A stretch of DNA of 64,000 nt. Source: a virus. The position numbers and the translations under genes are program-made. Under the pieces are notes generated by a model. It worked only from the letters and a program-made list of their open reading frames with translations, was not told where the DNA came from and ran no database searches. The stretch's first letter is position 1. Each line of letters starts with the position of its first letter. Of the stretch, positions 1-64,000 are shown piece after piece. The DNA lies in IMG/VR virus record IMGVR_UViG_3300035670_000045, positions 1 to 64,000 of that record; one strand, 5' to 3'.

Positions 1-1100
1 GCAGATTTGGACGCGTCCGGCTTCATGCCCCCGAGGGAGAAGAGCTCCTCCTGCCGGTCGTACGGGGTAGGCGCGAAGATGCGCGGCAGGTTGAGCGGGT
101 GAAACACCGGGGGCTCGTTGGCGCTTGCCGACTCGAGGTACTTCGGATCCAGCGGGGTGTTCGTGAACCCCAGGATGACCAGACCGCCGCGTTTCCCAGT
201 GGCTGGGTCCTTGAGCTGCTTCATCTTGAGGTTGACGTCGAAGATGTCCGAACGGCGCGGCTTGCTGCAGTGCTTGCACTCGATCTCTTCCTGGAGGAAG
301 CCGACGTGGTCGCATTCCGCGCACTTCACTTCCTTCATGGACATGTCGAAGACCTCGTCCTGCGTCATCGTCGTGTTCTCGGGGTCGATGAGCGTGACGC
401 CGCACCCTCCGCACACCCACACGAGAGTGGAGATCGAGCCCTCCCCTCCCTTGCATGCGTCACAGGCGGTGCTGATCTGCTGGTTCGCTTCCTGGAGCAA
501 CTGGTGCTCGCGGTAGCCGAACACCATGGCGCCGAGGTAGTAGTCCCGGGTTTCGAGCCCGCGGTGCTCACCCCGCAAGAGCTGGCTGTCCGTCCGTTTC
601 CACGTGTAGTACGGCTCGTTGGTGTTGGGGTTGACCCGTTCCCTCCCGGCCTCGTCGACGTCCGGCACCTTGGCGTAAGGGTGGAGGTGGAGCGCGGTGT
701 ACGCGAACTTGTTCTGACGCCCCATGGACTCACGGTCCGCCCAGTGCTGGTCGCACCCGAGGCAGGGGTCGCGGCGGTTCTTCAGGTGTGCGAACGGCCC
801 GGCGCTGCAGATGGCGCTCCGGAACTGCCCGCCTCGACGCGTGCCGTGCTCCGTGTAGGGGTAGAACGAGAGGGTCTCGGTGACGACCTCTTCCCCCTTC
901 GCCACCTGCACGGGGTATGCGGCCCGGAACAACCGGATGACGTCCGCGGGGGCAGCCGAGCTGTCCGTGAGGCGGATGATGGACTTCCAGGGGGGAGCTC
1001 CACCCTTACCCTCGCCCCTCGGCGGACGTTGGATGGCGCGCTGCTGCTCACGGTACGAAGGGATGGCTGCGAGGGTCTGCTTGCTTTTTCCGTACGACAT
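1..1100 (-). CDS. Zn-ribbon-rich protein, possible ssDNA-binding protein (3' end runs off the window; absent from the ORF track)
   Basis: ATG at 1100 with AGGA upstream, and the frame is open to base 1. Manual translation MSYGKSKQTLAAIPSYREQQ... contains the CxxC pairs CLGC, CDAC, CGGC, CAEC and CKHC. It follows primase in the replication operon. The SSB call is an inference from position and a His/Cys-rich N-half. Confidence 0.6.
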   Translation of the reverse strand, partial: MSYGKSKQTLAAIPSYREQQRAIQRPPRGEGKGGAPPWKSIIRLTDSSAAPADVIRLFRAAYPVQVAKGEEVVTETLSFYPYTEHGTRRGGQFRSAICSAGPFAHLKNRRDPCLGCDQHWADRESMGRQNKFAYTALHLHPYAKVPDVDEAGRERVNPNTNEPYYTWKRTDSQLLRGEHRGLETRDYYLGAMVFGYREHQLLQEANQQISTACDACKGGEGSISTLVWVCGGCGVTLIDPENTTMTQDEVFDMSMKEVKCAECDHVGFLQEEIECKHCSKPRRSDIFDVNLKMKQLKDPATGKRGGLVILGFTNTPLDPKYLESASANEPPVFHPLNLPRIFAPTPYDRQEELFSLGGMKPDASKS

Positions 1101-1108
1101 TGGTGTTC

Positions 1109-2077
1109 CTATCTATTGAATTTCCACGTGAGAAATGACTGTGCGTTCTGTACTGCGGTAACTACCTGAGACTCGTCCAAGTCACTGGGTTGCTCACCAT
1201 CGTAGTCCTGTGCGACCGCAACTTCCAGGTACTTCAGAAGCTCTGAACCTACAACCTCCGTACCCTTCTTTCCCGCCTCGTTTCTGTCCAGCATCAGCAC
1301 CACGGGGGCCCCGATGCGCTGGAGGATCCACAGCTGGTCTGCGGTCATCCTGCAGCCCAGGAGTGCCACCACGTTCTCGTACCCGCTGTCCCACACCCGC
1401 ATGCAGGCTTTGAACCCCTCGACAACGACCAGCGGCGTGTCCAGTGGGCCAAAGCACGCCGCGGGGTAGACGCGGTCTGCGTTCCACAGGATGGCGCCCT
1501 TTGGTACGTGCACCCCTGGAGGGATGCCGAACTCGGCGTACTCGTGGGTGTACACCTTGTACCTCGGCGTCTCGTCCACCACCGTTCGGCCGCTGATACC
1601 CACCAGGCACCCCGTGAGGTCTCTGAGCGGGAACGTGATACGGGCGTGCTTCTGATCGAAGCCGATCCCGAATCGCTGCAGCGTGCGCTCCGAGAAGTGG
1701 TCATCCTCGACGAGTGTCTCGGGGCACATGTCGAACTCCCCGAGGATGCGCTCCGGAATAGTGTCCTCCACCCGGACTACGGCGCCCGGGCGTAGGGGGT
1801 CGTACTTGGCGGGGTCGGAGCTTGACTTCCGCGCCTCGGTCAACTCCTCCTGGAACAAGTCGGGGTTGAGTCGAAGGCGTGTGATGAGCTGGTAGAGGTT
1901 CCCCTTCTCGTTGCAGGAGAAGCAGTTCCACACGCCCTTGGTCACAGAGAACGAGAACGGAGGCGTCTTGACTGGGCCCGTTCCTTGGTGGAACGGACAC
2001 CTGGTCAGTACGTTCTCCGACCCACACCCCTTCACGTCGCCGAGATGCTTGTTCGCGAACTCGAGGAGGCTGCTCAT
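1109..2077 (-). CDS. dnaG: DNA primase (DnaG-like, CHC2 zinc finger + TOPRIM)
   Basis: CPFH...CFSC zinc finger; RITFPLRD...GISGR; TOPRIM motifs VVEG and MLDRNEAG; 4-nt overlap with the helicase gene. Confidence 0.9.
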   Translation of the reverse strand: MSSLLEFANKHLGDVKGCGSENVLTRCPFHQGTGPVKTPPFSFSVTKGVWNCFSCNEKGNLYQLITRLRLNPDLFQEELTEARKSSSDPAKYDPLRPGAVVRVEDTIPERILGEFDMCPETLVEDDHFSERTLQRFGIGFDQKHARITFPLRDLTGCLVGISGRTVVDETPRYKVYTHEYAEFGIPPGVHVPKGAILWNADRVYPAACFGPLDTPLVVVEGFKACMRVWDSGYENVVALLGCRMTADQLWILQRIGAPVVLMLDRNEAGKKGTEVVGSELLKYLEVAVAQDYDGEQPSDLDESQVVTAVQNAQSFLTWKFNR

Positions 2078-4533
2078 TTCCCGCCAACCAGTCCGAGTGC
2101 GATCTGCTGGATCTTGCTCGAGGCGCTGAGCTCCGTGGGCTTTCCGTCCTTGCCCTTCTCCTTCTTCTTCTTGGCCTTCTCGGACTCGTCATCGTCCGTG
2201 GCTTTCACGTTCTGCGCCTCCTTGTCGTCCAGTATCTTCTGGAACGAGAAGTCCGTGGAGGGCTCCGCGAAGATGCGGAATCCCGAGATGTTCCACTCTC
2301 GAGCTCCGGCCACTACGAGGGAGCACGTGTGCTTCCCAGTGTCGGGGTCGAGCACCTTGTCCTTGATCGTACGGATGGCGGCAGTGCAGTCCTGGGATAC
2401 GGCGTCCGACATCGCAATCTCGTCCATCTCCCCCTTCTCGTGCTTCGCGGCTTGCCGGTTCGCCTGGAGCGTACAGAACAGCGGGACTTTCGTGTCGAGG
2501 ATCATTTGCCTCGCCGCGCGTGACACGTTCTCGAGCCGTTCGTTCGTCTTCACGAGCTTCGAGTTCTCCGGGGTCATCAGGTACATGCCGTCGATGAACG
2601 CCACCTTCGGCTTGTACTTCTCCACCTTGCTGCGGAACCAGGAAATGGTGTCCCTGCCCGGCATGTCCTTGCCGGATAGCACCCAGAGGAGGTTGTCTTT
2701 CTCCCGCTTCCTCAGCATCTCGATGAAGTAGGCTATGTCCTTTCGGAACTTGGCCTCCATGATGGGATCGAGGCCACCGAGACGTACTGGCCCGTAGGGC
2801 ATCTCCGTGGCGATGCTCGCCAAGCGCTGGAACACGTTGTCTCGAGTCATCTCCTTCGTGTAGATGACCGTGGGCACCTGTTGCTCGAACACGCATGCGG
2901 ACGCCTGCTTCAGCAAGCACCACGTGTTGTGTGTGACGATGAAGTCGTCGGTGACGTAGAGGTGATCCGGAGCATCCACCGCGATGCACAGGCATTCCTC
3001 TTCCCCGTCCGGTTCGATGCTGATGATCTGCCGGTGCCGGGACTTCTCCGTGTCCTTCTCGGGCCGCAACTTGTCCAACCGTGAACGGATCGACACCGCA
3101 ACTGTACCGTCGAAGAAGCGGATGCTGGCGAGGTAGGATGGGTGACCCGCCAACTGCTTGCCCTTGTAGGTGTACACGGGGGCTTCCGTAACCCCAGTCG
3201 TAACGAGTGCACCCAACGAGCGGGCGATTTCCACCACCCCGTCGCGGAGCTGAACACTCGCGGAACTAAACTCGTACTTCAGACCGTCCGGATTCACGGT
3301 GCCGCCTGTATCGAGAAGTCCTCGGAGCAACTCCAGTCGGTCCTCGATGCTCGCCAGGAAATACTCACGAGGAATGAACTTCGTGAGCGCGCGGGTACCC
3401 AAAAGTCCGAGGCCTTCGATCGTGTGCTTGATGCCGGAGATGCGCATGGACGGGCAGTTCAGGGCCGTCGTGGATACGCGTGTGTGGCACCCAGGGGGGA
3501 GCCGGTCCTGTACCTTCTCGAAGAGGTCCATGTCCGGTTTGCTGATGGTGGTGTGTTTCCCCAAGTGACCATCGCCTAGGAGTGCGCCGAGCACATAGGG
3601 GTCGAGCGGGAGTTTTTCCCGCGGAGCGAAGTGCACGGGTTTCACGGTGGGAATGCTGTGGTTCGCACGGCCGCCTTCCCCTTTCAGTGTGCCGATCATC
3701 TCGCTCGTGATCTTCACGCTCCCAGGGCTCCCACGCCTTCGTTCGTTTCTAGTCTGCGTGAACCACAGGTGGTCCCCGCAGCATCGAGTAGACCCACCGT
3801 CGTTCATCGTGACCTTGAACATCGGGAGCTTACCCTGCGGGTAGACGCCTAGCACACGGGTAGGCATCCCGTTGGATCCGATGACGAGATCGCCCACCTT
3901 CACGTCTCCGTTTCTGATCCACCCAGAGGGCGTGAGCAGCTTCGCGGAGTTGGCGATCGCTTTCATGTTCTTCGGTCGCCCGTAGAGCACGATGTAGTCG
4001 TCGTCGTAGATGGGGCCGGTGAGTGCCCCGACGTCGTACCACGCCCAGTGACACACACCGGGGTCCAGCCCCTTCTTCCTCTTGTCGTAGATGTCGAGTG
4101 CAGTCGCAAACCCGTCGTGACCCGCCATGTCGTAGTTCTTGGTGTCACCGATGCGGTGGTACGCACCAAGAGCGTCGGAGATGCTGGACACCGCACCTCG
4201 AAGGTCTTTGCCATCCAGTTTCGGGATGGCCTCCGCAAGCGCCATGCGGAATAGAACACGGAGCCGGTTGCTCCTGACCTCGTGACAGAGGTGATCGACG
4301 GTGACGTGCTCGTCGACCTCGGTCCACGGAAGGTTAGGGAACACCTCCTTGGCGAGTGTTGGTCCAAGGACAGAGCCCGAGCTCTCCGCCCGCTGGTACA
4401 CCGACAGGATGCGCTCGTACATGGTCCGCGCCTCAGGGGAAGTGAAGTCCTCCGGGGCGAGTCCGAACTCCAGGACATCCCGCATCTTCCCTGTCTGGAT
4501 GATCTTGCAGACCAGCATCATCTCCGTGTTCAT
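2074..4533 (-). CDS. dnaB: Replicative DnaB-like (SF4) helicase containing an intein
   Basis: P-loop YGRPKNMK/T split by the intein; YTKEM, FIDGMYL, LQANR and SDAVSQD correspond to SF4 motifs H1a-H4; adjacent to primase. Confidence 0.85.
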   Translation of the reverse strand: MNTEMMLVCKIIQTGKMRDVLEFGLAPEDFTSPEARTMYERILSVYQRAESSGSVLGPTLAKEVFPNLPWTEVDEHVTVDHLCHEVRSNRLRVLFRMALAEAIPKLDGKDLRGAVSSISDALGAYHRIGDTKNYDMAGHDGFATALDIYDKRKKGLDPGVCHWAWYDVGALTGPIYDDDYIVLYGRPKNMKAIANSAKLLTPSGWIRNGDVKVGDLVIGSNGMPTRVLGVYPQGKLPMFKVTMNDGGSTRCCGDHLWFTQTRNERRRGSPGSVKITSEMIGTLKGEGGRANHSIPTVKPVHFAPREKLPLDPYVLGALLGDGHLGKHTTISKPDMDLFEKVQDRLPPGCHTRVSTTALNCPSMRISGIKHTIEGLGLLGTRALTKFIPREYFLASIEDRLELLRGLLDTGGTVNPDGLKYEFSSASVQLRDGVVEIARSLGALVTTGVTEAPVYTYKGKQLAGHPSYLASIRFFDGTVAVSIRSRLDKLRPEKDTEKSRHRQIISIEPDGEEECLCIAVDAPDHLYVTDDFIVTHNTWCLLKQASACVFEQQVPTVIYTKEMTRDNVFQRLASIATEMPYGPVRLGGLDPIMEAKFRKDIAYFIEMLRKREKDNLLWVLSGKDMPGRDTISWFRSKVEKYKPKVAFIDGMYLMTPENSKLVKTNERLENVSRAARQMILDTKVPLFCTLQANRQAAKHEKGEMDEIAMSDAVSQDCTAAIRTIKDKVLDPDTGKHTCSLVVAGAREWNISGFRIFAEPSTDFSFQKILDDKEAQNVKATDDDESEKAKKKKEKGKDGKPTELSASSKIQQIALGLVGGK
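2926..3960 (-). mobile_element. Class 3 (Ala-start, WCT) intein, 345 aa, with LAGLIDADG domain, in the helicase P-loop
   Basis: Starts AIANSAKLLTPSGW; block B CGDHLW; block F CLCIAVD; ends IVTHN followed by Thr; endonuclease motifs LGALLGDG and LRGLLDTGG. Confidence 0.9.
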
Positions 4534-4536
4534 GTG

Positions 4537-4833
4537 CTACTTCCGCTCTTGCAAGTACTCGTCGAGGCCGATGGGTGTACGTTGATCGGGAGCTACCAGG
4601 CTTGGGTCCAGTGTAGGGCCTTGGTCCTGGACCAGTGTGAGGAAGTCCCGGGCCATGGCCGCACGGAACGCCTCGAGCTTCTCGTACGTGTCCGGTGACC
4701 ATGCTTGAAGTGTGACGGCGCCGTAGGTGGTCCCCGTTCGGGTACTGACGTATGACGCCGTTGCTTTCAGTGTTCGGCTGCGGAAGTCGATCTCCACGGT
4801 AGCCGGCTGCACCTCATCGAACTTCGTCTTCAT
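4537..4833 (-). CDS. Hypothetical protein
   Basis: 98-aa ORF tightly packed in the operon, with a 4-nt overlap with the upstream gene. Confidence 0.75.
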   Translation of the reverse strand: MKTKFDEVQPATVEIDFRSRTLKATASYVSTRTGTTYGAVTLQAWSPDTYEKLEAFRAAMARDFLTLVQDQGPTLDPSLVAPDQRTPIGLDEYLQERK

Positions 4834-5255
4834 GGGACCTGCACGGGTGCGGGGCGTTGAATGACGTACTTGGTGGTGCGTGCCATCTCCGCGATGTCGG
4901 GTGCGAGCTTCTTCGTGGCAACGGCCATGTCCACGAGGGTGCGGTCGATCGTGTAGACCGTCTTCTCGGTCTTCTTCCCGCCGAGCTCGAGGAACATGTC
5001 CTCTCCCACGATGTCGAGGAGCTTCGTGGGGTCATACCCGAGCTGCGTCGACGTAATCTTGAGCATGCCCCCGTCATCTCCGGTCGTTCGGACGTACTTC
5101 TCGGCGGCTTCGAGCGCCGAGTTGAACTCGGGCATCAGGGCCTCCAGGTCGGCGAAGACGCGCGGGTTAGCCGCACGAAGGTTCGACAGCTTTTGGTAGG
5201 CGTCGACCATGGCTTGAAGTGGCTCGGGCAGGGTGCTCTCGGTGCTGTCGCTCAT
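4830..5255 (-). CDS. Hypothetical protein
   Basis: 141-aa ORF with ATGA-type overlaps on both sides. Confidence 0.75.
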   Translation of the reverse strand: MSDSTESTLPEPLQAMVDAYQKLSNLRAANPRVFADLEALMPEFNSALEAAEKYVRTTGDDGGMLKITSTQLGYDPTKLLDIVGEDMFLELGGKKTEKTVYTIDRTLVDMAVATKKLAPDIAEMARTTKYVIQRPAPVQVP

Positions 5256-6079
5256 ACGTCCAGATCCTCCGCGTCGTCGTACATGGGTTCAGGGGTTTCG
5301 ATCTTGTCGTCCCGGGTCAAGTCCAGGGAGTGGGTGTAGAGGTTGACCGCTTCCCGCACGTGCTCCTTGAGCTGCACAGCGGGGGAAGTTGGGCGGTGGT
5401 CCGCGGTGGCTTTCAGCGCAATCTCCGGCTCGTAGGTCGGGATCATGAGGTAGCTGACCGGCGCAGGCTCGGTGGGGTAGATCATCTGCCCTTGGAACTT
5501 GCGGCCCCATACTTGTCGCTTCTCGGTGACACGGGGCCGAATCCCCGCACCTGGGACGGTGAAGTGCGTGGGGTTACCCACGAGACTCGCGGTCGAAACC
5601 GCCTTCCCCATCAAGCTTTGGATCGCCACATCACCGCACGCGAGTACGATGACTGGATCGACCAGGTACACCTCCTCGAGCAGTCGATCGCTGCACGCTT
5701 TCCGCTGCTCGTGGCTGGGCGGGATGTCTCGGTACATCGGGACGAGGCCGCGCCGAGTGCTCCTCATCTTTTGCTGCCCTGTATCCTCGTCGATGATCGG
5801 GCTGCAGGACCGGCACGCCGTGGTGTACGTGACGTAGATGTGCTCCATCGCGTCGTACGCCCGGATGAGTGCGTAGAGAAACTCTTCCCCGTCGGTGGGG
5901 ATCCCCTCTTCTGTCTTCCACGTCGGACTTCGAAGGACGACAAGGATCTTCCCCTTTGCCCCCGTACCCGCAACCACGGGCTTGCCCTCCGCTGACCGAA
6001 TCTCGCCAAGACTACAGCGCGTGCAGTCCCCCCACTGTTCCCACATTCGGGCGAGGGACTTTCGACCGTCAACGGCCAT
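5252..6079 (-). CDS. Uracil-DNA glycosylase family 4-like protein with degenerate catalytic motifs
   Basis: CTRCSL...VVAGTG N-terminus, C...C...LVDPVIVLACG and IPTY resemble family-4 UDG; the GEAPG and HPS motifs are replaced by LRSPT and YEPE. Confidence 0.65.
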   Translation of the reverse strand: MAVDGRKSLARMWEQWGDCTRCSLGEIRSAEGKPVVAGTGAKGKILVVLRSPTWKTEEGIPTDGEEFLYALIRAYDAMEHIYVTYTTACRSCSPIIDEDTGQQKMRSTRRGLVPMYRDIPPSHEQRKACSDRLLEEVYLVDPVIVLACGDVAIQSLMGKAVSTASLVGNPTHFTVPGAGIRPRVTEKRQVWGRKFQGQMIYPTEPAPVSYLMIPTYEPEIALKATADHRPTSPAVQLKEHVREAVNLYTHSLDLTRDDKIETPEPMYDDAEDLDV

Positions 6080-6082
6080 GTA

Positions 6083-6457
6083 CTACTTCTCCGGGGTTAG
6101 TGGGGCAGTGGTCGGGGGAGTCGTGGCATCCGCCGCTTGCTGCACATGTGCGATGACCTTCGTGTACGCGGCAAAGTCTTCGCTGGACAACGCACGCAAC
6201 GGCAGTACGAAGTCGGTGTATACCGACGTGCTTACTTTGGGGCTCCGCAGGAGGCCGTAGGGGTAGGCCACGGGAACTCGTTGGTGTACCGCACGCGTCC
6301 CAGAGCTGTCCACCACCACGCGGATGTCCACGAGGATGAGCCCGGAAATGTGCACATTTCCGACCACGGGTGCAGTTCGGTCGGTCGGGAGGATGAGGCA
6401 GTGCGGGCCAACACCTCGGACAGAGGCGATGCACCATTCCGCAAGTTCAGTGCTCAT
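6083..6457 (-). CDS. Hypothetical protein
   Basis: 124-aa ORF coupled to the SF2 helicase stop codon. Confidence 0.65.
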   Translation of the reverse strand: MSTELAEWCIASVRGVGPHCLILPTDRTAPVVGNVHISGLILVDIRVVVDSSGTRAVHQRVPVAYPYGLLRSPKVSTSVYTDFVLPLRALSSEDFAAYTKVIAHVQQAADATTPPTTAPLTPEK

Positions 6458-8166
6458 TGGAACTCAGCCCATACGCTTTCTTTGGCTGGGACTCGGGTGA
6501 AGTACTTCACGGGGCCACCGTCCTCTACCTTCCGGTCTCGAAGGTAGCTGCGGAGCTTCTTGCACATGCCACGGACGATCCCGATGTTGTCCTCAAGGAA
6601 CATCGCGACGGGCGGACGCTTTCCTGCGGATGAGCGCAGCGCTCGCCCAAGGATCTGGTAGAGGCCCCCATCCTGAGCGATAGGGTTCAGCACGAGGATG
6701 CTGTCGAGCGACCGCTTGTTGAGCGCCTCTTTCCCGTACCGCATGATGCCGAAGATGACTTTTCGGGTGGCCAGCATTTGCATGCGAGCGGCCAGGGGGA
6801 CATCTGCGATTAGTAGGCCCGCCCGACCGGCCATGTTCCGGGCTATGATCCCCTTGAGGAAGTCTACCTGCCGTTTCTCGTACGCACGCTCAATGGCGAG
6901 GTACGACTCGTGGGCCGCAAACTCGAGCTCCACCTGGGCTAGCGAGAACTGCACTTCTTTTCTCCGCTCAGGTGAGACGGTTTGCAGTAACTGGAACAGC
7001 TTCCCCCGGTTCTTCTTCTGGTGAATGATGCGCCGGGGCGACATCATGCAGGGGGGTGTGGTCAGGTTGAGCTCTTGCGGGGTTGGCCTCGGGATGTCGG
7101 AGAACAGAGTAGTTTCGCCGCTGTACATCCCGTACAGATTGAGGAGCTCCACTTTTGAATGGGACAGCACCAAGATCTCTCGGCCTGCAGCCTCCGCATC
7201 TTTGATCTGCTTCATGGCCAGCTCGAGGCGAGCCTTCTTACGCCCAAGTGCGGCACATAGTAGCCCGTAGTGCAGCTCTTTGGCGGAGTCGATGACCTCC
7301 TTCATCTCTTCCGTGTCGGACAAGTTCAAGGAGACTCCGGTCTCGAGGAACACCACACGGGGCTCGAGCTCGGTCTTCAAGTCCTTGTACAGGATCGGCC
7401 CGAGGAACGACGTGTAGAGCCGCGTTGCGCCGTCGGCCCTCTCTGGGGTGGCCGTCAGCCCGTACCGCCTCCCGGGGAACAACCCGGCGGCGCGGATGTA
7501 CGTGTCCGCTCCGAGGTGGTGCGCCTCCTCGAAGATGACGGTGGAGAACTTGGTCAGAACGTCCGGTGGGAGCTCGTCGGCATACGCGGCCAACGTGGCG
7601 TACGTGGTCAAGACCAGGTTCTTGCTCCACGCGTCCTGCTGCTTGCCGCGGACCACGCCCACCCCGCCGGGGACCTCGAGCCAGCGTTCGATCTCACCCA
7701 CCCACTGACCGAGTAGCTGCGTGTTGTCCACCACGATCAGCGTAGGCCCGCCAATTCGGACGGCTGCCTCCAGCGCAATGATCGTCTTGCCTTTTCCGCA
7801 GCTCAGTTGGAGGATGCCCCCCTCCGACTCGACCAGACGGCTGACCGACTCCTTCTGGTAGCTGAGGTGTGGGTACATGGCGTCGAGTTGGATTTTCGAC
7901 GTGATGCCCGTTACGGCGTACGTCTTTGGGCGCACGTCATAGATCGGGAACATCTCGCGGAAGTCCTCCAAGTTGAAGAATCTACGTGGGACAATGAGGT
8001 GGTCGCTTGTCTCCTTCCACGCGAACACGTAGGTCTCGACCCCCTTGCCACGCTTCAGGGGTACGGTGAGTGCTCGGCGCACACTCTCGACGTTCACCTT
8101 GGACTTCGGCAGCCAAAGGGCGGAGGAGTAGTACCCCACGTCGGGGTTACGGCGAACTACGTGCAT
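6454..8166 (-). CDS. Superfamily 2 helicase (UvsW/XPB-like)
   Basis: CGKGKT, FEEAHH, TATPER and QILGRALR motifs. Start reassigned to ATG 8166, which has an AAAGGA RBS. Confidence 0.85.
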   Translation of the reverse strand: MHVVRRNPDVGYYSSALWLPKSKVNVESVRRALTVPLKRGKGVETYVFAWKETSDHLIVPRRFFNLEDFREMFPIYDVRPKTYAVTGITSKIQLDAMYPHLSYQKESVSRLVESEGGILQLSCGKGKTIIALEAAVRIGGPTLIVVDNTQLLGQWVGEIERWLEVPGGVGVVRGKQQDAWSKNLVLTTYATLAAYADELPPDVLTKFSTVIFEEAHHLGADTYIRAAGLFPGRRYGLTATPERADGATRLYTSFLGPILYKDLKTELEPRVVFLETGVSLNLSDTEEMKEVIDSAKELHYGLLCAALGRKKARLELAMKQIKDAEAAGREILVLSHSKVELLNLYGMYSGETTLFSDIPRPTPQELNLTTPPCMMSPRRIIHQKKNRGKLFQLLQTVSPERRKEVQFSLAQVELEFAAHESYLAIERAYEKRQVDFLKGIIARNMAGRAGLLIADVPLAARMQMLATRKVIFGIMRYGKEALNKRSLDSILVLNPIAQDGGLYQILGRALRSSAGKRPPVAMFLEDNIGIVRGMCKKLRSYLRDRKVEDGGPVKYFTRVPAKESVWAEFQ

Positions 8167-8197
8167 GGTGCATCCTTTACTAGCTAAACAATGGGAG

Positions 8198-8226
8198 GGA
8201 TCGGCCGCCCCGTGGGGCGGCCATCC
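8198..8226 (-). terminator. GC-rich hairpin (GGCCGCCCC/GGGGCGGCC), possible terminator or processing site
   Basis: Inverted repeat immediately after the stop of 8228..8767; the U-tract is weak. Confidence 0.4.
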
Positions 8227-8227
8227 G

Positions 8228-8767
8228 TCAGTGTCGGTCGTCGAACCAGGGGGTGGTGTCGATGATGTGCGCGATGCCGAGCGCCGCACCTTTGAAGGCG
8301 GCTCGAGCTGCCGCGCGTAGCATGAGGGTGTACCAGGGCTCCCCTCCTCCTCGCGGTTCCGGGGTGGATAGGAACGGAGGTACCGGGTAGTTCGCGAAGT
8401 TGCCGGGGGATGCAGAGGTCGGCACGTACACCGTGGCGGGTTGGGACTGTACCGGGCGGGTGAACTCGGCTGAACGGTACGGCTGCGTCTCGGGTCTTCG
8501 TGGCGGGTACAGCGTGGGTGTAGTGGTTGGCTGGGTTCGTAGGGGCACGTGCTCGGGTGCTCGGGGTAGAAGTAACTTCGCGGTCTCGGTGGCTTGGCAA
8601 CGTGCACCACATGCCCGGTAGAACGGGCACTCCGGTCGACGTCGCTCGTTGGTGGTGGGGTCGAGGTACGCGGGATCCAGTCCCCCTCGACACTCTAGGT
8701 CCTGTGTGCTCCACTGCTCGGAGCCGAAACACCCCGGAGTCAGTTTTTCCAGTGCGGGTATGCCCAT
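8228..8767 (-). CDS. Hypothetical Cys-rich/Pro-rich protein, first gene of the leftward operon
   Basis: Start at ATG 8767 with a GGAGG RBS; GCFG...ECRG...CPFYRAC..C Cys cluster. Confidence 0.7.
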   Translation of the reverse strand: MGIPALEKLTPGCFGSEQWSTQDLECRGGLDPAYLDPTTNERRRPECPFYRACGARCQATETAKLLLPRAPEHVPLRTQPTTTPTLYPPRRPETQPYRSAEFTRPVQSQPATVYVPTSASPGNFANYPVPPFLSTPEPRGGGEPWYTLMLRAAARAAFKGAALGIAHIIDTTPWFDDRH

Positions 8768-8796
8768 TGGCCCTCCGGTTCTCTTATGACCTGCGG

Positions 8797-8802
8797 TAGG
8801 AT
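8797..8802 (+). promoter_or_regulatory. Putative -10 element GG-TAGGAT for the rightward head operon
   Basis: Same GGTAGGAT as at 59128-59135; lies in a divergent intergenic region and is followed by a GAGGT RBS. Confidence 0.45.
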
Positions 8803-8821
8803 GTGTTTGCGAGGTACCTGC

Positions 8822-10135
8822 ATGCAAACCGGTGGATTGGTTCTGGATATCTACGACGACCCCTCTGCGGTGGGGCCGCGTGTCGCGCGTAGCGCCCCGA
8901 CCGAGGCGGTGAAGACCGCCTCCGCGTTGAGCCCGGAGACGCTTCTGGCTCTGCCGGATCGCGTCTTCGCGTTGTGCGTGTACGAGGGGGATGCCCCGGC
9001 GTTTCGCAAGTACGCGTGCGTGGATCAAGGCCACACGGAGCTCCACCTCGCGGCGTTCCTGGAGAACCGACACAAGCTCGACGTCGAGGTCCAGGCGCAC
9101 ACGGCGGAGAACCTCAAGCTCGCCTGCGCGTGGTACGGCATGGAAGTCCCCGAAGAGCTCGAGAAGGTGAGTGGGGTGCTTGGGGCGCTACAGAAAGCCA
9201 ACACCCTCGCTGCCATCCCGTCGATGGCGGGTGGGGTGCATGGGGAGATCAAGCGGAACCTCTCCGCCGTTCGGCAGGGGGAGCAGGCGCACGGATCTAC
9301 CTCCGGGGGGCTCGCTGCGATGGCGGCGCAGAAGTTGGCGGAGACAAGCTACCGCGGGATCAACGAGGCCAGCGTCGTCAAAAACGAGCCGGCCAACCTG
9401 AAGCCTGTCGTCAAGTCTGCGATGACCTCGCTTCGACGGGACTGCGCCCCGCCCGCCCTCGAGAAGAAAGCCGCTTCGGTCCGGACCGCCATTCCAGGCG
9501 TCCCGCTCGACTCGTACGCCGAGGTGAAAACCGCAGCCGACCGGTTCGAAGCGGAGTGGTCCAACCTTCCGCTCGCCGACCGTCGGGTGTACGGCCTTCA
9601 GCTCGTCAAGCGTGCGGCCGAGCTCCGAATCCCCGTGGGCCCGGTCGCCTTGCACTACGGGTCCAACAAGTGTGCGAGCGAGGAGGAGTGGGGCGCGGCG
9701 TACGCCTCCCGTCGAGCCATGCTCGACGCCGACTTGCACGCGGACTTCGACAAAGTGGCGGCGTGCCGCGACGAGCTTCCCCCGGTGAAGTTCGCTTCGT
9801 TGCTCGAGGCGTTCGACCAGATCACCGGGCTCGAGTACCACTACGGTCGGATCCCAGACCCGTACCTCTCCGCGTTCGGGAAGCTCGCCTCGGTACTCGA
9901 TCCCCAGGACGAGTACGAGGAATCCGCACCCAACGGTGTCCCGGTGACCGAGTCTCGTCTCAAGCGGCTTGCTCTTCGTCGGCGTAGCGATGTGGCTGCG
10001 TACTTCGGGGACAAGTTCGCGGACGAGTTCGCCCGGCGTCCTGTCGAGGTGTACCGCGCGCTCCCTGACGACCGGAAGTGTGTGGTAGCGAACATGCAAA
10101 TCGACAACCACTCGGGAACCGGGGGCAACACTTGA
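8822..10135 (+). CDS. Putative head/virion protein rich in K-x-A motifs
   Basis: Start ATG 8822 (GAGGT RBS); at least 12 K-x-A occurrences (KTAS, KLAE, KSAM, KAAS, KTAA, KRAA, KVAA, KFAS, KLAS...). Confidence 0.7.
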   Translation: MQTGGLVLDIYDDPSAVGPRVARSAPTEAVKTASALSPETLLALPDRVFALCVYEGDAPAFRKYACVDQGHTELHLAAFLENRHKLDVEVQAHTAENLKLACAWYGMEVPEELEKVSGVLGALQKANTLAAIPSMAGGVHGEIKRNLSAVRQGEQAHGSTSGGLAAMAAQKLAETSYRGINEASVVKNEPANLKPVVKSAMTSLRRDCAPPALEKKAASVRTAIPGVPLDSYAEVKTAADRFEAEWSNLPLADRRVYGLQLVKRAAELRIPVGPVALHYGSNKCASEEEWGAAYASRRAMLDADLHADFDKVAACRDELPPVKFASLLEAFDQITGLEYHYGRIPDPYLSAFGKLASVLDPQDEYEESAPNGVPVTESRLKRLALRRRSDVAAYFGDKFADEFARRPVEVYRALPDDRKCVVANMQIDNHSGTGGNT

Positions 10136-10830
10136 GCTCGCGCTCCGGTGTCGGGCCCGACACCGCAGGGGACACCCACGACGCGCTCGTGGTGGTGGAA
10201 TCCGCCCTCCCCGGGCCGGAGCCCACACATGATGGAGAACCCGTGCCCACCGCCACGGGTTTCTTGAACAGGCCGGATGCCCACCCCATCGCCATCAGCA
10301 TGTGGTTGATGCGGCGCCACGGACTGGACCCGCTCACGTGGGAGACAGGGACGATCGAAAAGGTGGTGGCACCGTCTGGGGGCATCAGCAAGGCCAACAT
10401 GCTGAAGTTCCAGGCGGTGCGATCCATGCTGCTTGTGGACTCGTTCTGGTCCCGGTGGGAGGTGTTCGTGTGGTGCACGATGGGCCTTCACGGGGTGCCT
10501 ATCGATCTGTCCGTCATGCAGGTGCCCACCGCTGCGCAGGCGGTAATGGCCGTGCGCATCGCCCGCGCGTTACGGGAAGACATCGAGTGGGAGAACGAGG
10601 TCAAGCTGTACCTGCAGACCCTGTTCGTCCACGAGCATGTGCACTACCTGCCGAAGCTGCTGTCGTTCGTGCCTATGCAGCCAGAGTTGTACGGGCTACC
10701 GAGTGAGCTCCCGGCTTCCACGTCCCCAGACAACCCGGCAACGGAGCAGCGACGTAGACGGGATGCGCTCGAGCAGCTACTACGCGACGACGAAACCCTC
10801 CTGCGCAACCAACTCAAGGCCATCGGATAG
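10132..10830 (+). CDS. Hypothetical protein
   Basis: TTG start overlapping the upstream TGA; globular-looking sequence; start position uncertain. Confidence 0.65.
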   Translation: MSSRSGVGPDTAGDTHDALVVVESALPGPEPTHDGEPVPTATGFLNRPDAHPIAISMWLMRRHGLDPLTWETGTIEKVVAPSGGISKANMLKFQAVRSMLLVDSFWSRWEVFVWCTMGLHGVPIDLSVMQVPTAAQAVMAVRIARALREDIEWENEVKLYLQTLFVHEHVHYLPKLLSFVPMQPELYGLPSELPASTSPDNPATEQRRRRDALEQLLRDDETLLRNQLKAIG

Positions 10831-10837
10831 GTGGAAT

Positions 10838-11758
10838 ATGTATCCAGTCCTCACACCCACCTCGATGCACTACTTCCATGACGAGCTTCGTAAGCTTGCC
10901 GCCGCTCCCCACATCCTCCCGGCTGCTGCATCCAAGGCGTTGATGTCCGCGGGCGCGCTTGGGGGAGTTGGGGCGGGTGTGGGTGCGGGGCTTGGTGCGC
11001 TTGCCGGCGGCGTTCGCGGGTACCGGGCTGCCCGGCAGGAGGGCGCTGGAGTCCTGGACTCCGTTCGGGCGGGCGGCGGCCAGGCGCTCCAAGGCGGCCT
11101 GTTGGGTGCTGGGGTGGGTGCTGGCGTGGGTGGCTTGGCCGGCGCTGTTGGCTCGCGCATGTCCCCTGACAAGATGGAGGCCATTCGGAGTCGGTTGACG
11201 GAGCGTTCCGGTCTTGCGCGGTTCGGGCAGCGTCAAATCCACGGGATCACTGGTGCGACGAACGCGGACGGCTTGAAGGGCCTTGGGATGGACTCCGAGC
11301 ACCGCAAAGCCACGCTGGACCAGCTCAAGGGCTCGGCACCCACCGCCAACCGTTGGGAGCAGTTCCGCGGGAAAACGCCGGAGCAAGTGGCGGCTCGTCA
11401 CCGAGACGACATCTCGAGGGCCTCTGAGGGCTTGGCGGCTGCGCGCCGAGCAGAGGCGATGGGGCTGACCAGCCTGCCGGGGATCGCACGGTCTGCGGTG
11501 AACGCTCCGTTGGACACGGCGCGTGCGGCCCTCGACCATCAGCTGAAGGGCACGGACGCGGGTACGCAGGGCCTGACGCTGGGCCTTTCCGGTCTGGGCG
11601 TTGGAATGGCTGCGCGGTCCCAAGAAGGGGATCAGCAGGGTGACCGCCTGAAGCGGGTGGGCCGAGCTGCGCTACACTCGGGGGCAGGGATCCTCACCGG
11701 CGGGTTGCCCATCCTCCCGAACATGCTGGCCAGCTCGATGCTGACGGGTAACTCATGA
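10838..11758 (+). CDS. Glycine-zipper membrane-type virion protein with N-terminal FHDELRKLAA leader
   Basis: Start ATG 10838 (AGGTGG RBS); repeated GxxxG tracts; coupled to the portal gene by ATGA. Confidence 0.7.
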   Translation: MYPVLTPTSMHYFHDELRKLAAAPHILPAAASKALMSAGALGGVGAGVGAGLGALAGGVRGYRAARQEGAGVLDSVRAGGGQALQGGLLGAGVGAGVGGLAGAVGSRMSPDKMEAIRSRLTERSGLARFGQRQIHGITGATNADGLKGLGMDSEHRKATLDQLKGSAPTANRWEQFRGKTPEQVAARHRDDISRASEGLAAARRAEAMGLTSLPGIARSAVNAPLDTARAALDHQLKGTDAGTQGLTLGLSGLGVGMAARSQEGDQQGDRLKRVGRAALHSGAGILTGGLPILPNMLASSMLTGNS

Positions 11759-13722
11759 GCTTCTTCGGTCCGACTGCCTCGACGGTGAACCTGACCCCCC
11801 AGCGATACGGGGGGATGACCCAGGGGCGCATCTCCGGTGGCCTGCAGCCCGGCATGATGTACCCGTCGCCGTTCTTCGACGTGGCGCACACGTATCTGCC
11901 CACCACCGTGAAGCAGCTCTTTCGGTGGTCGAGGTACTACTACCTCACGAACGCCATCGTGGGGACGACCGCTTACCGGCTCTCGGAGTACCCCGTCACC
12001 GACATCTGGGTGAAGCACGAGGACACCAAGACGCGCGACAAGTGGCGCACGTTCCTGTTCAAGATCTTGCAGATCCGTACGTTCCAGATCGAGCTCGGTC
12101 TGGACTACAACGTGTACGGGAATGGGATCGTGACGATCGCTTTCCCCTTCGTGAAGCACCTCATCTGCATGAAGTGCAAGGCGCAAGGTACGGCCCGATC
12201 CCTTCGTCCGCATTGGACGATGTCGGAGTACACGTTCAAGCTCAAGTGCCCAAAGTGCGGTCATCACGGAAAGGCCGCTGCACGGGACATGTACGTGCGC
12301 AACTGGCGCCTCATCCGCCTCCTCCGCCACAACCCGGAGAACATCGATACGACGTACAACGAGATGACGGGACGGCAGACGTACTACTACAACCTACCGA
12401 CGTCGGTGAAGAACGACATCGTGCTTGGTCGGCAGGAGATCATCGAAGAGACGCCCCAGCTCTACCTGCAAGCGATCGCCGAGAACAAGGCGGTGGTGTT
12501 CAACCCGGACCTCGTCTTCCACATGAAGCGGCCGGGGTTGGCCGATTCTGACAGGGCGTGGGGTGTACCCTGTACGCTTCCCGTGCTGAAGGACCTGTTT
12601 CTCCTCCAGGTGATGAAGAAGGCGCAGGAAGCCGTCGCGCTCGAGCATGTCCTTCCGTTGCGCGTGCTGTTCCCGCAAGCGGGAAGCGGGTCGTCTGACC
12701 CCTACTCCTCCATCGACCTGTCCGACTGGAAGAACAAGGTGGCCACGGAGATTCAGCGGTGGAAACTCGATCGGAACTACATCCCGATCATGCCGCTGCC
12801 CATCGGAAACCAGACCATCGGCGGAGACGGCCGCACGATGTTCCTGACGCAAGAGATCACCCAGCAGATGGAGACCATCCTGGCTGGCATGGGTGTCATG
12901 CGCGAATTCGTGTACGGCGGGATGAGCTGGAGCGGATCGAACGCCTCTTTGCGGATGCTCGAGAACTCTCTCCTGCGGTACATGGAACGGCAGCAAGACT
13001 TCCGAGACTGGGTCGTCAAGAGCTGCGCGGACTACCTGGGGTGGCCGGAGGTGGAGACGGGTGCGCAGCCTTTCAAGATGGCGGACGACCTTCAGCGGAA
13101 GTCGCTCGAGCTCCAGCTGAACGCGTCTGGTTTGCTCAGCAGCACCACCTTCCTCAGCGGCATGGACTACGACTTCGAGAAGGAGGCGGTGCTTACCGAG
13201 AAAGAGACGGACCTCTCCATGCGAGCTCAACGTGCCAAGCAAGTGGCACAGGCAAAGTTGCAGGGGGAGCTGCAGGTCATCCAGGCAAAGTACACCCAAC
13301 AGGCCCAAGGGATGACGCAGCCTCCTCAACCGGAGGGTCAGCCCCCTCAGGCCGCCGCACCTCCGCCAGAGGGCGAGCAGCCCGCACAACCTCCGCCTTC
13401 TCCGGAGGAGCAAGCGGCTACAGAGGCCCCCGCGGGCGGGTCCCCTGCGGAGCAGGCATCTGCAAGCCCACTCGGCGCTCAGCCTCCTGGCGTGGACATC
13501 CGAGTGATCGCAGACATGACAGCAAGGGCGATCGAAGCGTTGCCCATCTCGGACCGGGCGGCGCGCATGGCTGCCGTGCAGTCCATGTCGGAGCCGTTGG
13601 CCGAGCTCGTGGGCCGCATTCTTGCGCAGCGTGGGGTACAGTTGGCGCCTGACCCCGTCGGGGTGGACAACCGGCCCTTGCCTGAGGCAGGTCCGCCGCA
13701 ACGGCTATCCGCGTCGGTGTAG
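11755..13722 (+). CDS. Portal protein (putative) with Zn-ribbon insertion and Pro/Gln-rich tail
   Basis: Portal-like order of elements: LDYNVYGNG, FHMKRP...WGVP, helical wing, ILAGMGV..F..G, GLLS..T. CMKC/CPKC insert. Size and context fit a portal. Confidence 0.7.
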   Translation: MSFFGPTASTVNLTPQRYGGMTQGRISGGLQPGMMYPSPFFDVAHTYLPTTVKQLFRWSRYYYLTNAIVGTTAYRLSEYPVTDIWVKHEDTKTRDKWRTFLFKILQIRTFQIELGLDYNVYGNGIVTIAFPFVKHLICMKCKAQGTARSLRPHWTMSEYTFKLKCPKCGHHGKAAARDMYVRNWRLIRLLRHNPENIDTTYNEMTGRQTYYYNLPTSVKNDIVLGRQEIIEETPQLYLQAIAENKAVVFNPDLVFHMKRPGLADSDRAWGVPCTLPVLKDLFLLQVMKKAQEAVALEHVLPLRVLFPQAGSGSSDPYSSIDLSDWKNKVATEIQRWKLDRNYIPIMPLPIGNQTIGGDGRTMFLTQEITQQMETILAGMGVMREFVYGGMSWSGSNASLRMLENSLLRYMERQQDFRDWVVKSCADYLGWPEVETGAQPFKMADDLQRKSLELQLNASGLLSSTTFLSGMDYDFEKEAVLTEKETDLSMRAQRAKQVAQAKLQGELQVIQAKYTQQAQGMTQPPQPEGQPPQAAAPPPEGEQPAQPPPSPEEQAATEAPAGGSPAEQASASPLGAQPPGVDIRVIADMTARAIEALPISDRAARMAAVQSMSEPLAELVGRILAQRGVQLAPDPVGVDNRPLPEAGPPQRLSASV

Positions 13723-13724
13723 CT

Positions 13725-13755
13725 AAAAAGACAGGAGGGCAATCGCCCTCCTGTC
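13725..13755 (-). terminator. Rho-independent terminator between convergent portal and VWA genes
   Basis: GACAGGAGGGC-gatt-GCCCTCCTGTC stem followed by TTTTT on the minus strand. Confidence 0.85.
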
Positions 13756-13757
13756 GG

Positions 13758-15146
13758 TTACGCGTCTCCCACTGCGGGAGGCGCGCTCACCTCATCGTCC
13801 CCGTCCTCATCGTCCTCATCGTCATAAGCCAGGGAGGCCACGCCGATGACGGAGCGGGATGGGAACACGACGGGCCCCAGCTCACGAACCTGATGGCACA
13901 TGTTCTGTAGGGATTTCTCACGGGTCTCTTCCGACCCCACGGTGCAGACAACCACACAGGGCGTGGTTGGCCGGTGGTTCGCCCCAATTCCGCCGTCCGT
14001 GAGGATGACGTTCAAGTTGGAGCGCATGTCGATCTGGTCCACGAGCTTCAGTGCGTCGGTCAAGTCCGAGCCGCCGCCGCCGTGCACGATGTCTGGGAAT
14101 TCGTGCGTGGAGTACGTGCGGATTGCACGTACGCCCGTGTCCACCTCGATGAGCCGGTACTGTTGGATGCCGAGTCCGGACATCATGTCGAGTACCGTCT
14201 GTGCTGCGATCTGGTAGTCGGTCTCGCCCATCGACCCGGAGGTGTCGAGGATGACGTTGATGACCGGGTCTTGTCCGCACAGCCGCGGGTTGATGACGCC
14301 ACCGTACGCGTGGGAGATCCGAGGAGGAAGCGCGTAGCTGTAGTCGGTGGTGCCGGACGCAGCGCTGCTGACCGCAAGGGCCAGAAACTCGCGTACGACC
14401 TCCTCCCACGGCACCCTGTGGGGGACAGGGGCGAGCTTCAGTTGGACTTCGTTCCAAAAGTCGGAATCGTCCCCCGCGTGTATCTGCGTTTTACCCCGAG
14501 CGGCATGGGCGGTTTGTCGGACTGCTTCACGCACCTCCTTGGGCTTACGCCGCGTTCGTGGGTGGTACATGAACGCCTTCTCGAGCTTGTCCTCCATCTC
14601 CTTTGACTTCGGCGCGCACTTGGCCATTTGCTTGGCCAACTCCTCCATCACGCGGCGCAACTCTTCCGAAGCCTCGAGCTCCGCCTTGTGGGCGATGGCC
14701 CACTCCCGGATGAGGTGACTGTACTCCCCGGATGTTTGGTGCTTCATCCACCCCAGCATCTCGGGGAGTAGCGCGCCCCCACTGTCCCACCCGGTACTCG
14801 TGAGGTGGGTGTCGACGGCCATGCACGCGCCAAGCCGTGTGCAGTTCAGCCCGTGGGTGTCCTCTCCGTTGTCTTCCAAGTCGAACGTATGCCGACGGAT
14901 GACGTGGTGGAGGTCGTGGAGGAGCCGGTAGGCCACCTGCTCCCCCGTGGTCTCGGGATTGTCCAACCAGTCCGTGGACACCAAGCACTGCATGTGTTCG
15001 TTGGTGTACGTCGTGAACGCACCCCTCTCCGGCAGCACGCTCAGTTTGTGCAGGAGAGAGGAGTAGTAGTTGAACTTGCGCGTGATGAGCAGGCGGCCCT
15101 CGACCATCTTCCGGGACTGGGCCGCCGTGAAGTCCTCGACGCTCAC
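13758..15146 (-). CDS. DUF2201-like putative metallopeptidase + VWA domain protein
   Basis: LLHDLHH (HExxH-like), MIDAS DTSGS, GGGSD and ILTDG. Start reassigned to GTG 15146, which overlaps the ATPase stop. Confidence 0.8.
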   Translation of the reverse strand: MSVEDFTAAQSRKMVEGRLLITRKFNYYSSLLHKLSVLPERGAFTTYTNEHMQCLVSTDWLDNPETTGEQVAYRLLHDLHHVIRRHTFDLEDNGEDTHGLNCTRLGACMAVDTHLTSTGWDSGGALLPEMLGWMKHQTSGEYSHLIREWAIAHKAELEASEELRRVMEELAKQMAKCAPKSKEMEDKLEKAFMYHPRTRRKPKEVREAVRQTAHAARGKTQIHAGDDSDFWNEVQLKLAPVPHRVPWEEVVREFLALAVSSAASGTTDYSYALPPRISHAYGGVINPRLCGQDPVINVILDTSGSMGETDYQIAAQTVLDMMSGLGIQQYRLIEVDTGVRAIRTYSTHEFPDIVHGGGGSDLTDALKLVDQIDMRSNLNVILTDGGIGANHRPTTPCVVVCTVGSEETREKSLQNMCHQVRELGPVVFPSRSVIGVASLAYDDEDDEDGDDEVSAPPAVGDA

Positions 15147-16384
15147 GCAGCCCTCACGGTCAGCCGAGAGCGCTGAGCCGAGATGCGGTCTGCGACCTGG
15201 CGGAGGTTCGGGGTGACCACCTTCAGGTGGTGCACGAGCTCGTCGACCACGATCAGCGCCACGTCGAGGACGCCCGCCTGGTCCGCCTGGTCCATGAGCG
15301 TCCAGATGGTGTTGATCTCCTCCGCCGGTGCCGGAGTGCTCTTGGCCCTGTACTGGTACACCCGCTGACGCATCGCCGCGTACACCAGGTAGGCCACGTC
15401 GAGTTGCAGCTGGCTGGGCTTCCATTTCCCCGCCAGCACTTCGTCCATCGTGGGCAGGTTGAGCTCCTGGATGTACGTGCGAAGCTCCGAGATCGGCCCG
15501 AGGCCCACGGCGCCGGCCATGGCCAGGTCGATCACCTCCTCGGTCTCGTTGATGCAGACGCCGGTCGCCATGATGCGGGCAGCGGTCGACCACGAGCGAG
15601 AGGACGGCCACGCGCGCGAGGCCAGCGCCGGGTCGGAGGGACGGAGGTGGAGCTGCGTCTCGTTGCGTTTCAGGTACTCGGAGATGACGCGCACCGCCGA
15701 GCGGTAGTGGACTTCCCAGCCCGCCGCCACCTGCCCTTCCAGCTCCTGGAGCGTTTCGAGGCTCGAGTACGGAGCGAGCTCGCCGAGCTCGTACTTGCTC
15801 CAGGTCGACACGTCCGTGCGGGCGATCTCGAAGTGCAGGAGCCGGTTGGCGAACGGCGCACCAAGCCGGAACATGCCGCCCTGGTTCACACCGTTCGCCG
15901 CAGCGACGGTTCGCACGCCCTTCGGCAGCGGCAGGCTCCCGAACCGGCGGGTCAGGATGGCGCCTTGGATGGCCTTCTGCACGGAGGGCGGTGCATCACC
16001 GATCTCGTCGAGGAACAGGATGGACTCCTTGGCGTTGACCGCGTCTTGCACCTGCGGGAGAGCGGGCACACGCCGCACCTCGGGTTCGCGCTTTCCGGAT
16101 GGGTCGAGGATGGGGACCAGCGCGCCGCCGACGTCCGGCGGCTCGATGGAGGACCCGAACACCTCGAACGTCGGCAGGAGGAGCTCGGAGGCCACGCCCG
16201 TGATGCGGTCGGTCTTTCCGATGCCGGCCTCCCCCCACAGGATGACGGGCGCACCCCACGCACACGCGGGGTCGGCCGGGCCGCGACGCTTGTTTGGGGT
16301 GACGAAGGCCAGGCGAAGGATGCGCTCGAGGTAACGCGTGTTGTCCATCGCGTTGCCGTGGATGTCGAGATTCTTGATGTCCAT
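15143..16384 (-). CDS. MoxR-like AAA+ ATPase
   Basis: GEAGIGKT Walker A, LFLDEI Walker B, AAAN sensor, ANR arginine finger, PSSRSW; strong AAAGGAG RBS. Confidence 0.9.
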   Translation of the reverse strand: MDIKNLDIHGNAMDNTRYLERILRLAFVTPNKRRGPADPACAWGAPVILWGEAGIGKTDRITGVASELLLPTFEVFGSSIEPPDVGGALVPILDPSGKREPEVRRVPALPQVQDAVNAKESILFLDEIGDAPPSVQKAIQGAILTRRFGSLPLPKGVRTVAAANGVNQGGMFRLGAPFANRLLHFEIARTDVSTWSKYELGELAPYSSLETLQELEGQVAAGWEVHYRSAVRVISEYLKRNETQLHLRPSDPALASRAWPSSRSWSTAARIMATGVCINETEEVIDLAMAGAVGLGPISELRTYIQELNLPTMDEVLAGKWKPSQLQLDVAYLVYAAMRQRVYQYRAKSTPAPAEEINTIWTLMDQADQAGVLDVALIVVDELVHHLKVVTPNLRQVADRISAQRSRLTVRAA

Positions 16385-16407
16385 GTTTCTCCTCTTTCTC
16401 TTTCTGT

Positions 16408-16884
16408 TCAGGTGCCCATTTCGAAGAGCTCTTCGACCCAGTCGGTGTACGAGTCAGCGGCGGGGGCGAAGCATTCCGTGCAGTACATGTCGGGTTTCGC
16501 GTTGCGTACGAAGGTGTAGTCCTTTCGAGTCTTCGAGACGTTGATCTCGCCCTCCGTCACGCGGACGACCCGGGTGTCATCGTCGAAGATGCGGAGGCAT
16601 GACGCGCAGTGCGGGAGAGCGGGCTTGTCTCTCGCCAGCGGTGGGCTGTCGGCGTTGCTGCGGCGAATAGCTTCGAGCCCCTCGCTCTCCCAGCACGACT
16701 TGTGCGCGATGTAGGGCTCGAAGTAGTACCCGTCTGCCACGTTCAACACGACTTCGGACGCGCGGTGTCGGTAGGCATCTACGACCTCGAGCACCACCGT
16801 GTCCGACTCCGTTTGGAGCGGGTCAGTGCAGTGAGGGCACTCGATGTCTTCGATGTCCCTGTCCGGGCGGCTGACGTGTCTCAT
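16408..16884 (-). CDS. Hypothetical zinc-finger protein
   Basis: CPHC, HKSC, CASC and CTEC; start ATG 16884 overlaps the upstream stop. Confidence 0.7.
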   Translation of the reverse strand: MRHVSRPDRDIEDIECPHCTDPLQTESDTVVLEVVDAYRHRASEVVLNVADGYYFEPYIAHKSCWESEGLEAIRRSNADSPPLARDKPALPHCASCLRIFDDDTRVVRVTEGEINVSKTRKDYTFVRNAKPDMYCTECFAPAADSYTDWVEELFEMGT

Positions 16885-17450
16885 GCTCGCCTGCTCCGCT
16901 CTACCCGTTTCCAACGGGCGTCGATGTTCTGGATGCCGAGAGAGCTCGGGCCACGGTTTGCGGGCCCGTTCACCAGCGTCAGGATCTCGTGGAACACCGC
17001 GCCGGGCTCGGACTGGTAGGTGCGCTCGATCGTAGACCCTTCGGGCAATGGGTCCGGAAGGTCGCGGTGGATGAGCTCCCTGTCGTAGAGGTCGTCCTCC
17101 AGGTCGTCGTCGTCGCACACCAGTGCGTGAAACGAAGAGGAGCCTGGTGCGGGGTATGCGGACTGGGACCAGAGGCAGTACGACCCCGGCTCGGCAATCG
17201 AGAGCGCCACCTCGAGGTAGAGCTGCTCGACAAACGTCACCGCTTGGGTCATCGGGTTCGTGACTTTGACGCGGATACCCTGCGGCTTCCGGCCAGCGAT
17301 CGGCGCGTACACGCCGGAGATGAGCCACTTGCCGCCAGGAGTTTGCCGGTCCACGATTTCGTGGCCGATGAGGTTGAACGTCTCTTTGAGGATGCGGCTG
17401 CCCGGGATGATCCCCATCAAGTGGCGGTCACGCGTGGGGTGTACGATCAT
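16881..17450 (-). CDS. Hypothetical protein
   Basis: Start ATG 17450 with a GGGAGG RBS. Confidence 0.7.
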   Translation of the reverse strand: MIVHPTRDRHLMGIIPGSRILKETFNLIGHEIVDRQTPGGKWLISGVYAPIAGRKPQGIRVKVTNPMTQAVTFVEQLYLEVALSIAEPGSYCLWSQSAYPAPGSSSFHALVCDDDDLEDDLYDRELIHRDLPDPLPEGSTIERTYQSEPGAVFHEILTLVNGPANRGPSSLGIQNIDARWKRVERSRRA

Positions 17451-17524
17451 GTGCCTCCCTTGTTGCGCGTGAGCCACGAGTGGAGTCCGAGCAGAACACC
17501 AAACAGCACGGCATACTTGAACAT
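17447..17524 (-). CDS. Small hydrophobic peptide (25 aa, MFKYAVLFGVLLGLHSWLTRNKGGT)
   Basis: AGGAG RBS; the stop overlaps the next ATG (ATGA); too short for the ORF track. Confidence 0.55.
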   Translation of the reverse strand: MFKYAVLFGVLLGLHSWLTRNKGGT

Positions 17525-17571
17525 CTACTGAGTGCTCCTGCGTCATTCTTATCGAGGAATTTGCACGTCTA

Positions 17572-17600
17572 TTGCGTGCGCGCCCCAGGCCGCCTAGTCT
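17572..17600 (+). promoter_or_regulatory. Sigma70-like promoter TTGCGT-N17-TAGTCT, predicted leaderless start at the RNAP GTG
   Basis: Exact 17-nt spacer; the -10 ends 6 nt before GTG 17607; no SD sequence. Confidence 0.6.
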
Positions 17601-17606
17601 TGGCCC

Positions 17607-20600
17607 GTGGCATACTCCGACCCCAACTCCGCCTTCGATCACCTGCACACGGAGACCTCGGAGGCCCTCGCCTCCCACTTCCCTATCGTCGGGAAGAAGT
17701 ACACGGTGCGGCTCGCCGGAACGACGCTCGGTCAACGGCTTGACCCCAACGACATCCGCTCGCAGTACCAGAAGCGAGTGGACGGTGGGTCGTACTCCGT
17801 CCCGCTTTACGGGAACCTGCAGCTCGTGGAGAACGAGACTGGAAAGGTCATGGAAGAGCGCAAGCTCCATCTCCTCGACCTTCCACAGATGACGAATCGG
17901 TTTTCGTACATCGTTGGCGGCAAGGAGTACCAGGTAGCCAACCAGTGGCAGTCCCGCGCGGGTGCGTACACGAAGCGCGGACAGAACGGCGAGCTCTCCA
18001 CCAGGTTCAACGTGCTGAATCGCAACCAGTTCGACCTGACCTTCCACCCAGAGACCAGCAACGTGGAGATGGAGGTCAAGTCTGCGCGCATCCCCGTGTA
18101 CCCGCTCCTCAAGGCACTGGGCGCGTCGGACTCGGAAATCGAAAAGCGTGTGGGCAAGGTGGCGTTCGAGTCCATGCGAGACGCCCGCGGTGTCGGGTCG
18201 GCACTGCGCCAGTTCTACAAGACGACCACGCGGAAGGACGCGGAGTCAGACGAGGCAGCGCACGCACACTTCGTGGACCAGATGAAAGAGTCCGTGATGG
18301 ACCCGCAGGTCACGAAGCACACACTCGGCGCGGAGATGTCTCATGTCACCGCGGACACACTCCTTCGTAGCATCGAGAAGCTGCAGAAGGTACACGGTGG
18401 AGCTCCCGAGGATGACAAGGACTCCCTCGTATTCAAGGGCCTGCGTTCCATCGGGGACTTCGCTGGTGACAAGATCCGAGCCCACGGTAAGGCCGTGCGG
18501 GAGCGCGTCGGTCGGCAACTCACTTCGGGGACTACACTTCGCCGCATCATCCCGCCCGGTCTGTTCAACGCGCCGCTGCGTGAGACATTCACGGACAACG
18601 CGGCGTCGGAGCTCGCAGCACAGATCAACCCGGTCGAGATGATCGGGAAGAACTTCCAGACAACGGTGCTCGGCCCAGGTGGCATCACCAGTGAGGACAA
18701 GATCCTCGACTCGGTGAAGCTCATCAACCGGTCGCACTTGGGCTTCCAAGACACGGTCGTCACCCCGGAATCCGGGCGTACAGGGGTAAACCTACGTCTC
18801 CCTCTGGGGCTTCAGAAGGTGGGCAAGGACGCCAAAATCTCGGTGTACAATCTGCGCACGGGTGCGCCCGAGATGGTGGACACCGGAACGTTCCTGACTT
18901 CCCACGTGGTCCTTCCGGACCAGGTGTCGTGGAAGAACGGCACACCGGTCCCGGTCGCTGCGGACGTCAAGGTGGCGGGCAAGGACAACGAGATTGAGGT
19001 GATGCCTTTCCACAAGGCGCACTACGTGATGCGGCACCCGAGCCAGGTGTTCTCCACGACCACCAACCTGATCCCGTTCCTGGCCAACGTGTCGGGTAAC
19101 CGGGCCTCGATGGCGACTCGTCACATCGAGCAGGCGATATCGCTCACGGACCGTGAGCCCCCGCTCGTGCAAGCAGCTTCGGGGCATCCGAATCCTCACC
19201 TTCGGACGTTCCACGACGTCATTGGGCGGCAGAGCGCACACATCTCGCCGTTCAACGGGAAAGTCGTGGCGGTGAAGCCGGACGGCATCCACATCCAGAC
19301 AGAGGCGGGGCTGAAGGAGGTGCAGATCTACAACCACTTCCCACTCAACGACGCGAAGTCGACCCTGCACTCCACCCCGGTGGTGAAGGTCGGGGACGAG
19401 GTGACGAAGGGCCAGCTCCTTGCGGACACGAACTACACGAAGAACGGCACGCTGGCTCTTGGGAAGAATCTGCGGGTGGCCTACCTGCCCTTCCGGGGCC
19501 TGAACTTCGAAGATGGGGTGGTCGTGTCCGAGACGGCAGCGAAGAAGCTGACCTCGAACCACATGTACAAGGACCAGCTCACGGTCACTCCGGAGACGAT
19601 TCTCGACAAGAAGAAGTTCCTGTACCACGTCGGCGGAGGGTACCGAAAAGACCAGGTCGAGAACATCGGCGATGACGGTGTTGTGCGGGTGGGCAGCAAG
19701 CTCCGGCCCGGAGACCCCATGATCCTCGCGATGTCTCCGTACGACCTCAAGTCCCGAATGGATGCGAGGTCGATCAATCGTGCGCTCACGGGGGCGCACA
19801 ACGACAAGTCCCTGCGGTGGCATGGGGACGTCGAGGGTGAGGTCGTAAGCGTGCACCGGTCGAAGGACGGTGTGCACGTGCATGTGAAGACCACGGAAGC
19901 GGCGAGGGTCGGGGACAAGCTGTCGTCCGCGAACGCAAACAAGGGCGTCATCTCGATGATCGTCCCTGACCACATGATGCCTCACACTCCAGACGGATCG
20001 CCCATCGAAGTAGCGCTCAACCCTTGCTATGACGACAAGACCGAGTTTTTGACCCGACGCGGTTGGGTCCGAGGCCCGGAGCTGGTCAACGAGGACATCT
20101 TTGCCACGATCAACCCGATGACGCTCCGGCTCGAGTACCAGCGTCCGGTGCAGGGCGTGTACCGCTGGAGGTACACGGGAAAGATGTACCGGCTGAAGAA
20201 CGCGCAGCTCGATTTGTGTGTGACCCCCAACCACAAGAACTTCGTCGCGAAGCGGGTACCTGGGGCACTGGGTCCTATCGACTTGGGATCCGTGCCGCCG
20301 GGCACTTTCCAGTTGGAGGAGGCGCAGGCAGGCTTTGGTCAGCCGCGCCGGCACCTGAAGGCTGCCGCGTGGGAAGGCACCCCCGTACATACGGTGCACG
20401 TACCCGCCGGGTCTCAGTGCGTCACAGGACCGAAGAACCAGCCACTGAATTTGTCGGAGAGTGACTACGCCGAGCTCATGGGGTGGTACCTGTCGGAGGG
20501 GTACTGCCAAAAGACCAAGTCGGGTGGGTACGTCGTGGCCATCTCTCAGTCGCGTACGGCCAACTCGGAGAAGTACGAGCGCATCGTAGCCCTCCTGACA

Positions 20601-23600
20601 CGCATCGGGCTTTCCCCCATCTTGGGCGACGAAGACATCCGAGTTCACCACAAGGGCCTCTTCGAGCTTTTGAAGCCGCTTGGGTATCAGCACGAGCGAT
20701 TCATCCCGGAGAGTGTTCAGTCCCTCCCTGCGGCTTCCCTGCGCGTGTTCCTCGACGCTTACCTCATGGGGGATGGGAGCCGACGGGATCGGCCGTCGGA
20801 CGGGCACCACGGCACGATGCGGTTTAGCACGACGAGTCGAGCCCTGGCGGACGGGATCCAGCTCGTTGCATTCAAGCTTGGCAGGGTCGTCAACGTTCAT
20901 CCGCCAAAGGTGCGCATGCGCAGCCAGATGGAGCGCCCGTGCTACGAGCTCTCGATTGGGGCGCGTCACCGTGCCCCTTGGGCGAACTGGTCGGAAGAGA
21001 CGAAGAAGAACCAGACGGAAGAGTGGGTGGACTACGACGGCACGGTGTACTGCACGGAGGTGCCGAACGGCGTCCTCGTGGTACGACGCAACGGCAAGGT
21101 AGTGATTTCGGGCAACAGCGGCGTGCCCGGTAGGATGAACCCCTCCCAGTTGTTGGAGACAGCGGCGTCAAAGATCGCGCTCAAGACGGGCAAGACGTTC
21201 ATCGTTCCGAACTTCAAGCACGGATACGATGCTGTGGCGCACGTACAGTCGGAGCTCGAGAAGCACGGGCTGACGGACACGGAGGAGCTCATCGACCCGG
21301 TTAGCAAGCAGAGCCTCGGGAAGGTCATGGTGGGTCACCAGCACATCCTCAAGCTGGTACACCAGTCGGACAAGAAAATCGGAGTGGCTTCTGGCATGAC
21401 GTTGCCAGGTGTACCGTCCGACGAGAAGTACGACGCGAACCTGCAGCCGAAGGGCGGCTCCCGTCTTGGGTCCCTCGGCACGTACGCGCTCTTGGCGCAT
21501 GGTGCGGTACACAACCTTCGTGAGTTCCAGACGTTCAAGGGGGAAGGAGAGGACCGTGAGGCTGACGGGTCCAAGCGTTGGCCGTCCCAGCACGTCGACG
21601 TGTGGAACGCCATTCAAACGGGGGCCCCGCTTCCTCTGCCCAAGAGCTCGTTTGCTTTCCACAAGTTCACGGAGATGCTCAAGGGGTCAGGCATCAACGT
21701 CGAGAAGAAGGGGCACGAGATCATCGCCAGCCCGCTGACCGATGCGCATGTCCTCGAGCTCGCTGGGAACCGAGTGCTCCCCAAGCCTGGTGACATCGTC
21801 AACGCCAAGATCGACAAGGCGACCGGAGAGCTCCAGCCTCGACCTGGGGGACTGTTCGATGTCAAGCTCACGGGCGGGCACAACGGGAAGAAGTGGTCGC
21901 GCATCGAGCTTCACGAGCCGATGCCAAACCCCATCTTCGAGGGGCCGATTCGCGCGTTGACCGGACTGAGCGCGGAGCACTTCCACGGCATCATCTCCGG
22001 CACCCACGGGGTGTCTGCCTCCGGCAAAGTGACCCCGGTCAAAGACGCGGTTCACCATGGGGGGCACGCCATCGCTCACCTTCTGAAGGGGATCGACGTC
22101 AAGAAGGAGCTGGAGGCTACCACCCAGGCGTTGAACAACGCCCCGCCCTCGAAGGTCGATGGCATCCTCAAGAAGGCCAAGTACCTCCGCGCACTCGATG
22201 GTCTTGGGCTCAACCCCCACGACGCGTACATCATGAAGAACGTGGCGGTCATCCCGCCCGCGTTCCGGCCCGTGTCCGTGCTGGGGGACGGCAAGAACAT
22301 CAACGTGGGTGACGTGAATCGCATCTACCGAGATGTCGGCATCCTGAACGAGCGCATGGGTCACTCTGCGCTGGACCAAGCGCCGGAGGTGAAGGCTGCC
22401 GTACGAAAGGACCTGTACGAGAGCATCCGGCAGATCAGTGGCGACGGCATCCCTTACGCAGATGCAAAGCACAAGGGGTTGCTGCATTTGCTGGCGGGGC
22501 CCGCGCCGAAGCAGGGGTTCATCCAAAAGCGACTGACCCAGAAACGGCAAGACTTGTCGCTCACCGCTGTCATCACACCGGAGCCCGCGCTCCATCTCGA
22601 TCAAGTCGGGCTCCCGAGGGACAAGGCGCTCGAGCTCTTCCGGCCGTTCGTGGTGCAGAAGCTTCAAGAGATGGGCTACGCCAAGCACCCCCTCGAGGCA
22701 CGAGCTGTACTGGCAAAGGCGGGGCCGGAGTCGTTCGCGGCACTGGAGAAGGTTGTTGCCGACCGCCCCGTACTCATCAAGCGTGACCCCGCACTCCACA
22801 AGTACTCCGTGCAGGGATTCGATGTGAAGCTCGTCGAGGGCAACACTATGAAGCTTCACCCGCTAGTTTGCGGGGGATTCACCGCTGACTTCGACGGGGA
22901 TAGTGCCCTAGGTGAGGTTATCGTTGTAGCTGCTGGGGGTGATGCGTGTCAGGGTGATCCGAAAGGGTTCCATATGCCGCACACGGGAGATGTCGCTTCA
23001 GCACGGGTGGTCGACCTCGCTGACTTTCCGAGGATCGAGGAGACCGCGCGCACCAATTCTCGCGGGGTGGTGGAGTACGACGTCCCTTCTGGGACGTACG
23101 TGCCCGCGTTCCACGAGGGGCGCATGCAGATGATGGCCGTGTCGGAGTACTCGGTGCACCCCAACTGTCGAGAGTGGAAAGTCACGACCCACCGCGGTCG
23201 GGAGCTACTCTGTTCCGAGAACCACAGCTTGGCTGTATTGGACCCGGACACGCTTGAAGTTGTGAAGAAGTCTCCTCGTGACGCGGAAGGCCTCGGCATC
23301 CCTGTGCTGCGAGACCTGGGGGAAACTACTGCGACCTGGGCCCTTCCTGGTGTCGCAGCAACGCACCACCGGGCGAAGCCCATGGTTGGGGAGGTCCCGC
23401 TCGACCGGTCCGTCGGGTGGTTCCTTGGGGCCACACTCGGAGACGGCTGGGTGTCCGACCTGTCACGTGGCCCGACGCAACAAGGGCGCTTCACGGGAAA
23501 GCTCAAGGAGCGTTCGGAGTGCAAGTCCCGGCAAGTGTGCCTGTCGTACGGAAAGGGCGAGGCCAGCGCGGCTGTTGCCGCCCACTGGGCCAAGGTTGCG

Positions 23601-26600
23601 GAGTCGCTAGTGAGTGACTCCATGTGCGGAGTGGCACACCTGCCTCACGAGTTCGAGGGCAAGCCCTGCACTTCGTACCGACTCACGCTGGCGAACACCA
23701 GCTTGGGTCTGTGGGTCGAGGAATTGATCGGTACGGGTGCAGAGCGAAAGCACTTGCCCGCCGACTTCCTCACGTACCCGCTGGAGTGCCGTCGGGGTCT
23801 CTTCTGCGGGCTGATGGATACGGACGGGACGGTGAACTGGGTGACTGCGAAGTCGAAGTCGACACCCCAGTTCCAGTGCTCGATCACGACGATCAGTCAG
23901 GAGCTCGCGGATGGTCTGCAGCTGTTGGCGGGGTCGGTAGGGGTGGTTTCCAACCGTACCGTGTACACCAACCGGGGCAAGCCTGTTTACCTGGTCAGCT
24001 TCTCCACACGCTCCATGCAGGATGCTGGGTGGGTGGAGTTGATCCATACGGGCAAACAAGCCAACCTGTCGAAGTTGTGGGCGACTGCTGGGGTCATGCA
24101 TGGGCGTGGGGACGTGGTCCCGATGCCGCCACGTGCACTTGAGGAGCTGCTCGAGCACCTGCGGGCGCTTGGTGCGGCTAAGAAAGACAAGGACGATTCC
24201 GAGAAGTCGGCGTTTGCGACCTACGCTGCACTGAAACGCACCACTCAGTACGTCACCCGTACCATGGTGGAAAAGCTCCAAGGACAGCTGCAGGGTCGAG
24301 AGCTGAGCGGCTACTTGTCGAAGTGGCTCCAGCTGGCCACTAACGCATCGTTGGGTTGGGACATCGTCACGTCGGCTGCAGCCACGGGCGAGACAAAGAC
24401 CATGTACGACCTCACGGTCCCCGATGCGTGGACCTTCACGATGGCGAATGGCGCGGTTGTATGGGACACAATGCGCGCTTATGTGCCGATCTCCAAGGAG
24501 GCGGTGCAGGAAGCACACCGCATGAAGCCCTCTCAGAACCTGTTCGCAGAGAGCACGGGCCAGATCATGTACGTACCCTCGCTCGACTCAGCGCTTGGGC
24601 TCTACAAGATGTCCCTGCCTGGGGCGAAGACCGACCACAAGTTCACTTCCACCCAAGACATCCTGGCAGCCGCCAAGTCTGGGAAGATGGGCCCTCGTGA
24701 CATCGTACAGTTGAACGGGAAGCCCACCACTGCAGCTCGTGTGTTGCTCGCTGACGCGTTGCCGGAAGCGATGCGGCCCAAGATGTTGCATGGGGTGGAC
24801 GATCACATCAATGGGAGCCGGCTCCGCGATTTGTACACGGAGATCGGAAAGTCGCATAAGGCCGAGTTCGCCAAATCCGCCGACGCCTTGAAAGACATCG
24901 GGAACCATGCCGCGTTCGGTACTGTCCCCATCCCCAACTCCAAGGATTACCTGACCATCGGCGCTCACTCCCTTTCCCTGGCGGACATGAAGACGCTGGC
25001 GGAGGTGCGTGACCCCGTGGTCAACGCCGCACATCACGACGTTGCCGAGATCCGGAAGAAGTTCGGGAAGACCCCGGATGCGGACGCGAAAGTCGTGGCG
25101 AGGTACAAGGAGGCGGAGAAGCAACTTCGCGCCCACATCGCTGCCATCCCACACGAGAAGGGCAACAACCTCCACACGATGTACCTGGCGGGGGTCAAGC
25201 CGGGGTGGGACCAGTACAAGCAGCTGATCTTTGGCCCGATGCTGCTCGAGGACTCCACGGGAAAGACCATCACCACGCCGGTGACGCGCAGCTACTCGGA
25301 AGGACTCGATGTCGCGGGGTACTGGACCCAGATGCACGGCGCACGTAAGGGTTCCGTGCAGAAGGTGCAGGAGGTCAGCGAGCCCGGCGCACTCACCAAG
25401 CTCATCATGCAGTCCACCCTTAACACGGTGGTGGCTGCGCCCGACTGCGGCACCTCCAGGGGCGTGTTGCTGCCGGTGAGTGGCGCGGCTTCGGACGTGC
25501 ACGACCGGGTACTTGCACGTGACTTCTCTCACGGAGGGCTGCATGTCCCGGCGGGGACTATCCTCGACCCCAGGGTCGTCGACAAGATCCGTGCGGCCAG
25601 CCCTACGGCACAGGTGCTCGTGCGCTCCCCGTTGAGGTGCGAGCACGGCAACGGGGTATGCCAGAAGTGCGCTGGGCTGTCGCCCAACGGGCACCATCAC
25701 CCGTTGGGGACAAACATCGGGGTCATCGCGTCCCAGACGGTGGGCGAGCGTGCGGTGCAGCTGATGCTCAAGAGCTTCCACTCCGGAGGTACCGCCTCCA
25801 TCGGCGGAGGGCCCACGCTCATCGGCGGGTTCAAGCGGCTCGAGCAGCTCACTACCCTGCCGGAGAAGGTACCCAACCAGGCCACGTTGGCGATGCGCTC
25901 GGGGACGATCAGCAAGATCGAGCACAAGCCTACGGGTGTGGACGTGTACGTCGACGGGCACAAGCACTTCGTGGGCAAGGACCCGTCCGGACAGGAGCTC
26001 CACAAGCCCCACGCTGGCTCCCAGTGGACGGGCCTGGCCGTGGGCCAGACCGTGAAGGCCGGGGATCACCTGTCGGATCCGACGCGTAGCATCGTGAACC
26101 CCCGGGACCTCTACAAGGCCACGGGCAGTATCGAGGTCGTACAGAATCACCTGGCGGACGAGATGCACAAGCTGTACGCCAGTGAGAACGTGAAGCGTCG
26201 ACACTTGGAGACCGTGGTGCGTGGCCTCACCAGCGTCACGAAGGTGGTGGACCCCGGCGGTGCCAGCGGGATCCTACGCGGTGAGTTCAAGCCGTTGGCG
26301 TCCGTGCACAGCCTCAACAAGGAGCTGCAGAAGGCGGGACGTCCACTCATCGAGCACACGCCTACCCTCCGCGGAGTGGAGACCGTCCCGCACGACATGC
26401 AGGACGATTGGATCGCCAAGCTGCAGCACCGACGCATCATCGACACCCTGACGGGCGCGGCTGCGCTAGGATCGAAGGCGAACATCCATGGCACCCACCC
26501 GATCACGGGGTTGGCGTACGGTGCACGCTTCGGATTGACGAAGCGGCACTCGGCGCAGCCCGGGCTTCACGACCACAAGGACGTACCGGAGCACTACTAC

Positions 26601-26603
26601 TGA
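17607..26603 (+). CDS. rpoBC: DNA-directed RNA polymerase, fused beta-beta' chain with two inteins (about 2112 aa spliced)
   Basis: Beta motifs LGPGG, TPES, LIPFL..NRA.M, LGKNLRVAY..NFEDG, GDKL..NKGV and P/SGVPGRMN. Beta' motifs IPPAFRP, KRQDLS, RDPALH, ADFDGD, HGARKG bridge helix, RSPLRC..C..C and QLMLKSFHSGG trigger loop. Confidence 0.95.
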   Translation: MAYSDPNSAFDHLHTETSEALASHFPIVGKKYTVRLAGTTLGQRLDPNDIRSQYQKRVDGGSYSVPLYGNLQLVENETGKVMEERKLHLLDLPQMTNRFSYIVGGKEYQVANQWQSRAGAYTKRGQNGELSTRFNVLNRNQFDLTFHPETSNVEMEVKSARIPVYPLLKALGASDSEIEKRVGKVAFESMRDARGVGSALRQFYKTTTRKDAESDEAAHAHFVDQMKESVMDPQVTKHTLGAEMSHVTADTLLRSIEKLQKVHGGAPEDDKDSLVFKGLRSIGDFAGDKIRAHGKAVRERVGRQLTSGTTLRRIIPPGLFNAPLRETFTDNAASELAAQINPVEMIGKNFQTTVLGPGGITSEDKILDSVKLINRSHLGFQDTVVTPESGRTGVNLRLPLGLQKVGKDAKISVYNLRTGAPEMVDTGTFLTSHVVLPDQVSWKNGTPVPVAADVKVAGKDNEIEVMPFHKAHYVMRHPSQVFSTTTNLIPFLANVSGNRASMATRHIEQAISLTDREPPLVQAASGHPNPHLRTFHDVIGRQSAHISPFNGKVVAVKPDGIHIQTEAGLKEVQIYNHFPLNDAKSTLHSTPVVKVGDEVTKGQLLADTNYTKNGTLALGKNLRVAYLPFRGLNFEDGVVVSETAAKKLTSNHMYKDQLTVTPETILDKKKFLYHVGGGYRKDQVENIGDDGVVRVGSKLRPGDPMILAMSPYDLKSRMDARSINRALTGAHNDKSLRWHGDVEGEVVSVHRSKDGVHVHVKTTEAARVGDKLSSANANKGVISMIVPDHMMPHTPDGSPIEVALNPCYDDKTEFLTRRGWVRGPELVNEDIFATINPMTLRLEYQRPVQGVYRWRYTGKMYRLKNAQLDLCVTPNHKNFVAKRVPGALGPIDLGSVPPGTFQLEEAQAGFGQPRRHLKAAAWEGTPVHTVHVPAGSQCVTGPKNQPLNLSESDYAELMGWYLSEGYCQKTKSGGYVVAISQSRTANSEKYERIVALLTRIGLSPILGDEDIRVHHKGLFELLKPLGYQHERFIPESVQSLPAASLRVFLDAYLMGDGSRRDRPSDGHHGTMRFSTTSRALADGIQLVAFKLGRVVNVHPPKVRMRSQMERPCYELSIGARHRAPWANWSEETKKNQTEEWVDYDGTVYCTEVPNGVLVVRRNGKVVISGNSGVPGRMNPSQLLETAASKIALKTGKTFIVPNFKHGYDAVAHVQSELEKHGLTDTEELIDPVSKQSLGKVMVGHQHILKLVHQSDKKIGVASGMTLPGVPSDEKYDANLQPKGGSRLGSLGTYALLAHGAVHNLREFQTFKGEGEDREADGSKRWPSQHVDVWNAIQTGAPLPLPKSSFAFHKFTEMLKGSGINVEKKGHEIIASPLTDAHVLELAGNRVLPKPGDIVNAKIDKATGELQPRPGGLFDVKLTGGHNGKKWSRIELHEPMPNPIFEGPIRALTGLSAEHFHGIISGTHGVSASGKVTPVKDAVHHGGHAIAHLLKGIDVKKELEATTQALNNAPPSKVDGILKKAKYLRALDGLGLNPHDAYIMKNVAVIPPAFRPVSVLGDGKNINVGDVNRIYRDVGILNERMGHSALDQAPEVKAAVRKDLYESIRQISGDGIPYADAKHKGLLHLLAGPAPKQGFIQKRLTQKRQDLSLTAVITPEPALHLDQVGLPRDKALELFRPFVVQKLQEMGYAKHPLEARAVLAKAGPESFAALEKVVADRPVLIKRDPALHKYSVQGFDVKLVEGNTMKLHPLVCGGFTADFDGDSALGEVIVVAAGGDACQGDPKGFHMPHTGDVASARVVDLADFPRIEETARTNSRGVVEYDVPSGTYVPAFHEGRMQMMAVSEYSVHPNCREWKVTTHRGRELLCSENHSLAVLDPDTLEVVKKSPRDAEGLGIPVLRDLGETTATWALPGVAATHHRAKPMVGEVPLDRSVGWFLGATLGDGWVSDLSRGPTQQGRFTGKLKERSECKSRQVCLSYGKGEASAAVAAHWAKVAESLVSDSMCGVAHLPHEFEGKPCTSYRLTLANTSLGLWVEELIGTGAERKHLPADFLTYPLECRRGLFCGLMDTDGTVNWVTAKSKSTPQFQCSITTISQELADGLQLLAGSVGVVSNRTVYTNRGKPVYLVSFSTRSMQDAGWVELIHTGKQANLSKLWATAGVMHGRGDVVPMPPRALEELLEHLRALGAAKKDKDDSEKSAFATYAALKRTTQYVTRTMVEKLQGQLQGRELSGYLSKWLQLATNASLGWDIVTSAAATGETKTMYDLTVPDAWTFTMANGAVVWDTMRAYVPISKEAVQEAHRMKPSQNLFAESTGQIMYVPSLDSALGLYKMSLPGAKTDHKFTSTQDILAAAKSGKMGPRDIVQLNGKPTTAARVLLADALPEAMRPKMLHGVDDHINGSRLRDLYTEIGKSHKAEFAKSADALKDIGNHAAFGTVPIPNSKDYLTIGAHSLSLADMKTLAEVRDPVVNAAHHDVAEIRKKFGKTPDADAKVVARYKEAEKQLRAHIAAIPHEKGNNLHTMYLAGVKPGWDQYKQLIFGPMLLEDSTGKTITTPVTRSYSEGLDVAGYWTQMHGARKGSVQKVQEVSEPGALTKLIMQSTLNTVVAAPDCGTSRGVLLPVSGAASDVHDRVLARDFSHGGLHVPAGTILDPRVVDKIRAASPTAQVLVRSPLRCEHGNGVCQKCAGLSPNGHHHPLGTNIGVIASQTVGERAVQLMLKSFHSGGTASIGGGPTLIGGFKRLEQLTTLPEKVPNQATLAMRSGTISKIEHKPTGVDVYVDGHKHFVGKDPSGQELHKPHAGSQWTGLAVGQTVKAGDHLSDPTRSIVNPRDLYKATGSIEVVQNHLADEMHKLYASENVKRRHLETVVRGLTSVTKVVDPGGASGILRGEFKPLASVHSLNKELQKAGRPLIEHTPTLRGVETVPHDMQDDWIAKLQHRRIIDTLTGAAALGSKANIHGTHPITGLAYGARFGLTKRHSAQPGLHDHKDVPEHYY
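20025..21116 (+). mobile_element. Intein (364 aa, LAGLIDADG) in the RNAP beta region
   Basis: LNP|CYDDKTEFLTRRGW...VTPNH...GWYLSEG...YLMGDG...VYCTEVPNG...ISGN|SGVPGRMN; removing it restores the NPxGVPxRMN motif. Confidence 0.92.
22902..24467 (+). mobile_element. Intein (522 aa, LAGLIDADG), Ser-start and Asp-end, at the RNAP catalytic motif
   Basis: ADFDGD|SALG...CSENHSL...LGATLGDG...GLMDTDG...MYDLTVP...NGAVVWD|TMRAYVP; removing it restores DFDGD-x-M-x-x-x-VP. Confidence 0.88.
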
Positions 26604-27781
26604 TGCCTCTGAAGCCATCTCCCCCGCCCCTACCGTCCCGGTTTCGTTCGTCCTACACGCACAAGGAGGGGGCGAACCCGGGTCAGGTGGAGATGCTGGA
26701 GTGCCGTGTCGTGAACGTCGACATGGTCAACTGGACGGTCGACGTGTACGCCGTCTTCGACCAACGTCGTTTTTTCCACGTGCAGGTAGGCGCCCCTTAT
26801 CTGCACCACTCCAACGGGGAAGGCATCTACGTCATGCCGGAGCTCCATGCGAAGTGCATGCTGTGCCTGCCGGCGGACAGCTCCCCTCCGCATGTCGCGT
26901 ACTTCTTGATGGCGTTCGAGAACGTGGACACCGCGTCGGAGGAAGCTCCGGAAGGTACCGTGTCTCGAGGAGTTACGGGCATGAAGCCGTCGGGTGCCTC
27001 GTTCGCCGGGGGGCGTCCTCGGCACAACCCCGGGGACATCGTGCTACGGGGCAGGGACGGGAACTTCGTTGTCCTCCGGCGTGGCGGGGTGCTGGAGATC
27101 GGCTCGACGGAGCTCTGCCAGCGCATGTGCATCCCCCTGTCGAACACCATGGTGGACGTGTCCGAGAACTACTACCACCACACACCCGGCGGCACGGAGT
27201 ACTGGGGCATCCTGCCTGGGCGTAATGAGGGGAAGTCCGCCACGGAGCACTTCCAGAGTTTTCGCGTGTGGGCCGAGGACAAGTTCGCCGACGTCCGCGT
27301 CAAGATCGGAAAGGTCGGCGACCCCGCGAAAGGCCTCACTGGGAATGGGGTAGTCGGCGATGTGGTCTACGAGGTGTCCGTAGCCCCACAAGGCATCGAT
27401 CCGGAGAGCGGCGCGTACCACGACGTGAACAAGCTCGTGTACCGGATGACCGTGGACCGAGAGGGCAACACCGTGTTGGGGGCGAAGCAAGACCTGACGG
27501 TATACGCAGCTCGACGGCTGCGGCTCGAGTCGGGCGGGTCGATGACCATCCAGGCAAAGGCGGACATCGACATGAAGGCCAGCAGCGGTGTCACCGTCGA
27601 TGGCGGTGCGTTCACGACGATTCGAGGCAGTGTTGTGAAATTGGGGCCGGGTGCTAAGCCCGTGGCGACTCAGGGCAGCATGGTCCGCCTCACGTTCCCG
27701 TTCACCCCGATGGTGGCTGCCCCCGTCCCCATGATCCTCAACGGGATCATCATCACTGGCTCACCCACGGTTCTGGCGTAA
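26603..27781 (+). CDS. Baseplate spike-like protein (gp5/gpV type OB-fold + beta-helix)
   Basis: TGATG-coupled to RNAP; N-terminal RVVNVD..TVDV..P...C.L; short beta repeats DLTVYA/SMTIQA/DIDMKA; C-terminal GIIITGSPTVLA. Confidence 0.65.
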   Translation: MPLKPSPPPLPSRFRSSYTHKEGANPGQVEMLECRVVNVDMVNWTVDVYAVFDQRRFFHVQVGAPYLHHSNGEGIYVMPELHAKCMLCLPADSSPPHVAYFLMAFENVDTASEEAPEGTVSRGVTGMKPSGASFAGGRPRHNPGDIVLRGRDGNFVVLRRGGVLEIGSTELCQRMCIPLSNTMVDVSENYYHHTPGGTEYWGILPGRNEGKSATEHFQSFRVWAEDKFADVRVKIGKVGDPAKGLTGNGVVGDVVYEVSVAPQGIDPESGAYHDVNKLVYRMTVDREGNTVLGAKQDLTVYAARRLRLESGGSMTIQAKADIDMKASSGVTVDGGAFTTIRGSVVKLGPGAKPVATQGSMVRLTFPFTPMVAAPVPMILNGIIITGSPTVLA

Positions 27782-27783
27782 CG

Positions 27784-28419
27784 ATGTACAACGGCGCAGT
27801 TTTCGGGGGGGACATCGGGTCGGTCAACGTCGGGCTGTTCGCCGCGGTTGGCCTACTCGGCCCACTCTTGGCCCAGATCGACCTGATGCTGTACGGCTCG
27901 ATCGGCATCGGTGCACTTCACGCAGACTTCTCCCTGCAACTCAGCGCAGCACTTCAGGCGTCCCTCGACATCGGGCTGAACTTGTCGAATCCGTTCATCG
28001 GGTTCTCGCTAGCCCTCAGTGCGATTGCCACGCTGCAGGCACAGATTGCACTGGCACTGTCTGGGCAGATCTCGTTCTCGTTGGACGTATCCCTACAGTT
28101 GAGTGCCAACGCCTCGTTCTCTGCCGCTTTGAGTGCGCGGCTCGGCGGACTGGAGCTCGTAATCCAGGCGGCGATCGCCCTCAAGATTCCTGCGATCGAG
28201 TTCCTCGCCCGGCTGAACCTGTCCGCGGGGCCACTACTGGTCGCGAGCTGGGAGGACATGCGCCTGGACCAAGCTGCTGCACAGTTCCAGTTCGACGCTG
28301 CCAACGGTATGAGCTATGGCCCCACCACGATCAACGCGTTCGACATGACGTACGGTGTGGTCATCTTCACGAAAAGCCCGGTTGCCTGGGCAAGTCTGCG
28401 CGCTGTGCTTGTGACGTGA
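27784..28419 (+). CDS. Hypothetical hydrophobic Leu/Ala-rich protein
   Basis: 211-aa ORF starting just after the spike gene stop. Confidence 0.65.
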   Translation: MYNGAVFGGDIGSVNVGLFAAVGLLGPLLAQIDLMLYGSIGIGALHADFSLQLSAALQASLDIGLNLSNPFIGFSLALSAIATLQAQIALALSGQISFSLDVSLQLSANASFSAALSARLGGLELVIQAAIALKIPAIEFLARLNLSAGPLLVASWEDMRLDQAAAQFQFDAANGMSYGPTTINAFDMTYGVVIFTKSPVAWASLRAVLVT

Positions 28420-28439
28420 CCTTTTCCACAAATCGCATC

Positions 28440-28445
28440 TATACT
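28440..28445 (+). promoter_or_regulatory. Putative -10 element TATACT
   Basis: AT-rich intergenic stretch; GTGACC lies 18 nt upstream. Confidence 0.45.
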
Positions 28446-28447
28446 CG

Positions 28448-30478
28448 GTGAGTCCCATGCGAAACCTCTACCTCCCGAAGCCCGTGTACAACATCCCCTC
28501 CTTCGCGAAGGAGGCGGCGGCGCTGGTGCCCTTGTCGGAGCACACGGAGAGCTGGCCGGAAGAGATTCTCCGGGAGGTGCACAAGCAGCTCCCTTACGTC
28601 GCGGACTACAACCTCGACGTCGAGATGAGCCGCATGGACGCCGAGCTCGGGTACGCCTTCGGTCATGTGACCGTCAGCGGACGGTCCGAGGTCACTCCGC
28701 GGCCGGGGGCCGAGTCCTTCTCTGGAGTCCAGAAGGTCCGGATCCCGCTCATCGTGAAAGAGCGGAAGCTGTACCCGCTCGATACGCTGGTCACCTCCGA
28801 CGCGGTGATGCTGCCGCTGACCGAGTCTCGCCTCCGTCAGGCCCTGTTCCGCCCCCAGATGTTCGATGTCACGGCGACGCCTCCGGCCGACCGCAGCCTG
28901 ATGTCCCAGCTCTATCCGCCGTACCGCCAGAACCTGGGCGCGATCTCCGCGGGTAGCGCCGGCGGCGACATGCACCTCGTGGGCAAGATGGCGTCGGAGA
29001 GCTCCGCAAAGCTGCGGGAACAGGTCGAAGCGGCACTCGAAGCCAAGAAGAACGCGGGCATCCCCAACTCGTCGAACCCCAAGGCCCCTGCGGGACCGTC
29101 CATCAAGCAGCAGCTGCAGAAGTCCGCGTCCATCCTCGAGGCGGTCCAGTCCCAGGTCCCGCCGGAGCTCGTCATCGAGATGGCCCCTCTGCTCGTGGGG
29201 CTGACCGAGAAGAACGCTGCAGCGGCCCAAGCCGTGGCGGCCATCACCCGGTTCGAGTTCTCTCCGGACCCGCAGAAGACCGCGAGTGAGGGCCCGGAGA
29301 TCGATGTCTGGCAGGTGCGCCAACGCGAGGACGGGGACGGCTATGTGCTGAAGGTGGCGGATGTCACCGGGGGCGTCTCCGAGTCCGTGATCGACCGCCG
29401 CCAGCTGGTGAGCCTCCTTGGTGCCAAGATCGCGATGGAAGTCGACACCGCGGGCGCAGTGACGGGGGCTACGTCGGAGCCCGAAGCGCCTGCCGACGAG
29501 CCCGAGGCCTCGGTCATCACCGAGGCGGGCACGTACAAGGTCATGGATCTCCAGGGGAAAGAGGTGACGGGCCTCGTGTTCCCGAACCTCCTCGACCCCA
29601 CTCAGGGCAAGGCGGTGCCGAGCTCCCTGTTCCTGAACGGGTCGATCACCTCGTACCAGCCGGACATCGTCGGGGTACGGGTGGGTGACGTCACCGAGCC
29701 CCCTACGGGGGAGCCCGGCGGCATGGGCTCTTGGTACATCCCGGACGGCCAGGACGGACCCACCATGACGGTTCCCCTGAAAGTCCTGGGGCACCTCCCT
29801 GGCGGCTTCCTCGTCGAGAAGGCGGATGGGGAGCAGGCCACGGTGGAGCTTCCGCCGAGCGCGAAGTTCGTGCCCTTCGGGCAATCCGACACGACGAGCC
29901 TGCTCAGTTCGGAGGAGTCTGCAGCCCTCGCGAAGAGTGCACAGCTCGGAGTCGAAATTCGGGCGAGCTCGTCCACCAACATCGAGTTGGCCCCGGTGGT
30001 CGGCACGAAAGAGGCGGGGGCCCGGGAACGCTACGACTACGACGGCGCGCTGTTCGAGCTTGCTCGAGCGGGCGTCCGGCTCGAAGAGGCTTCCACCAAG
30101 ATTGCCTCGTCTCTGGCGGGAAACCAGACGACCTTCGTGGCAGCCCACCCCCGCCCGCGACAAGTGATGGCGGCGGAGAAGACTGCGGCGCCTGCGGCGT
30201 CCGAGCTCCGGCGCATCCTGGTCAAAGAGGCGGAGGACATCCCCGACCCTCAAGCGGTGGACACCGTGCTCTCCCTCGGGTTCATCACCCCGGACAACGA
30301 GGCCACGTACATGTCGTACCTGCCGCAGCTGGAAAGCGTACAGAGCAAGCTCTGCGAGCTCCTGATTGCGTCACGGGTAGGCCTCCGTCAGGTGCCGCCC
30401 ACCCCGGTGGAGAAGTGCGTGCGTGCCCTCGAGGAAGTGATCGATGGCTTGAAGGTCATCGCATTTCGGAATAACTAA
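28448..30478 (+). CDS. Putative head/virion protein with K-x-A motifs
   Basis: KEAA, KMAS, KSAS, KTAS, KSAQ, KEAG, KIAS, KTAA and KEAE; the start may be ATG 28457. Confidence 0.7.
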   Translation: MSPMRNLYLPKPVYNIPSFAKEAAALVPLSEHTESWPEEILREVHKQLPYVADYNLDVEMSRMDAELGYAFGHVTVSGRSEVTPRPGAESFSGVQKVRIPLIVKERKLYPLDTLVTSDAVMLPLTESRLRQALFRPQMFDVTATPPADRSLMSQLYPPYRQNLGAISAGSAGGDMHLVGKMASESSAKLREQVEAALEAKKNAGIPNSSNPKAPAGPSIKQQLQKSASILEAVQSQVPPELVIEMAPLLVGLTEKNAAAAQAVAAITRFEFSPDPQKTASEGPEIDVWQVRQREDGDGYVLKVADVTGGVSESVIDRRQLVSLLGAKIAMEVDTAGAVTGATSEPEAPADEPEASVITEAGTYKVMDLQGKEVTGLVFPNLLDPTQGKAVPSSLFLNGSITSYQPDIVGVRVGDVTEPPTGEPGGMGSWYIPDGQDGPTMTVPLKVLGHLPGGFLVEKADGEQATVELPPSAKFVPFGQSDTTSLLSSEESAALAKSAQLGVEIRASSSTNIELAPVVGTKEAGARERYDYDGALFELARAGVRLEEASTKIASSLAGNQTTFVAAHPRPRQVMAAEKTAAPAASELRRILVKEAEDIPDPQAVDTVLSLGFITPDNEATYMSYLPQLESVQSKLCELLIASRVGLRQVPPTPVEKCVRALEEVIDGLKVIAFRNN

Positions 30479-30483
30479 AAGGG

Positions 30484-31473
30484 GTGATCCGTCGCAGCCC
30501 GGCAGAGCGGTACCTCAAGTACTTGCTCTGCCTCCCCAGCACGCAGAGTATCCAGGCCGTCCTCGAGCTGTGTGAGTTGAAGCAAGTCGACTCGGTCGGG
30601 GAGGACTACCTGCGGCGGTTGTCCCTCAGCCTCGAGTTGCCCATGAGCTTTGCGCCGCAGGACCCCCGGCACTGGGAGTCCCAAGCGACGCTGATGCGGC
30701 TTGGGATCTACGAGCTCTTCCAGCAGAACTCTGACACCAAGGCGATGTGGGAGATCTTGGAGTCCCCACGCGCCAAGGAGTTCGTCGAGTCCATGGCGTT
30801 ACTCGGGGCTCCGACGGGTGTAGTGGCCGACCAAGTCGCCGCGAAGTACGAGATCCAGTGCACGGAGGAGTCCCTTCGCCTGTACCTGAAGTTCTTCTGG
30901 GACCTGACGTTGGTCGACTCCACCGAGACTCGCGCGCTGCTCTCCCTGCGGTGGAAGACGACGAGCATGAAGCCGGTGGTGACTGGGCGTGCGCCGGATG
31001 GGTCCCCCATCACTCGCGAGCATGACGCAGTTACCCACCTCGAGGCCCTGGGGAAAGCGATGCACGGGGATCCGAGGCATATCGCTTCGTCACTCCCGTC
31101 TTCCCCGTACACCGCGCTGGTGGCCCAAATGCGCATGGGCATGCTGCCGAACAAGCTCGACACCCGGAAGACGCTCGAGACCGCCGAGAAGATGCTGGCG
31201 CTTAGGTTGCTCGAGTCCGCTTCCGGGACCGGCCCGTTCGATGCGGAGCGGTCGGGCCAGTGGACGTCGAGCATCAAGAACTTGCGGGAAGTCATCTCCA
31301 ACATGTCGCCTCCGGAAGAGGCCCTTGCCCGTCAGATCAACGCGTTCGCCATCGAAGTGTCCAGCGACCCCGTACCGGGAATCCACTCGCTGACGGGTGG
31401 GGATCACACAACGCAGCTGCTCCCCGACAGCCTCCTGCAGGGGCATGGTGAGGACGATGGTGAAGTACCTTAA
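30484..31473 (+). CDS. Hypothetical protein (helical; terminase small subunit possible)
   Basis: 329-aa ORF upstream of terL; the functional guess rests on position only. Confidence 0.6.
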   Translation: MIRRSPAERYLKYLLCLPSTQSIQAVLELCELKQVDSVGEDYLRRLSLSLELPMSFAPQDPRHWESQATLMRLGIYELFQQNSDTKAMWEILESPRAKEFVESMALLGAPTGVVADQVAAKYEIQCTEESLRLYLKFFWDLTLVDSTETRALLSLRWKTTSMKPVVTGRAPDGSPITREHDAVTHLEALGKAMHGDPRHIASSLPSSPYTALVAQMRMGMLPNKLDTRKTLETAEKMLALRLLESASGTGPFDAERSGQWTSSIKNLREVISNMSPPEEALARQINAFAIEVSSDPVPGIHSLTGGDHTTQLLPDSLLQGHGEDDGEVP

Positions 31474-31897
31474 CGAGCGGGTCGCCTCTCCGGGAGATTT
31501 GGCTCAGCTTGCCACGGAGGGTGCGCACGGCATCGACAACGTCACGGCCCCGCAGTTCAAGTGGGACAACCGGTACACAACGTTCGAGGCGGAGTACCAC
31601 ATCTGTGAGTACACGGGCGACGTGACGATCCACTTCTTCCCGAGCTCGCAAGACAACCTGTACCTGAAGGTCTGGGTCCAAGAATTCGGGCCCATGCTCG
31701 AGACGTGCGTTTTGCGGGAGTGGCATCCCGACCCAAGCCGGTTCCGTGCTGCGTGGACCGAGGAGCTCAGCTCTTGGTGGCTTCGGGCGTATGGGTTTGG
31801 GCGGGGGCTTGGGGTGGAGGCTCTTCGCGAGCGATTTTTTGATGCGTTGGACGCGGCCATGGACCTACGGTTAGCCCCACCTGCCAAGCGTGGTTGA
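31457..31897 (+). CDS. Hypothetical protein
   Basis: Start ATG 31457 with a GAGG RBS. Confidence 0.65.
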   Translation: MVKYLNERVASPGDLAQLATEGAHGIDNVTAPQFKWDNRYTTFEAEYHICEYTGDVTIHFFPSSQDNLYLKVWVQEFGPMLETCVLREWHPDPSRFRAAWTEELSSWWLRAYGFGRGLGVEALRERFFDALDAAMDLRLAPPAKRG

Positions 31898-32120
31898 CCA
31901 GCCGGATGTCCCACGTGCGTAGCTTGACCCCGACATCCCGGAGATGGTCCCGCAGTACGGCACGGAGCGTGTTGGTGTTGCACGTGCGCCGTACGACGAA
32001 CCCGTACTCGCCTCCCCCGTCTTCCCCTCGCCGGGCGTACCTGCCTGTTGGGAGGAATTCCACCCCAGCGCGCTCTGCGGATAGTAGTGCGGATTCCAAC
32101 TCATTCTGGAACGGGACCAT
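31767..32120 (-). CDS. Hypothetical protein, probably leaderless
   Basis: Fills the 31897-32139 gap; preceded on the minus strand by GG-TATGCT-N6-ATG. Confidence 0.55.
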   Translation of the reverse strand: MVPFQNELESALLSAERAGVEFLPTGRYARRGEDGGGEYGFVVRRTCNTNTLRAVLRDHLRDVGVKLRTWDIRLVNHAWQVGLTVGPWPRPTHQKIAREEPPPQAPAQTHTPEATKS

Positions 32121-32138
32121 CTTCGGAGCATACCTCGA

Positions 32139-33968
32139 ATGAGCCAGCCCTTCTCAGCCTCTGACACGTTGGACGACGACAACGAGGAGGTCCAGCTTCT
32201 CTCAGACGACGAGATGCGTCGTATCCATGAGGGTGGGATCTGGTTCCCCGAGCCCGAGCCGATCGAGTGGCTCTACGACGGTTCGGAGGAGGAAGACGCC
32301 GGCGTCCGCGGTACCGTGCCTCTGAAGCTGTCGGACTTCACCAAGTTCGCGTTCCGTTTGCCCTCGGGGGACACCGGGGAGTTTGCGCCGTTCTCCTTCG
32401 AGGGTCGGCGTCACATGCTTCGGATCTACGACACTTCGGCCAAGAAGATCCTCCTCATCTGCGCCCGCCAGACGGAGAAGAGCACGTCCCTTGGGAACAA
32501 GTCGATCGGGCGTAGCTGCCTGATTCCTGGGCACAAGACGCTATACGTGTCGCCGTCCGCTCTGCAGTCCAAGACGTTCTCGATGGACCGTATCAAGGAC
32601 CCCATCGAGACGAGCGAGATTCTGAGGGGCTACACCACCAGGCACCTCAGCCAGAACGTCTTCCAGAAGCAGTTCGTGAATCGCAGCCAGATCATGCTGC
32701 GTTACGCGTTCCTCAACGCGGACCGGGTACGCGGTACGACTCCCTGGTCGATCATCCTCGACGAGTTCCAGGACTTCCTCGCGGACACCATCCCCGTCAT
32801 CGAGCAAGCGTCCTCCCACGCTCCGGCAAACCACCGCACGTTCATGTACGCGGGGACCCCGAAAGGGGCGGACAACCCCATCGAGTACCACTGGTCGGGG
32901 GTCACCCGGCTGGGTAAGCCGATGTCCACGATGTGCGAGTGGGTGGTGCCGTGCGAGGGGTGCAGGCACTGGAACATCCTCGGCGAGAAAAACATCGGGA
33001 AGAAGTTCCTCATCTGTGAGCGGTGCGGGAAGCAGATCCACCCGCAACACGATCGAGCCCAGTGGGCGGCAGGAAATGCGAACGCGGAGTACGAGGGGTA
33101 CCGCATCAACCAGCTGATGGTCCCGTGGCGAAAGTGGGACGACATCCTGGCGGACTACGGCAAGTACACCCGGGACAGGTTCTACAACGAGGTGCTCGGC
33201 ATCTCGTTCGACTCCGGTATCCGTCCTCTCACGCTCGCGGAGCTCAAAGCGAACTGCAACAGCAGCGTCAGCATGGCGGAGCTCCGGCTCGAGGCGTTCC
33301 GCAAGCAGCTCATCTCCGACAATGCGCCCGTGTTCGCCGGGGTGGACTGGGGGCAGGACGGCTCGAGTTACACGGTTTTGACCTTGGCGACCTACGTCAA
33401 CAACCGGTTCCGCGTGTTCTTCATCCACCGGTTCGAAGGGGCGGACTTGGAGCCGGATGTCCAAGTGGCGAAGATCATCCGCATATGTCGGGCGTACCGC
33501 GTCAAGGTCATCGGTGTGGACTACGGCGCGGGGTACGTGCAGAACAAGCAGCTCATCCACGCCTTTGGGGCGACGGTGGTGCAGCAGTACCAGTACGCGG
33601 TGCGTCTTCGGGCCAAGCTCGCTCGCGAAAAGAACAATCGACGCTGGATCGTGAACCGGTCGGAGATCATGAGCGACATGTTCTCTGCGCTCAAGCGTAA
33701 GAACGTGTTCGAGCTGCCACGGTGGGAGGAGTTCGGGACGCCTTACGGCCAAGACATCCGAAACATCTACACGGAGTACAACGACAAGCTGCGCATCATC
33801 GTGTACCAGCACCGGCCGGACCGGCCGGATGACAGCTTCCACTCCATCACGTTCTGCTTCCTGGCATCGATGCTGGTTCGTCCACGCCCGGACATCATCA
33901 CTCCGCGTCGTGAGCTTTTCCCCGAGCCGATCCTTTGGAGCTACGACGACGGTGCTTCTCAAGGTTGA
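32139..33968 (+). CDS. terL: Terminase large subunit (lambda GpA-like with Zn ribbon)
   Basis: ARQTEKST Walker A, ILDEFQD Walker B, AGTP motif III, CEGC/CERC, nuclease motifs AGVDWG, GVDYG and PDDSFH. Confidence 0.9.
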   Translation: MSQPFSASDTLDDDNEEVQLLSDDEMRRIHEGGIWFPEPEPIEWLYDGSEEEDAGVRGTVPLKLSDFTKFAFRLPSGDTGEFAPFSFEGRRHMLRIYDTSAKKILLICARQTEKSTSLGNKSIGRSCLIPGHKTLYVSPSALQSKTFSMDRIKDPIETSEILRGYTTRHLSQNVFQKQFVNRSQIMLRYAFLNADRVRGTTPWSIILDEFQDFLADTIPVIEQASSHAPANHRTFMYAGTPKGADNPIEYHWSGVTRLGKPMSTMCEWVVPCEGCRHWNILGEKNIGKKFLICERCGKQIHPQHDRAQWAAGNANAEYEGYRINQLMVPWRKWDDILADYGKYTRDRFYNEVLGISFDSGIRPLTLAELKANCNSSVSMAELRLEAFRKQLISDNAPVFAGVDWGQDGSSYTVLTLATYVNNRFRVFFIHRFEGADLEPDVQVAKIIRICRAYRVKVIGVDYGAGYVQNKQLIHAFGATVVQQYQYAVRLRAKLAREKNNRRWIVNRSEIMSDMFSALKRKNVFELPRWEEFGTPYGQDIRNIYTEYNDKLRIIVYQHRPDRPDDSFHSITFCFLASMLVRPRPDIITPRRELFPEPILWSYDDGASQG

Positions 33969-34461
33969 GGTAGTACATGCCCCTCACCGTGTCGACCACC
34001 GCCTCTCCGTCCGTGGTCTGGTGATCCAGTTGGACCTGACCACCAGCCGCGAGAAAGGCCGTTTGCCGGCACACGTTTGCTGTGTGTTGCAGGCGAGCGC
34101 GGAGGACGGGGTCTTCCGTTGCGATGTACATGCGACGAAACAGCTCGATGAACACGCCCCAGGGGCGGGATTCCCCCGTCAGCAAGGCGGAGAGTCTCCA
34201 GTACGCATCTGTCACTCCCGCGAACGACTTGATGAGCATTTCGGCCACGTCATCCGGGAGGTGACCGCCCTTGCAGCCGTCGGTAGCCAGCTTCCGAAGG
34301 CGACGGATCTCGTCCTCCTCCGTACTCAGTGGGGTGACGTCCAGGGCAAGGATGCGGAGGAGCCCATCGAGCATCGCGGCGTTCTGCCTGGCCAGGTGAA
34401 GCGCGGTGGACACGTCGAGGAGGAGTTTTTTCGACTTTCTTCCGCTGGGCTGTTCTCGCAT
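33898..34461 (-). CDS. Hypothetical protein
   Basis: AGGA RBS; fills the gap; its 3' end overlaps terL by 71 nt. Confidence 0.6.
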   Translation of the reverse strand: MREQPSGRKSKKLLLDVSTALHLARQNAAMLDGLLRILALDVTPLSTEEDEIRRLRKLATDGCKGGHLPDDVAEMLIKSFAGVTDAYWRLSALLTGESRPWGVFIELFRRMYIATEDPVLRARLQHTANVCRQTAFLAAGGQVQLDHQTTDGEAVVDTVRGMYYLNLEKHRRRSSKGSARGKAHDAE

Positions 34462-34481
34462 GGTATTCCTGGGGTACAGAG

Positions 34482-35696
34482 ATGAGCAGCAGATTCACGG
34501 ACTTTTTGGACCGTCAGCAACGTCACTCCAAGCCGGTCAGCGGCTCGGAGTTGGAGTGCTTCGGGAAGTCTGCTGCTGCGGATTGGGTAGCGGGTAGGTT
34601 CCCCACTGTCCACGACGCCGTAGTCTCGTCCGTCAAAGAGGCGCGTCTCTCTCCGGAGCAAGTGCGGCGTGTGGTGGAGTTCGCGAACATCAACTCGTAC
34701 CTAAACCTCTTCCGAAAAGAGGGTGGGGTCAACAAGTACATCGACTTCGGTGAAGCCGGGCCGGCAGACCCGTCGGATGTACTTCGGGACCTGAACGACG
34801 GCGGCAACACGGTGTCCGACATGGGAGGCAGCGAGAAGATGGGACAGATCACCCCGGAAGGGCATCACGTAGGTCAGGTCTCGGAGGCGCAGCTGTTCGC
34901 CGCCCTGTTCCCCGGTGCAGGTGCGGAGAAGACCGCGAGCGTGGAGGCGCGGCTGGCGTCATCCACCGCCGAGCTCTGGGACGTTCACACGAAGCTTTCT
35001 CACGCCATCTCCGAGGCGCAGGGGCAGTTGGGGCTCCTGCAGCACTACGCGGCCCCTGTGGTGGAGGAGTTCACCTCGAACATCAAGGAAGCGACCCGCG
35101 CCGGGCACTCCTTGGGAGAGCTCGTCTCCGTTCTCCAGCAATTCGGACAAGACGGCCACGTCAAGTCCGCGATGCTCGCCGTCATGCCTCGCTTGTCCTC
35201 GGAGGTGTTCCACACCTCGGAGGAGGTGGCCGAGAGCTTCCGAAAGGAGGCGTCGAGTGTGGGGCGGCCGGACCCGGATCACCCGCTGATCCAGTCGTTC
35301 CATGGGCTCGTGGCCTCGCTCGAGAAACTGGCAAGCGCTCGGGAAGAGCTCGAGGAGCTCACTGGTGCGCAGGCTCGAGTCCGCGCACAGCTCAAGGTGG
35401 CGTCCGGCGGTCTCGTGGGGAAAGGGTGGCATGCCCTCAAGAGCACCGCGGACTGGGCCGGCAAGGGCGGAGAGGCCGCAGGGCGTGCGCTCTTCGGCGG
35501 GGACGGGAAAGCGGTCGGACACGCGGCTCGAGCTTTGACCTACGCTGCTCCGGTAGTGGCGGGGCACGAGGTGTACCGCCGGGTCCTCAAGAACTCCCCC
35601 GTGATGTCCGCCGCGCGGTCGGTCGTTCCTGGGACGAACGAGTACTACGCGGCTGAGATGGACGGAAACCCCTACGCCATGATGGGTGGATACTGA
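34482..35696 (+). CDS. Putative head protein with K-x-A motifs and a Gly-rich C-terminal module
   Basis: KSAA, KEAR, KTAS, KEAT, KSAM, KEAS, KLAS and KVAS; LSPEQVRRVVEFAN helix. Confidence 0.7.
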   Translation: MSSRFTDFLDRQQRHSKPVSGSELECFGKSAAADWVAGRFPTVHDAVVSSVKEARLSPEQVRRVVEFANINSYLNLFRKEGGVNKYIDFGEAGPADPSDVLRDLNDGGNTVSDMGGSEKMGQITPEGHHVGQVSEAQLFAALFPGAGAEKTASVEARLASSTAELWDVHTKLSHAISEAQGQLGLLQHYAAPVVEEFTSNIKEATRAGHSLGELVSVLQQFGQDGHVKSAMLAVMPRLSSEVFHTSEEVAESFRKEASSVGRPDPDHPLIQSFHGLVASLEKLASAREELEELTGAQARVRAQLKVASGGLVGKGWHALKSTADWAGKGGEAAGRALFGGDGKAVGHAARALTYAAPVVAGHEVYRRVLKNSPVMSAARSVVPGTNEYYAAEMDGNPYAMMGGY

Positions 35697-36415
35697 TGAG
35701 CACCAAGTACCGCGACCTGCTGACACAGTACAACGAGTCCGCGACCGGCGCCGTGCACGACTTTCTTGCCGCGCGCAAGGAGGCATCTGCACGCAAGGTC
35801 ATGCAGAACTTCGCTACGGGCGTCGGGAACGCGACCATGGCGGGGGTTGGTGGGGCCATCGCCTCCGCCGCCGTCACAGGCGTGGCGATGGGGGCTCAGA
35901 AGGCCTACCAGGCGCTGACCCGGGAACGCGACATGCGCAACATGCTCGAGGCCAACGCGGAGTTGGCGGAGCACCACCAGAGCAACCCCAAGGGGTTCAA
36001 CCTGGCGTACAACTCGCTTCGCGCGATGAACCCGGAGTTCGCGGCCGACCCCGTCATCGCCGGCGCCTACATGCGGAAAGCCATGGAGAATCCCGGTGTC
36101 GCAGGCGGCATCTTCGGCGAGCTCGGGCTGCAGTCGAAGCGCACCCCCAACCGGTTCATGGACTCGATCCAGTCCAACGCGGCGTCCTCGTTCCGGATGC
36201 CCCGGGAAGAGGGACCCATGGAGGGCCGGAGGGGCCCTGTCCCGATCGACTCGAACGCCGAGCTGACACCCACGACCCTCACCGGGGAGGGGTACTCCCA
36301 CGGGAAGGGACGCGTGCACGAGGGCCGCATGAAGGTGAAGGTCCACAAAGACCCGATGGGCCCCGGCGTGGGCGGTGGCGAGCGGTGGAACACCCACAAG
36401 CCGCGAGACTGGTGA
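35696..36415 (+). CDS. Putative virion protein with a leader ending in KEAS and a Gly/Ala hydrophobic segment
   Basis: TGATG coupling; HDFLAARKEAS followed by a GxxxG tract. Confidence 0.65.
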   Translation: MSTKYRDLLTQYNESATGAVHDFLAARKEASARKVMQNFATGVGNATMAGVGGAIASAAVTGVAMGAQKAYQALTRERDMRNMLEANAELAEHHQSNPKGFNLAYNSLRAMNPEFAADPVIAGAYMRKAMENPGVAGGIFGELGLQSKRTPNRFMDSIQSNAASSFRMPREEGPMEGRRGPVPIDSNAELTPTTLTGEGYSHGKGRVHEGRMKVKVHKDPMGPGVGGGERWNTHKPRDW

Positions 36416-36430
36416 GAGGCTCGGGCCGCG

Positions 36431-38038
36431 ATGATCGTCAAAGAGTGCCTGTTCTCCGGTTCCACGGAGCTCGGTCCCGCGGTCCTGCCTCTATTCCAAC
36501 GAGGTACGGACGCCTTCTTCGAGAAGACGGCGTCCTTCATCGTCCCCGAGGTCGTGAACTTCATCGCAGGTGTGCGCCCGGAGAACGGGGCGATCTACAC
36601 CTTGGTGAATGCGCTCGGTGCGGGTGAGTACTTTGGCAGCAACGCCAACGCCGACTACTTCGACGAGTCTGGCCTCATCCATCGACCCGACCAGTGGGCG
36701 GGCGACCCCGCACTGGATGCGGAGGTTGGCCGAAAGTGGGGGTACGGGTTCCCCACGTTCTATGGCGCCCACGTGTTCCCTCACCACCGGAATCAGGACC
36801 CCGCCAAGTCCATTGGGGACGTGGTGTTCGCCGCTTGGAACCCTCGGATGCGGCGGGTGGAGCTCGTCACGAAGACCCACGAGGTGCGTTGCCGCGCCCA
36901 GGGTGTCACCTCGATCTGGGACAAGCTCAAGGCCCTCGAGTACGCGGACGTGTCGATGGGTGCGCGCGTACCCGGCGACCTGTGCTCCTGTCACGCAGAC
37001 TGGTCTGCGTTCGAGGCTGCCAAGAAGACGTACAACCCGCGGGTGCACGCCAACGAGGGTGTGGCCGTTGCCGAGTACCACAAGCGGTCCCCCATCCGCG
37101 GATGGGCCAAGACCCGCAAAGAGTACTGCGAGAACATGCTTCGGAAGCCCAACGCCATCCTGCCCGACGGCAAGAAGGTGTTCGTGCACAACCACTACCC
37201 GAAGTTCTTCGACATCTCGTACGTGTTCGTGGGCGCGGACCGCACCGCCAAAGCGATGATCCACATTCGCACGGTGGCTACGATCTCCACGCCCTCCGAG
37301 AGCTACAAGCTCGGGTGGGATTCCACGTTCGGTGGAGAGGAGAAGACCGCGGCCCGCAAGCACGGAGAGATCCAGAAGTCGGACATCCCAAGCCACTTCG
37401 TGCCGTCCGCGATCCGCCACACCTTCCGTGGGGAGCCCGACCTTCCCCGGGAAGTACTCCACGAGATTGCGCGTCACCCCGAGCGGCCGGCCCTTGCGAC
37501 CGTGTCAGGCTTGGGTATTGTGCTCCGTCCACGTGAGTTCCAGCGCATCACTCTCCATCGTGCAGGCAACGGTCAACTGGCCGACGCACTCGACGCCAAC
37601 GGGATGGTGTTCTCGAGAGGAGAGGCGGAGTCCCCCTGGGAGACCACTCCGGAGTTCATCCCGGAGCTTCTTCGGGTGCTTGCCCCGTTCTTGGCGCGAC
37701 GTTCCGCGTTGCACGAGCCGCTCACTTCCCGAGTCCTCATCGCGTACTCCGGAGGGGATTCCGTGCCCTACAAATCGGGTGTGGCCTCTTCCTATCTTTT
37801 CGAGCCGCTCAGTAAGATGGGCTCCAGGTACTCGGAGTACCGACAGTCCATCATGCAACAACTCCCGCACGCCCCCCACCTGCTCTCCGAAGTCGATGGC
37901 GGGCCTGTTGCGCAAAAGTTGGGGTCTGCCCCTCTCCACGAGCTGTTCTCGCCGCTGACTGTCGAGTATCTTCAGTCAGCATTCTGGGAAGAGGCACCCC
38001 TCGACCCCACCACCACTCGGGCGAAAGCCGGCGCGTAG
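36431..38038 (+). CDS. Prohead maturation protease (HK97/assemblin-like serine protease, putative)
   Basis: NANADYF, FPHHRN..IGDV, VSMG (candidate catalytic Ser) and FFDISYVFVGAD; lies upstream of scaffold and capsid genes; the domain is flanked by EKTAS and EKTAA. Confidence 0.7.
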   Translation: MIVKECLFSGSTELGPAVLPLFQRGTDAFFEKTASFIVPEVVNFIAGVRPENGAIYTLVNALGAGEYFGSNANADYFDESGLIHRPDQWAGDPALDAEVGRKWGYGFPTFYGAHVFPHHRNQDPAKSIGDVVFAAWNPRMRRVELVTKTHEVRCRAQGVTSIWDKLKALEYADVSMGARVPGDLCSCHADWSAFEAAKKTYNPRVHANEGVAVAEYHKRSPIRGWAKTRKEYCENMLRKPNAILPDGKKVFVHNHYPKFFDISYVFVGADRTAKAMIHIRTVATISTPSESYKLGWDSTFGGEEKTAARKHGEIQKSDIPSHFVPSAIRHTFRGEPDLPREVLHEIARHPERPALATVSGLGIVLRPREFQRITLHRAGNGQLADALDANGMVFSRGEAESPWETTPEFIPELLRVLAPFLARRSALHEPLTSRVLIAYSGGDSVPYKSGVASSYLFEPLSKMGSRYSEYRQSIMQQLPHAPHLLSEVDGGPVAQKLGSAPLHELFSPLTVEYLQSAFWEEAPLDPTTTRAKAGA

Positions 38039-38089
38039 GAGAGGGACACCTCCCCGAAGACCGCGCGGAAACTTGAAAGAAGAAAAACC

Positions 38090-38755
38090 ATGTCCCTCTC
38101 CGATCTCTTCGCTGCGTACGCCACCGAAACCCAGGACGAGGCCGCGCTCGAGAAGCAGGCCCAAGAAGAGCTCTACGTGAAGATCGCGTCGGAGTACTGC
38201 GCCGCCAACGGCGTCGACTTCGACAACCTCTCGCAGGAGCAACACAGCATGCTCTGGGACGCCATCTTCACCTCCGAGAAGTCCGCCGAGGAAGAGGAGA
38301 AGAAGGACGACGACAAGAAGGAAGAGTCGAAGTCCGAGAAGAAGGACGACGACGAGGAGAAGGCGAAGGAGGAGTTCGCCAAGGAGAAGCAGGCGGCCGA
38401 CTCGTACGCCATGTCGGAGGCCCTCGGCCGTTCGATGGCCCGCGCCTTCGACGAGGAGCTCCAGAAGATCGCTTCGGAGCGTGCGCAGGAGGAGGCCAAG
38501 AAGGAGGCCTCGGCTCGCCAGTCGACGCTTCGCCGCGTCGAGGCCCCGATCTCGGCGATCGACAAGGTCGCGGCCCAGGCGGCGGTCAAGATCGCGTACG
38601 ACCAGGGCGGGTACGACCCGGAGGACACCGAGCGTCGCCTCGTCGCGCTCCTGACCCTCGGCGCGCCGGAGACGGCGAAGCTCGCCTCGGGCACCTACGA
38701 GGAGCGCGTCCAGGCGCGCGCGCTCGAGCTCCTCGTGGCGGCCGGCTACCGCTGA
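38090..38755 (+). CDS. Scaffold/core-like acidic helical protein
   Basis: 9 K-x-A motifs in 221 aa; E/K/D tract; strongly biased codons; follows the protease. Confidence 0.65.
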   Translation: MSLSDLFAAYATETQDEAALEKQAQEELYVKIASEYCAANGVDFDNLSQEQHSMLWDAIFTSEKSAEEEEKKDDDKKEESKSEKKDDDEEKAKEEFAKEKQAADSYAMSEALGRSMARAFDEELQKIASERAQEEAKKEASARQSTLRRVEAPISAIDKVAAQAAVKIAYDQGGYDPEDTERRLVALLTLGAPETAKLASGTYEERVQARALELLVAAGYR

Positions 38756-38764
38756 CCCACCCGG

Positions 38765-38790
38765 AGGGGGCCTTCGGGCCCCCTTTCCCT
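38765..38790 (+). terminator. Hairpin AGGGGGCC-TTCG-GGCCCCCT plus pyrimidine tract
   Basis: UUCG tetraloop stem 10 nt after the stop codon. Confidence 0.65.
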
Positions 38791-38843
38791 CCCTCTCCAT
38801 CCCAGTTTCTTTCGGCGGGGTTCCGCCACCATCCTCCGAGGCC

Positions 38844-40262
38844 ATGATGAACTACCAAGCCCGCCGTTTGACCCAGGACCTCGTCGCCGCGGCCCTCGAG
38901 TCGTCCGCTCACCACGAGAAGCTCGCCGCGGAGTCCCGACGTCTGGCGGGGACCGAGAAAGTGGCGTCGGAGTCGCAGCCGATGGACGACTCGTACTCGA
39001 CCGAGCTCGTCGAAAAGCTCGCCTCCGCCGTGGAAGAGATCCTCCCCGAGGTCGAGCTCAAAGAAGCCGGAGCCCTCGAGAGCATCGGTGACACGGTGGC
39101 CCGCGGCGCGACGCGCGCGGCCGACTTCGCCTCGAAGCACAACACCGGTGCGGGCGCGGCCATCGCGCGGAACCTTCAGAAGGTGCAGGGCGTCGACAAC
39201 CGTACCCTCGGCAAAGCGGCGCTCGGCGTTGCCGGTGTCGGAGCTGCGGGCGTGGGTGCCGGTATGGCCGCCCACAAGGCGATGGGCAGCAACGAGAAGA
39301 AGGCCGCGGAAGACGACGCCAAGGTGGCTGGCCTGGCGGACAAGCTCAAGGGCGTCGCCGACAAGGTGCGTGGCGCGGCTGGCAAGGCTGGCGACAAGGC
39401 AAAAGAGGTTGCCGGCAAGGCCAAGGACAAAGCCGTGAAGGCGAAGGATACGGCGAAGGAGGTCGTGAACACCGCGTTGGATGGGCCGGATGCTAGCTGG
39501 CTCCGTCGCAAGGGTTTCCCCGCACGCGGGGATGCTTCCGCGACTGGCCATCGGCACGGCCTTGTGACTGGCCTCGGTGTTGGGTTTGGGTCCAGTGCCG
39601 CGGCTGCGAACGTCGCCAAAAAGTCCAAAAAGTCCAAGAAGGAAGCCAGCGTCGATCCCGAGAAGCTCGCTGGCGCGGTCGAGAAGATCAAGTCGGGCCT
39701 CAAGCGTGGCAAGGAGCTCCTCTCCGGATCGAAGCTCGACGCGCTGAAGGACAAGGCGTCCAAGATCCAGGACCCGGTGCGAAAGATCGAACACGAGGTG
39801 ACTCGCCTTTCGCCGGAGCACAAGAAGGTCGTCGGTGCGCGCGCGGCGGCTGGCGTCGGTGCGGCAGCCACGACGGCGGGTGCGGGGCTCGCGGCTCACA
39901 AGGCCATGAGCAACTCGAAGGAAGCGGGGCTCGCCACCTTCCTCTCCAGCAAGCGCGCGTCGCTCGTGGAGATGGCGGAGGGCAAGTCCTTCCAGCAGTC
40001 GCCTCCGAGCAGCAACCCGCAGCCCACGGTGACGGATGTCGACCAGAAGCCGACGAACGCTTCGGGCAACCACCTCCCGACCAACGAGAGTGCGGTGCAG
40101 TTCTCGAACCGCAAGACTCTTCCCGAACGACGTGCGTCGATGCGAAACTACTTCTCGCAGCCGATGAACGACCAACACGACGTCCCCGAGTTCTCGCACA
40201 AGACGGCGTCCGCGTCGGACGAGGCTCGCGCGCTTCTCAGCCAACTCGCGGAAGGTAAGTGA
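38844..40262 (+). CDS. Modular K-x-A-delimited virion polyprotein-like protein
   Basis: At least 11 K-x-A motifs; three Gly/Ala hydrophobic tracts; duplicated AG[ML]AAHKAM. Confidence 0.65.
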   Translation: MMNYQARRLTQDLVAAALESSAHHEKLAAESRRLAGTEKVASESQPMDDSYSTELVEKLASAVEEILPEVELKEAGALESIGDTVARGATRAADFASKHNTGAGAAIARNLQKVQGVDNRTLGKAALGVAGVGAAGVGAGMAAHKAMGSNEKKAAEDDAKVAGLADKLKGVADKVRGAAGKAGDKAKEVAGKAKDKAVKAKDTAKEVVNTALDGPDASWLRRKGFPARGDASATGHRHGLVTGLGVGFGSSAAAANVAKKSKKSKKEASVDPEKLAGAVEKIKSGLKRGKELLSGSKLDALKDKASKIQDPVRKIEHEVTRLSPEHKKVVGARAAAGVGAAATTAGAGLAAHKAMSNSKEAGLATFLSSKRASLVEMAEGKSFQQSPPSSNPQPTVTDVDQKPTNASGNHLPTNESAVQFSNRKTLPERRASMRNYFSQPMNDQHDVPEFSHKTASASDEARALLSQLAEGK

Positions 40263-40624
40263 TCATGCCCACGAAAATCAGCCAGGCTGCCGTCCAGGCC
40301 ACGCTGCGGGAAGTCCCCGTGGCCCTTCGCAAGGTCGCGTCCGAACGCGACTTCTGGAAGGAGAAGGCGCTGGCCATGATGGCGGAAGACGAGGTCCAGA
40401 AGGTGGCCTCGGAGATCCGTGACCGCGGGCTCGACAGCGGGCGTGACCCGGACGAGCTCTTGGAGGACCTCCGCAAGGCGGCCTCCCAGAACAAGCTCGC
40501 GACGATCCGAGAGGGTCTGTCGTGGGTGGGCCCGAACATGGGCGAGAAGATCGCGTCCCTGGGTGACCGCCCCGGGAAGGGAACGACCACGATGGAGCGA
40601 CTCGAAGCGGCCATCTTGGAGTGA
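40259..40624 (+). CDS. Small scaffold-like protein
   Basis: 5 K-x-A motifs in 121 aa; upstream of the decoration and capsid genes. Confidence 0.65.
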   Translation: MIMPTKISQAAVQATLREVPVALRKVASERDFWKEKALAMMAEDEVQKVASEIRDRGLDSGRDPDELLEDLRKAASQNKLATIREGLSWVGPNMGEKIASLGDRPGKGTTTMERLEAAILE

Positions 40625-40683
40625 TGCAGCACCTGTAGGCGTAGCGTCGCTCCGCCGATTCAAAATCTCGAAGGAGTTTCTCA

Positions 40684-41193
40684 ATGTCCACCACCGCTCA
40701 GCGCCCGAACTTCGACATCAAGTCGGACCTCTTCATGGTTCAGACCCGCGACTACCCCCTCGCGGACACCACCCTTCTCGACCCGCGCCTTTCGACGTGC
40801 CTCGTCGACGGGGAGTGGGTGCGGCTCACCGACGCGCGACTTCTCGTCCGCGCCACCAACGTCGCGTCGGCGGGTGACCCGGCGACGGTGAAGTCGTTCC
40901 CGCTCTGGAACGAGCCCGGGCGTTCGGACACGCAGGCGATTCGCAAGATGACGGGCATCCGCTTCGGCTCGTGGGAGGCGGACACCCGCATCTTCGACGC
41001 GGCGGCGGTCGTCGGTGGTGGTGCGGCCATCACGGAGATGGACCAGCCCCTCAAGGTCGCGACCATCACCCTCGGTGGACGCAACTACTCGGGTCTCGTC
41101 GGCGCTGGCGCGTCGGACATCATCGTCGCCCGCGTCAGCAAGCTCCCGGCGAACAACGGGGGCCGTCTCGGAATCGTGGCCGTCGCACCCTGA
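40684..41193 (+). CDS. Putative capsid decoration/cement protein
   Basis: AAGGAG RBS; beta-rich 169 aa directly before the MCP; biased codons. Confidence 0.55.
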   Translation: MSTTAQRPNFDIKSDLFMVQTRDYPLADTTLLDPRLSTCLVDGEWVRLTDARLLVRATNVASAGDPATVKSFPLWNEPGRSDTQAIRKMTGIRFGSWEADTRIFDAAAVVGGGAAITEMDQPLKVATITLGGRNYSGLVGAGASDIIVARVSKLPANNGGRLGIVAVAP

Positions 41194-41240
41194 TCGGTTC
41201 GCGGCGTCGTAGCAAATCGATCAGCAAGGAGAATCCAATC

Positions 41241-42371
41241 ATGACTGCCATCCCCGTCACTTCCCTCAACCAGGCCTTCATCCAGAAGGTCGCGACCCAA
41301 GAGGGACGCGAGAAGATCGCCGCCACGACGGACGACTTCATCCGCGACCGTCTCCGCGAAAGCGCGTTCGTCCGCCAGATCCTCGACGTCGAGGACGTCA
41401 AGCCGGGCGATCCCGGGGTGCAGGTCAGCCTCACCCAGGACACGATCTACAAGGTCGTGGAGGTCGAGCCCCGGACCCGCGCGCTCGCGATGAGCTTCCG
41501 CGGTCAGCCGGAGATCAACTACATCTCGGCGCCCCGTCTCGCCGTCGGCTTCTTCAAGATCTCTTCGGAGAACATCCAGAAGAGCGAGGAGGAGCTCATG
41601 GCCTACCGGTACCCGATCACCAAGATCTTCGAGGACCAGAGCCTCAAGGATCTCCAGGACATCGAGGACCGTGAGTTCTGCATCCACCAGGAAGCGGCCG
41701 TCCAGGCCTACCAGGCGGAAGCGAACGGCGGGTCGGTCGTCGCGCTCACCTCCACGGCGGTCCGCGCGAACTCGGTGGTCCAGTACTCCGTCTTCAAGTC
41801 GGACATGGCCCTCGCCCAGACGGTCGACAACGCGGTCGCGATGCCCATCCAGCGCCAGGACATCCCGAAGCTGAAGCGCGCGATCCTCAGCCGCCGCCTC
41901 TCGTACGAGTGCATGCTCATCACGGAGTCGGACCTCACGTCGACCGACACCTGGACCATCCAGGACCTCGGCCTCCAGCTCACCTCGGACACCGCGATCG
42001 AGGGCTGGAAGCAGAACAAGCTCCTCGGCGTCCGCCTCGTCCGCACCATCAAGACGGACATCCTGCGCAACGGCAACGTGTACCTGTACACGGCGCCGAA
42101 GTTCTTCGGGAAGATGTTCATCCTGAACCAGCCCAAGTTCTGGATCGACAAGAAGTACAACATCATCTCGTTCCAGGTCTGGGAGAACATCGGCATGGTG
42201 CTCGCGAACATCGCCAGCATCGTGAAGCTCGAGACGTACTCGGGCGACGCCACGACGGTGAACACCAACGGCATCCTCGCCAGCGTCACGCCGGTGCCCG
42301 AGGCGTCCATCGGCGCGCTCAACAACCGGGTCGCGCAGGGGCTCAACTTCCCCTCGATCCAGCTGTACTGA
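41241..42371 (+). CDS. Major capsid protein (HK97 fold, putative)
   Basis: Start ATG 41241 (AAGGAG); 376 aa; strong C/G third-position bias; FIRDRLRESAFVRQIL and LQDIEDREF helix; followed by a strong terminator. Confidence 0.8.
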   Translation: MTAIPVTSLNQAFIQKVATQEGREKIAATTDDFIRDRLRESAFVRQILDVEDVKPGDPGVQVSLTQDTIYKVVEVEPRTRALAMSFRGQPEINYISAPRLAVGFFKISSENIQKSEEELMAYRYPITKIFEDQSLKDLQDIEDREFCIHQEAAVQAYQAEANGGSVVALTSTAVRANSVVQYSVFKSDMALAQTVDNAVAMPIQRQDIPKLKRAILSRRLSYECMLITESDLTSTDTWTIQDLGLQLTSDTAIEGWKQNKLLGVRLVRTIKTDILRNGNVYLYTAPKFFGKMFILNQPKFWIDKKYNIISFQVWENIGMVLANIASIVKLETYSGDATTVNTNGILASVTPVPEASIGALNNRVAQGLNFPSIQLY

Positions 42372-42392
42372 CCCGCCCTTCGGGTCCAACGC

Positions 42393-42434
42393 ACGGCGGG
42401 CGAGCTACTTCGGTAGTTCGCCCGTTCGTTTTCT
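42393..42434 (+). terminator. Rho-independent terminator after the MCP gene
   Basis: CGGGCGAGCTAC-TTCG-GTAGTTCGCCCG followed by TTCGTTTTCT. Confidence 0.85.
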
Positions 42435-42462
42435 CCCACCCATTTCCTGGTAGAGTACCCAC

Positions 42463-43110
42463 ATGACCGACGAGCTCACGACCCAAGAGTCCCCCGCAGT
42501 TCAACCCGACCCGCTCGACCAAGCGACGGTGACCGTCGAGAACGTGTCCCACCTCCCCTACGGAGGCCGCACGCGGGAGACCAACTTCCACTTCCCGCCG
42601 ACGCAGGTGCGCTGCGTCCCTGGGCGATCGGTCGCCGTCCCGTTCTCGGCGTTCCGCACCCATCATGCCCTCTTCGCCAACTTGGTGCGGGAGGGCTACG
42701 TGCGCCTCTCGGGGAGCTCGGACGTCCTGACCGCGGTCCAAGGGCTGCTCGCGCAGGACAACGCCGAGGCGGCGGTTCCCGTGGTGGTGGACCCGCCCGA
42801 GCCCAACTTCCCGATGGATTCCGCTGCACGGGACATGACCCCCACCTGGGACAAGGCGACGCTGCAGGACCCCGCGCAGCCCGAGCCTCCTGCGGACTTC
42901 ACCATGCCCGTGGCGCCGCCCCCGGCTTCGCATGACGCGGAAGACACCGCGGCGGAGGACACTGCGCCCGAGACGCCTCCTGCGCCTCCGGCAACGGAAG
43001 GTGACGACGAGTCGTTGGTCGGGATGTTCCCGGACAAGGGCGTGGACGCCGCCCCGGCGGAGGACACTGCGCCCGAGACGCCCCTGGCGAAGAAGAAGGG
43101 CAAGAAATGA
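42463..43110 (+). CDS. Hypothetical protein with an acidic Pro-rich tail, probably leaderless
   Basis: TGG-TAGAGT-N6-ATG upstream; ends KKKGKK. Confidence 0.7.
   Translation: MTDELTTQESPAVQPDPLDQATVTVENVSHLPYGGRTRETNFHFPPTQVRCVPGRSVAVPFSAFRTHHALFANLVREGYVRLSGSSDVLTAVQGLLAQDNAEAAVPVVVDPPEPNFPMDSAARDMTPTWDKATLQDPAQPEPPADFTMPVAPPPASHDAEDTAAEDTAPETPPAPPATEGDDESLVGMFPDKGVDAAPAEDTAPETPLAKKKGKK
42950..43082 (+). repeat. 28-bp direct repeat, 2 copies (42950-42977 and 43055-43082)
   Basis: CGGCGGAGGACACTGCGCCCGAGACGCC, encoding AEDTAPETP. Confidence 0.85.
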
Positions 43111-43355
43111 GCAAGCAGATCCGACTTTTCTGCCTCACGGACGTGGCAAGCCCCACGTCGACGGAGCGCGGGTTTGTCGGGATTCCCGTGACGGTCGGGC
43201 GCTACATCCTGGCGCCCGGCCAAGAGCTGGTGGTCCCGGACGACGAGCTCCTTCAGCGGCAACTACCTGACCTCGTGGCGGCGGATGCCGTGGCGGTCGG
43301 GAGCCAGCCGGCCTGGTATCGTGTGGCGAAGGAACGCAAGAAGGCGAAGGGCTGA
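43107..43355 (+). CDS. Hypothetical protein
   Basis: ATGA-coupled 82-aa ORF. Confidence 0.7.
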   Translation: MSKQIRLFCLTDVASPTSTERGFVGIPVTVGRYILAPGQELVVPDDELLQRQLPDLVAADAVAVGSQPAWYRVAKERKKAKG

Positions 43356-43357
43356 CC

Positions 43358-43867
43358 ATGGCGGACGGGCTCGAGGGTATTCCCGGCATCACCCCCACCA
43401 CACGGGCGTTCGTTGCATTGGTACGGGAGTTCACTCGGGACTACCCCGAGCTCAACCGCCTGGTCGCCGGCACGGAGTCCAGCAACCGACAGATTCTGTG
43501 GGCGATCTTGGACGCCCTGTCCGACTTCAACGGAACCCCTCCCCTCATCCGGAAGGTGTCCCTCGAGGACCTGCTGGCACAGGGGCACCAGTACCTTCTG
43601 CTGCGAATGGTCACGTGCTCGCTGATCGAAAGTGTCGGGCTACTCCAGACCCGAAACCACATCGACTACAGCAACGGCGGATTCTCCGTGGGGGTCAACA
43701 ACAAGACGCCCATGCTCCAGAGCTGGCTGCAGCTCTTTCGTCAGATCACCGAGCAGCGAAAGGTCGCTGTGAAAGTGTCCATGAACATCAGCCAGCTTCT
43801 CGACGCCTCTCACGCGGGCGTGTACACCGAGCTCTGGGCTGTGAACCAAAGCTACTTCCTCTTCTGA
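43358..43867 (+). CDS. Putative head-tail adaptor/neck protein
   Basis: VREFTRDYPELNRL...LSDFN..PP...DYSNGGFSV helical pattern; located after the MCP. Confidence 0.55.
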   Translation: MADGLEGIPGITPTTRAFVALVREFTRDYPELNRLVAGTESSNRQILWAILDALSDFNGTPPLIRKVSLEDLLAQGHQYLLLRMVTCSLIESVGLLQTRNHIDYSNGGFSVGVNNKTPMLQSWLQLFRQITEQRKVAVKVSMNISQLLDASHAGVYTELWAVNQSYFLF

Positions 43868-43877
43868 GGGCCACACC

Positions 43878-44348
43878 ATGCCGAAGATCTCCATCAAGAA
43901 GTTTGCCGCCCAAGAGGACGCCGAGACGTTCCTGAACGGCGGCGTGGTCATCGCGTGCCCCTCGTTGGGCGCGCTCGTGTACGGGCTCGTCGGGAAGACG
44001 CTCATCTTCACCCAACCCTCGAGTGTGACCGTGACCTTCACCAGCTCCGAGCCCAACGGCGCGATGACCATGAAGCAGATCTTGGAGCAGATCGCGGCAG
44101 CCATCCCGGCACTGGCGCTGTCCATGCGGGGGGCCAATATCCACCTCGTCGAGAAGAACCCGACCAACGGGGTCACCGTGTCCCACACGTCGACCGCTGC
44201 GGCGTTCTTCGGGCTCAGCACCGCTACGGCTGCGGACGGTACGATCTTTCCGCCGGCGACTGCCACCCCCTCCGCCCCGTGCCTGCTCCAAATCCTGGGC
44301 GACGGTAGCGGTGCGGTTCAATGCGTGATCTACGAGGTGACCCCGTGA
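43878..44348 (+). CDS. Hypothetical virion protein
   Basis: GAGG RBS; resembles one sheath-insertion-type repeat. Confidence 0.65.
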   Translation: MPKISIKKFAAQEDAETFLNGGVVIACPSLGALVYGLVGKTLIFTQPSSVTVTFTSSEPNGAMTMKQILEQIAAAIPALALSMRGANIHLVEKNPTNGVTVSHTSTAAAFFGLSTATAADGTIFPPATATPSAPCLLQILGDGSGAVQCVIYEVTP

Positions 44349-47300
44349 GCTCGAACATCCCTTTCATCGACATGGCCGAGTACTTCCGTGGGCTCAAGAC
44401 GGCGGAGGACGCGAAAGCACCTGCGCCCGCTGCAGCTCCGCCTCCCGAGCAGGTCCTGCCGATGTACGCCCAGCTCGCGAACCTCAAGACCTCGCTGGCG
44501 ATGGCCTACCGCGTCTACTCCGAGTCGCTCCGCGGGGAAGCCAACACGGCTCTCGGCGAGCACTTCAAAGAGCACTCCGAGCACCACCTCGAGGACGCCG
44601 ACTGGTTCATTCGCCGGTGCTCGGTCCTCGGAGGCCCGACCGACTTCGGCGAGATCCAGCTCCCGCCGCCCGCCACGGACACCCAAACCATCGTGCGAAC
44701 GCTGGCCTCGTTGGAGGAGCAGAGCATCGCTGCGCTCAACGAGCTCCGCCCGCTGGTGGAGGGCAGCCCCTCGCAGTACGAGCTCGAGGGCATGCTGTCG
44801 CGGGACCAGCACCACCTCGACGACATGTGGCAGCACATCCCGGACACCCCGGCGACGAGCGCGGTGCAACCCGCTGGCCCCCCTCCGCCCCCCGCCCCCG
44901 CGGAGTCCGTCCCGAAGCAAGCAGGACTCGATAGCCCGATGGGCATCGACAAGATCGACCCTACACTCGCAAAGACCCTACACGCCCTACTGAACCCGCT
45001 TCCAGGCTCCACCGCTGGCGCATTTTTCCATGGGGACACCCGAAAGTCCAACATGCGGGATGCGACGATCCAGGGCGCTGCACGCGGCGCGATGGCGGGT
45101 GCGGCCTATGGCGTACTCACCTCCATGTTCAAGCCCAATGAGGTTGCGGCTCGGGCGGCTAACGCTGCGGTGGGTGGCGCCATCAGTGGTGCGATGGTCG
45201 GACGCACCGAAGCTTACGACCACAAGCAGCGGGCAAAGTTGAAGAAGCAGGCCAATACCGTGGGTGCAGTTGCTGCCACCGGGAAGCACGCCCCCGTGCA
45301 GGCCCCTCCGGCGCTGCAGGGTGCGGCTGCGGGTCAGCATCCGGTGAAGATGGCGTGGACCAAGACCGCTGCGCGTACGTACGACCTCGGGGAAGGCACC
45401 GCGCGCGACGGTAACGCCTTCGCTGTGAAGTCGGAGCCGTCCCAGCTCGAGCTCGCCATGGCTCTCCAGGGCAAGATGGATGGGGACTTCCACGCGGCCA
45501 AAGGCCACGGCAAGCACCTCACGATGTTCTCCCCCGCTGCGCTCGGCGGAGGTGGGGCGATCGAGCTCGGTGCGCACAACCACGGCACGCTCATCCCCGC
45601 GGGGGGCGCCACTCGGGGGCACCTCCTCAAGCAGTATGGGAAGGGCCCAAGCATCTCCCCCGCGATGATGGACAGCATCGAGCGGAACGACGGGGATGTG
45701 CGGGAGCAGCTCGCCATGAACGGCGTGAAGGTCGGTCGGAACCTCCGACTCGAAGCCGCTTTGGGGCACATCAAGAAGGCTGCGTTCCGCACCGACGAAG
45801 AGAACGTCGAGACGGGGCGTCAGCGCGCCATCGCGAACCTCTCCTCGGGGTTCACCTCCGACAGGTACACCTCCGGTGAACGCCACGGTCAACTCCTCGG
45901 CAAGCTCACCGGTGCGGGTGCGGGCGCACTGGCGGGAGCCATGGCCGCGCGCAAGGAGTCGATCCCCGTCCGCCTGGCCGCGGGTCTCGGGGCAGGGGCG
46001 CTCGGTGGGTCGCTCGGCGGAGCTCTCGGGAAGGTCGTGGGGCAGGACCGTGACGCCACGAACTTCTACCGGGAGCACTCGAAAGAGGCGGCATGCCTCG
46101 GTGACGTGGCGGAAGAGATGCGCCCGGCGGGCCGCACCCTGGCCGACGCACAGAAGCTCACCCAGGGTCTGGGGGAGTCGTTCGAGCTCGGTGGTCGAAA
46201 CCCCAAGGATGCCAAGAGCTCTTGGAATCACCCGAAGCGACACCCCAGCGTGAAGGAGGCATCGCTCAAGGAGAAGGCAGTCGAATTCGGGAAGAAAGTG
46301 ATCGGCGGAAAGAGTCGGGAAGCGCTACTCGAAGCTTCGGGCCGAGCTGCTGCCAAATCGGATAGGCATTTCGACAAGGCTGGGCTCCTGAGGCGTGGAA
46401 TGGCCCGGTCCAACGACACCTCCAGCAAACGATACGTGATTGCCCGGGAAGGGCACGCGGGCCACTTTCAGAAAGGCAGAATCGAAGGTCTGGAGGCCAG
46501 GGCACTAAAGGGGGACGCGGACCGCCTGGTCGGCGACAGAATTGAAGGGGGTGCAAAGGTGCTCGGTGTCCTTGGCTCCACGGCTGGTGCTGCAGGCCTA
46601 CTAGTGCACCAGACAAAAAATGGGGGCCAAGGGGGGGCCAAGGAAGCCTCCGACCCGTTCACCCGGATGATGCAGGGGTGGGCCAAGACGGCGAACGCCC
46701 TCGTGCACGAGCCTGACCCTGCCGTCGCGGAGTACATCGCCCGTGAAGAGCAGGCGCGGATGCAGCAAGAGGCCCAGGAGTCCGAGTACCTTCGGAGCCA
46801 GCTGCAGGCGGCGCACGCGGAGCTCGAGTCGAAGGACCAGGAAGTCCAGCAGCTGCAGCAGAGCGTGGGCCAGCTCCAGGAGCAGACCCAGATGCAGCAG
46901 GACACGATCGCCACCGCCCAAGCCACCACGGAGGGGGCGATGGGGTCGGTCGTACAGAAGTCAAACGAGCTCATGAAGCAGATGCAGCTCACTTCGAACC
47001 TGTCCCAGGCGCACCAGATGATGAAGGAGCAGCTGCAGTCCCTGGCCCAGATGCCGTCGCCCCCGCTGACGGGGGGAGAGTCCGCCGCGACCGACCAGGC
47101 CGCGTCGGACGAGCTCGCCATGCAAGACCAGGCCGCGGCCGAGCAGGAAGCCGCGGCGGCGGGTCAACAGCCCGGCGTCCCGGCAGAAGGCGGCTCACCC
47201 CCACCGGGCGGGCAGGGCGAGGCGGGTCCCCCGAAGGTGGCCGGTCTGCCCCACGGCCTCCTGGGCGGTGGCCTTGGCGCCCTGGCCGGGGCGGGGTCGG

Positions 47301-47569
47301 TGTTGTTGGCCAGCAAGGAGCGGGCGAAGATCGACGAGCTCATCGGCAAGATGGAGCAGTCGGACAGCAAGGGCTTCTCCCACGCCATGGCCCTGGCCCA
47401 CCTCAAGCATCAGTCGAACCTCGCCCAAATCGCCGCAGACCACCCGGGCAGGTCGGCGCTGGTGGCTGGTGTTCTCGGCGGACAAGCCGGCATGGGCGTC
47501 GAGTCCAACATCCGGCACCTGCTGAAGGGCGAACCCTACCATCCGCTGCACAACGCGGAGCTCAAGTGA
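44345..47569 (+). CDS. Large modular protein: ferritin-like domain, glycine-zipper modules and coiled coil, delimited by K-x-A
   Basis: GTG 44345 overlaps the upstream TGA; four-helix ferritin pattern at about 44462-44836; about 11 K-x-A sites; Gln-rich coiled coil at about 46730-47050. Confidence 0.7.
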   Translation: MSSNIPFIDMAEYFRGLKTAEDAKAPAPAAAPPPEQVLPMYAQLANLKTSLAMAYRVYSESLRGEANTALGEHFKEHSEHHLEDADWFIRRCSVLGGPTDFGEIQLPPPATDTQTIVRTLASLEEQSIAALNELRPLVEGSPSQYELEGMLSRDQHHLDDMWQHIPDTPATSAVQPAGPPPPPAPAESVPKQAGLDSPMGIDKIDPTLAKTLHALLNPLPGSTAGAFFHGDTRKSNMRDATIQGAARGAMAGAAYGVLTSMFKPNEVAARAANAAVGGAISGAMVGRTEAYDHKQRAKLKKQANTVGAVAATGKHAPVQAPPALQGAAAGQHPVKMAWTKTAARTYDLGEGTARDGNAFAVKSEPSQLELAMALQGKMDGDFHAAKGHGKHLTMFSPAALGGGGAIELGAHNHGTLIPAGGATRGHLLKQYGKGPSISPAMMDSIERNDGDVREQLAMNGVKVGRNLRLEAALGHIKKAAFRTDEENVETGRQRAIANLSSGFTSDRYTSGERHGQLLGKLTGAGAGALAGAMAARKESIPVRLAAGLGAGALGGSLGGALGKVVGQDRDATNFYREHSKEAACLGDVAEEMRPAGRTLADAQKLTQGLGESFELGGRNPKDAKSSWNHPKRHPSVKEASLKEKAVEFGKKVIGGKSREALLEASGRAAAKSDRHFDKAGLLRRGMARSNDTSSKRYVIAREGHAGHFQKGRIEGLEARALKGDADRLVGDRIEGGAKVLGVLGSTAGAAGLLVHQTKNGGQGGAKEASDPFTRMMQGWAKTANALVHEPDPAVAEYIAREEQARMQQEAQESEYLRSQLQAAHAELESKDQEVQQLQQSVGQLQEQTQMQQDTIATAQATTEGAMGSVVQKSNELMKQMQLTSNLSQAHQMMKEQLQSLAQMPSPPLTGGESAATDQAASDELAMQDQAAAEQEAAAAGQQPGVPAEGGSPPPGGQGEAGPPKVAGLPHGLLGGGLGALAGAGSVLLASKERAKIDELIGKMEQSDSKGFSHAMALAHLKHQSNLAQIAADHPGRSALVAGVLGGQAGMGVESNIRHLLKGEPYHPLHNAELK

Positions 47570-48468
47570 TTCAGGTCCAGCGACTCCGAGTTCGCTCGCT
47601 CGACGTGAGGACGTACACCTTGGCCTGGGAGATCCAGGACACCACCGAGGATGTGTACGACTACACGTTCGTGATCGAGCGCTCGGAGTCGCAGGCCGGC
47701 CCCTGGGACGAGCTCAGCCATCCGTTCCGCGACCGGTACCGATTTCGGGACACCACGCTTCCGTTGGCGTCGCCAACCCGCACGATGTTCTACCGTATCC
47801 GCGTGACCCACACCCCAAGTGGGGAGGTCACGTACTCCGATGTGGTGGACGCCCAGCCGGAAGCGGACCTCATCACGAAGGAAGTCCGTCGGCACATGGG
47901 GCTCCTCATCCGGGAGTTCACAGGCCGTCGTGCTTGGCTGCTACCCACCCGGACTTTCGGGCAGAAGTGCACGAACTGCCGCAACACCGTGCTGGCTTCG
48001 AAGCGCACGGGTCGGTGCCTCGACTGCTACGACACGGGGTTCTTGCGCGGGTTTCTCGCCCCCATCGAGCTCTGGATTCAAGTCGATCCGACGAGCCCGC
48101 TCACGAAGCAGGCGTCGGGGTTCGGCGACATGTCCGCGGCCGTGACTACGGCACGGTGTGTGGACGTAGACGGGATCAAGCCGCGCGACGTCCTTGTCGA
48201 AGCGGAGAACCGTCGCTGGCGTGTGCTCGCGGTGAACAACACGGAGCATGGCCGGTCGCCGATTCACCTCGAGCTCCAGCTCCGTGAGATTCCGAAGTCC
48301 GACGTGGAGTACGAGTACGAGCTCAAACTGGACACGGCGTTGGAAGACTTGGCGCTGAGCCCGGCCCGGAACTTCACGAACCCGCAGAACCTGACGAACT
48401 TTCAGGACGAAGAGATCCCGTCTATCCTGTCGCTGTACCCCTACGTGACCCGACCTCCGAGGACCTGA
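47566..48468 (+). CDS. Putative neck/head-closure protein (FN3-like N-terminus, Zn finger)
   Basis: LAWEI...IERSES..GPW..L beta-sandwich pattern; CTNC...CLDCYDTG; DVLVE..RRWRV. Confidence 0.55.
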   Translation: MIQVQRLRVRSLDVRTYTLAWEIQDTTEDVYDYTFVIERSESQAGPWDELSHPFRDRYRFRDTTLPLASPTRTMFYRIRVTHTPSGEVTYSDVVDAQPEADLITKEVRRHMGLLIREFTGRRAWLLPTRTFGQKCTNCRNTVLASKRTGRCLDCYDTGFLRGFLAPIELWIQVDPTSPLTKQASGFGDMSAAVTTARCVDVDGIKPRDVLVEAENRRWRVLAVNNTEHGRSPIHLELQLREIPKSDVEYEYELKLDTALEDLALSPARNFTNPQNLTNFQDEEIPSILSLYPYVTRPPRT

Positions 48469-48806
48469 TGGACCAGCGTGTCTTCCAGATTTGCCTGTCC
48501 GAGCTCATGCCCAAGGAGGCGGAGGCGCCGCCCGTTCGTTCGGAGCACCCTTACTGGGACAAAACGAAGATCGTCGGGAAGGCCGCTCTCGGGATTGGCT
48601 TGGGAGCGGCTGGCGGCTACGCCCTCGGGGAAGGGCTCAACCGGGCGTACCAGAAGACCATGGGTAGCCCGCCGTCGGCGGAGCACTTGGGGCGCGCCAT
48701 GGCTGCAGTCGGGATGCTATCCGGGGTAGCCTACACGATGTACAAGCGCAAGCTGGACGAGGAGCTCGCCAATGTCGACGGACCCGCGCCGCACGCTGTT
48801 CCCTGA
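48468..48806 (+). CDS. Small membrane-type protein with a leader ending in KEA
   Basis: TGATG coupling; two Gly-rich hydrophobic helices. Confidence 0.65.
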   Translation: MDQRVFQICLSELMPKEAEAPPVRSEHPYWDKTKIVGKAALGIGLGAAGGYALGEGLNRAYQKTMGSPPSAEHLGRAMAAVGMLSGVAYTMYKRKLDEELANVDGPAPHAVP

Positions 48807-49887
48807 GGCCCCGCTCGAGTACGTCAAGCAGATCTACTGCGGCTTCGTGCAAGGCCTCTTCGGGAGCTTGAGCCGAGAGTCCGGGTACCACTGGGACGCG
48901 GACGAGAACCTGAACCAGATCGTGGTCAAGGACAGCAACTCGATCATCGGGCAGGAGCTCAACTACCGGCCAGGTGTCCTGTTTGCCCGCGGACCAGTGC
49001 AGTCTCAAACGCTCGGCTTCAACGACCGGATGGGGTACGACCCGTCCACCGGGCAGGTCACCAAGTCGATCCTCATCCCGGGGACCATGAACATCAACGT
49101 CGTCTCCCGAATTCCACAGGAGGCGGAGAACCTCGCTTGGGTCATCAGCGAGGCGATTTGGGTCCACAAGCAGATGTTCATGGACGCGGGGTTCATGGAC
49201 ATCGGACGCTTTGTGGTGGGCGCTCCGACCGCTGCAGGGTCCCTCGTAGAGGGGGATGGCGGGGACGAGTGGTACGCCGTAGTGGCGAGCTCCCCCTTCC
49301 AGTTCTTTCGCACAACGGTCATCACTCCGTTGGGCCACAAGATCGCGGACAACTTCAAGATCTCGACGGGTTCGGGGTCTCAGGCGGGGGTACGGCCCCA
49401 CCCGTTCCTGCCGGGACAACTGGTCACCGCTCGCCGTGTGAGCTCGGGGCATGGGGTCACCCCCGCGCCGGTCACGTACCCCAAGCAGCCCATCCAAGGT
49501 CCGCCTGGCCCGGCAGGCCCGCCTGGCCCGAGCGGGGGCTCTACCCTCGAGCGCACGGCGGATGCCACGCTGTCCGCGTACAAGGTGGTGTACGCCACCG
49601 CGGGTGACGGTGCCGCGTACGCGGATTCGTCCGTGTTGGCACACGGTCCGTTCGTGCTCGGGATCACCTCCCACGCCGCCAGCATGGGGACGATCGTTCA
49701 GATCATTCAGAGTGGGGAAGTGGAGGAAGCCACCTGGTCGTGGACGCCCAACCTTCCCATCTTCTGTGGGGCGAATGGTACTCTGACCCAAACGGCTCCG
49801 ACGTCTGGGTGGCTACGCCAAATTGCCTACGCCACGTCACCTACCTCGGTCATCGTGGACATCGGGCCCCTGTTTCAGCTGGCGTAA
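48772..49887 (+). CDS. Putative tail-completion protein fused to a collagen-like linker and decoration-like domain
   Basis: INVVSR..QEAENLA pattern; GPPGPAGPPGPSG; C-terminal AYKVVY...LGIT...QSGEV...LTQTAP. Confidence 0.55.
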   Translation: MSTDPRRTLFPEAPLEYVKQIYCGFVQGLFGSLSRESGYHWDADENLNQIVVKDSNSIIGQELNYRPGVLFARGPVQSQTLGFNDRMGYDPSTGQVTKSILIPGTMNINVVSRIPQEAENLAWVISEAIWVHKQMFMDAGFMDIGRFVVGAPTAAGSLVEGDGGDEWYAVVASSPFQFFRTTVITPLGHKIADNFKISTGSGSQAGVRPHPFLPGQLVTARRVSSGHGVTPAPVTYPKQPIQGPPGPAGPPGPSGGSTLERTADATLSAYKVVYATAGDGAAYADSSVLAHGPFVLGITSHAASMGTIVQIIQSGEVEEATWSWTPNLPIFCGANGTLTQTAPTSGWLRQIAYATSPTSVIVDIGPLFQLA

Positions 49888-49901
49888 AGGAGTGGGTCAT
49901 C

Positions 49902-50576
49902 ATGGCAAAGTATCTGAAGCTGGTCAGCGGTGTCATGTCGGAGGAGTCCACGGTGGGCACCTCCGCCGGTGCGGGAGACGCCGGCAAGGTCCCCCACCTC
50001 AACGGCTCGGGCGTCCTCGACCCGACGATCATGAACGCCGTGAACGCCTCGACGGGCGCCCCGGACGCGGGCAAAGTAGTTCGGCTCAACGGCTCGGGTG
50101 TCCTCGCCGCCAGCATCATCAACTCGGTCACTTCGTCGGCGGGTGCGGGTGACTCCGGCAAGATCCCTGCCCTCGACGGCTCCGGTCGCCTCGACTCCAC
50201 CTTCCTCCCGGTTGGTGTGGGTGCGGACACCGCATCGATCCAGGCCTCGGAGGCCCTTTCGGCGGGTGACTTCGTCAACGTGCACAACTCGGGTGGTGCG
50301 CGGATCCGCAAGGCGGACGCCTCGAGCGGGTTCCAGGCGCATGGGTTCGTGTCCGCCGCGGTCAGCAACGGCGCGATGGGGACGGTCTACTTCGACTCGG
50401 CCAACACCAACCTCTCGGGCATGACCCCCGGAGCCCCGCAGTACTTGGGCACCACGGGCGCCCGTACGGAGACGGCCCCGTCGACCGCCGGACACATCAG
50501 CCAGTACATCGGCGTCGCAACTTCCGCAACTTCGATGTCGTTCGAGCCCGCGCGACCGATTACACTCGCGGCATGA
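49902..50576 (+). CDS. Head/neck fibre or decoration protein with three ~29-aa repeats
   Basis: AAGGAG RBS; three copies of S.GA.D.GK...L.GSG.L; ASEALSAGDFV...AHGFV C-terminal domain. Confidence 0.65.
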   Translation: MAKYLKLVSGVMSEESTVGTSAGAGDAGKVPHLNGSGVLDPTIMNAVNASTGAPDAGKVVRLNGSGVLAASIINSVTSSAGAGDSGKIPALDGSGRLDSTFLPVGVGADTASIQASEALSAGDFVNVHNSGGARIRKADASSGFQAHGFVSAAVSNGAMGTVYFDSANTNLSGMTPGAPQYLGTTGARTETAPSTAGHISQYIGVATSATSMSFEPARPITLAA

Positions 50577-51070
50577 CCGTAGACATCCAGGCGTACCGAA
50601 ACTACTGCCACGACCGCCTCACCAAAGTTGGGTGCACCAGCTCCGAGGCCTGGCTTCTGATTCGGTACGCCTGGAACTGTCCCCCCAAAGACGTCGCACG
50701 GATCGAGTCCCTCGAGGGGCTCGTTCAGGCGGTCGAGCGAGCCCCCGGAATCAAAGAGGGGCTCGTGGCCATGGCGCATCAAGATCCGTTCACGAAGAAG
50801 CGGATCGCCGAGCTCGCCCGTCTTCAGCAGGTCGAGCTCCCGAAAGCCAACAAGTACTACCCGGACCCCAACGCACACTTGGAGTTCGTACTCGAAGCAA
50901 AGCGTACGCTACGCGACATCTGGCCCAATGTGGACGAGGGCCGAATCAACGGCGCGATGGTCGTGTCCATGAGCGCTGGTCTCGACGAATGGGGCAAAGA
51001 GTGTTGGAAGTTCTCCATCGAGAACTGTGACCGCATCATGCGCGAGACGGAGTCGGTAGATGGCTGGTGA
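50573..51070 (+). CDS. Hypothetical protein
   Basis: ATGA coupling; also preceded by TACACT-N6-ATG. Confidence 0.7.
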   Translation: MTVDIQAYRNYCHDRLTKVGCTSSEAWLLIRYAWNCPPKDVARIESLEGLVQAVERAPGIKEGLVAMAHQDPFTKKRIAELARLQQVELPKANKYYPDPNAHLEFVLEAKRTLRDIWPNVDEGRINGAMVVSMSAGLDEWGKECWKFSIENCDRIMRETESVDGW

Positions 51071-51926
51071 AGCGATTGTCGACTGGTCCCGGTTGATCTA
51101 CTTGGCCACCCACACGACGGCGGAGCTCGTGAGTGGGTTCAAGCACCCACGCACGGGCGGCACTGCAGCCGTAGCGACCGTGGTGGGCCAGTGGACGACG
51201 CTACGCCGGTTCGATGGGTTTCCCGGAGGGACCGGCTCCTTCACGCCCACTACATCCGCGGCACTATCGAACACGACCAACGGGGCTTGGCATTTCACTC
51301 CCCCCGCCGCTGGGGCGCGGAAACGGCTCTCCGCGGTCACGATGTCGGTGCTCAACGCCGGTGTGCTTTCCATCTACGACCGACTGAACGAATCCGGTGG
51401 CCTCAGCGGTACTACGCCTGTGAGCCCTACGGCGCAGACCGCCAACCTGCCGACAGCCGCCCTGACCCGTCACACCACCGGCGTCGGTGTGCGCCCATGG
51501 GTCGACATCTGGACTGCGATCGGGACAACGGCCCGAACCCTCGCGGTCAATTCCTACACCAACAGTGACGGGACTTCTGGGCGTGTAGGTCCCGGCCGAA
51601 CCTTCGGCTCGGCTGGGTGGAACAACCTGAACCGCACGCTGCCCCTACCTCTCCAGGCGGGGGACAAAGGGGTCCGAGTGGTGACGAACTTGATGCTGAG
51701 CGCTAGTACGGGCACCGCCGGAAACTACGGTGTCTCCCTGAAGAAGCCCATCGTCATCATTCCGGCTGCAGCCGCAGGTATGGGGGTTACCTACTCGTTC
51801 GTGATGAAGAGCGGAGGGCCCTTCGATCTGGGGGTGGACTCCGACGCGTGCCTGAGCCTGGACTGGCAATCTGGGGTCACCACGGCTCCCGAGGTCAACA
51901 TCGACATGCTGTTCGTGGAGCAGTGA
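51060..51926 (+). CDS. Virion beta-rich protein, paralog A
   Basis: Thr/Gly-rich; shares motifs with 51928..52761. Confidence 0.7.
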   Translation: MAGEAIVDWSRLIYLATHTTAELVSGFKHPRTGGTAAVATVVGQWTTLRRFDGFPGGTGSFTPTTSAALSNTTNGAWHFTPPAAGARKRLSAVTMSVLNAGVLSIYDRLNESGGLSGTTPVSPTAQTANLPTAALTRHTTGVGVRPWVDIWTAIGTTARTLAVNSYTNSDGTSGRVGPGRTFGSAGWNNLNRTLPLPLQAGDKGVRVVTNLMLSASTGTAGNYGVSLKKPIVIIPAAAAGMGVTYSFVMKSGGPFDLGVDSDACLSLDWQSGVTTAPEVNIDMLFVEQ

Positions 51927-51927
51927 C

Positions 51928-52761
51928 ATGGGGACGCAAATCCCCAACATGGCGTCGTACCAAGCGATGGTCGCAAACCCAACTCAACAGGTGGAGTTCA
52001 GCAAGAGCTCGGTCACCGTTGTCGCTGGAAGGGAGTACACCCTGTGGCGTGCCGCTGGGTTTCCGAGTCCCGGTCTAGGATTTTATGGCACCACGCCTGT
52101 CACTTGCACCAGCGCGACGGTCGGCGCACTCCCGTTCATCAACTCCACGAACACCCAGCGAATCGTAGCCTGCTTCCTCCACATGGCGTCCGTGGGTGCG
52201 ATCGGAATGGTGCACCTGCACGACCGCTACATTCACAACTCTGGGTATTCCGGGACGGCAACGGGAAGCATCGCAGTGAACACCCCCGCGCTTCCCGCTC
52301 GAGCGGGTAGTGCCATCGGGGTACGGGCGGCTGCCGAGATCTGGGTCACGATCGGATCCGTAGCCACCACCATCTCCTTGTCGTCATACACCGACGCAAT
52401 CAACGGCGGGGGTCGAGTGGGCCCTGGAGTCACCATCGGGTCCACAGGATGGAGAGATCCCCCCCGGTGGATTCCGTTTACCCTGGCGCCCGGCGATCGC
52501 GGCGTGTCTTCTGTCGAGAATTACACCCTCACCGCGTCCACCACCACGGTGGGTGACTTCGGCATCGTGTTGTACCGGACGCTACTTTCCGTACCCATTC
52601 ACGCTGTCCCGCAGCGGAACTTGGAGGAGGAGGGCATTCTTGGCATGGCGCTGAACATGCCGATCGTCCCCAACGATGCCTGCTTGTTTCAAACCTTGGT
52701 GCTCAACACCACGTCTACCGGCGTTTTCATGGGGTACTACAGCGTCGCGGAGATGCCGTAG
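51928..52761 (+). CDS. Virion beta-rich protein, paralog B
   Basis: Shares GFP, DR...SG.SG, GVR...IW..IG, SYT..GRVGPG.T.GS.GW, GD.GV and DACL with paralog A. Confidence 0.7.
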   Translation: MGTQIPNMASYQAMVANPTQQVEFSKSSVTVVAGREYTLWRAAGFPSPGLGFYGTTPVTCTSATVGALPFINSTNTQRIVACFLHMASVGAIGMVHLHDRYIHNSGYSGTATGSIAVNTPALPARAGSAIGVRAAAEIWVTIGSVATTISLSSYTDAINGGGRVGPGVTIGSTGWRDPPRWIPFTLAPGDRGVSSVENYTLTASTTTVGDFGIVLYRTLLSVPIHAVPQRNLEEEGILGMALNMPIVPNDACLFQTLVLNTTSTGVFMGYYSVAEMP

Positions 52762-53763
52762 ATGTTCGACTACCAGTTCCTCCCGTTCGACAATGCGTTC
52801 CGAGAGCTCGGGGCTACCCCACTCGAGTCTCCCGCGTGGGAGGCGGACCCGTCCCAGTTCCCGTTCGAGAGCGGCGTGGAATGGAACAAGTTGATCCTGG
52901 ACAGCTACACGTACGACATCGGTGGCCCCCCAGACGTACTGGACATCGCCGCGGAACCCGGCAGTACGTACACGGGGGCAGTGTCCCTGGCCGGTCCGAC
53001 CGTGGTTACCGAAGTCGCTAGGAACAGTGACTCGGCCGTGAAGTTCAACGGATCGGATGCGTTGTATGAAGACACGGACCCCACCTCCTCCACTTACGGG
53101 GACGGAACGGACTGGACCGTGTTCTCCGTAGTGTGCCCTAGGTCATTCGGATCTATCGGCGGAGCGGATGGCGACGGGCATGGGGTCTGGGCGTTCTCCG
53201 ACTACTTCGTGGGCCTCACCATGTTCAACGACGGCGGGGCGAACAAGCTCCGGCTCTATGCCTTCGATTCTGGGGGCTCAGTGGGGCACCCCATCGATCT
53301 GAACGTGCATGCTGGGCGATGGTGTGTAAGTACCTCAAGCCTTGGGAAAGACCTGGTGCTGCGCAGCCAGGTGGGCCTGGATCGGTTGGGTGAGGCAGCC
53401 ATGCCGTCTGGCCCGGTGACGGGAGCCACCGTAGTTCAGTTCGGGTACAACTCCGGGAGTCTGCAGTACGGCGAGATGGATTTGGCGGTGTACGCCGTTT
53501 CCCCATCCGGATCGTTGCCCGTTTCCCGTGTGAGAGACATCGTCCGGTACCTCGAGGCGGTGTACGGGCCACAGATCCCATGCCTGGTCTTGCTCGATGG
53601 GCAGTGGGCACAAGTCCCGTCAACCGCCCCGTACGGGAGTCGGATCTCACTGGCCAGCGGCGCATACGTGTGTGCGCCGAGCTCAGGGAGTTCCCTGGTC
53701 CTTTCTGCCGGAGCACTGAGCACTGCGGCGAACGAGGAAGATGTGAGGGTGCCGCCTCCTTAA
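52762..53763 (+). CDS. LamG/concanavalin A-like domain virion protein
   Basis: AVKFNGSD...DWTVFSV...GRWC...VQFG...YLEAVYG pattern. Confidence 0.55.
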   Translation: MFDYQFLPFDNAFRELGATPLESPAWEADPSQFPFESGVEWNKLILDSYTYDIGGPPDVLDIAAEPGSTYTGAVSLAGPTVVTEVARNSDSAVKFNGSDALYEDTDPTSSTYGDGTDWTVFSVVCPRSFGSIGGADGDGHGVWAFSDYFVGLTMFNDGGANKLRLYAFDSGGSVGHPIDLNVHAGRWCVSTSSLGKDLVLRSQVGLDRLGEAAMPSGPVTGATVVQFGYNSGSLQYGEMDLAVYAVSPSGSLPVSRVRDIVRYLEAVYGPQIPCLVLLDGQWAQVPSTAPYGSRISLASGAYVCAPSSGSSLVLSAGALSTAANEEDVRVPPP

Positions 53764-53837
53764 CGGGTGTGGTTCCCATCCGCGGATGGCCTGTGGAAGG
53801 ATAGGGATGTCCCACGAACCACCTCGAAGGAGCCAAC

Positions 53838-56800
53838 ATGGCGGCCGAGTCCCCCCGTCCCGGAGTCAACGTCTTCCAGAACTTCACGCGCGCACGGCCG
53901 GCTCCCCTCGCCCCGACGCTTCCGTCGGTCATCGTTGGTGTGGCGAAGCAGACCGTCAACGTCGTGAACCGAACGGCAACGGGGGCTTCCGAGCTCAACG
54001 ACCAGTCGCAAATCTCCCTCCCTGCGTCGGTCATCATGAAGGCCGCGACGGGGAGCCCTCTCGCCTACACGGGTCTCGACGGGCTTAAGCTCGTCGTGTC
54101 GATTCGTGGTGGAGAAGATGTCGACCTCGTCTTCACGGGGAACTCCCTCTCCCCGGCGGCGATCGCCGCGCAGGTGAACGATCTCCTCGCCGCGGAAAAC
54201 ATCGGAGAGGTGATCGCCGAAACCTACGGCGACGACCAATGGCGACTGGTGTCCGTCGGAAAAGGACCCTTCGAGTCCATCGAGATCCGTCCCACTTCGG
54301 ACGGTGCCGTCCTTACGGCGTTCGACCTGATCTCCGGGTACGTCTACGCGGGTGCGACCGAGTACACGCAAACCCAGATGCTGGTCCCGACCCCCGACTT
54401 CCCGGACCCGAACGGGAACCTGGACGAGCTCGCGATCGAGCCGGCTACGGTCAGGACCTTCCTGAGGCTCGGTGCCGACCTGAACCTCCTCGAGCTCTCG
54501 CGCACCGAGGCGTTTCTCCGTCGCGGTGGCGGGGGGTACGCGGCTACCCTCATCGGCACCGTGGCGGTCGGGACCGGCGGACTTTACGGCGGCGGCGGTA
54601 CCCTGAACGGGACAACCCTGACCATCATCGTCGACTCGGCCTCCCCGGTGAACGTGACTTTCGCGTCGCCGGCGGCGGCGGCGGCGGTGCGGGATGAGGT
54701 GAACGCCGCCCTCGGCTTCCCGCTCATGCGGCTCGGCACCAACTTCGAGGTGCTGTCCCCGACCACCGGTGCGGCCTCGAACATCACCCTCACCGGCACC
54801 GCGGCGCCGCTCCTCGGATTCGTCGCGCCGAACAACACCTCGGTGGGCGGGTACTCGGTGAGCTCCGTCTCCATCGGAACGGGCACGCTCACGGACACGG
54901 TGAAGGTCCTCGGGCAGGACTTCACGGCGGCCGGTACCGCGGCCGTCGTCACGGGCGCCTGGGACATCTCGGGCTTGGCCTACCCGGCCGACCTGTTGGG
55001 GGAGACCCTCACGCTGGACGTGAATGGGGTGGGCCCGCAGACCCTCACCTTCGGGTCCCTCGGCAACCAGGCCGCACTCCTGTCCGCGCTCAATGCCTTC
55101 TTCCCCGGCCTGACCGCATCGGTCGCGTCGACGAAGCTGGTGCTGACCTCGGACGAGCTCGGCACGGACTCCTTCATCCGCGTCGTCGGCGGGTCGGCAT
55201 GCGGGATCCTCGGGTTGGTGCCCTCGGTCACCGGCCGGTGGTCGTTGGCGACCATCTCCCCGGACCTCACCACCCTCAACTCGAAGAAGCTCAAGATCCA
55301 GGCCCCCGACGGGACCGTCGAGGTCACGTTCTCGGGTCTGAGCGGGACGACCCCGGCGGATGTGGCGACCTTCCTCAACGCCAACGGTCCGTTCGCGGCG
55401 GTGGCTCGAGCCACCATCGAGAGCGGCGCCCTCCGCATCAATGGGCTTCGTGGCGGCGAAGAGCTCTCCACGCCCCACGCCCTCACCGTGCTCGTGGCGA
55501 GCTCGGCGGATGCGGCTCCCTACCTCGGCCTGTCCAGGTACGACTCGGCGACGTTCCACGTCTTCGAGGGGGCCCCCAACCCGCCGCTCTCGGGTGACGA
55601 CCTCTACGTCGATGGCGTGCTTCTCGGGCGCATCATCAAGGTGGCCCCGACGGGCGCGGTGGACCGCCTCCGGCTCGACAAGAAGCTCACGGTCCGGGCC
55701 GACCAAGGCATGCGCTTCCACATCCGAGCTCGACAGCTCAGCGCAGGGTTGGCGAGCCGACCCGACCCCGAGCTCGTGGTCAGTGGGTCGGGGCGTCCGA
55801 CGCTCAAGCCCCTCGTCATCCGGGATGTGTCCGGTGCGCCTGTCATCGCTCGGACGCCGGTCCACGTGTCGTACCGCGCGGTCCGTATCGACCTCTCCGC
55901 CCGTGCTCGAGCACCCAAGCTCCTCACGGTGGGGTCGACGACCGAGCTCGACACCATCATGCCCGCGTCGACGGACAACCCGCTCGGCCTCGGCATGTAC
56001 CTCGCGCTCCTGAACGCCAACGGGGCGACCATCAGCGGTCTCGGCGTCGACGCGATCACCGACGATGCCCCCTACGGAACGATCGAGGCGTTCACGCGCT
56101 CCGCCGAGTTCCTCGAGGCGTTCGACATCTACGCCATCGCCCCGCTGACGAACGACGGCACGGTCGCGCAGGTGTTCTCGAGCCACGTCACCGCGATGTC
56201 CGAGCCGGAAAGCCGGTCCGAGCGGTGCGTGGTGTTCAACCATGCGCAGCCTACCCGGAAGCTCGACACGGTGGTCGCGTCGGGCACGGACGGCAACTCG
56301 GTGGGCGCGCTCGGCACCCAGTTCGACACGGGGATCCCGAACCTCTCGTCCCTCGTGCAGTCCGCCGGGGTCGACCCCGTGGGGACCATCCCGGCGACGG
56401 CGGGCCTCTTCCTCGATATCGCCACGGACGGGAAGCGGTACAACATCTCGGCGATCTCGGGCTCGGTGGTGACGGTTCGCAAGACCTTCATCTCGGGCGA
56501 GAACGACGACGGGTTCTACGCGACGACCGACCTCAACGACAGCCCTCTGCCTACGACGCTCATCAGCGAGCCGTACGCCGTGCGCGTTCGCGGGGCCTCC
56601 CTCACCCGCGTGGACGGTACCCCCGACAAGCTGGCGATGGCCGAGACCTACCAGGCACTCGGCCAGAGCATCAGCAACCGTCGGTTCCGTAACCTGGTGG
56701 TGGACCAGGTCACGGTCACCCTCAACGGGCTCGACCAGTCGATTCCGGGGTTCTACGCGGCTGCGGCTCGTGTGGGCATGATGGCGGGTCTCCCCCCGCA

Positions 56801-57266
56801 GCAGGGCTTCACGAACTACCCCATCGTGGGCATCAAGGCCGTGAAGGGTACGAGCAAGTACTTCTCGGACAAGCAGCTCAGCATCATCGCTGCCGGCGGA
56901 AACGACGTCCTCATCCAGGACGTCGATGCGGGTCCCGTGTTCTCGCGGCATCAGCTGACGACGGACATGAGCTCCATCGAGACGCGCGAGTGCTCGGTCA
57001 ACCGAGTGGTCGACTACTCGGCGAAGTTCCTCCGTCAGCTCATCCGCGGGTACATCGGCCGGTACAACATCACCCAGGGGTTCATCGAGACCATCAGCCA
57101 GGTCGCGCAGGGCGGCCTCGCCTACCTGACCGGGAACGGGATCCTCAACGGGGGTAGCTTGAACGAGCTCATCCAGGACGAGGACAACTCCGACTCGCTC
57201 ATCGGGGACTTCTCGCTCGACCCCCCGATCCCCTGCAACACGATCAAGCTCACCCTGAACATCTGA
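53838..57266 (+). CDS. Contractile tail sheath protein (1142 aa, with inserted repeats)
   Basis: N-terminal PRPGVNV; C-terminal GFYAAAA..G, FTNYPI.G, RHQLTTD, RECSVNRVVDY, YIGRYNIT and PCNTIKLTL. Confidence 0.88.
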   Translation: MAAESPRPGVNVFQNFTRARPAPLAPTLPSVIVGVAKQTVNVVNRTATGASELNDQSQISLPASVIMKAATGSPLAYTGLDGLKLVVSIRGGEDVDLVFTGNSLSPAAIAAQVNDLLAAENIGEVIAETYGDDQWRLVSVGKGPFESIEIRPTSDGAVLTAFDLISGYVYAGATEYTQTQMLVPTPDFPDPNGNLDELAIEPATVRTFLRLGADLNLLELSRTEAFLRRGGGGYAATLIGTVAVGTGGLYGGGGTLNGTTLTIIVDSASPVNVTFASPAAAAAVRDEVNAALGFPLMRLGTNFEVLSPTTGAASNITLTGTAAPLLGFVAPNNTSVGGYSVSSVSIGTGTLTDTVKVLGQDFTAAGTAAVVTGAWDISGLAYPADLLGETLTLDVNGVGPQTLTFGSLGNQAALLSALNAFFPGLTASVASTKLVLTSDELGTDSFIRVVGGSACGILGLVPSVTGRWSLATISPDLTTLNSKKLKIQAPDGTVEVTFSGLSGTTPADVATFLNANGPFAAVARATIESGALRINGLRGGEELSTPHALTVLVASSADAAPYLGLSRYDSATFHVFEGAPNPPLSGDDLYVDGVLLGRIIKVAPTGAVDRLRLDKKLTVRADQGMRFHIRARQLSAGLASRPDPELVVSGSGRPTLKPLVIRDVSGAPVIARTPVHVSYRAVRIDLSARARAPKLLTVGSTTELDTIMPASTDNPLGLGMYLALLNANGATISGLGVDAITDDAPYGTIEAFTRSAEFLEAFDIYAIAPLTNDGTVAQVFSSHVTAMSEPESRSERCVVFNHAQPTRKLDTVVASGTDGNSVGALGTQFDTGIPNLSSLVQSAGVDPVGTIPATAGLFLDIATDGKRYNISAISGSVVTVRKTFISGENDDGFYATTDLNDSPLPTTLISEPYAVRVRGASLTRVDGTPDKLAMAETYQALGQSISNRRFRNLVVDQVTVTLNGLDQSIPGFYAAAARVGMMAGLPPQQGFTNYPIVGIKAVKGTSKYFSDKQLSIIAAGGNDVLIQDVDAGPVFSRHQLTTDMSSIETRECSVNRVVDYSAKFLRQLIRGYIGRYNITQGFIETISQVAQGGLAYLTGNGILNGGSLNELIQDEDNSDSLIGDFSLDPPIPCNTIKLTLNI

Positions 57267-57280
57267 AAGGCTCTACATCC

Positions 57281-58024
57281 ATGTCGAACTTCTCTCAGTG
57301 GAGCCCGTACACGAACTACGTGCAGGCGGGCAAGGTCGACGGGCAGTACGCCAACGGGGCTCACACCCTCTTGGCGGTCGGCCCGCCCCGTCTCGCGAAC
57401 ATCGGCGGTGCGGCGAGCCTGGCGGGCGCCATCACGGGTGCCGGTGCCAACCAGATCGTCTACCCGATGGGCCTGGTGCAGCAGTTCGCGAAGAGCGAGA
57501 ACCGCAACTTCGCTCGTCTCTTCGAGCTCGGCTCGGAGCGAAGCTACTTCATCGGTGGCCGCACGGTAGGTCAGCTGTCCATGTCGAACGTGTACTACCA
57601 CGGGGCGTCGCTGCTCCGTGTCCTGTACGCGTACTACCAGGACTTCCTGCCGCCGACGTTCGTCCCGCCCATGTTCCCGAACGCGGGGGCACAGGCGATG
57701 TCGAACCCTCACGACGTGATCATCCCTCCGGGGTACGAGAACATCTTCTACAACCTGGCGTCGGACCTCTTCACCCAGCCGGTGGGGATCCTGTTCTACG
57801 TCCGGGACATCAACCAGAAGACCCTCGGCGCGGTGTTCTTCGAGGCGTGCTACGTCCCGAGCCACTCGCTCTCGGTCGACGCGCAAGGTGTCCTCATCCA
57901 GGAGCAGGTGTCCATCCAGTACGAGCGCGCGGTGCCCGTCCAGGTGGCAGCCCTCACGCTCATCAACTCGAACAGCCAGAACTCGACCGGGGCCAACGTG
58001 ACGTTCCCCGGGCTGGTGGGCTGA
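57281..58024 (+). CDS. Tail tube protein (putative)
   Basis: Directly after the sheath; GLVQQF..RLFELGS, FFEACY..SHS and EQVSIQYER. Confidence 0.75.
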   Translation: MSNFSQWSPYTNYVQAGKVDGQYANGAHTLLAVGPPRLANIGGAASLAGAITGAGANQIVYPMGLVQQFAKSENRNFARLFELGSERSYFIGGRTVGQLSMSNVYYHGASLLRVLYAYYQDFLPPTFVPPMFPNAGAQAMSNPHDVIIPPGYENIFYNLASDLFTQPVGILFYVRDINQKTLGAVFFEACYVPSHSLSVDAQGVLIQEQVSIQYERAVPVQVAALTLINSNSQNSTGANVTFPGLVG

Positions 58025-58027
58025 CCT

Positions 58028-58411
58028 ATGCCCACCCCGTTCAAAGGGAAGGCCTCGTTGGAGCTCCCCGGTACGCCGGGGTTGGCTTCCCAAGTCCTCG
58101 AGTTCCTCCTGGACAGCCAGTACACCTCGAAAGCCGAGTACGAGTACGAGCTCCCCGCGAGCTCGGGCACGCAGTCGGTCAACTTCGGGTCCATGCCGAG
58201 CGCGGGAGCGAAGGCCGTGCTCGTGCACTACGAGTCGAAGTCAGGGGCGCCTCCGGTGCTCCTCACGCTCAACGCCGGAAACCAGCCCGTCGAGCTCTCG
58301 ACGGGCGGTTCCCTGTTCCTCGGCTCCCCGGCCCCGGTCAATGGCATCACTGCCATGTCCATCGCGTACACCGGTGCTGGCCGCGTGCGCGTTTGGTTGC
58401 TAGGAGGGTAG
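58028..58411 (+). CDS. Hypothetical virion protein
   Basis: 127-aa beta-rich ORF in the operon. Confidence 0.7.
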   Translation: MPTPFKGKASLELPGTPGLASQVLEFLLDSQYTSKAEYEYELPASSGTQSVNFGSMPSAGAKAVLVHYESKSGAPPVLLTLNAGNQPVELSTGGSLFLGSPAPVNGITAMSIAYTGAGRVRVWLLGG

Positions 58412-58413
58412 GG

Positions 58414-58950
58414 ATGTCCGAGTGGTTCGATCTCGCGAAGCAGGTGGTCCCTCCCTTCCTCACGGGCATCCTTGGGGTGGCTGGGACGTGGGCTGCAACC
58501 CGCCGGAAAGAGGCGAAGGATGCGGCGCGCCTGCTTCGTGAGACTCGAGCTCTCCGGGATGAGGTGGACGAGCTCGGGCATCAGCTGGGCGTTGCCCGAG
58601 AAAGCCTGGATGGTCTGCTGGGGGTCGACTTGCTGAAGGACAAGGCCACCACCCTGTCCGCCACCATCAAGGAGATGACGGCCAGCCTCGCCAGTCGAGG
58701 GACGGACATCCGGATTCTGCAGAGTGACATGGGGCTCCTCCGTGCGAGCACCTCGCAGCTCGAGTTGGCCCGCGATGAGTTGCGGAAGGCCGTAGAGCGC
58801 CTGGATACTTCGACAGCCACCTACACTCGGGAGAACGCGGAACAATGGCAGGACATCAATCGAGCGATCGGGCGGATCGAGGGGATCTTGCACTCCCTGC
58901 AACGCCGGCCAAGCAACGACGGTTTTCCGTCCCCGACGAGGCCGAGATAG
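58414..58950 (+). CDS. Membrane-anchored coiled-coil protein (holin/spanin-like possible)
   Basis: Start ATG 58414 (AGGAGG); N-terminal TM segment FLTGILGVAGTWAA, then heptad repeats. Confidence 0.65.
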   Translation: MSEWFDLAKQVVPPFLTGILGVAGTWAATRRKEAKDAARLLRETRALRDEVDELGHQLGVARESLDGLLGVDLLKDKATTLSATIKEMTASLASRGTDIRILQSDMGLLRASTSQLELARDELRKAVERLDTSTATYTRENAEQWQDINRAIGRIEGILHSLQRRPSNDGFPSPTRPR

Positions 58951-59132
58951 CCGAGCGGGAGCGCATCCAGGAGGAGCGGGACGCCTTGTCCGCTCCCCCG
59001 GAACCGATCGCGCTGACGTTGCCGGAAGCGCAGGCCAAACAGGTCGAGCTCCGCCGGTCGACGTACAGTCGCCTGGCTGCAGTCGCCGAGACCCTCTCGA
59101 AAACGCCCATCCCTCCCCCCATGGACGGGTAG
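58845..59132 (+). CDS. Hypothetical protein overlapping the previous gene
   Basis: Fills the 58950-59142 gap; start uncertain. Confidence 0.4.
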   Translation: MAGHQSSDRADRGDLALPATPAKQRRFSVPDEAEIAERERIQEERDALSAPPEPIALTLPEAQAKQVELRRSTYSRLAAVAETLSKTPIPPPMDG

Positions 59133-59141
59133 GATGCGGGC

Positions 59142-60257
59142 ATGACCACGAAGCTCTCGTACCCTGGCGTCGGCGGGGTCGCCAACGCTGTACTCCAGGC
59201 CGCACTCGCCCGTCAGCGACGGGCAGAGGACATGGCGGCGCGCGACGACTCGGTGGAGTTCAACGCGCGCATGCAGCAGCTCATCGCCATGCGTAGTGCG
59301 CAGATGCGGCAAAACCTGCAGCACACCCGTCAGCCCATCATCCTCCACGCGGGGCACCCACCGGACTCCGGGCGTGGGGATCTCCCGCTCCTCGAGGGGG
59401 ACCATGTCCCCCCGGGGTTCGACGAGGGGATGGTCCGGATGGCGTCCGACTTCGGTGCGGAGATGGCTCGGACGGCGATGGCTAAGGAAGCCGACTTCAT
59501 GGGGTCCCTGCGGAGGGGTCTTGGGTCGGCCGGTACGGCAATCCAGCAAGGTGCGAAGAACCTGGCGGGACGAGTCGGTGGAGCGATCTCGAATCGCTCG
59601 TGGAAGCCGTCCGTCCCCAAGCCCACGGTAGCTGCCGGTGTGGGTACAAGCCCCTCGGCGATCAACACGATCAAGAACAACGGCTCGATGCCGGGCAGCG
59701 GGAACTTCAAGACGTACGAGCCGGCGAAACCTCCGCCGACGACGGTACGTACTGGCCCCGCGCCCGTTGTCCCCGATTCGCACGTTACCCCCAAGGGGCA
59801 GCCGAAGGCACCATCGCAGGAAGCAACGTTCAAGACGTGGCAGCCCCAGCAGAGTACGTGGGGATCGAATCCTTTGGACAAGCCGGCGCCCAAGGCCGCA
59901 CCGAAGGTGGCCCCCCCTGCAGCGCCTGCAGCCCCTCCTACTCCTACAGCACCGGCCCCTCCGCCTTCGCCCACCACTGGCCCAGTACCCATGGCCGAGT
60001 CCGCGGCAAATGGCCCCCCCAAGTCGGGGAAGGGATTCCTCGAGCGTGCACAACAAGACCTCGGTAACGGCAAGTGGAAGCCGAAGTTGCTCGGTCTCGG
60101 CATGGTCGCGGCGGGTACATACGGCGCGTACCGAGGGGCTCAAGCACTTGCCAGGTGGGGCGCAAAGGCGCCGCACGAGCACGAAGGGAATGAGGGTGGA
60201 GTGATTCCCCCTGCAGCCGTAAACCAGTACGGTGTTCCTGACAGGAACATCACCTAG
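59142..60257 (+). CDS. Pro-rich protein with a KEA site and C-terminal TM segment, probably leaderless
   Basis: GG-TAGGAT-N6-ATG; FGAEMARTAMAKEA; LLGLGMVAAGTYGAY. Confidence 0.65.
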   Translation: MTTKLSYPGVGGVANAVLQAALARQRRAEDMAARDDSVEFNARMQQLIAMRSAQMRQNLQHTRQPIILHAGHPPDSGRGDLPLLEGDHVPPGFDEGMVRMASDFGAEMARTAMAKEADFMGSLRRGLGSAGTAIQQGAKNLAGRVGGAISNRSWKPSVPKPTVAAGVGTSPSAINTIKNNGSMPGSGNFKTYEPAKPPPTTVRTGPAPVVPDSHVTPKGQPKAPSQEATFKTWQPQQSTWGSNPLDKPAPKAAPKVAPPAAPAAPPTPTAPAPPPSPTTGPVPMAESAANGPPKSGKGFLERAQQDLGNGKWKPKLLGLGMVAAGTYGAYRGAQALARWGAKAPHEHEGNEGGVIPPAAVNQYGVPDRNIT

Positions 60258-60267
60258 GAGACTCACC

Positions 60268-60933
60268 ATGTCCGGATCGGATCTGTTCAAAGACGCACGC
60301 GGCCTCCGCCAACTCCCCCCCGTTCACGGTCCGGAAGGCGAAGTGACCGACCTCCGCAACGACGTCAAAAAGGCGCTCGCGCCGCTGGCGTGCGTCACCG
60401 TCGAGGAGTTCACCAACCCGGTGGCTGCTTCGACCAACGGTGTGCGCGCCGCCACGGCCGCGTCCCTCGCCGTCCAGTCGGGTTCGCTGGCGGTGACGCT
60501 TCCGTACCCCCGACTCCTCTCGGTCACGACCGCGGGCGGCACCCCCACGGACGCGCCGGCCTCGGTCACCATCACGGGCACCGACGTCGACGGCAAGGTC
60601 ATCTCGGAGACGATCTCCGTCCCGCAGACGGCCACCACCGCCAACGGCACCAAGGCGTTCAAGTCCGTCACCGGGTTCGCGTTCACCGCGGGCCAGGGTA
60701 CGGACGCCACCGTCGCGCTCGGCTGGGCTGCCCCGCTCGGCCTCTCGGAAGCACCGAAGGTGCGCGCGGGTGCGGCCATCCCGACCCTCGAAGTCGTGAA
60801 CGGCGCCCGCGTCACCACCGGCACGCTCTCGGACGCGGCCACCAACCCGCCGTACGGCGTGTACACTCCGGCGTCGGCTCCGAACGCCACGAGCGACTAC
60901 GCGGTCTACTTCGAGTGCGTCCCGCGCGGCTGA
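60268..60933 (+). CDS. Abundant Ala/Thr-rich virion protein (putative)
   Basis: Start ATG 60268 (AGGAG); strong codon bias; ITGTDVDGKVISETI. Confidence 0.7.
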   Translation: MSGSDLFKDARGLRQLPPVHGPEGEVTDLRNDVKKALAPLACVTVEEFTNPVAASTNGVRAATAASLAVQSGSLAVTLPYPRLLSVTTAGGTPTDAPASVTITGTDVDGKVISETISVPQTATTANGTKAFKSVTGFAFTAGQGTDATVALGWAAPLGLSEAPKVRAGAAIPTLEVVNGARVTTGTLSDAATNPPYGVYTPASAPNATSDYAVYFECVPRG

Positions 60934-61232
60934 TCCAGCCACCAGTACGGACGCTCTTCGGGTACTGATTCCACTGCCACAGGCTGGAGCTCTTCCATCA
61001 CAGCCCGCTTCTCCATCACCGGAGGGGCGGGCTGTGTGCGTACGGGCTGAAGAAGGTCGTACACCGCTTCATTCAGGAGAGCCCGCTCCGTCGGGGACGG
61101 GTTGCGGTGGATCGTTGGGCTCGACTCCAACAGGTGGAGCAGTCCGGGGCGGAAGTGCTCGGGGTTTGTGCGGACGGCCTTTAGGAGCTCGCTTAGGTCG
61201 GGGCTCAAATAGGCTGTGTAGACGTCCTTCAT
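60906..61232 (-). CDS. Hypothetical protein
   Basis: ATG 61232 with GAGG upstream; convergent with 60268..60933. Confidence 0.5.
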   Translation of the reverse strand: MKDVYTAYLSPDLSELLKAVRTNPEHFRPGLLHLLESSPTIHRNPSPTERALLNEAVYDLLQPVRTQPAPPVMEKRAVMEELQPVAVESVPEERPYWWLDQPRGTHSK

Positions 61233-61524
61233 CCCGGAGGACCTCGAGCCCGCTGTTCCCGTAGATGTAGGCTTCGAGGTCGTCGAAGAACTTGGGGTTT
61301 GCCCCTCGACAGTCCCGAAGTTGACGAGGGATCCGCTGAAGGTTTGCCCGCCGGATGTCCTGTTCGATTTCTTCACGGAATTTCTCCAGGAACCAGTGCA
61401 GTATGGCGTGGCGAAGAGCGGCCCGTGTACTCACGAGGGACACCCGCGATCGGTACGCTCCGATTCTTCGCAGAGCGTTCGCCCACTCCAGTAACAACGC
61501 GTCCGTGCTTGCCCGGGTACTCAT
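61069..61524 (-). CDS. Hypothetical protein
   Basis: 151-aa ORF divergent from 61631; its 3' part overlaps 60906..61232. Confidence 0.5.
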   Translation of the reverse strand: MSTRASTDALLLEWANALRRIGAYRSRVSLVSTRAALRHAILHWFLEKFREEIEQDIRRANLQRIPRQLRDCRGANPKFFDDLEAYIYGNSGLEVLRDEGRLHSLFEPRPKRAPKGRPHKPRALPPRTAPPVGVEPNDPPQPVPDGAGSPE

Positions 61525-61630
61525 TCTTCATCACACCGTAGAACTTCCCCTTGAAGTACTCAAGTGCAGCAGTTATAGGAAGAGAACTTCGCGAAGGTGC
61601 ACTTCGCACAAGGAAAGGCTCTACAAGAAA

Positions 61631-62155
61631 ATGACTCTCGAAGAATTCCGCGCGGCCCTCAAGTCCGGTCAGTACGCCAGTGCCTCGAACGCCCGTCGCG
61701 GCGCCGGCAAGGCCTTCTCGAAGAACGAGGCCGACAAGGCGAAGGCGATGAAGCTCATCGACGCGCAGTTCGGTGCGGCGGAGGCGGCTCCGAAGGTGGC
61801 CAAAGCGCCGAAGGCCGCCAAGGCCCCGAAGTCGGGGAGTACGAAGTCGGACAAGGCCCCCGCCAAGCGCGGACCGCGCGCGGCCCGGAAAGTCGACGCG
61901 GCGGTCGCGGAGATCGGTCCGGTTCCCGAGGTCCACCGTGTGGAGGCCACCATCCACTTCGCGATCACGGCGCTCCAGACGCTCCACACCACCGGCCACG
62001 CGAACGAGATGGCCACCCCGCTCCGTCTGCTCGAGCGCGGCCTCAAGTACCTCGAGCGCGCGCTCCCCGTGCTCGAGGAGAAGGAAGTCGCGGCCGTCCT
62101 GAACGAGGCCTCGAGCATCTCCCTGGAGGAGATCGAGGAAGAGGCCGCCCAGTGA
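61631..62155 (+). CDS. Lys/Ala-rich protein (histone H1-like linker, possible DNA binder)
   Basis: Start ATG 61631 (GGAAAGG); APKVAKAPKAAKAPKS; acidic C-terminus. Confidence 0.7.
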   Translation: MTLEEFRAALKSGQYASASNARRGAGKAFSKNEADKAKAMKLIDAQFGAAEAAPKVAKAPKAAKAPKSGSTKSDKAPAKRGPRAARKVDAAVAEIGPVPEVHRVEATIHFAITALQTLHTTGHANEMATPLRLLERGLKYLERALPVLEEKEVAAVLNEASSISLEEIEEEAAQ

Positions 62156-62463
62156 GTGGCCGGGGCGCCATCCTGCTCAGTGAACTGCTGACCAAGATGC
62201 GCCCCTGGTTCACCCACATCCGACGGGCCACCCACGCGTCTGACCTTCAGGTCGAGCCGGGTGCGCACGCTGGGGAGTTCGCCCTTCGGATTCGCGGTCT
62301 CGGCAAAGATGCACCCTGGGAGTACACGTCCGTGTTCTCTCAGGGTCGTGTCTTTGGCGCCACGTACCCGATGGGGCCGGAAGCGTGGTCGCCACATCAG
62401 CGGCCATGCGACTTCGCTCGCGAGGTGATTCGCGAGGTCCTGACCCACCGCGGGTTCCTGTAG
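62152..62463 (+). CDS. Hypothetical protein
   Basis: GTGA coupling. Confidence 0.6.
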   Translation: MSGRGAILLSELLTKMRPWFTHIRRATHASDLQVEPGAHAGEFALRIRGLGKDAPWEYTSVFSQGRVFGATYPMGPEAWSPHQRPCDFAREVIREVLTHRGFL

Positions 62464-62477
62464 GGTACACTCGGCAC

Positions 62478-62855
62478 ATGGACATCACGCTGACAGAGCA
62501 GGAGTACTTGGCCCTGGTCGCCCTGGCGCGAGATGCGTTGAAAGGGGAGACCAACAAGACGCTGGCTCTCGAGGAGACCCTCAAGAGCATAGAGGCCCGC
62601 GCAGGTTTGCGCAGGTTTCTCCTGGTCGTGAGGTGGGAGGACCTTGGCCTGAACCCGCCGCCCTACTCCGCGGAGTTCATCGACTCGTACCCTGCGGCGC
62701 TGGAGGGGCGAATCGAGAGAGCGGATCGACCCATCGCCAAAGCGGACGTGGTCGCCTACGTGGCTACGAAGGCTCGACGTGCCGGAGAGATCTACGTCAC
62801 CCGGGACCCGGCGGGCCGGGCCGGGTGGTCGAAGCTGAGTCAGTTTTTCCCATGA
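62478..62855 (+). CDS. Hypothetical protein, probably leaderless
   Basis: GG-TACACT-N6-ATG; MDITLTEQEY... Confidence 0.7.
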   Translation: MDITLTEQEYLALVALARDALKGETNKTLALEETLKSIEARAGLRRFLLVVRWEDLGLNPPPYSAEFIDSYPAALEGRIERADRPIAKADVVAYVATKARRAGEIYVTRDPAGRAGWSKLSQFFP

Positions 62856-63148
62856 AATGCCTGAACTGCAGCCGTGAGATGTCGCCCGACGAGGGCAAGC
62901 TGTTCGCGCAGGTCCTTGTCTGCCCCGAGTGTTACACACTCGCGGTTCGCACAACGGAACGTATCGAGTCCGAGCTGCGTGCATGTCTTGCGCTGGTACG
63001 CGACCAGATTCGTGTGAAGCTCATTCAGGGGGAGCTCCGGGCCCCACCTCAGGTGGAGACTCCGCCAATGAGCAAGGCGGACCTGTTACGCGCCATGGCC
63101 GAACGATACAGTGCAGGTCATGCAAGTACTCGCGAACCAAACGACTGA
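62852..63148 (+). CDS. Small zinc-finger protein
   Basis: ATGA coupling; CLNC...CPEC. Confidence 0.7.
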   Translation: MKCLNCSREMSPDEGKLFAQVLVCPECYTLAVRTTERIESELRACLALVRDQIRVKLIQGELRAPPQVETPPMSKADLLRAMAERYSAGHASTREPND

Positions 63149-63371
63149 CGCGCACCAGCTTCGGTGCACGTTCTGCGGCATGACACAGCAGGTGGTGTAC
63201 CCCCTTGGGTGCCGACTGCGTCCGGGCGACCCCGCCATTCTGATGGACGACGAACCTTCCGTAGGGAGATGCACCCGATGTTCGAGGACCGTGATGGTAG
63301 TGGAGGAAGCTCCGAGCCCGCCGCCGCCGGTGTCATACGACCCCGTTGGGATACACAAGAAAATCAGGTGA
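63120..63371 (+). CDS. Small zinc-ribbon protein
   Basis: CTFC...CTRC. Confidence 0.6.
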   Translation: MQVLANQTTDAHQLRCTFCGMTQQVVYPLGCRLRPGDPAILMDDEPSVGRCTRCSRTVMVVEEAPSPPPPVSYDPVGIHKKIR

Positions 63372-63772
63372 CCCTGCACCGGCGAGGTTGGGCCAGCTAC
63401 GTGGGTAGAACGGGCAACTTCCGGTGCGTAGCAGAGCGACTGGAGTGGGACTACGGCACCTTCACGGTGTACGAGGCGCGAGAAGTCCGTCTGAGCCAGA
63501 TCGCTGCCTTGACATTGCTGCAGGGGGGCAGCCTGGTCGACATATTCGATGGATCCTTCGCGCTGACGCCGGGGGCGGGAGGCAAGGCGAAGCCCATGCT
63601 GTTGGCGGGGGCAGACCCTCCAAGCCTGGTGCGTCCGATGCCGACCATCGCGAAGGTGGCGCTCGTCTCCGTGGTCAGCCTCACCGACGATGGGATCGAG
63701 CTCCACGTCCTGCGCGCCAAACTGTTCCACGATCTCGTGGCTCACAACCTGTTCCGTCCTGGTGTGACATGA
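63368..63772 (+). CDS. Hypothetical protein
   Basis: GTGA coupling upstream and ATGA coupling downstream. Confidence 0.55.
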   Translation: MTLHRRGWASYVGRTGNFRCVAERLEWDYGTFTVYEAREVRLSQIAALTLLQGGSLVDIFDGSFALTPGAGGKAKPMLLAGADPPSLVRPMPTIAKVALVSVVSLTDDGIELHVLRAKLFHDLVAHNLFRPGVT

Positions 63773-64000
63773 AAAAAGCCCCCGACCCGAAGATCGACCC
63801 GTCCGTCACGCTGAGCCCGGCGGCGATGAAGTACCTCCACAACCGCCAAGACCGTATGGCGGCAGGGGCCCCGGTACGGCCTGCCACACAGGGTCCTCCG
63901 ATTCCTCGGCTCGACCTGGCCCCCGAGGAAACGGGGGTTCCCATGTCCATGGCACAGCACGCCGCGATGCAGCGGCAGCACCTCCCCCAGGCGCAAGGTG
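63769..64000 (+). CDS. Hypothetical protein (partial, runs off the window)
   Basis: ATG 63769 overlaps the upstream stop; MKKAPDPKIDPSV... is open to the end of the window. Confidence 0.55.
   Translation, partial: MKKAPDPKIDPSVTLSPAAMKYLHNRQDRMAAGAPVRPATQGPPIPRLDLAPEETGVPMSMAQHAAMQRQHLPQAQG

What the first reader, a model, noticed from the sequence alone, without database searches (positions are those of the whole stretch)
44345..47569. Cassette-like polyprotein: modules bounded by K-x-A sites with distinct codon usage
Seen: the 1074-aa protein reads as a string of units separated by KTA, KQA, KQA, KMA/KTA, KAA, KEA, KEAS, KEAS, KTA and KVA. The units are a ferritin-like bundle, several ~100-130-aa glycine-zipper modules and a Gln-rich coiled coil. 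Two modules (44915-45253, KQA...KQA; 46253-46651, KEAS...KEAS) are flanked by the same motif at both ends and show visibly more A/T-ending codons (CTA, AAA, AAT, TTT) than their neighbours. Inference: these are exchangeable payload cassettes inserted at cleavage sites and released as separate peptides inside the capsid, in effect a programmable phage polyprotein delivery array.
Basis: partly seen in the sequence, partly recalled or inferred. Interest (0 to 1): 0.8.

Follow-up and report, generated by a model that had tools for sequence, protein, structure and literature searches.

The report
Phage head polyprotein with swappable cassettes
An uncultured large phage encodes a long head-associated protein made of units separated by a short lysine-x-alanine motif, and close relatives differ by whole units lost, gained or swapped exactly at that motif, which suggests a cut-and-release capsid protein that evolves by cassette exchange.

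Summary
Gene 44345-47569 encodes a 1074-aa protein. It has an N-terminal peptide ending in KTA, a ferritin-like four-helix bundle, Gly-zipper modules, a Gln-rich coiled coil and a C-terminal helical domain.

- One near-identical relative lacks exactly cassette 1 (KQA..KQA).
- Another lacks exactly cassette 2 (KEAS..KEAS).
- A third keeps a 99-100% identical backbone, carries a 37%-identical cassette 2, and has a new 108-aa insert between KMA and KTA.
- Contigs from two other studies show the same two deletions as DNA joints.

K-x-A, mostly followed by Ser, is enriched only in head-module proteins. It ends the N-terminal peptide of the capsid protein in 23 of 23 distinct relatives. It is invariant in a neighbouring protein whose predicted fold best matches the T4 gp21 capsid protease.

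Best reading: a head-internal polyprotein that a prohead protease cuts at K-x-A, with exchangeable cassettes between the cuts. Cleavage, retention in the capsid and delivery to the host are inferred, not shown. "Programmable delivery array" goes beyond the evidence. The scan has noted this only on this genome.

The parts
44345..47569 (+). Polyprotein gene, 1074 aa plus stop. An alternative ATG start lies at 44321.
44345..44404 (+). N-terminal peptide (residues 1-20, predicted helix 7-19) ending in K18-T-A. Candidate capsid-targeting propeptide.
   Evidence: K-x-A sits exactly at this column in 98 of 113 aligned relatives. pLDDT is 73-80.
44405..44923 (+). Ferritin-like four-helix bundle (fold at residues 34-164) plus a Pro-rich linker ending in KQA.
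   Evidence: Pfam PF00210. pLDDT 92-98. Foldseek hits to Dps-like protein, bacterioferritin and 2qqy.
44924..45253 (+). Cassette 1 (residues 194-303, ends in KQA), GC3 0.71. Absent from P0002/L003 and from a contig of run X4.
45254..45370 (+). Short linker unit (residues 304-342) holding KMA335 and KTA340. This slot carries a 108-aa insert in P0004 and a 219-aa insert in P0016.
45371..45781 (+). Unit of residues 343-479, shared only with the nearer relatives. It ends in KKAA. P0005 and P0006 carry different cassettes in this slot.
45782..46090 (+). Conserved helical hairpin with a double Gly-zipper (residues 480-582, ETGRQRA...), ending in KEA.
   Evidence: phmmer hits 75 of 157 family proteins. 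K-x-A lies within 8 residues of its ends in 55 of 88 and 75 of 92 relatives. pLDDT 60-88.
46091..46261 (+). Unit of residues 583-639, found only in the closest relatives, ending in KEA.
46262..46648 (+). Cassette 2 (residues 640-768, ends in KEA, next residue S), GC3 0.64. It is absent from P0003 and from a 29.5-kb contig of run X6. P0004 has a 37%-identical version. A homologue sits in another slot in P0005.
46649..47242 (+). Short unit ending in KTA783, then a Gln-rich coiled coil and a Pro-rich tail ending in KVA966.
47243..47566 (+). Conserved C-terminal domain: a Gly-zipper followed by three helices.
   Evidence: phmmer hits 68 of 157 proteins. pLDDT 69-91.
36431..38038 (+). Candidate prohead protease, 535 aa. 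N-domain 16-267, disordered linker holding the invariant K316-T-A, C-terminal helical domain. K32-x-A34, H118, H119 and S175 are invariant.
41238..42371 (+). Major capsid protein read from its probable ATG start. The N-terminal peptide holds KVA and KIA.
   Evidence: phrog_2522. 23 of 23 distinct relatives keep K-x-A before the conserved GGxYIRDRLRE.
38090..40624 (+). Three K-x-A-rich, scaffold-like proteins: 221 aa with 9 sites, 472 aa with 13 sites, 121 aa with 5 sites.

Best explanation
The gene encodes a head-internal polyprotein of an uncultured myovirus. The record is 126.7 kb and about 68% complete; related contigs reach about 200 kb.

A conserved backbone carries two or more slots: N-terminal peptide, ferritin-like bundle, Gly-zipper hairpin, coiled coil and C-terminal domain. 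Every unit ends in K-x-A. I propose this sequence of events:
1. The N-terminal peptide brings the protein into the prohead.
2. The phage's gp21/assemblin-fold prohead protease (36431-38038) cuts after the Ala of K-x-A, preferably before Ser.
3. About ten fragments of roughly 0.5 to 20 kDa are released. The larger ones stay in the capsid with the DNA.

Any in-frame segment that brings its own K-x-A is tolerated, so cassettes are gained, lost, replaced and moved between slots by recombination. This makes the gene the hypervariable element of an otherwise conserved structural module.

Shown: the unit architecture, cassette exchange at the motif, the foreign codon usage, restriction of the motif to head proteins, and the protease-like fold.

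Inferred: the cleavage itself, the cut position, retention in the capsid, ejection, and what the fragments do. My guess for the Gly-zipper units is membrane-active or ejection-channel peptides.
For: (1) Indels at the motif. In five clean events among close relatives, 10 of 10 boundaries fall at K-x-A:
- P0001/P0002: 110 aa, KQA|KQA.
- P0001/P0003: 129 aa, KEAS|KEAS.
- P0002/P0004: 108 aa, KMA|..|KTA.
- P0005/P0006: replacement between GEK[VT]A and GEK[RH]A.
- P0016/P0007: 219 aa, KLA|..KIA|.
Only 10.6% of positions lie within 3 residues of a K-x-A. In a distant lineage (L008 vs L017), a replaced block is again bounded by KKA/KAKA and KMA/KLA.

(2) DNA level.
- L003 matches the window at 94.5-97.9% identity with a single 324-nt hole at cassette 1.
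- The repeated motif shares only AAGCA. Its KQA and KEAS codons differ at synonymous sites, so it is kept as a peptide and not as a DNA repeat.
- Contigs from two other studies join 44913->45244 (run X4) and 46261->46649 (run X6, a 29.5-kb contig).

(3) Mosaicism. The P0004 backbone is 99-100% identical, but its cassette 2 is 37% identical. A cassette-2 homologue sits in a different slot in P0005.

(4) Foreign codon usage in both cassettes.

(5) Family. A profile search gave 716 cluster representatives at E<=1e-3 and 310 at E<=1e-30. The 150 best listed are 274-1475 aa long. Insert-free forms are about 616-624 aa.

(6) Motif as a protease site.
- K-x-A is enriched in five proteins in or near the head module: 14 vs 3.0, 13 vs 3.5, 8 vs 2.4, 9 vs 3.4 and 5 vs 1.1 expected. 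It is at or below expectation in the candidate tail genes.
- It lies in the first 35 residues of 10 of 15 head-region proteins against 8 of 78 others, Fisher p 1e-5.
- The next residue is Ser at 30 of 82 sites, a 5.2-fold enrichment.
- 23 of 23 distinct capsid-protein N-termini keep it.

(7) Protease. The model of 36431-38038 (pLDDT 81.5) best matches T4 gp21: 5jbl, Z 9.0, rmsd 3.1 A, 142 of 165 residues aligned. Herpesvirus proteases follow with VZV at Z 7.2 and HCMV at Z 5.3. K32-x-A34, K316, H118, H119 and S175 are invariant in 57 of 57 sequences.

(8) Position. In the 22 of 34 related loci that reach that far, the gene lies after the capsid-protein gene and before the p47566 homologue. The sheath gene follows in the 19 of those loci that extend to it.
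Against: - No protein-level data exist. Cleavage, cut position, packaging and ejection were not tested.
- In this protein the K-x-A count is not above chance (146 of 2000 shuffles reach it). Three sites (KHA314, KKA477, KDA621) mark no known boundary.
- In the more distant pair P0007/P0008, three large indels have K-x-A at only one end. One indel (159 vs 17 aa) has K-T-S on the right and nothing on the left.
- The divergent block of P0004's cassette 2 starts about 20 residues inside the cassette.
- The protease call rests on a predicted structure. Foldseek gives E of only 0.27. Pfam S77 and S78 find nothing in the genome. I did not superpose the catalytic residues.
- The cassettes have pLDDT below 50 and almost no Pfam matches, so their function is a guess.
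- The portal and the tape measure protein were not identified.
Confidence: 0.6

Rival explanations
1. It is a scaffold or core protein only. It is cut at K-x-A during maturation and the pieces leave the capsid or have no later role. The cassettes are tolerated filler that tunes core size, not delivered cargo.
For: The same motif is dense in acidic, coiled-coil, scaffold-like neighbours (9 sites in 221 aa, 5 in 121 aa). The backbone has a long coiled coil. The cassettes match no enzyme or effector family. BFVD entries named 'Prohead protease' carry a ferritin-like domain, which links that fold to head assembly.
Against: Sites are about 100 residues apart, so most fragments would be 5-20 kDa. 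From recall, T4 scaffold peptides that escape are smaller than this. Rapid cassette turnover with foreign codon usage looks more like conflict-driven variation than filler. Neither point is decisive.
Confidence: 0.2
2. K-x-A is not cleaved. It is a conserved linker or helix-capping motif at domain junctions where in-frame recombination is tolerated, and the protein works as one intact multidomain chain.
For: No cleavage data exist. The motif count in this protein is within chance. Domain junctions are in general where indels survive.
Against: The motif is restricted to head-module proteins. It ends short N-terminal peptides, including the capsid protein's in 23 of 23 distinct relatives. It has a Ser preference after it. 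It occurs in the disordered linker and the N-terminus of a gp21-fold protein. This pattern is what prohead-protease substrates show in SPN3US (PMC10052503, passages read).
Confidence: 0.1
3. It is the tape measure protein, with variable inserts.
For: It is long and helical, with a coiled coil and Gly-rich hydrophobic stretches. No other tape measure protein was found by Pfam or PHROGs among the large ORFs tested. One weak BFVD hit is to a tape-measure-domain protein (TM 0.09).
Against: - It lies upstream of the sheath gene, not after the sheath, tube and chaperone genes.
- It shares the N-terminal K-x-A peptide with head proteins, while candidate tail proteins lack the motif.
- It starts with a compact ferritin-like bundle.
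- Phages 97-99% identical differ by 110-129 aa, which for a tape measure would change tail length.
- There is no PHROG or Pfam tape-measure match.
Confidence: 0.07

Closest known systems
T4 internal proteins (IPI-III, Alt) with a capsid targeting sequence, cut by the gp21 prohead protease (recalled; T4 reviews PMC3012670 and PMC9026906 seen only in a search listing)
   Same: A short N-terminal peptide ends at the protease motif. The substrates are head-internal. The gene content is hypervariable. The protease has the same fold (best structural match 5jbl).
   Different: In T4 each internal protein is a separate small gene and the motif is L/I-x-E (recalled). Here many units are strung in one ORF, the motif is K-x-A(S), and units are exchanged at the motif.
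Ejection and inner-body proteins of the giant phages SPN3US and phiKZ, cut by gp245/gp175 (PMC10052503, passages read)
   Same: Many head proteins carry N-terminal propeptides. Several motif copies occur per substrate. There is a Ser preference after the cut. The protease cuts itself.
   Different: Their motif ends in Glu (A-x-E). Their long propeptides are degraded rather than forming a chain of retained units. The passages read do not describe cassette exchange at the sites. No sequence similarity was found.
Polyvalent proteins of phages and conjugative elements (Iyer et al. 2017, PMC5512222, passages read)
   Same: One long late-gene protein combines several units. It is proposed to be packaged and processed into pieces. 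The architecture is mosaic.
   Different: Those proteins combine recognisable enzymatic or anti-restriction domains and are thought to be processed by an embedded zincin-like peptidase. Here there is no such domain, and processing would be in trans at a fixed tripeptide. 'Ferritin' does not occur in that paper's main text. Its external supplementary lists were not seen.
Herpesvirus assemblin maturation sites (recalled consensus V/L/I-x-A then Ser; not found in the papers searched)
   Same: Ala lies before and Ser after the putative cut, with a specificity residue two places upstream. Herpesvirus proteases rank 2nd, 4th and 18th among the structural matches of the candidate protease.
   Different: The upstream residue is Lys, not an aliphatic one. 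The substrates are unrelated.
Encapsulin ferritin-like cargo, and phage 'Dps-like' proteins (encapsulin cargo recalled; phage Dps from PMC8008677, passages read)
   Same: A ferritin-like four-helix bundle is associated with an HK97-fold shell. BFVD holds phage proteins named Dps of 290-680 aa, and 'prohead protease' entries with the same domain.
   Different: Encapsulin cargo uses a C-terminal targeting peptide (recalled). Phage Dps has been read as a cytoplasmic oxidative-stress enzyme. Here the domain heads a head-module polyprotein, and the usual ExxH ligand pattern is only partly present (by eye).

Membership tests
Ferritin-like superfamily (residues 34-164) | Profile match above the curated cut-off | tested here: met
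   PF00210 scores 32.4 bits against a cut-off of 24.5. 41 of 48 long family members match Ferritin and 15 of 48 match Rubrerythrin.
Ferritin-like superfamily (residues 34-164) | Four-helix bundle fold | tested here: met
   pLDDT 92-98. Foldseek hits 8w1e, bacterioferritins and 2qqy (target TM 0.86, rmsd 1.9 A), with E about 1e-4.
Ferritin-like superfamily (residues 34-164) | Complete di-iron ligand set (E, ExxH, E, ExxH) | tested here: inconclusive
   H77, E124, Q155, H157 and D159 are conserved. The helix-A Glu is not, and helix D reads QHHLD. Metal binding was not tested.
T4 gp21 / herpesvirus assemblin-fold prohead protease (36431-38038) | Fold | tested here: met
   VIA-align gives 5jbl_A at Z 9.0, rmsd 3.1 A, 142 of 165 residues, then 1vzv at Z 7.2 and 8j3s at Z 5.3. 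Foldseek also ranks 5jbl first, but at E 0.27.
T4 gp21 / herpesvirus assemblin-fold prohead protease (36431-38038) | Conserved catalytic His and Ser | tested here: inconclusive
   H118, H119 and S175 (DVSMG) are invariant in 57 of 57 sequences. They were not superposed on the gp21 active site.
T4 gp21 / herpesvirus assemblin-fold prohead protease (36431-38038) | Sequence-profile membership (Pfam S77 or S78) | tested here: not met
   No match at E<=10 in the whole record. No Pfam or PHROG family matched the protein. If it is a protease, it belongs to an undescribed sequence family.
T4 gp21 / herpesvirus assemblin-fold prohead protease (36431-38038) | Gene lies in the head module upstream of the scaffold and capsid-protein genes | tested here: met
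   The order protease, scaffold-like, MCP is kept in every related locus that reaches far enough upstream.
Prohead-protease substrate with a capsid-targeting propeptide (T4 IP type) | Short N-terminal peptide ending in the phage's protease motif | tested here: met
   K18-T-A is present. K-x-A is exact at this column in 98 of 113 relatives. The same layout occurs in 10 of 15 head-region proteins.
Prohead-protease substrate with a capsid-targeting propeptide (T4 IP type) | Cleaved in the prohead and present in the virion | not testable with these tools
   This needs virion proteomics. No cultured relative was found among 50,697 phage records.
Polyvalent proteins (Iyer et al. 2017) | Several recognisable effector or enzyme domains in one chain | tested here: not met
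   Only the Ferritin family is found in P0001. Among 48 members the extras are DUF5661 (2), LPP (2) and Gly-zipper_Omp (1).
Polyvalent proteins (Iyer et al. 2017) | Embedded zincin-like (MPTase) peptidase for self-processing | tested here: not met
   No peptidase family is found in any of the 48 members scanned.
Tape measure protein | Gene lies after sheath, tube and chaperone genes; profile match to tape-measure families | tested here: not met
   The gene lies upstream of the sheath gene. There is no tape-measure family in Pfam or PHROGs.

The most novel reading that the evidence does not exclude
This is a natural plug-and-play capsid cargo system. One N-terminal address peptide loads the whole chain into the prohead. 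The prohead protease then frees every unit at K-x-A. Any peptide that arrives in frame with its own K-x-A therefore becomes a packaged, host-delivered product at once. The cassettes would be horizontally traded, membrane-active or anti-defence effectors, and the gene would be the arms-race locus of a widespread clade of large environmental phages. A ferritin-like cargo in an HK97-fold shell would also mirror encapsulins.
Probability: 0.3. Interest if true: 0.85.

Novelty: new variant of a known kind. Interest (0 to 1): 0.7.

Why it matters
Protease-processed internal head proteins are known from T4 and the phiKZ-like giants. There each cargo is its own gene, and how new cargo is acquired is unclear. 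Here the comparison of relatives shows the acquisition unit directly: a segment bounded by the putative cleavage tripeptide, which can be lost, gained, replaced or moved.

If cleavage is confirmed, three things follow:
- A new specificity, K-x-A then Ser, for the gp21/assemblin protease fold.
- A rule for what a phage will package.
- A large unannotated protein family, with 716 cluster representatives, in which to look for ejected effectors.

It would also suggest a simple way to load foreign peptides into capsids of this phage group.

Tried and rejected
- No similarity to cultured phages. tblastn of the protein against 50,697 phage records found nothing. The capsid protein has only distant hits, to Salmonella phage Arash and three Vibrio phages at 26-30% identity. 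Arash's annotated neighbourhood shows no comparable gene. For its paper I saw only the search listing and the start of the abstract.
- PHROGs, the PDB sequence search and the ESM Atlas gave nothing for the polyprotein.
- A PDB sequence search of the 239-aa neighbour 35696-36415 gave nothing.
- Cassette 2 searched alone against longer proteins found only P0002 and a fragment, P0158. It missed the known homologues in P0004 and P0005, so this says little.
- A local tblastn of each unit against the whole record found no convincing paralogue of either cassette. The best hit for cassette 1 had E 0.016. The Gly-zipper hairpin hit a Gly-rich stretch at 10967-11131 at E 7e-5, which I read as composition.
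- I looked for a tape measure protein among eleven large or sheath-proximal ORFs with PHROGs and Pfam and found none. This absence does not decide the tape-measure rival.
- Family-wide K-x-A enrichment is 1.23-fold (z 7.1). I do not count it as independent evidence, because much of it comes from homologous columns.
- The count of K-x-A in this protein alone is not significant.
- Literature. Full-text searches listed no paper describing a phage head polyprotein with units exchanged at protease sites, or a K-x-A prohead-protease motif. I judged this from titles and abstract starts, plus passages of PMC5512222, PMC10052503, PMC8008677 and PMC7354516. Searches did not yield a citable statement of the herpesvirus Ala/Ser site, so that statement is recalled.
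- Supplements were not opened. The polyvalent-protein paper's external files and the SPN3US supplementary tables could hold relevant lists.
- In the read-laying, runs X2 and X3 left some bins of the gene uncovered. I draw nothing from those holes. I also ignore two further 'joints' with 21-24 letters on the shorter side (44737->47025 and 44795->46124) as probably from other organisms.
- Complex prediction was not used. No binding claim depends on it.

Full report
**What is there.** The window is the first 64 kb of a 126.7-kb virus record, estimated 68% complete, with about 64% G+C. The gene at 44345-47569 (+) gives a 1074-aa protein, P0001. The ORF can also start at ATG 44321. Its only family match is Pfam Ferritin at residues 46-141. 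PHROGs, the PDB sequence search and the ESM Atlas give nothing.

An AlphaFold2 model built on 120 family sequences is confident for these parts:
- an N-terminal helix (7-19);
- a four-helix bundle (34-164, pLDDT 92-98);
- a long helical hairpin (484-591);
- a coiled coil (792-902);
- three C-terminal helices (972-1060).

It is not confident (pLDDT below 50) for 189-483 and 592-768, the regions that hold the cassettes. The bundle matches Dps-like protein, bacterioferritin and other ferritin-like structures.

**Checking the observation.** As a bare count they are unremarkable: 14 against 9.4 +/- 2.8 expected, and 146 of 2000 shuffles reach 14. The codon claim is correct:
- GC3 is 0.709 in residues 194-303 and 0.636 in 640-768, against 0.86 in the rest of the gene (Fisher p 1.4e-4 and 9e-9).
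- Only 4% and 0.9% of equal-sized windows in the phage's other genes are as low.
- CTA occurs 6 times in the cassettes and never in the remaining 835 codons.

A search of 5.8 billion clustered proteins returned 14 relatives. Three are nearly identical and differ by whole units:
- P0002 (972 aa) is 98-100% identical in every segment but lacks residues 191-300. Its sequence runs ...ESVP-KQA-NTVG.
- P0003 (945 aa) lacks 637-765 and runs ...PSV-KEAS-DPF.
- P0004 (1071 aa) has a 99-100% identical backbone. It lacks cassette 1, carries a 108-aa insert between KMA335 and KTA340, and its cassette 2 is only 37% identical.
- P0005 and P0006, 98.5% identical to each other over 469 residues, carry different cassettes between GEK[VT]A and GEK[RH]A. 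P0005's cassette is a homologue of cassette 2 sitting in another slot.
- In a further clade, P0016 has a 219-aa insert between KLA and KIA relative to P0007.

Across these five clean events, 10 of 10 boundaries are at K-x-A, while only 10.6% of positions lie within three residues of such a tripeptide.

Less clean cases also exist. In P0007 vs P0008 (40% identity), three large indels have the motif at one end only. One indel has K-T-S on the right and nothing on the left. The divergent core of P0004's cassette 2 starts about 20 residues inside the cassette. In a distant lineage from the viral contig collection, L008 and L017 share neighbouring genes at identical positions but have a replaced block bounded by KKA/KAKA and KMA/KLA.

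**DNA level.** The contig behind P0002 (L003) aligns to window 36416-48183 at 94.5-97.9% identity, with one hole at about 44920-45243. The two copies of the motif share only AAGCA. The KQA codons (AAG CAA GCA vs AAG CAG GCC) and the KEAS codons differ at synonymous sites. The repeat is therefore conserved as a peptide and is not a target-site duplication or attachment site.

Contigs were laid from public runs:
- Run X4 (lake water, a different study) has a contig joining 44913 to 45244. It skips 330 nt, which is cassette 1.
- Run X6 (activated sludge, a third study) has a 29.5-kb contig joining 46261 to 46649. It skips 387 nt, which is cassette 2.
- Runs X2 and X3 hold pieces of the full form.

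These contigs may be the same lineages as P0002 and P0003. They do confirm the joints in DNA from other samples.

**The family.** A profile of 15 members found 716 cluster representatives (50% identity clusters) at E<=1e-3 and 310 at E<=1e-30. The 150 best listed are 274-1475 aa long.

The conserved parts are the N-terminal peptide plus ferritin-like domain, the Gly-zipper hairpin, the coiled coil and the C-terminal domain. The space between them varies from nothing (616-624-aa forms such as P0010, P0038 and P0039) to several hundred residues.

K-x-A is exact at the N-terminal column in 98 of 113 aligned relatives. It lies within 8 residues of the ends of the conserved hairpin in 55 of 88 and 75 of 92 relatives.

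The inserts of 48 long members match almost no Pfam family: DUF5661 in 2, LPP in 2 and Gly-zipper_Omp in 1.

In 34 loci from the viral contig collection the gene order is: protease-like gene, scaffold-like gene, 169-aa gene, capsid protein, two small genes, polyprotein, 300-aa gene, 371-aa gene, sheath. I saw no rearrangement, and 22 of the 34 loci reach the 300-aa gene. The polyprotein is the length-variable member of a conserved structural module.

**Why K-x-A is probably a protease site.** Across 117 predicted genes of the record, the motif is enriched only in five proteins in or near the head module:
- 8786-10135: 14 vs 3.0 expected;
- 28448-30478: 13 vs 3.5;
- 34482-35696: 8 vs 2.4;
- 38090-38755: 9 vs 3.4;
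- 40259-40624: 5 vs 1.1.

The sheath and the other candidate tail genes are at or below expectation.

Further points:
- Ten of 15 head-region proteins have the motif within their first 35 residues, against 8 of 78 others (p 1e-5).
- The residue after the Ala is Ser at 30 of 82 sites (5.2-fold), Ala at 17 and Gly at 8.
- The capsid protein, read from its probable ATG at 41238, starts with a peptide holding KVA and KIA. All 23 distinct capsid N-termini from related loci keep K-[ILVF]-A just before the conserved GGxYIRDRLRE.

This is the pattern that mass spectrometry established for substrates of the SPN3US protease. There the motif ends in Glu, there is also a Ser preference after the cut, and most substrates have N-terminal propeptides (PMC10052503, passages read).

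**A candidate protease.** The 535-aa product of 36431-38038 has more than 345 relatives at 40-67% identity, some interrupted by inteins. In 57 aligned sequences, K32-x-A34, K316, H118, H119 and S175 (DVSMG) are invariant.

Its model (pLDDT 81.5) has three parts: an N-domain (16-267), a disordered linker (268-317) that holds the K316-T-A site, and a helical C-domain.

Aligned against 48,161 PDB representatives, the best match is the T4 capsid assembly protease gp21 (5jbl: Z 9.0, rmsd 3.1 A, 142 of 165 residues). The varicella-zoster (Z 7.2) and cytomegalovirus (Z 5.3) proteases follow, although unrelated MCE-domain proteins score Z 4-5 in between. Foldseek also ranks 5jbl first, but weakly (E 0.27). 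Pfam S77 and S78 find nothing.

I did not superpose the active sites. The assignment is a fold-level inference, consistent with self-cleavage at both invariant K-T-A sites. From memory, herpesvirus assemblins cut between Ala and Ser, with the specificity residue two places upstream. K-x-A|S would be the same geometry with Lys in that place. I could not find a citable passage for this.

**Mechanism proposed.**
- Shown: modular architecture; exchange, loss and relocation of units at K-x-A; foreign codon usage; motif confined to head proteins; a gp21-like fold next door.
- Inferred: the N-terminal peptide targets the chain to the prohead. The protease cuts after the Ala. The roughly 5-20-kDa fragments stay inside. 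Because any in-frame segment with its own K-x-A is processed like the rest, recombination between co-infecting relatives can add or swap units without harming assembly.
- Speculative: the Gly-zipper units act on host membranes or form part of an ejection conduit, the ferritin-like unit binds metal or DNA, and the turnover reflects conflict with hosts.

**Rivals.**
- A pure scaffold whose pieces are discarded (0.2) fits the motif-dense neighbours and the lack of effector domains.
- An uncleaved multidomain protein (0.1) fits the lack of protein data, but not the distribution of the motif.
- A tape measure protein (0.07) fits the length and helicity. It does not fit the position upstream of the sheath gene, the head-type N-terminal peptide, or 110-129-aa length changes between 97-99% identical phages. 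No other tape measure protein was found, however.

**Comparison and novelty.** The system works like the T4 internal proteins and the giant-phage ejection proteins, in that it appears to be processed in trans by a prohead protease. In concept it resembles the polyvalent proteins, with many units in one packaged chain. It fails the defining features of polyvalent proteins: there are no recognisable effector domains and no embedded peptidase (PMC5512222, passages read).

None of the six literature searches listed a description of unit exchange at protease sites or of a K-x-A specificity. That judgement rests on titles, abstract starts and the passages named above.

I rate it a new variant of a known kind, with interest 0.7. 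The comparative evidence is unusually clean and the family is large and unannotated, but function and cleavage remain untested. Earlier notes of this scan on the same genome pointed to the wider K-x-A pattern and to the 535-aa protein. I tested both here. The scan has no note of this on other DNA.

Noticed in passing
window 17607-26603 (+): A single 2998-aa ORF carries RNA polymerase beta motifs (Rpb2_6) followed by beta-prime motifs (Rpb1_2, Rpb1_5). A LAGLIDADG intein interrupts it at about residues 1856-2284.
   Followed up: partly
L006, L013, L019, L025, L037 (about 11.8-15.1 kb in each locus): In many relatives a second length-variable gene (268-862 aa) follows the polyprotein. It starts MLDxFL...K-x-A, has a conserved helical domain and an acidic stretch, then K-x-A-delimited Gly-zipper units. 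It is absent from this window, where the polyprotein abuts the 300-aa gene.
   Followed up: partly
window 8786-10135 and 28448-30478 (+): The two proteins with the strongest K-x-A enrichment (14 vs 3.0 and 13 vs 3.5 expected) lie outside the core head module and match no family. They may be further protease substrates, or the 676-aa one may be the portal.
   Followed up: no
relatives of window 36431-38038 (P0163, P0165, P0219): Some homologues of the candidate protease are about 900 aa long and carry intein/Hint and LAGLIDADG domains.
   Followed up: no
BFVD entries matched by model m39999399e612: Three uncultured-phage proteins named 'Prohead protease' (333-763 aa) and several named 'Dps' (290-680 aa) share the ferritin-like domain. 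The fold may therefore recur in phage head-assembly proteins.
   Followed up: no
window 40971-42371 (+): The longest capsid-protein ORF starts at a GTG 89 codons upstream of the conserved N-terminus and overlaps gene 40684-41193. The real start is probably ATG 41238.
   Followed up: partly
window 47566-48468 (+): The conserved 300-aa gene directly downstream has a CxxC...CxxC pattern and 37-55% identity across the clade. It matches no family and may be a neck or head-completion protein.
   Followed up: no
window 35696-36415 and 38844-40262 (+): Other head-module proteins also combine an N-terminal K-x-A peptide with Gly/Ala-rich zipper stretches similar to those in the polyprotein units.
   Followed up: no
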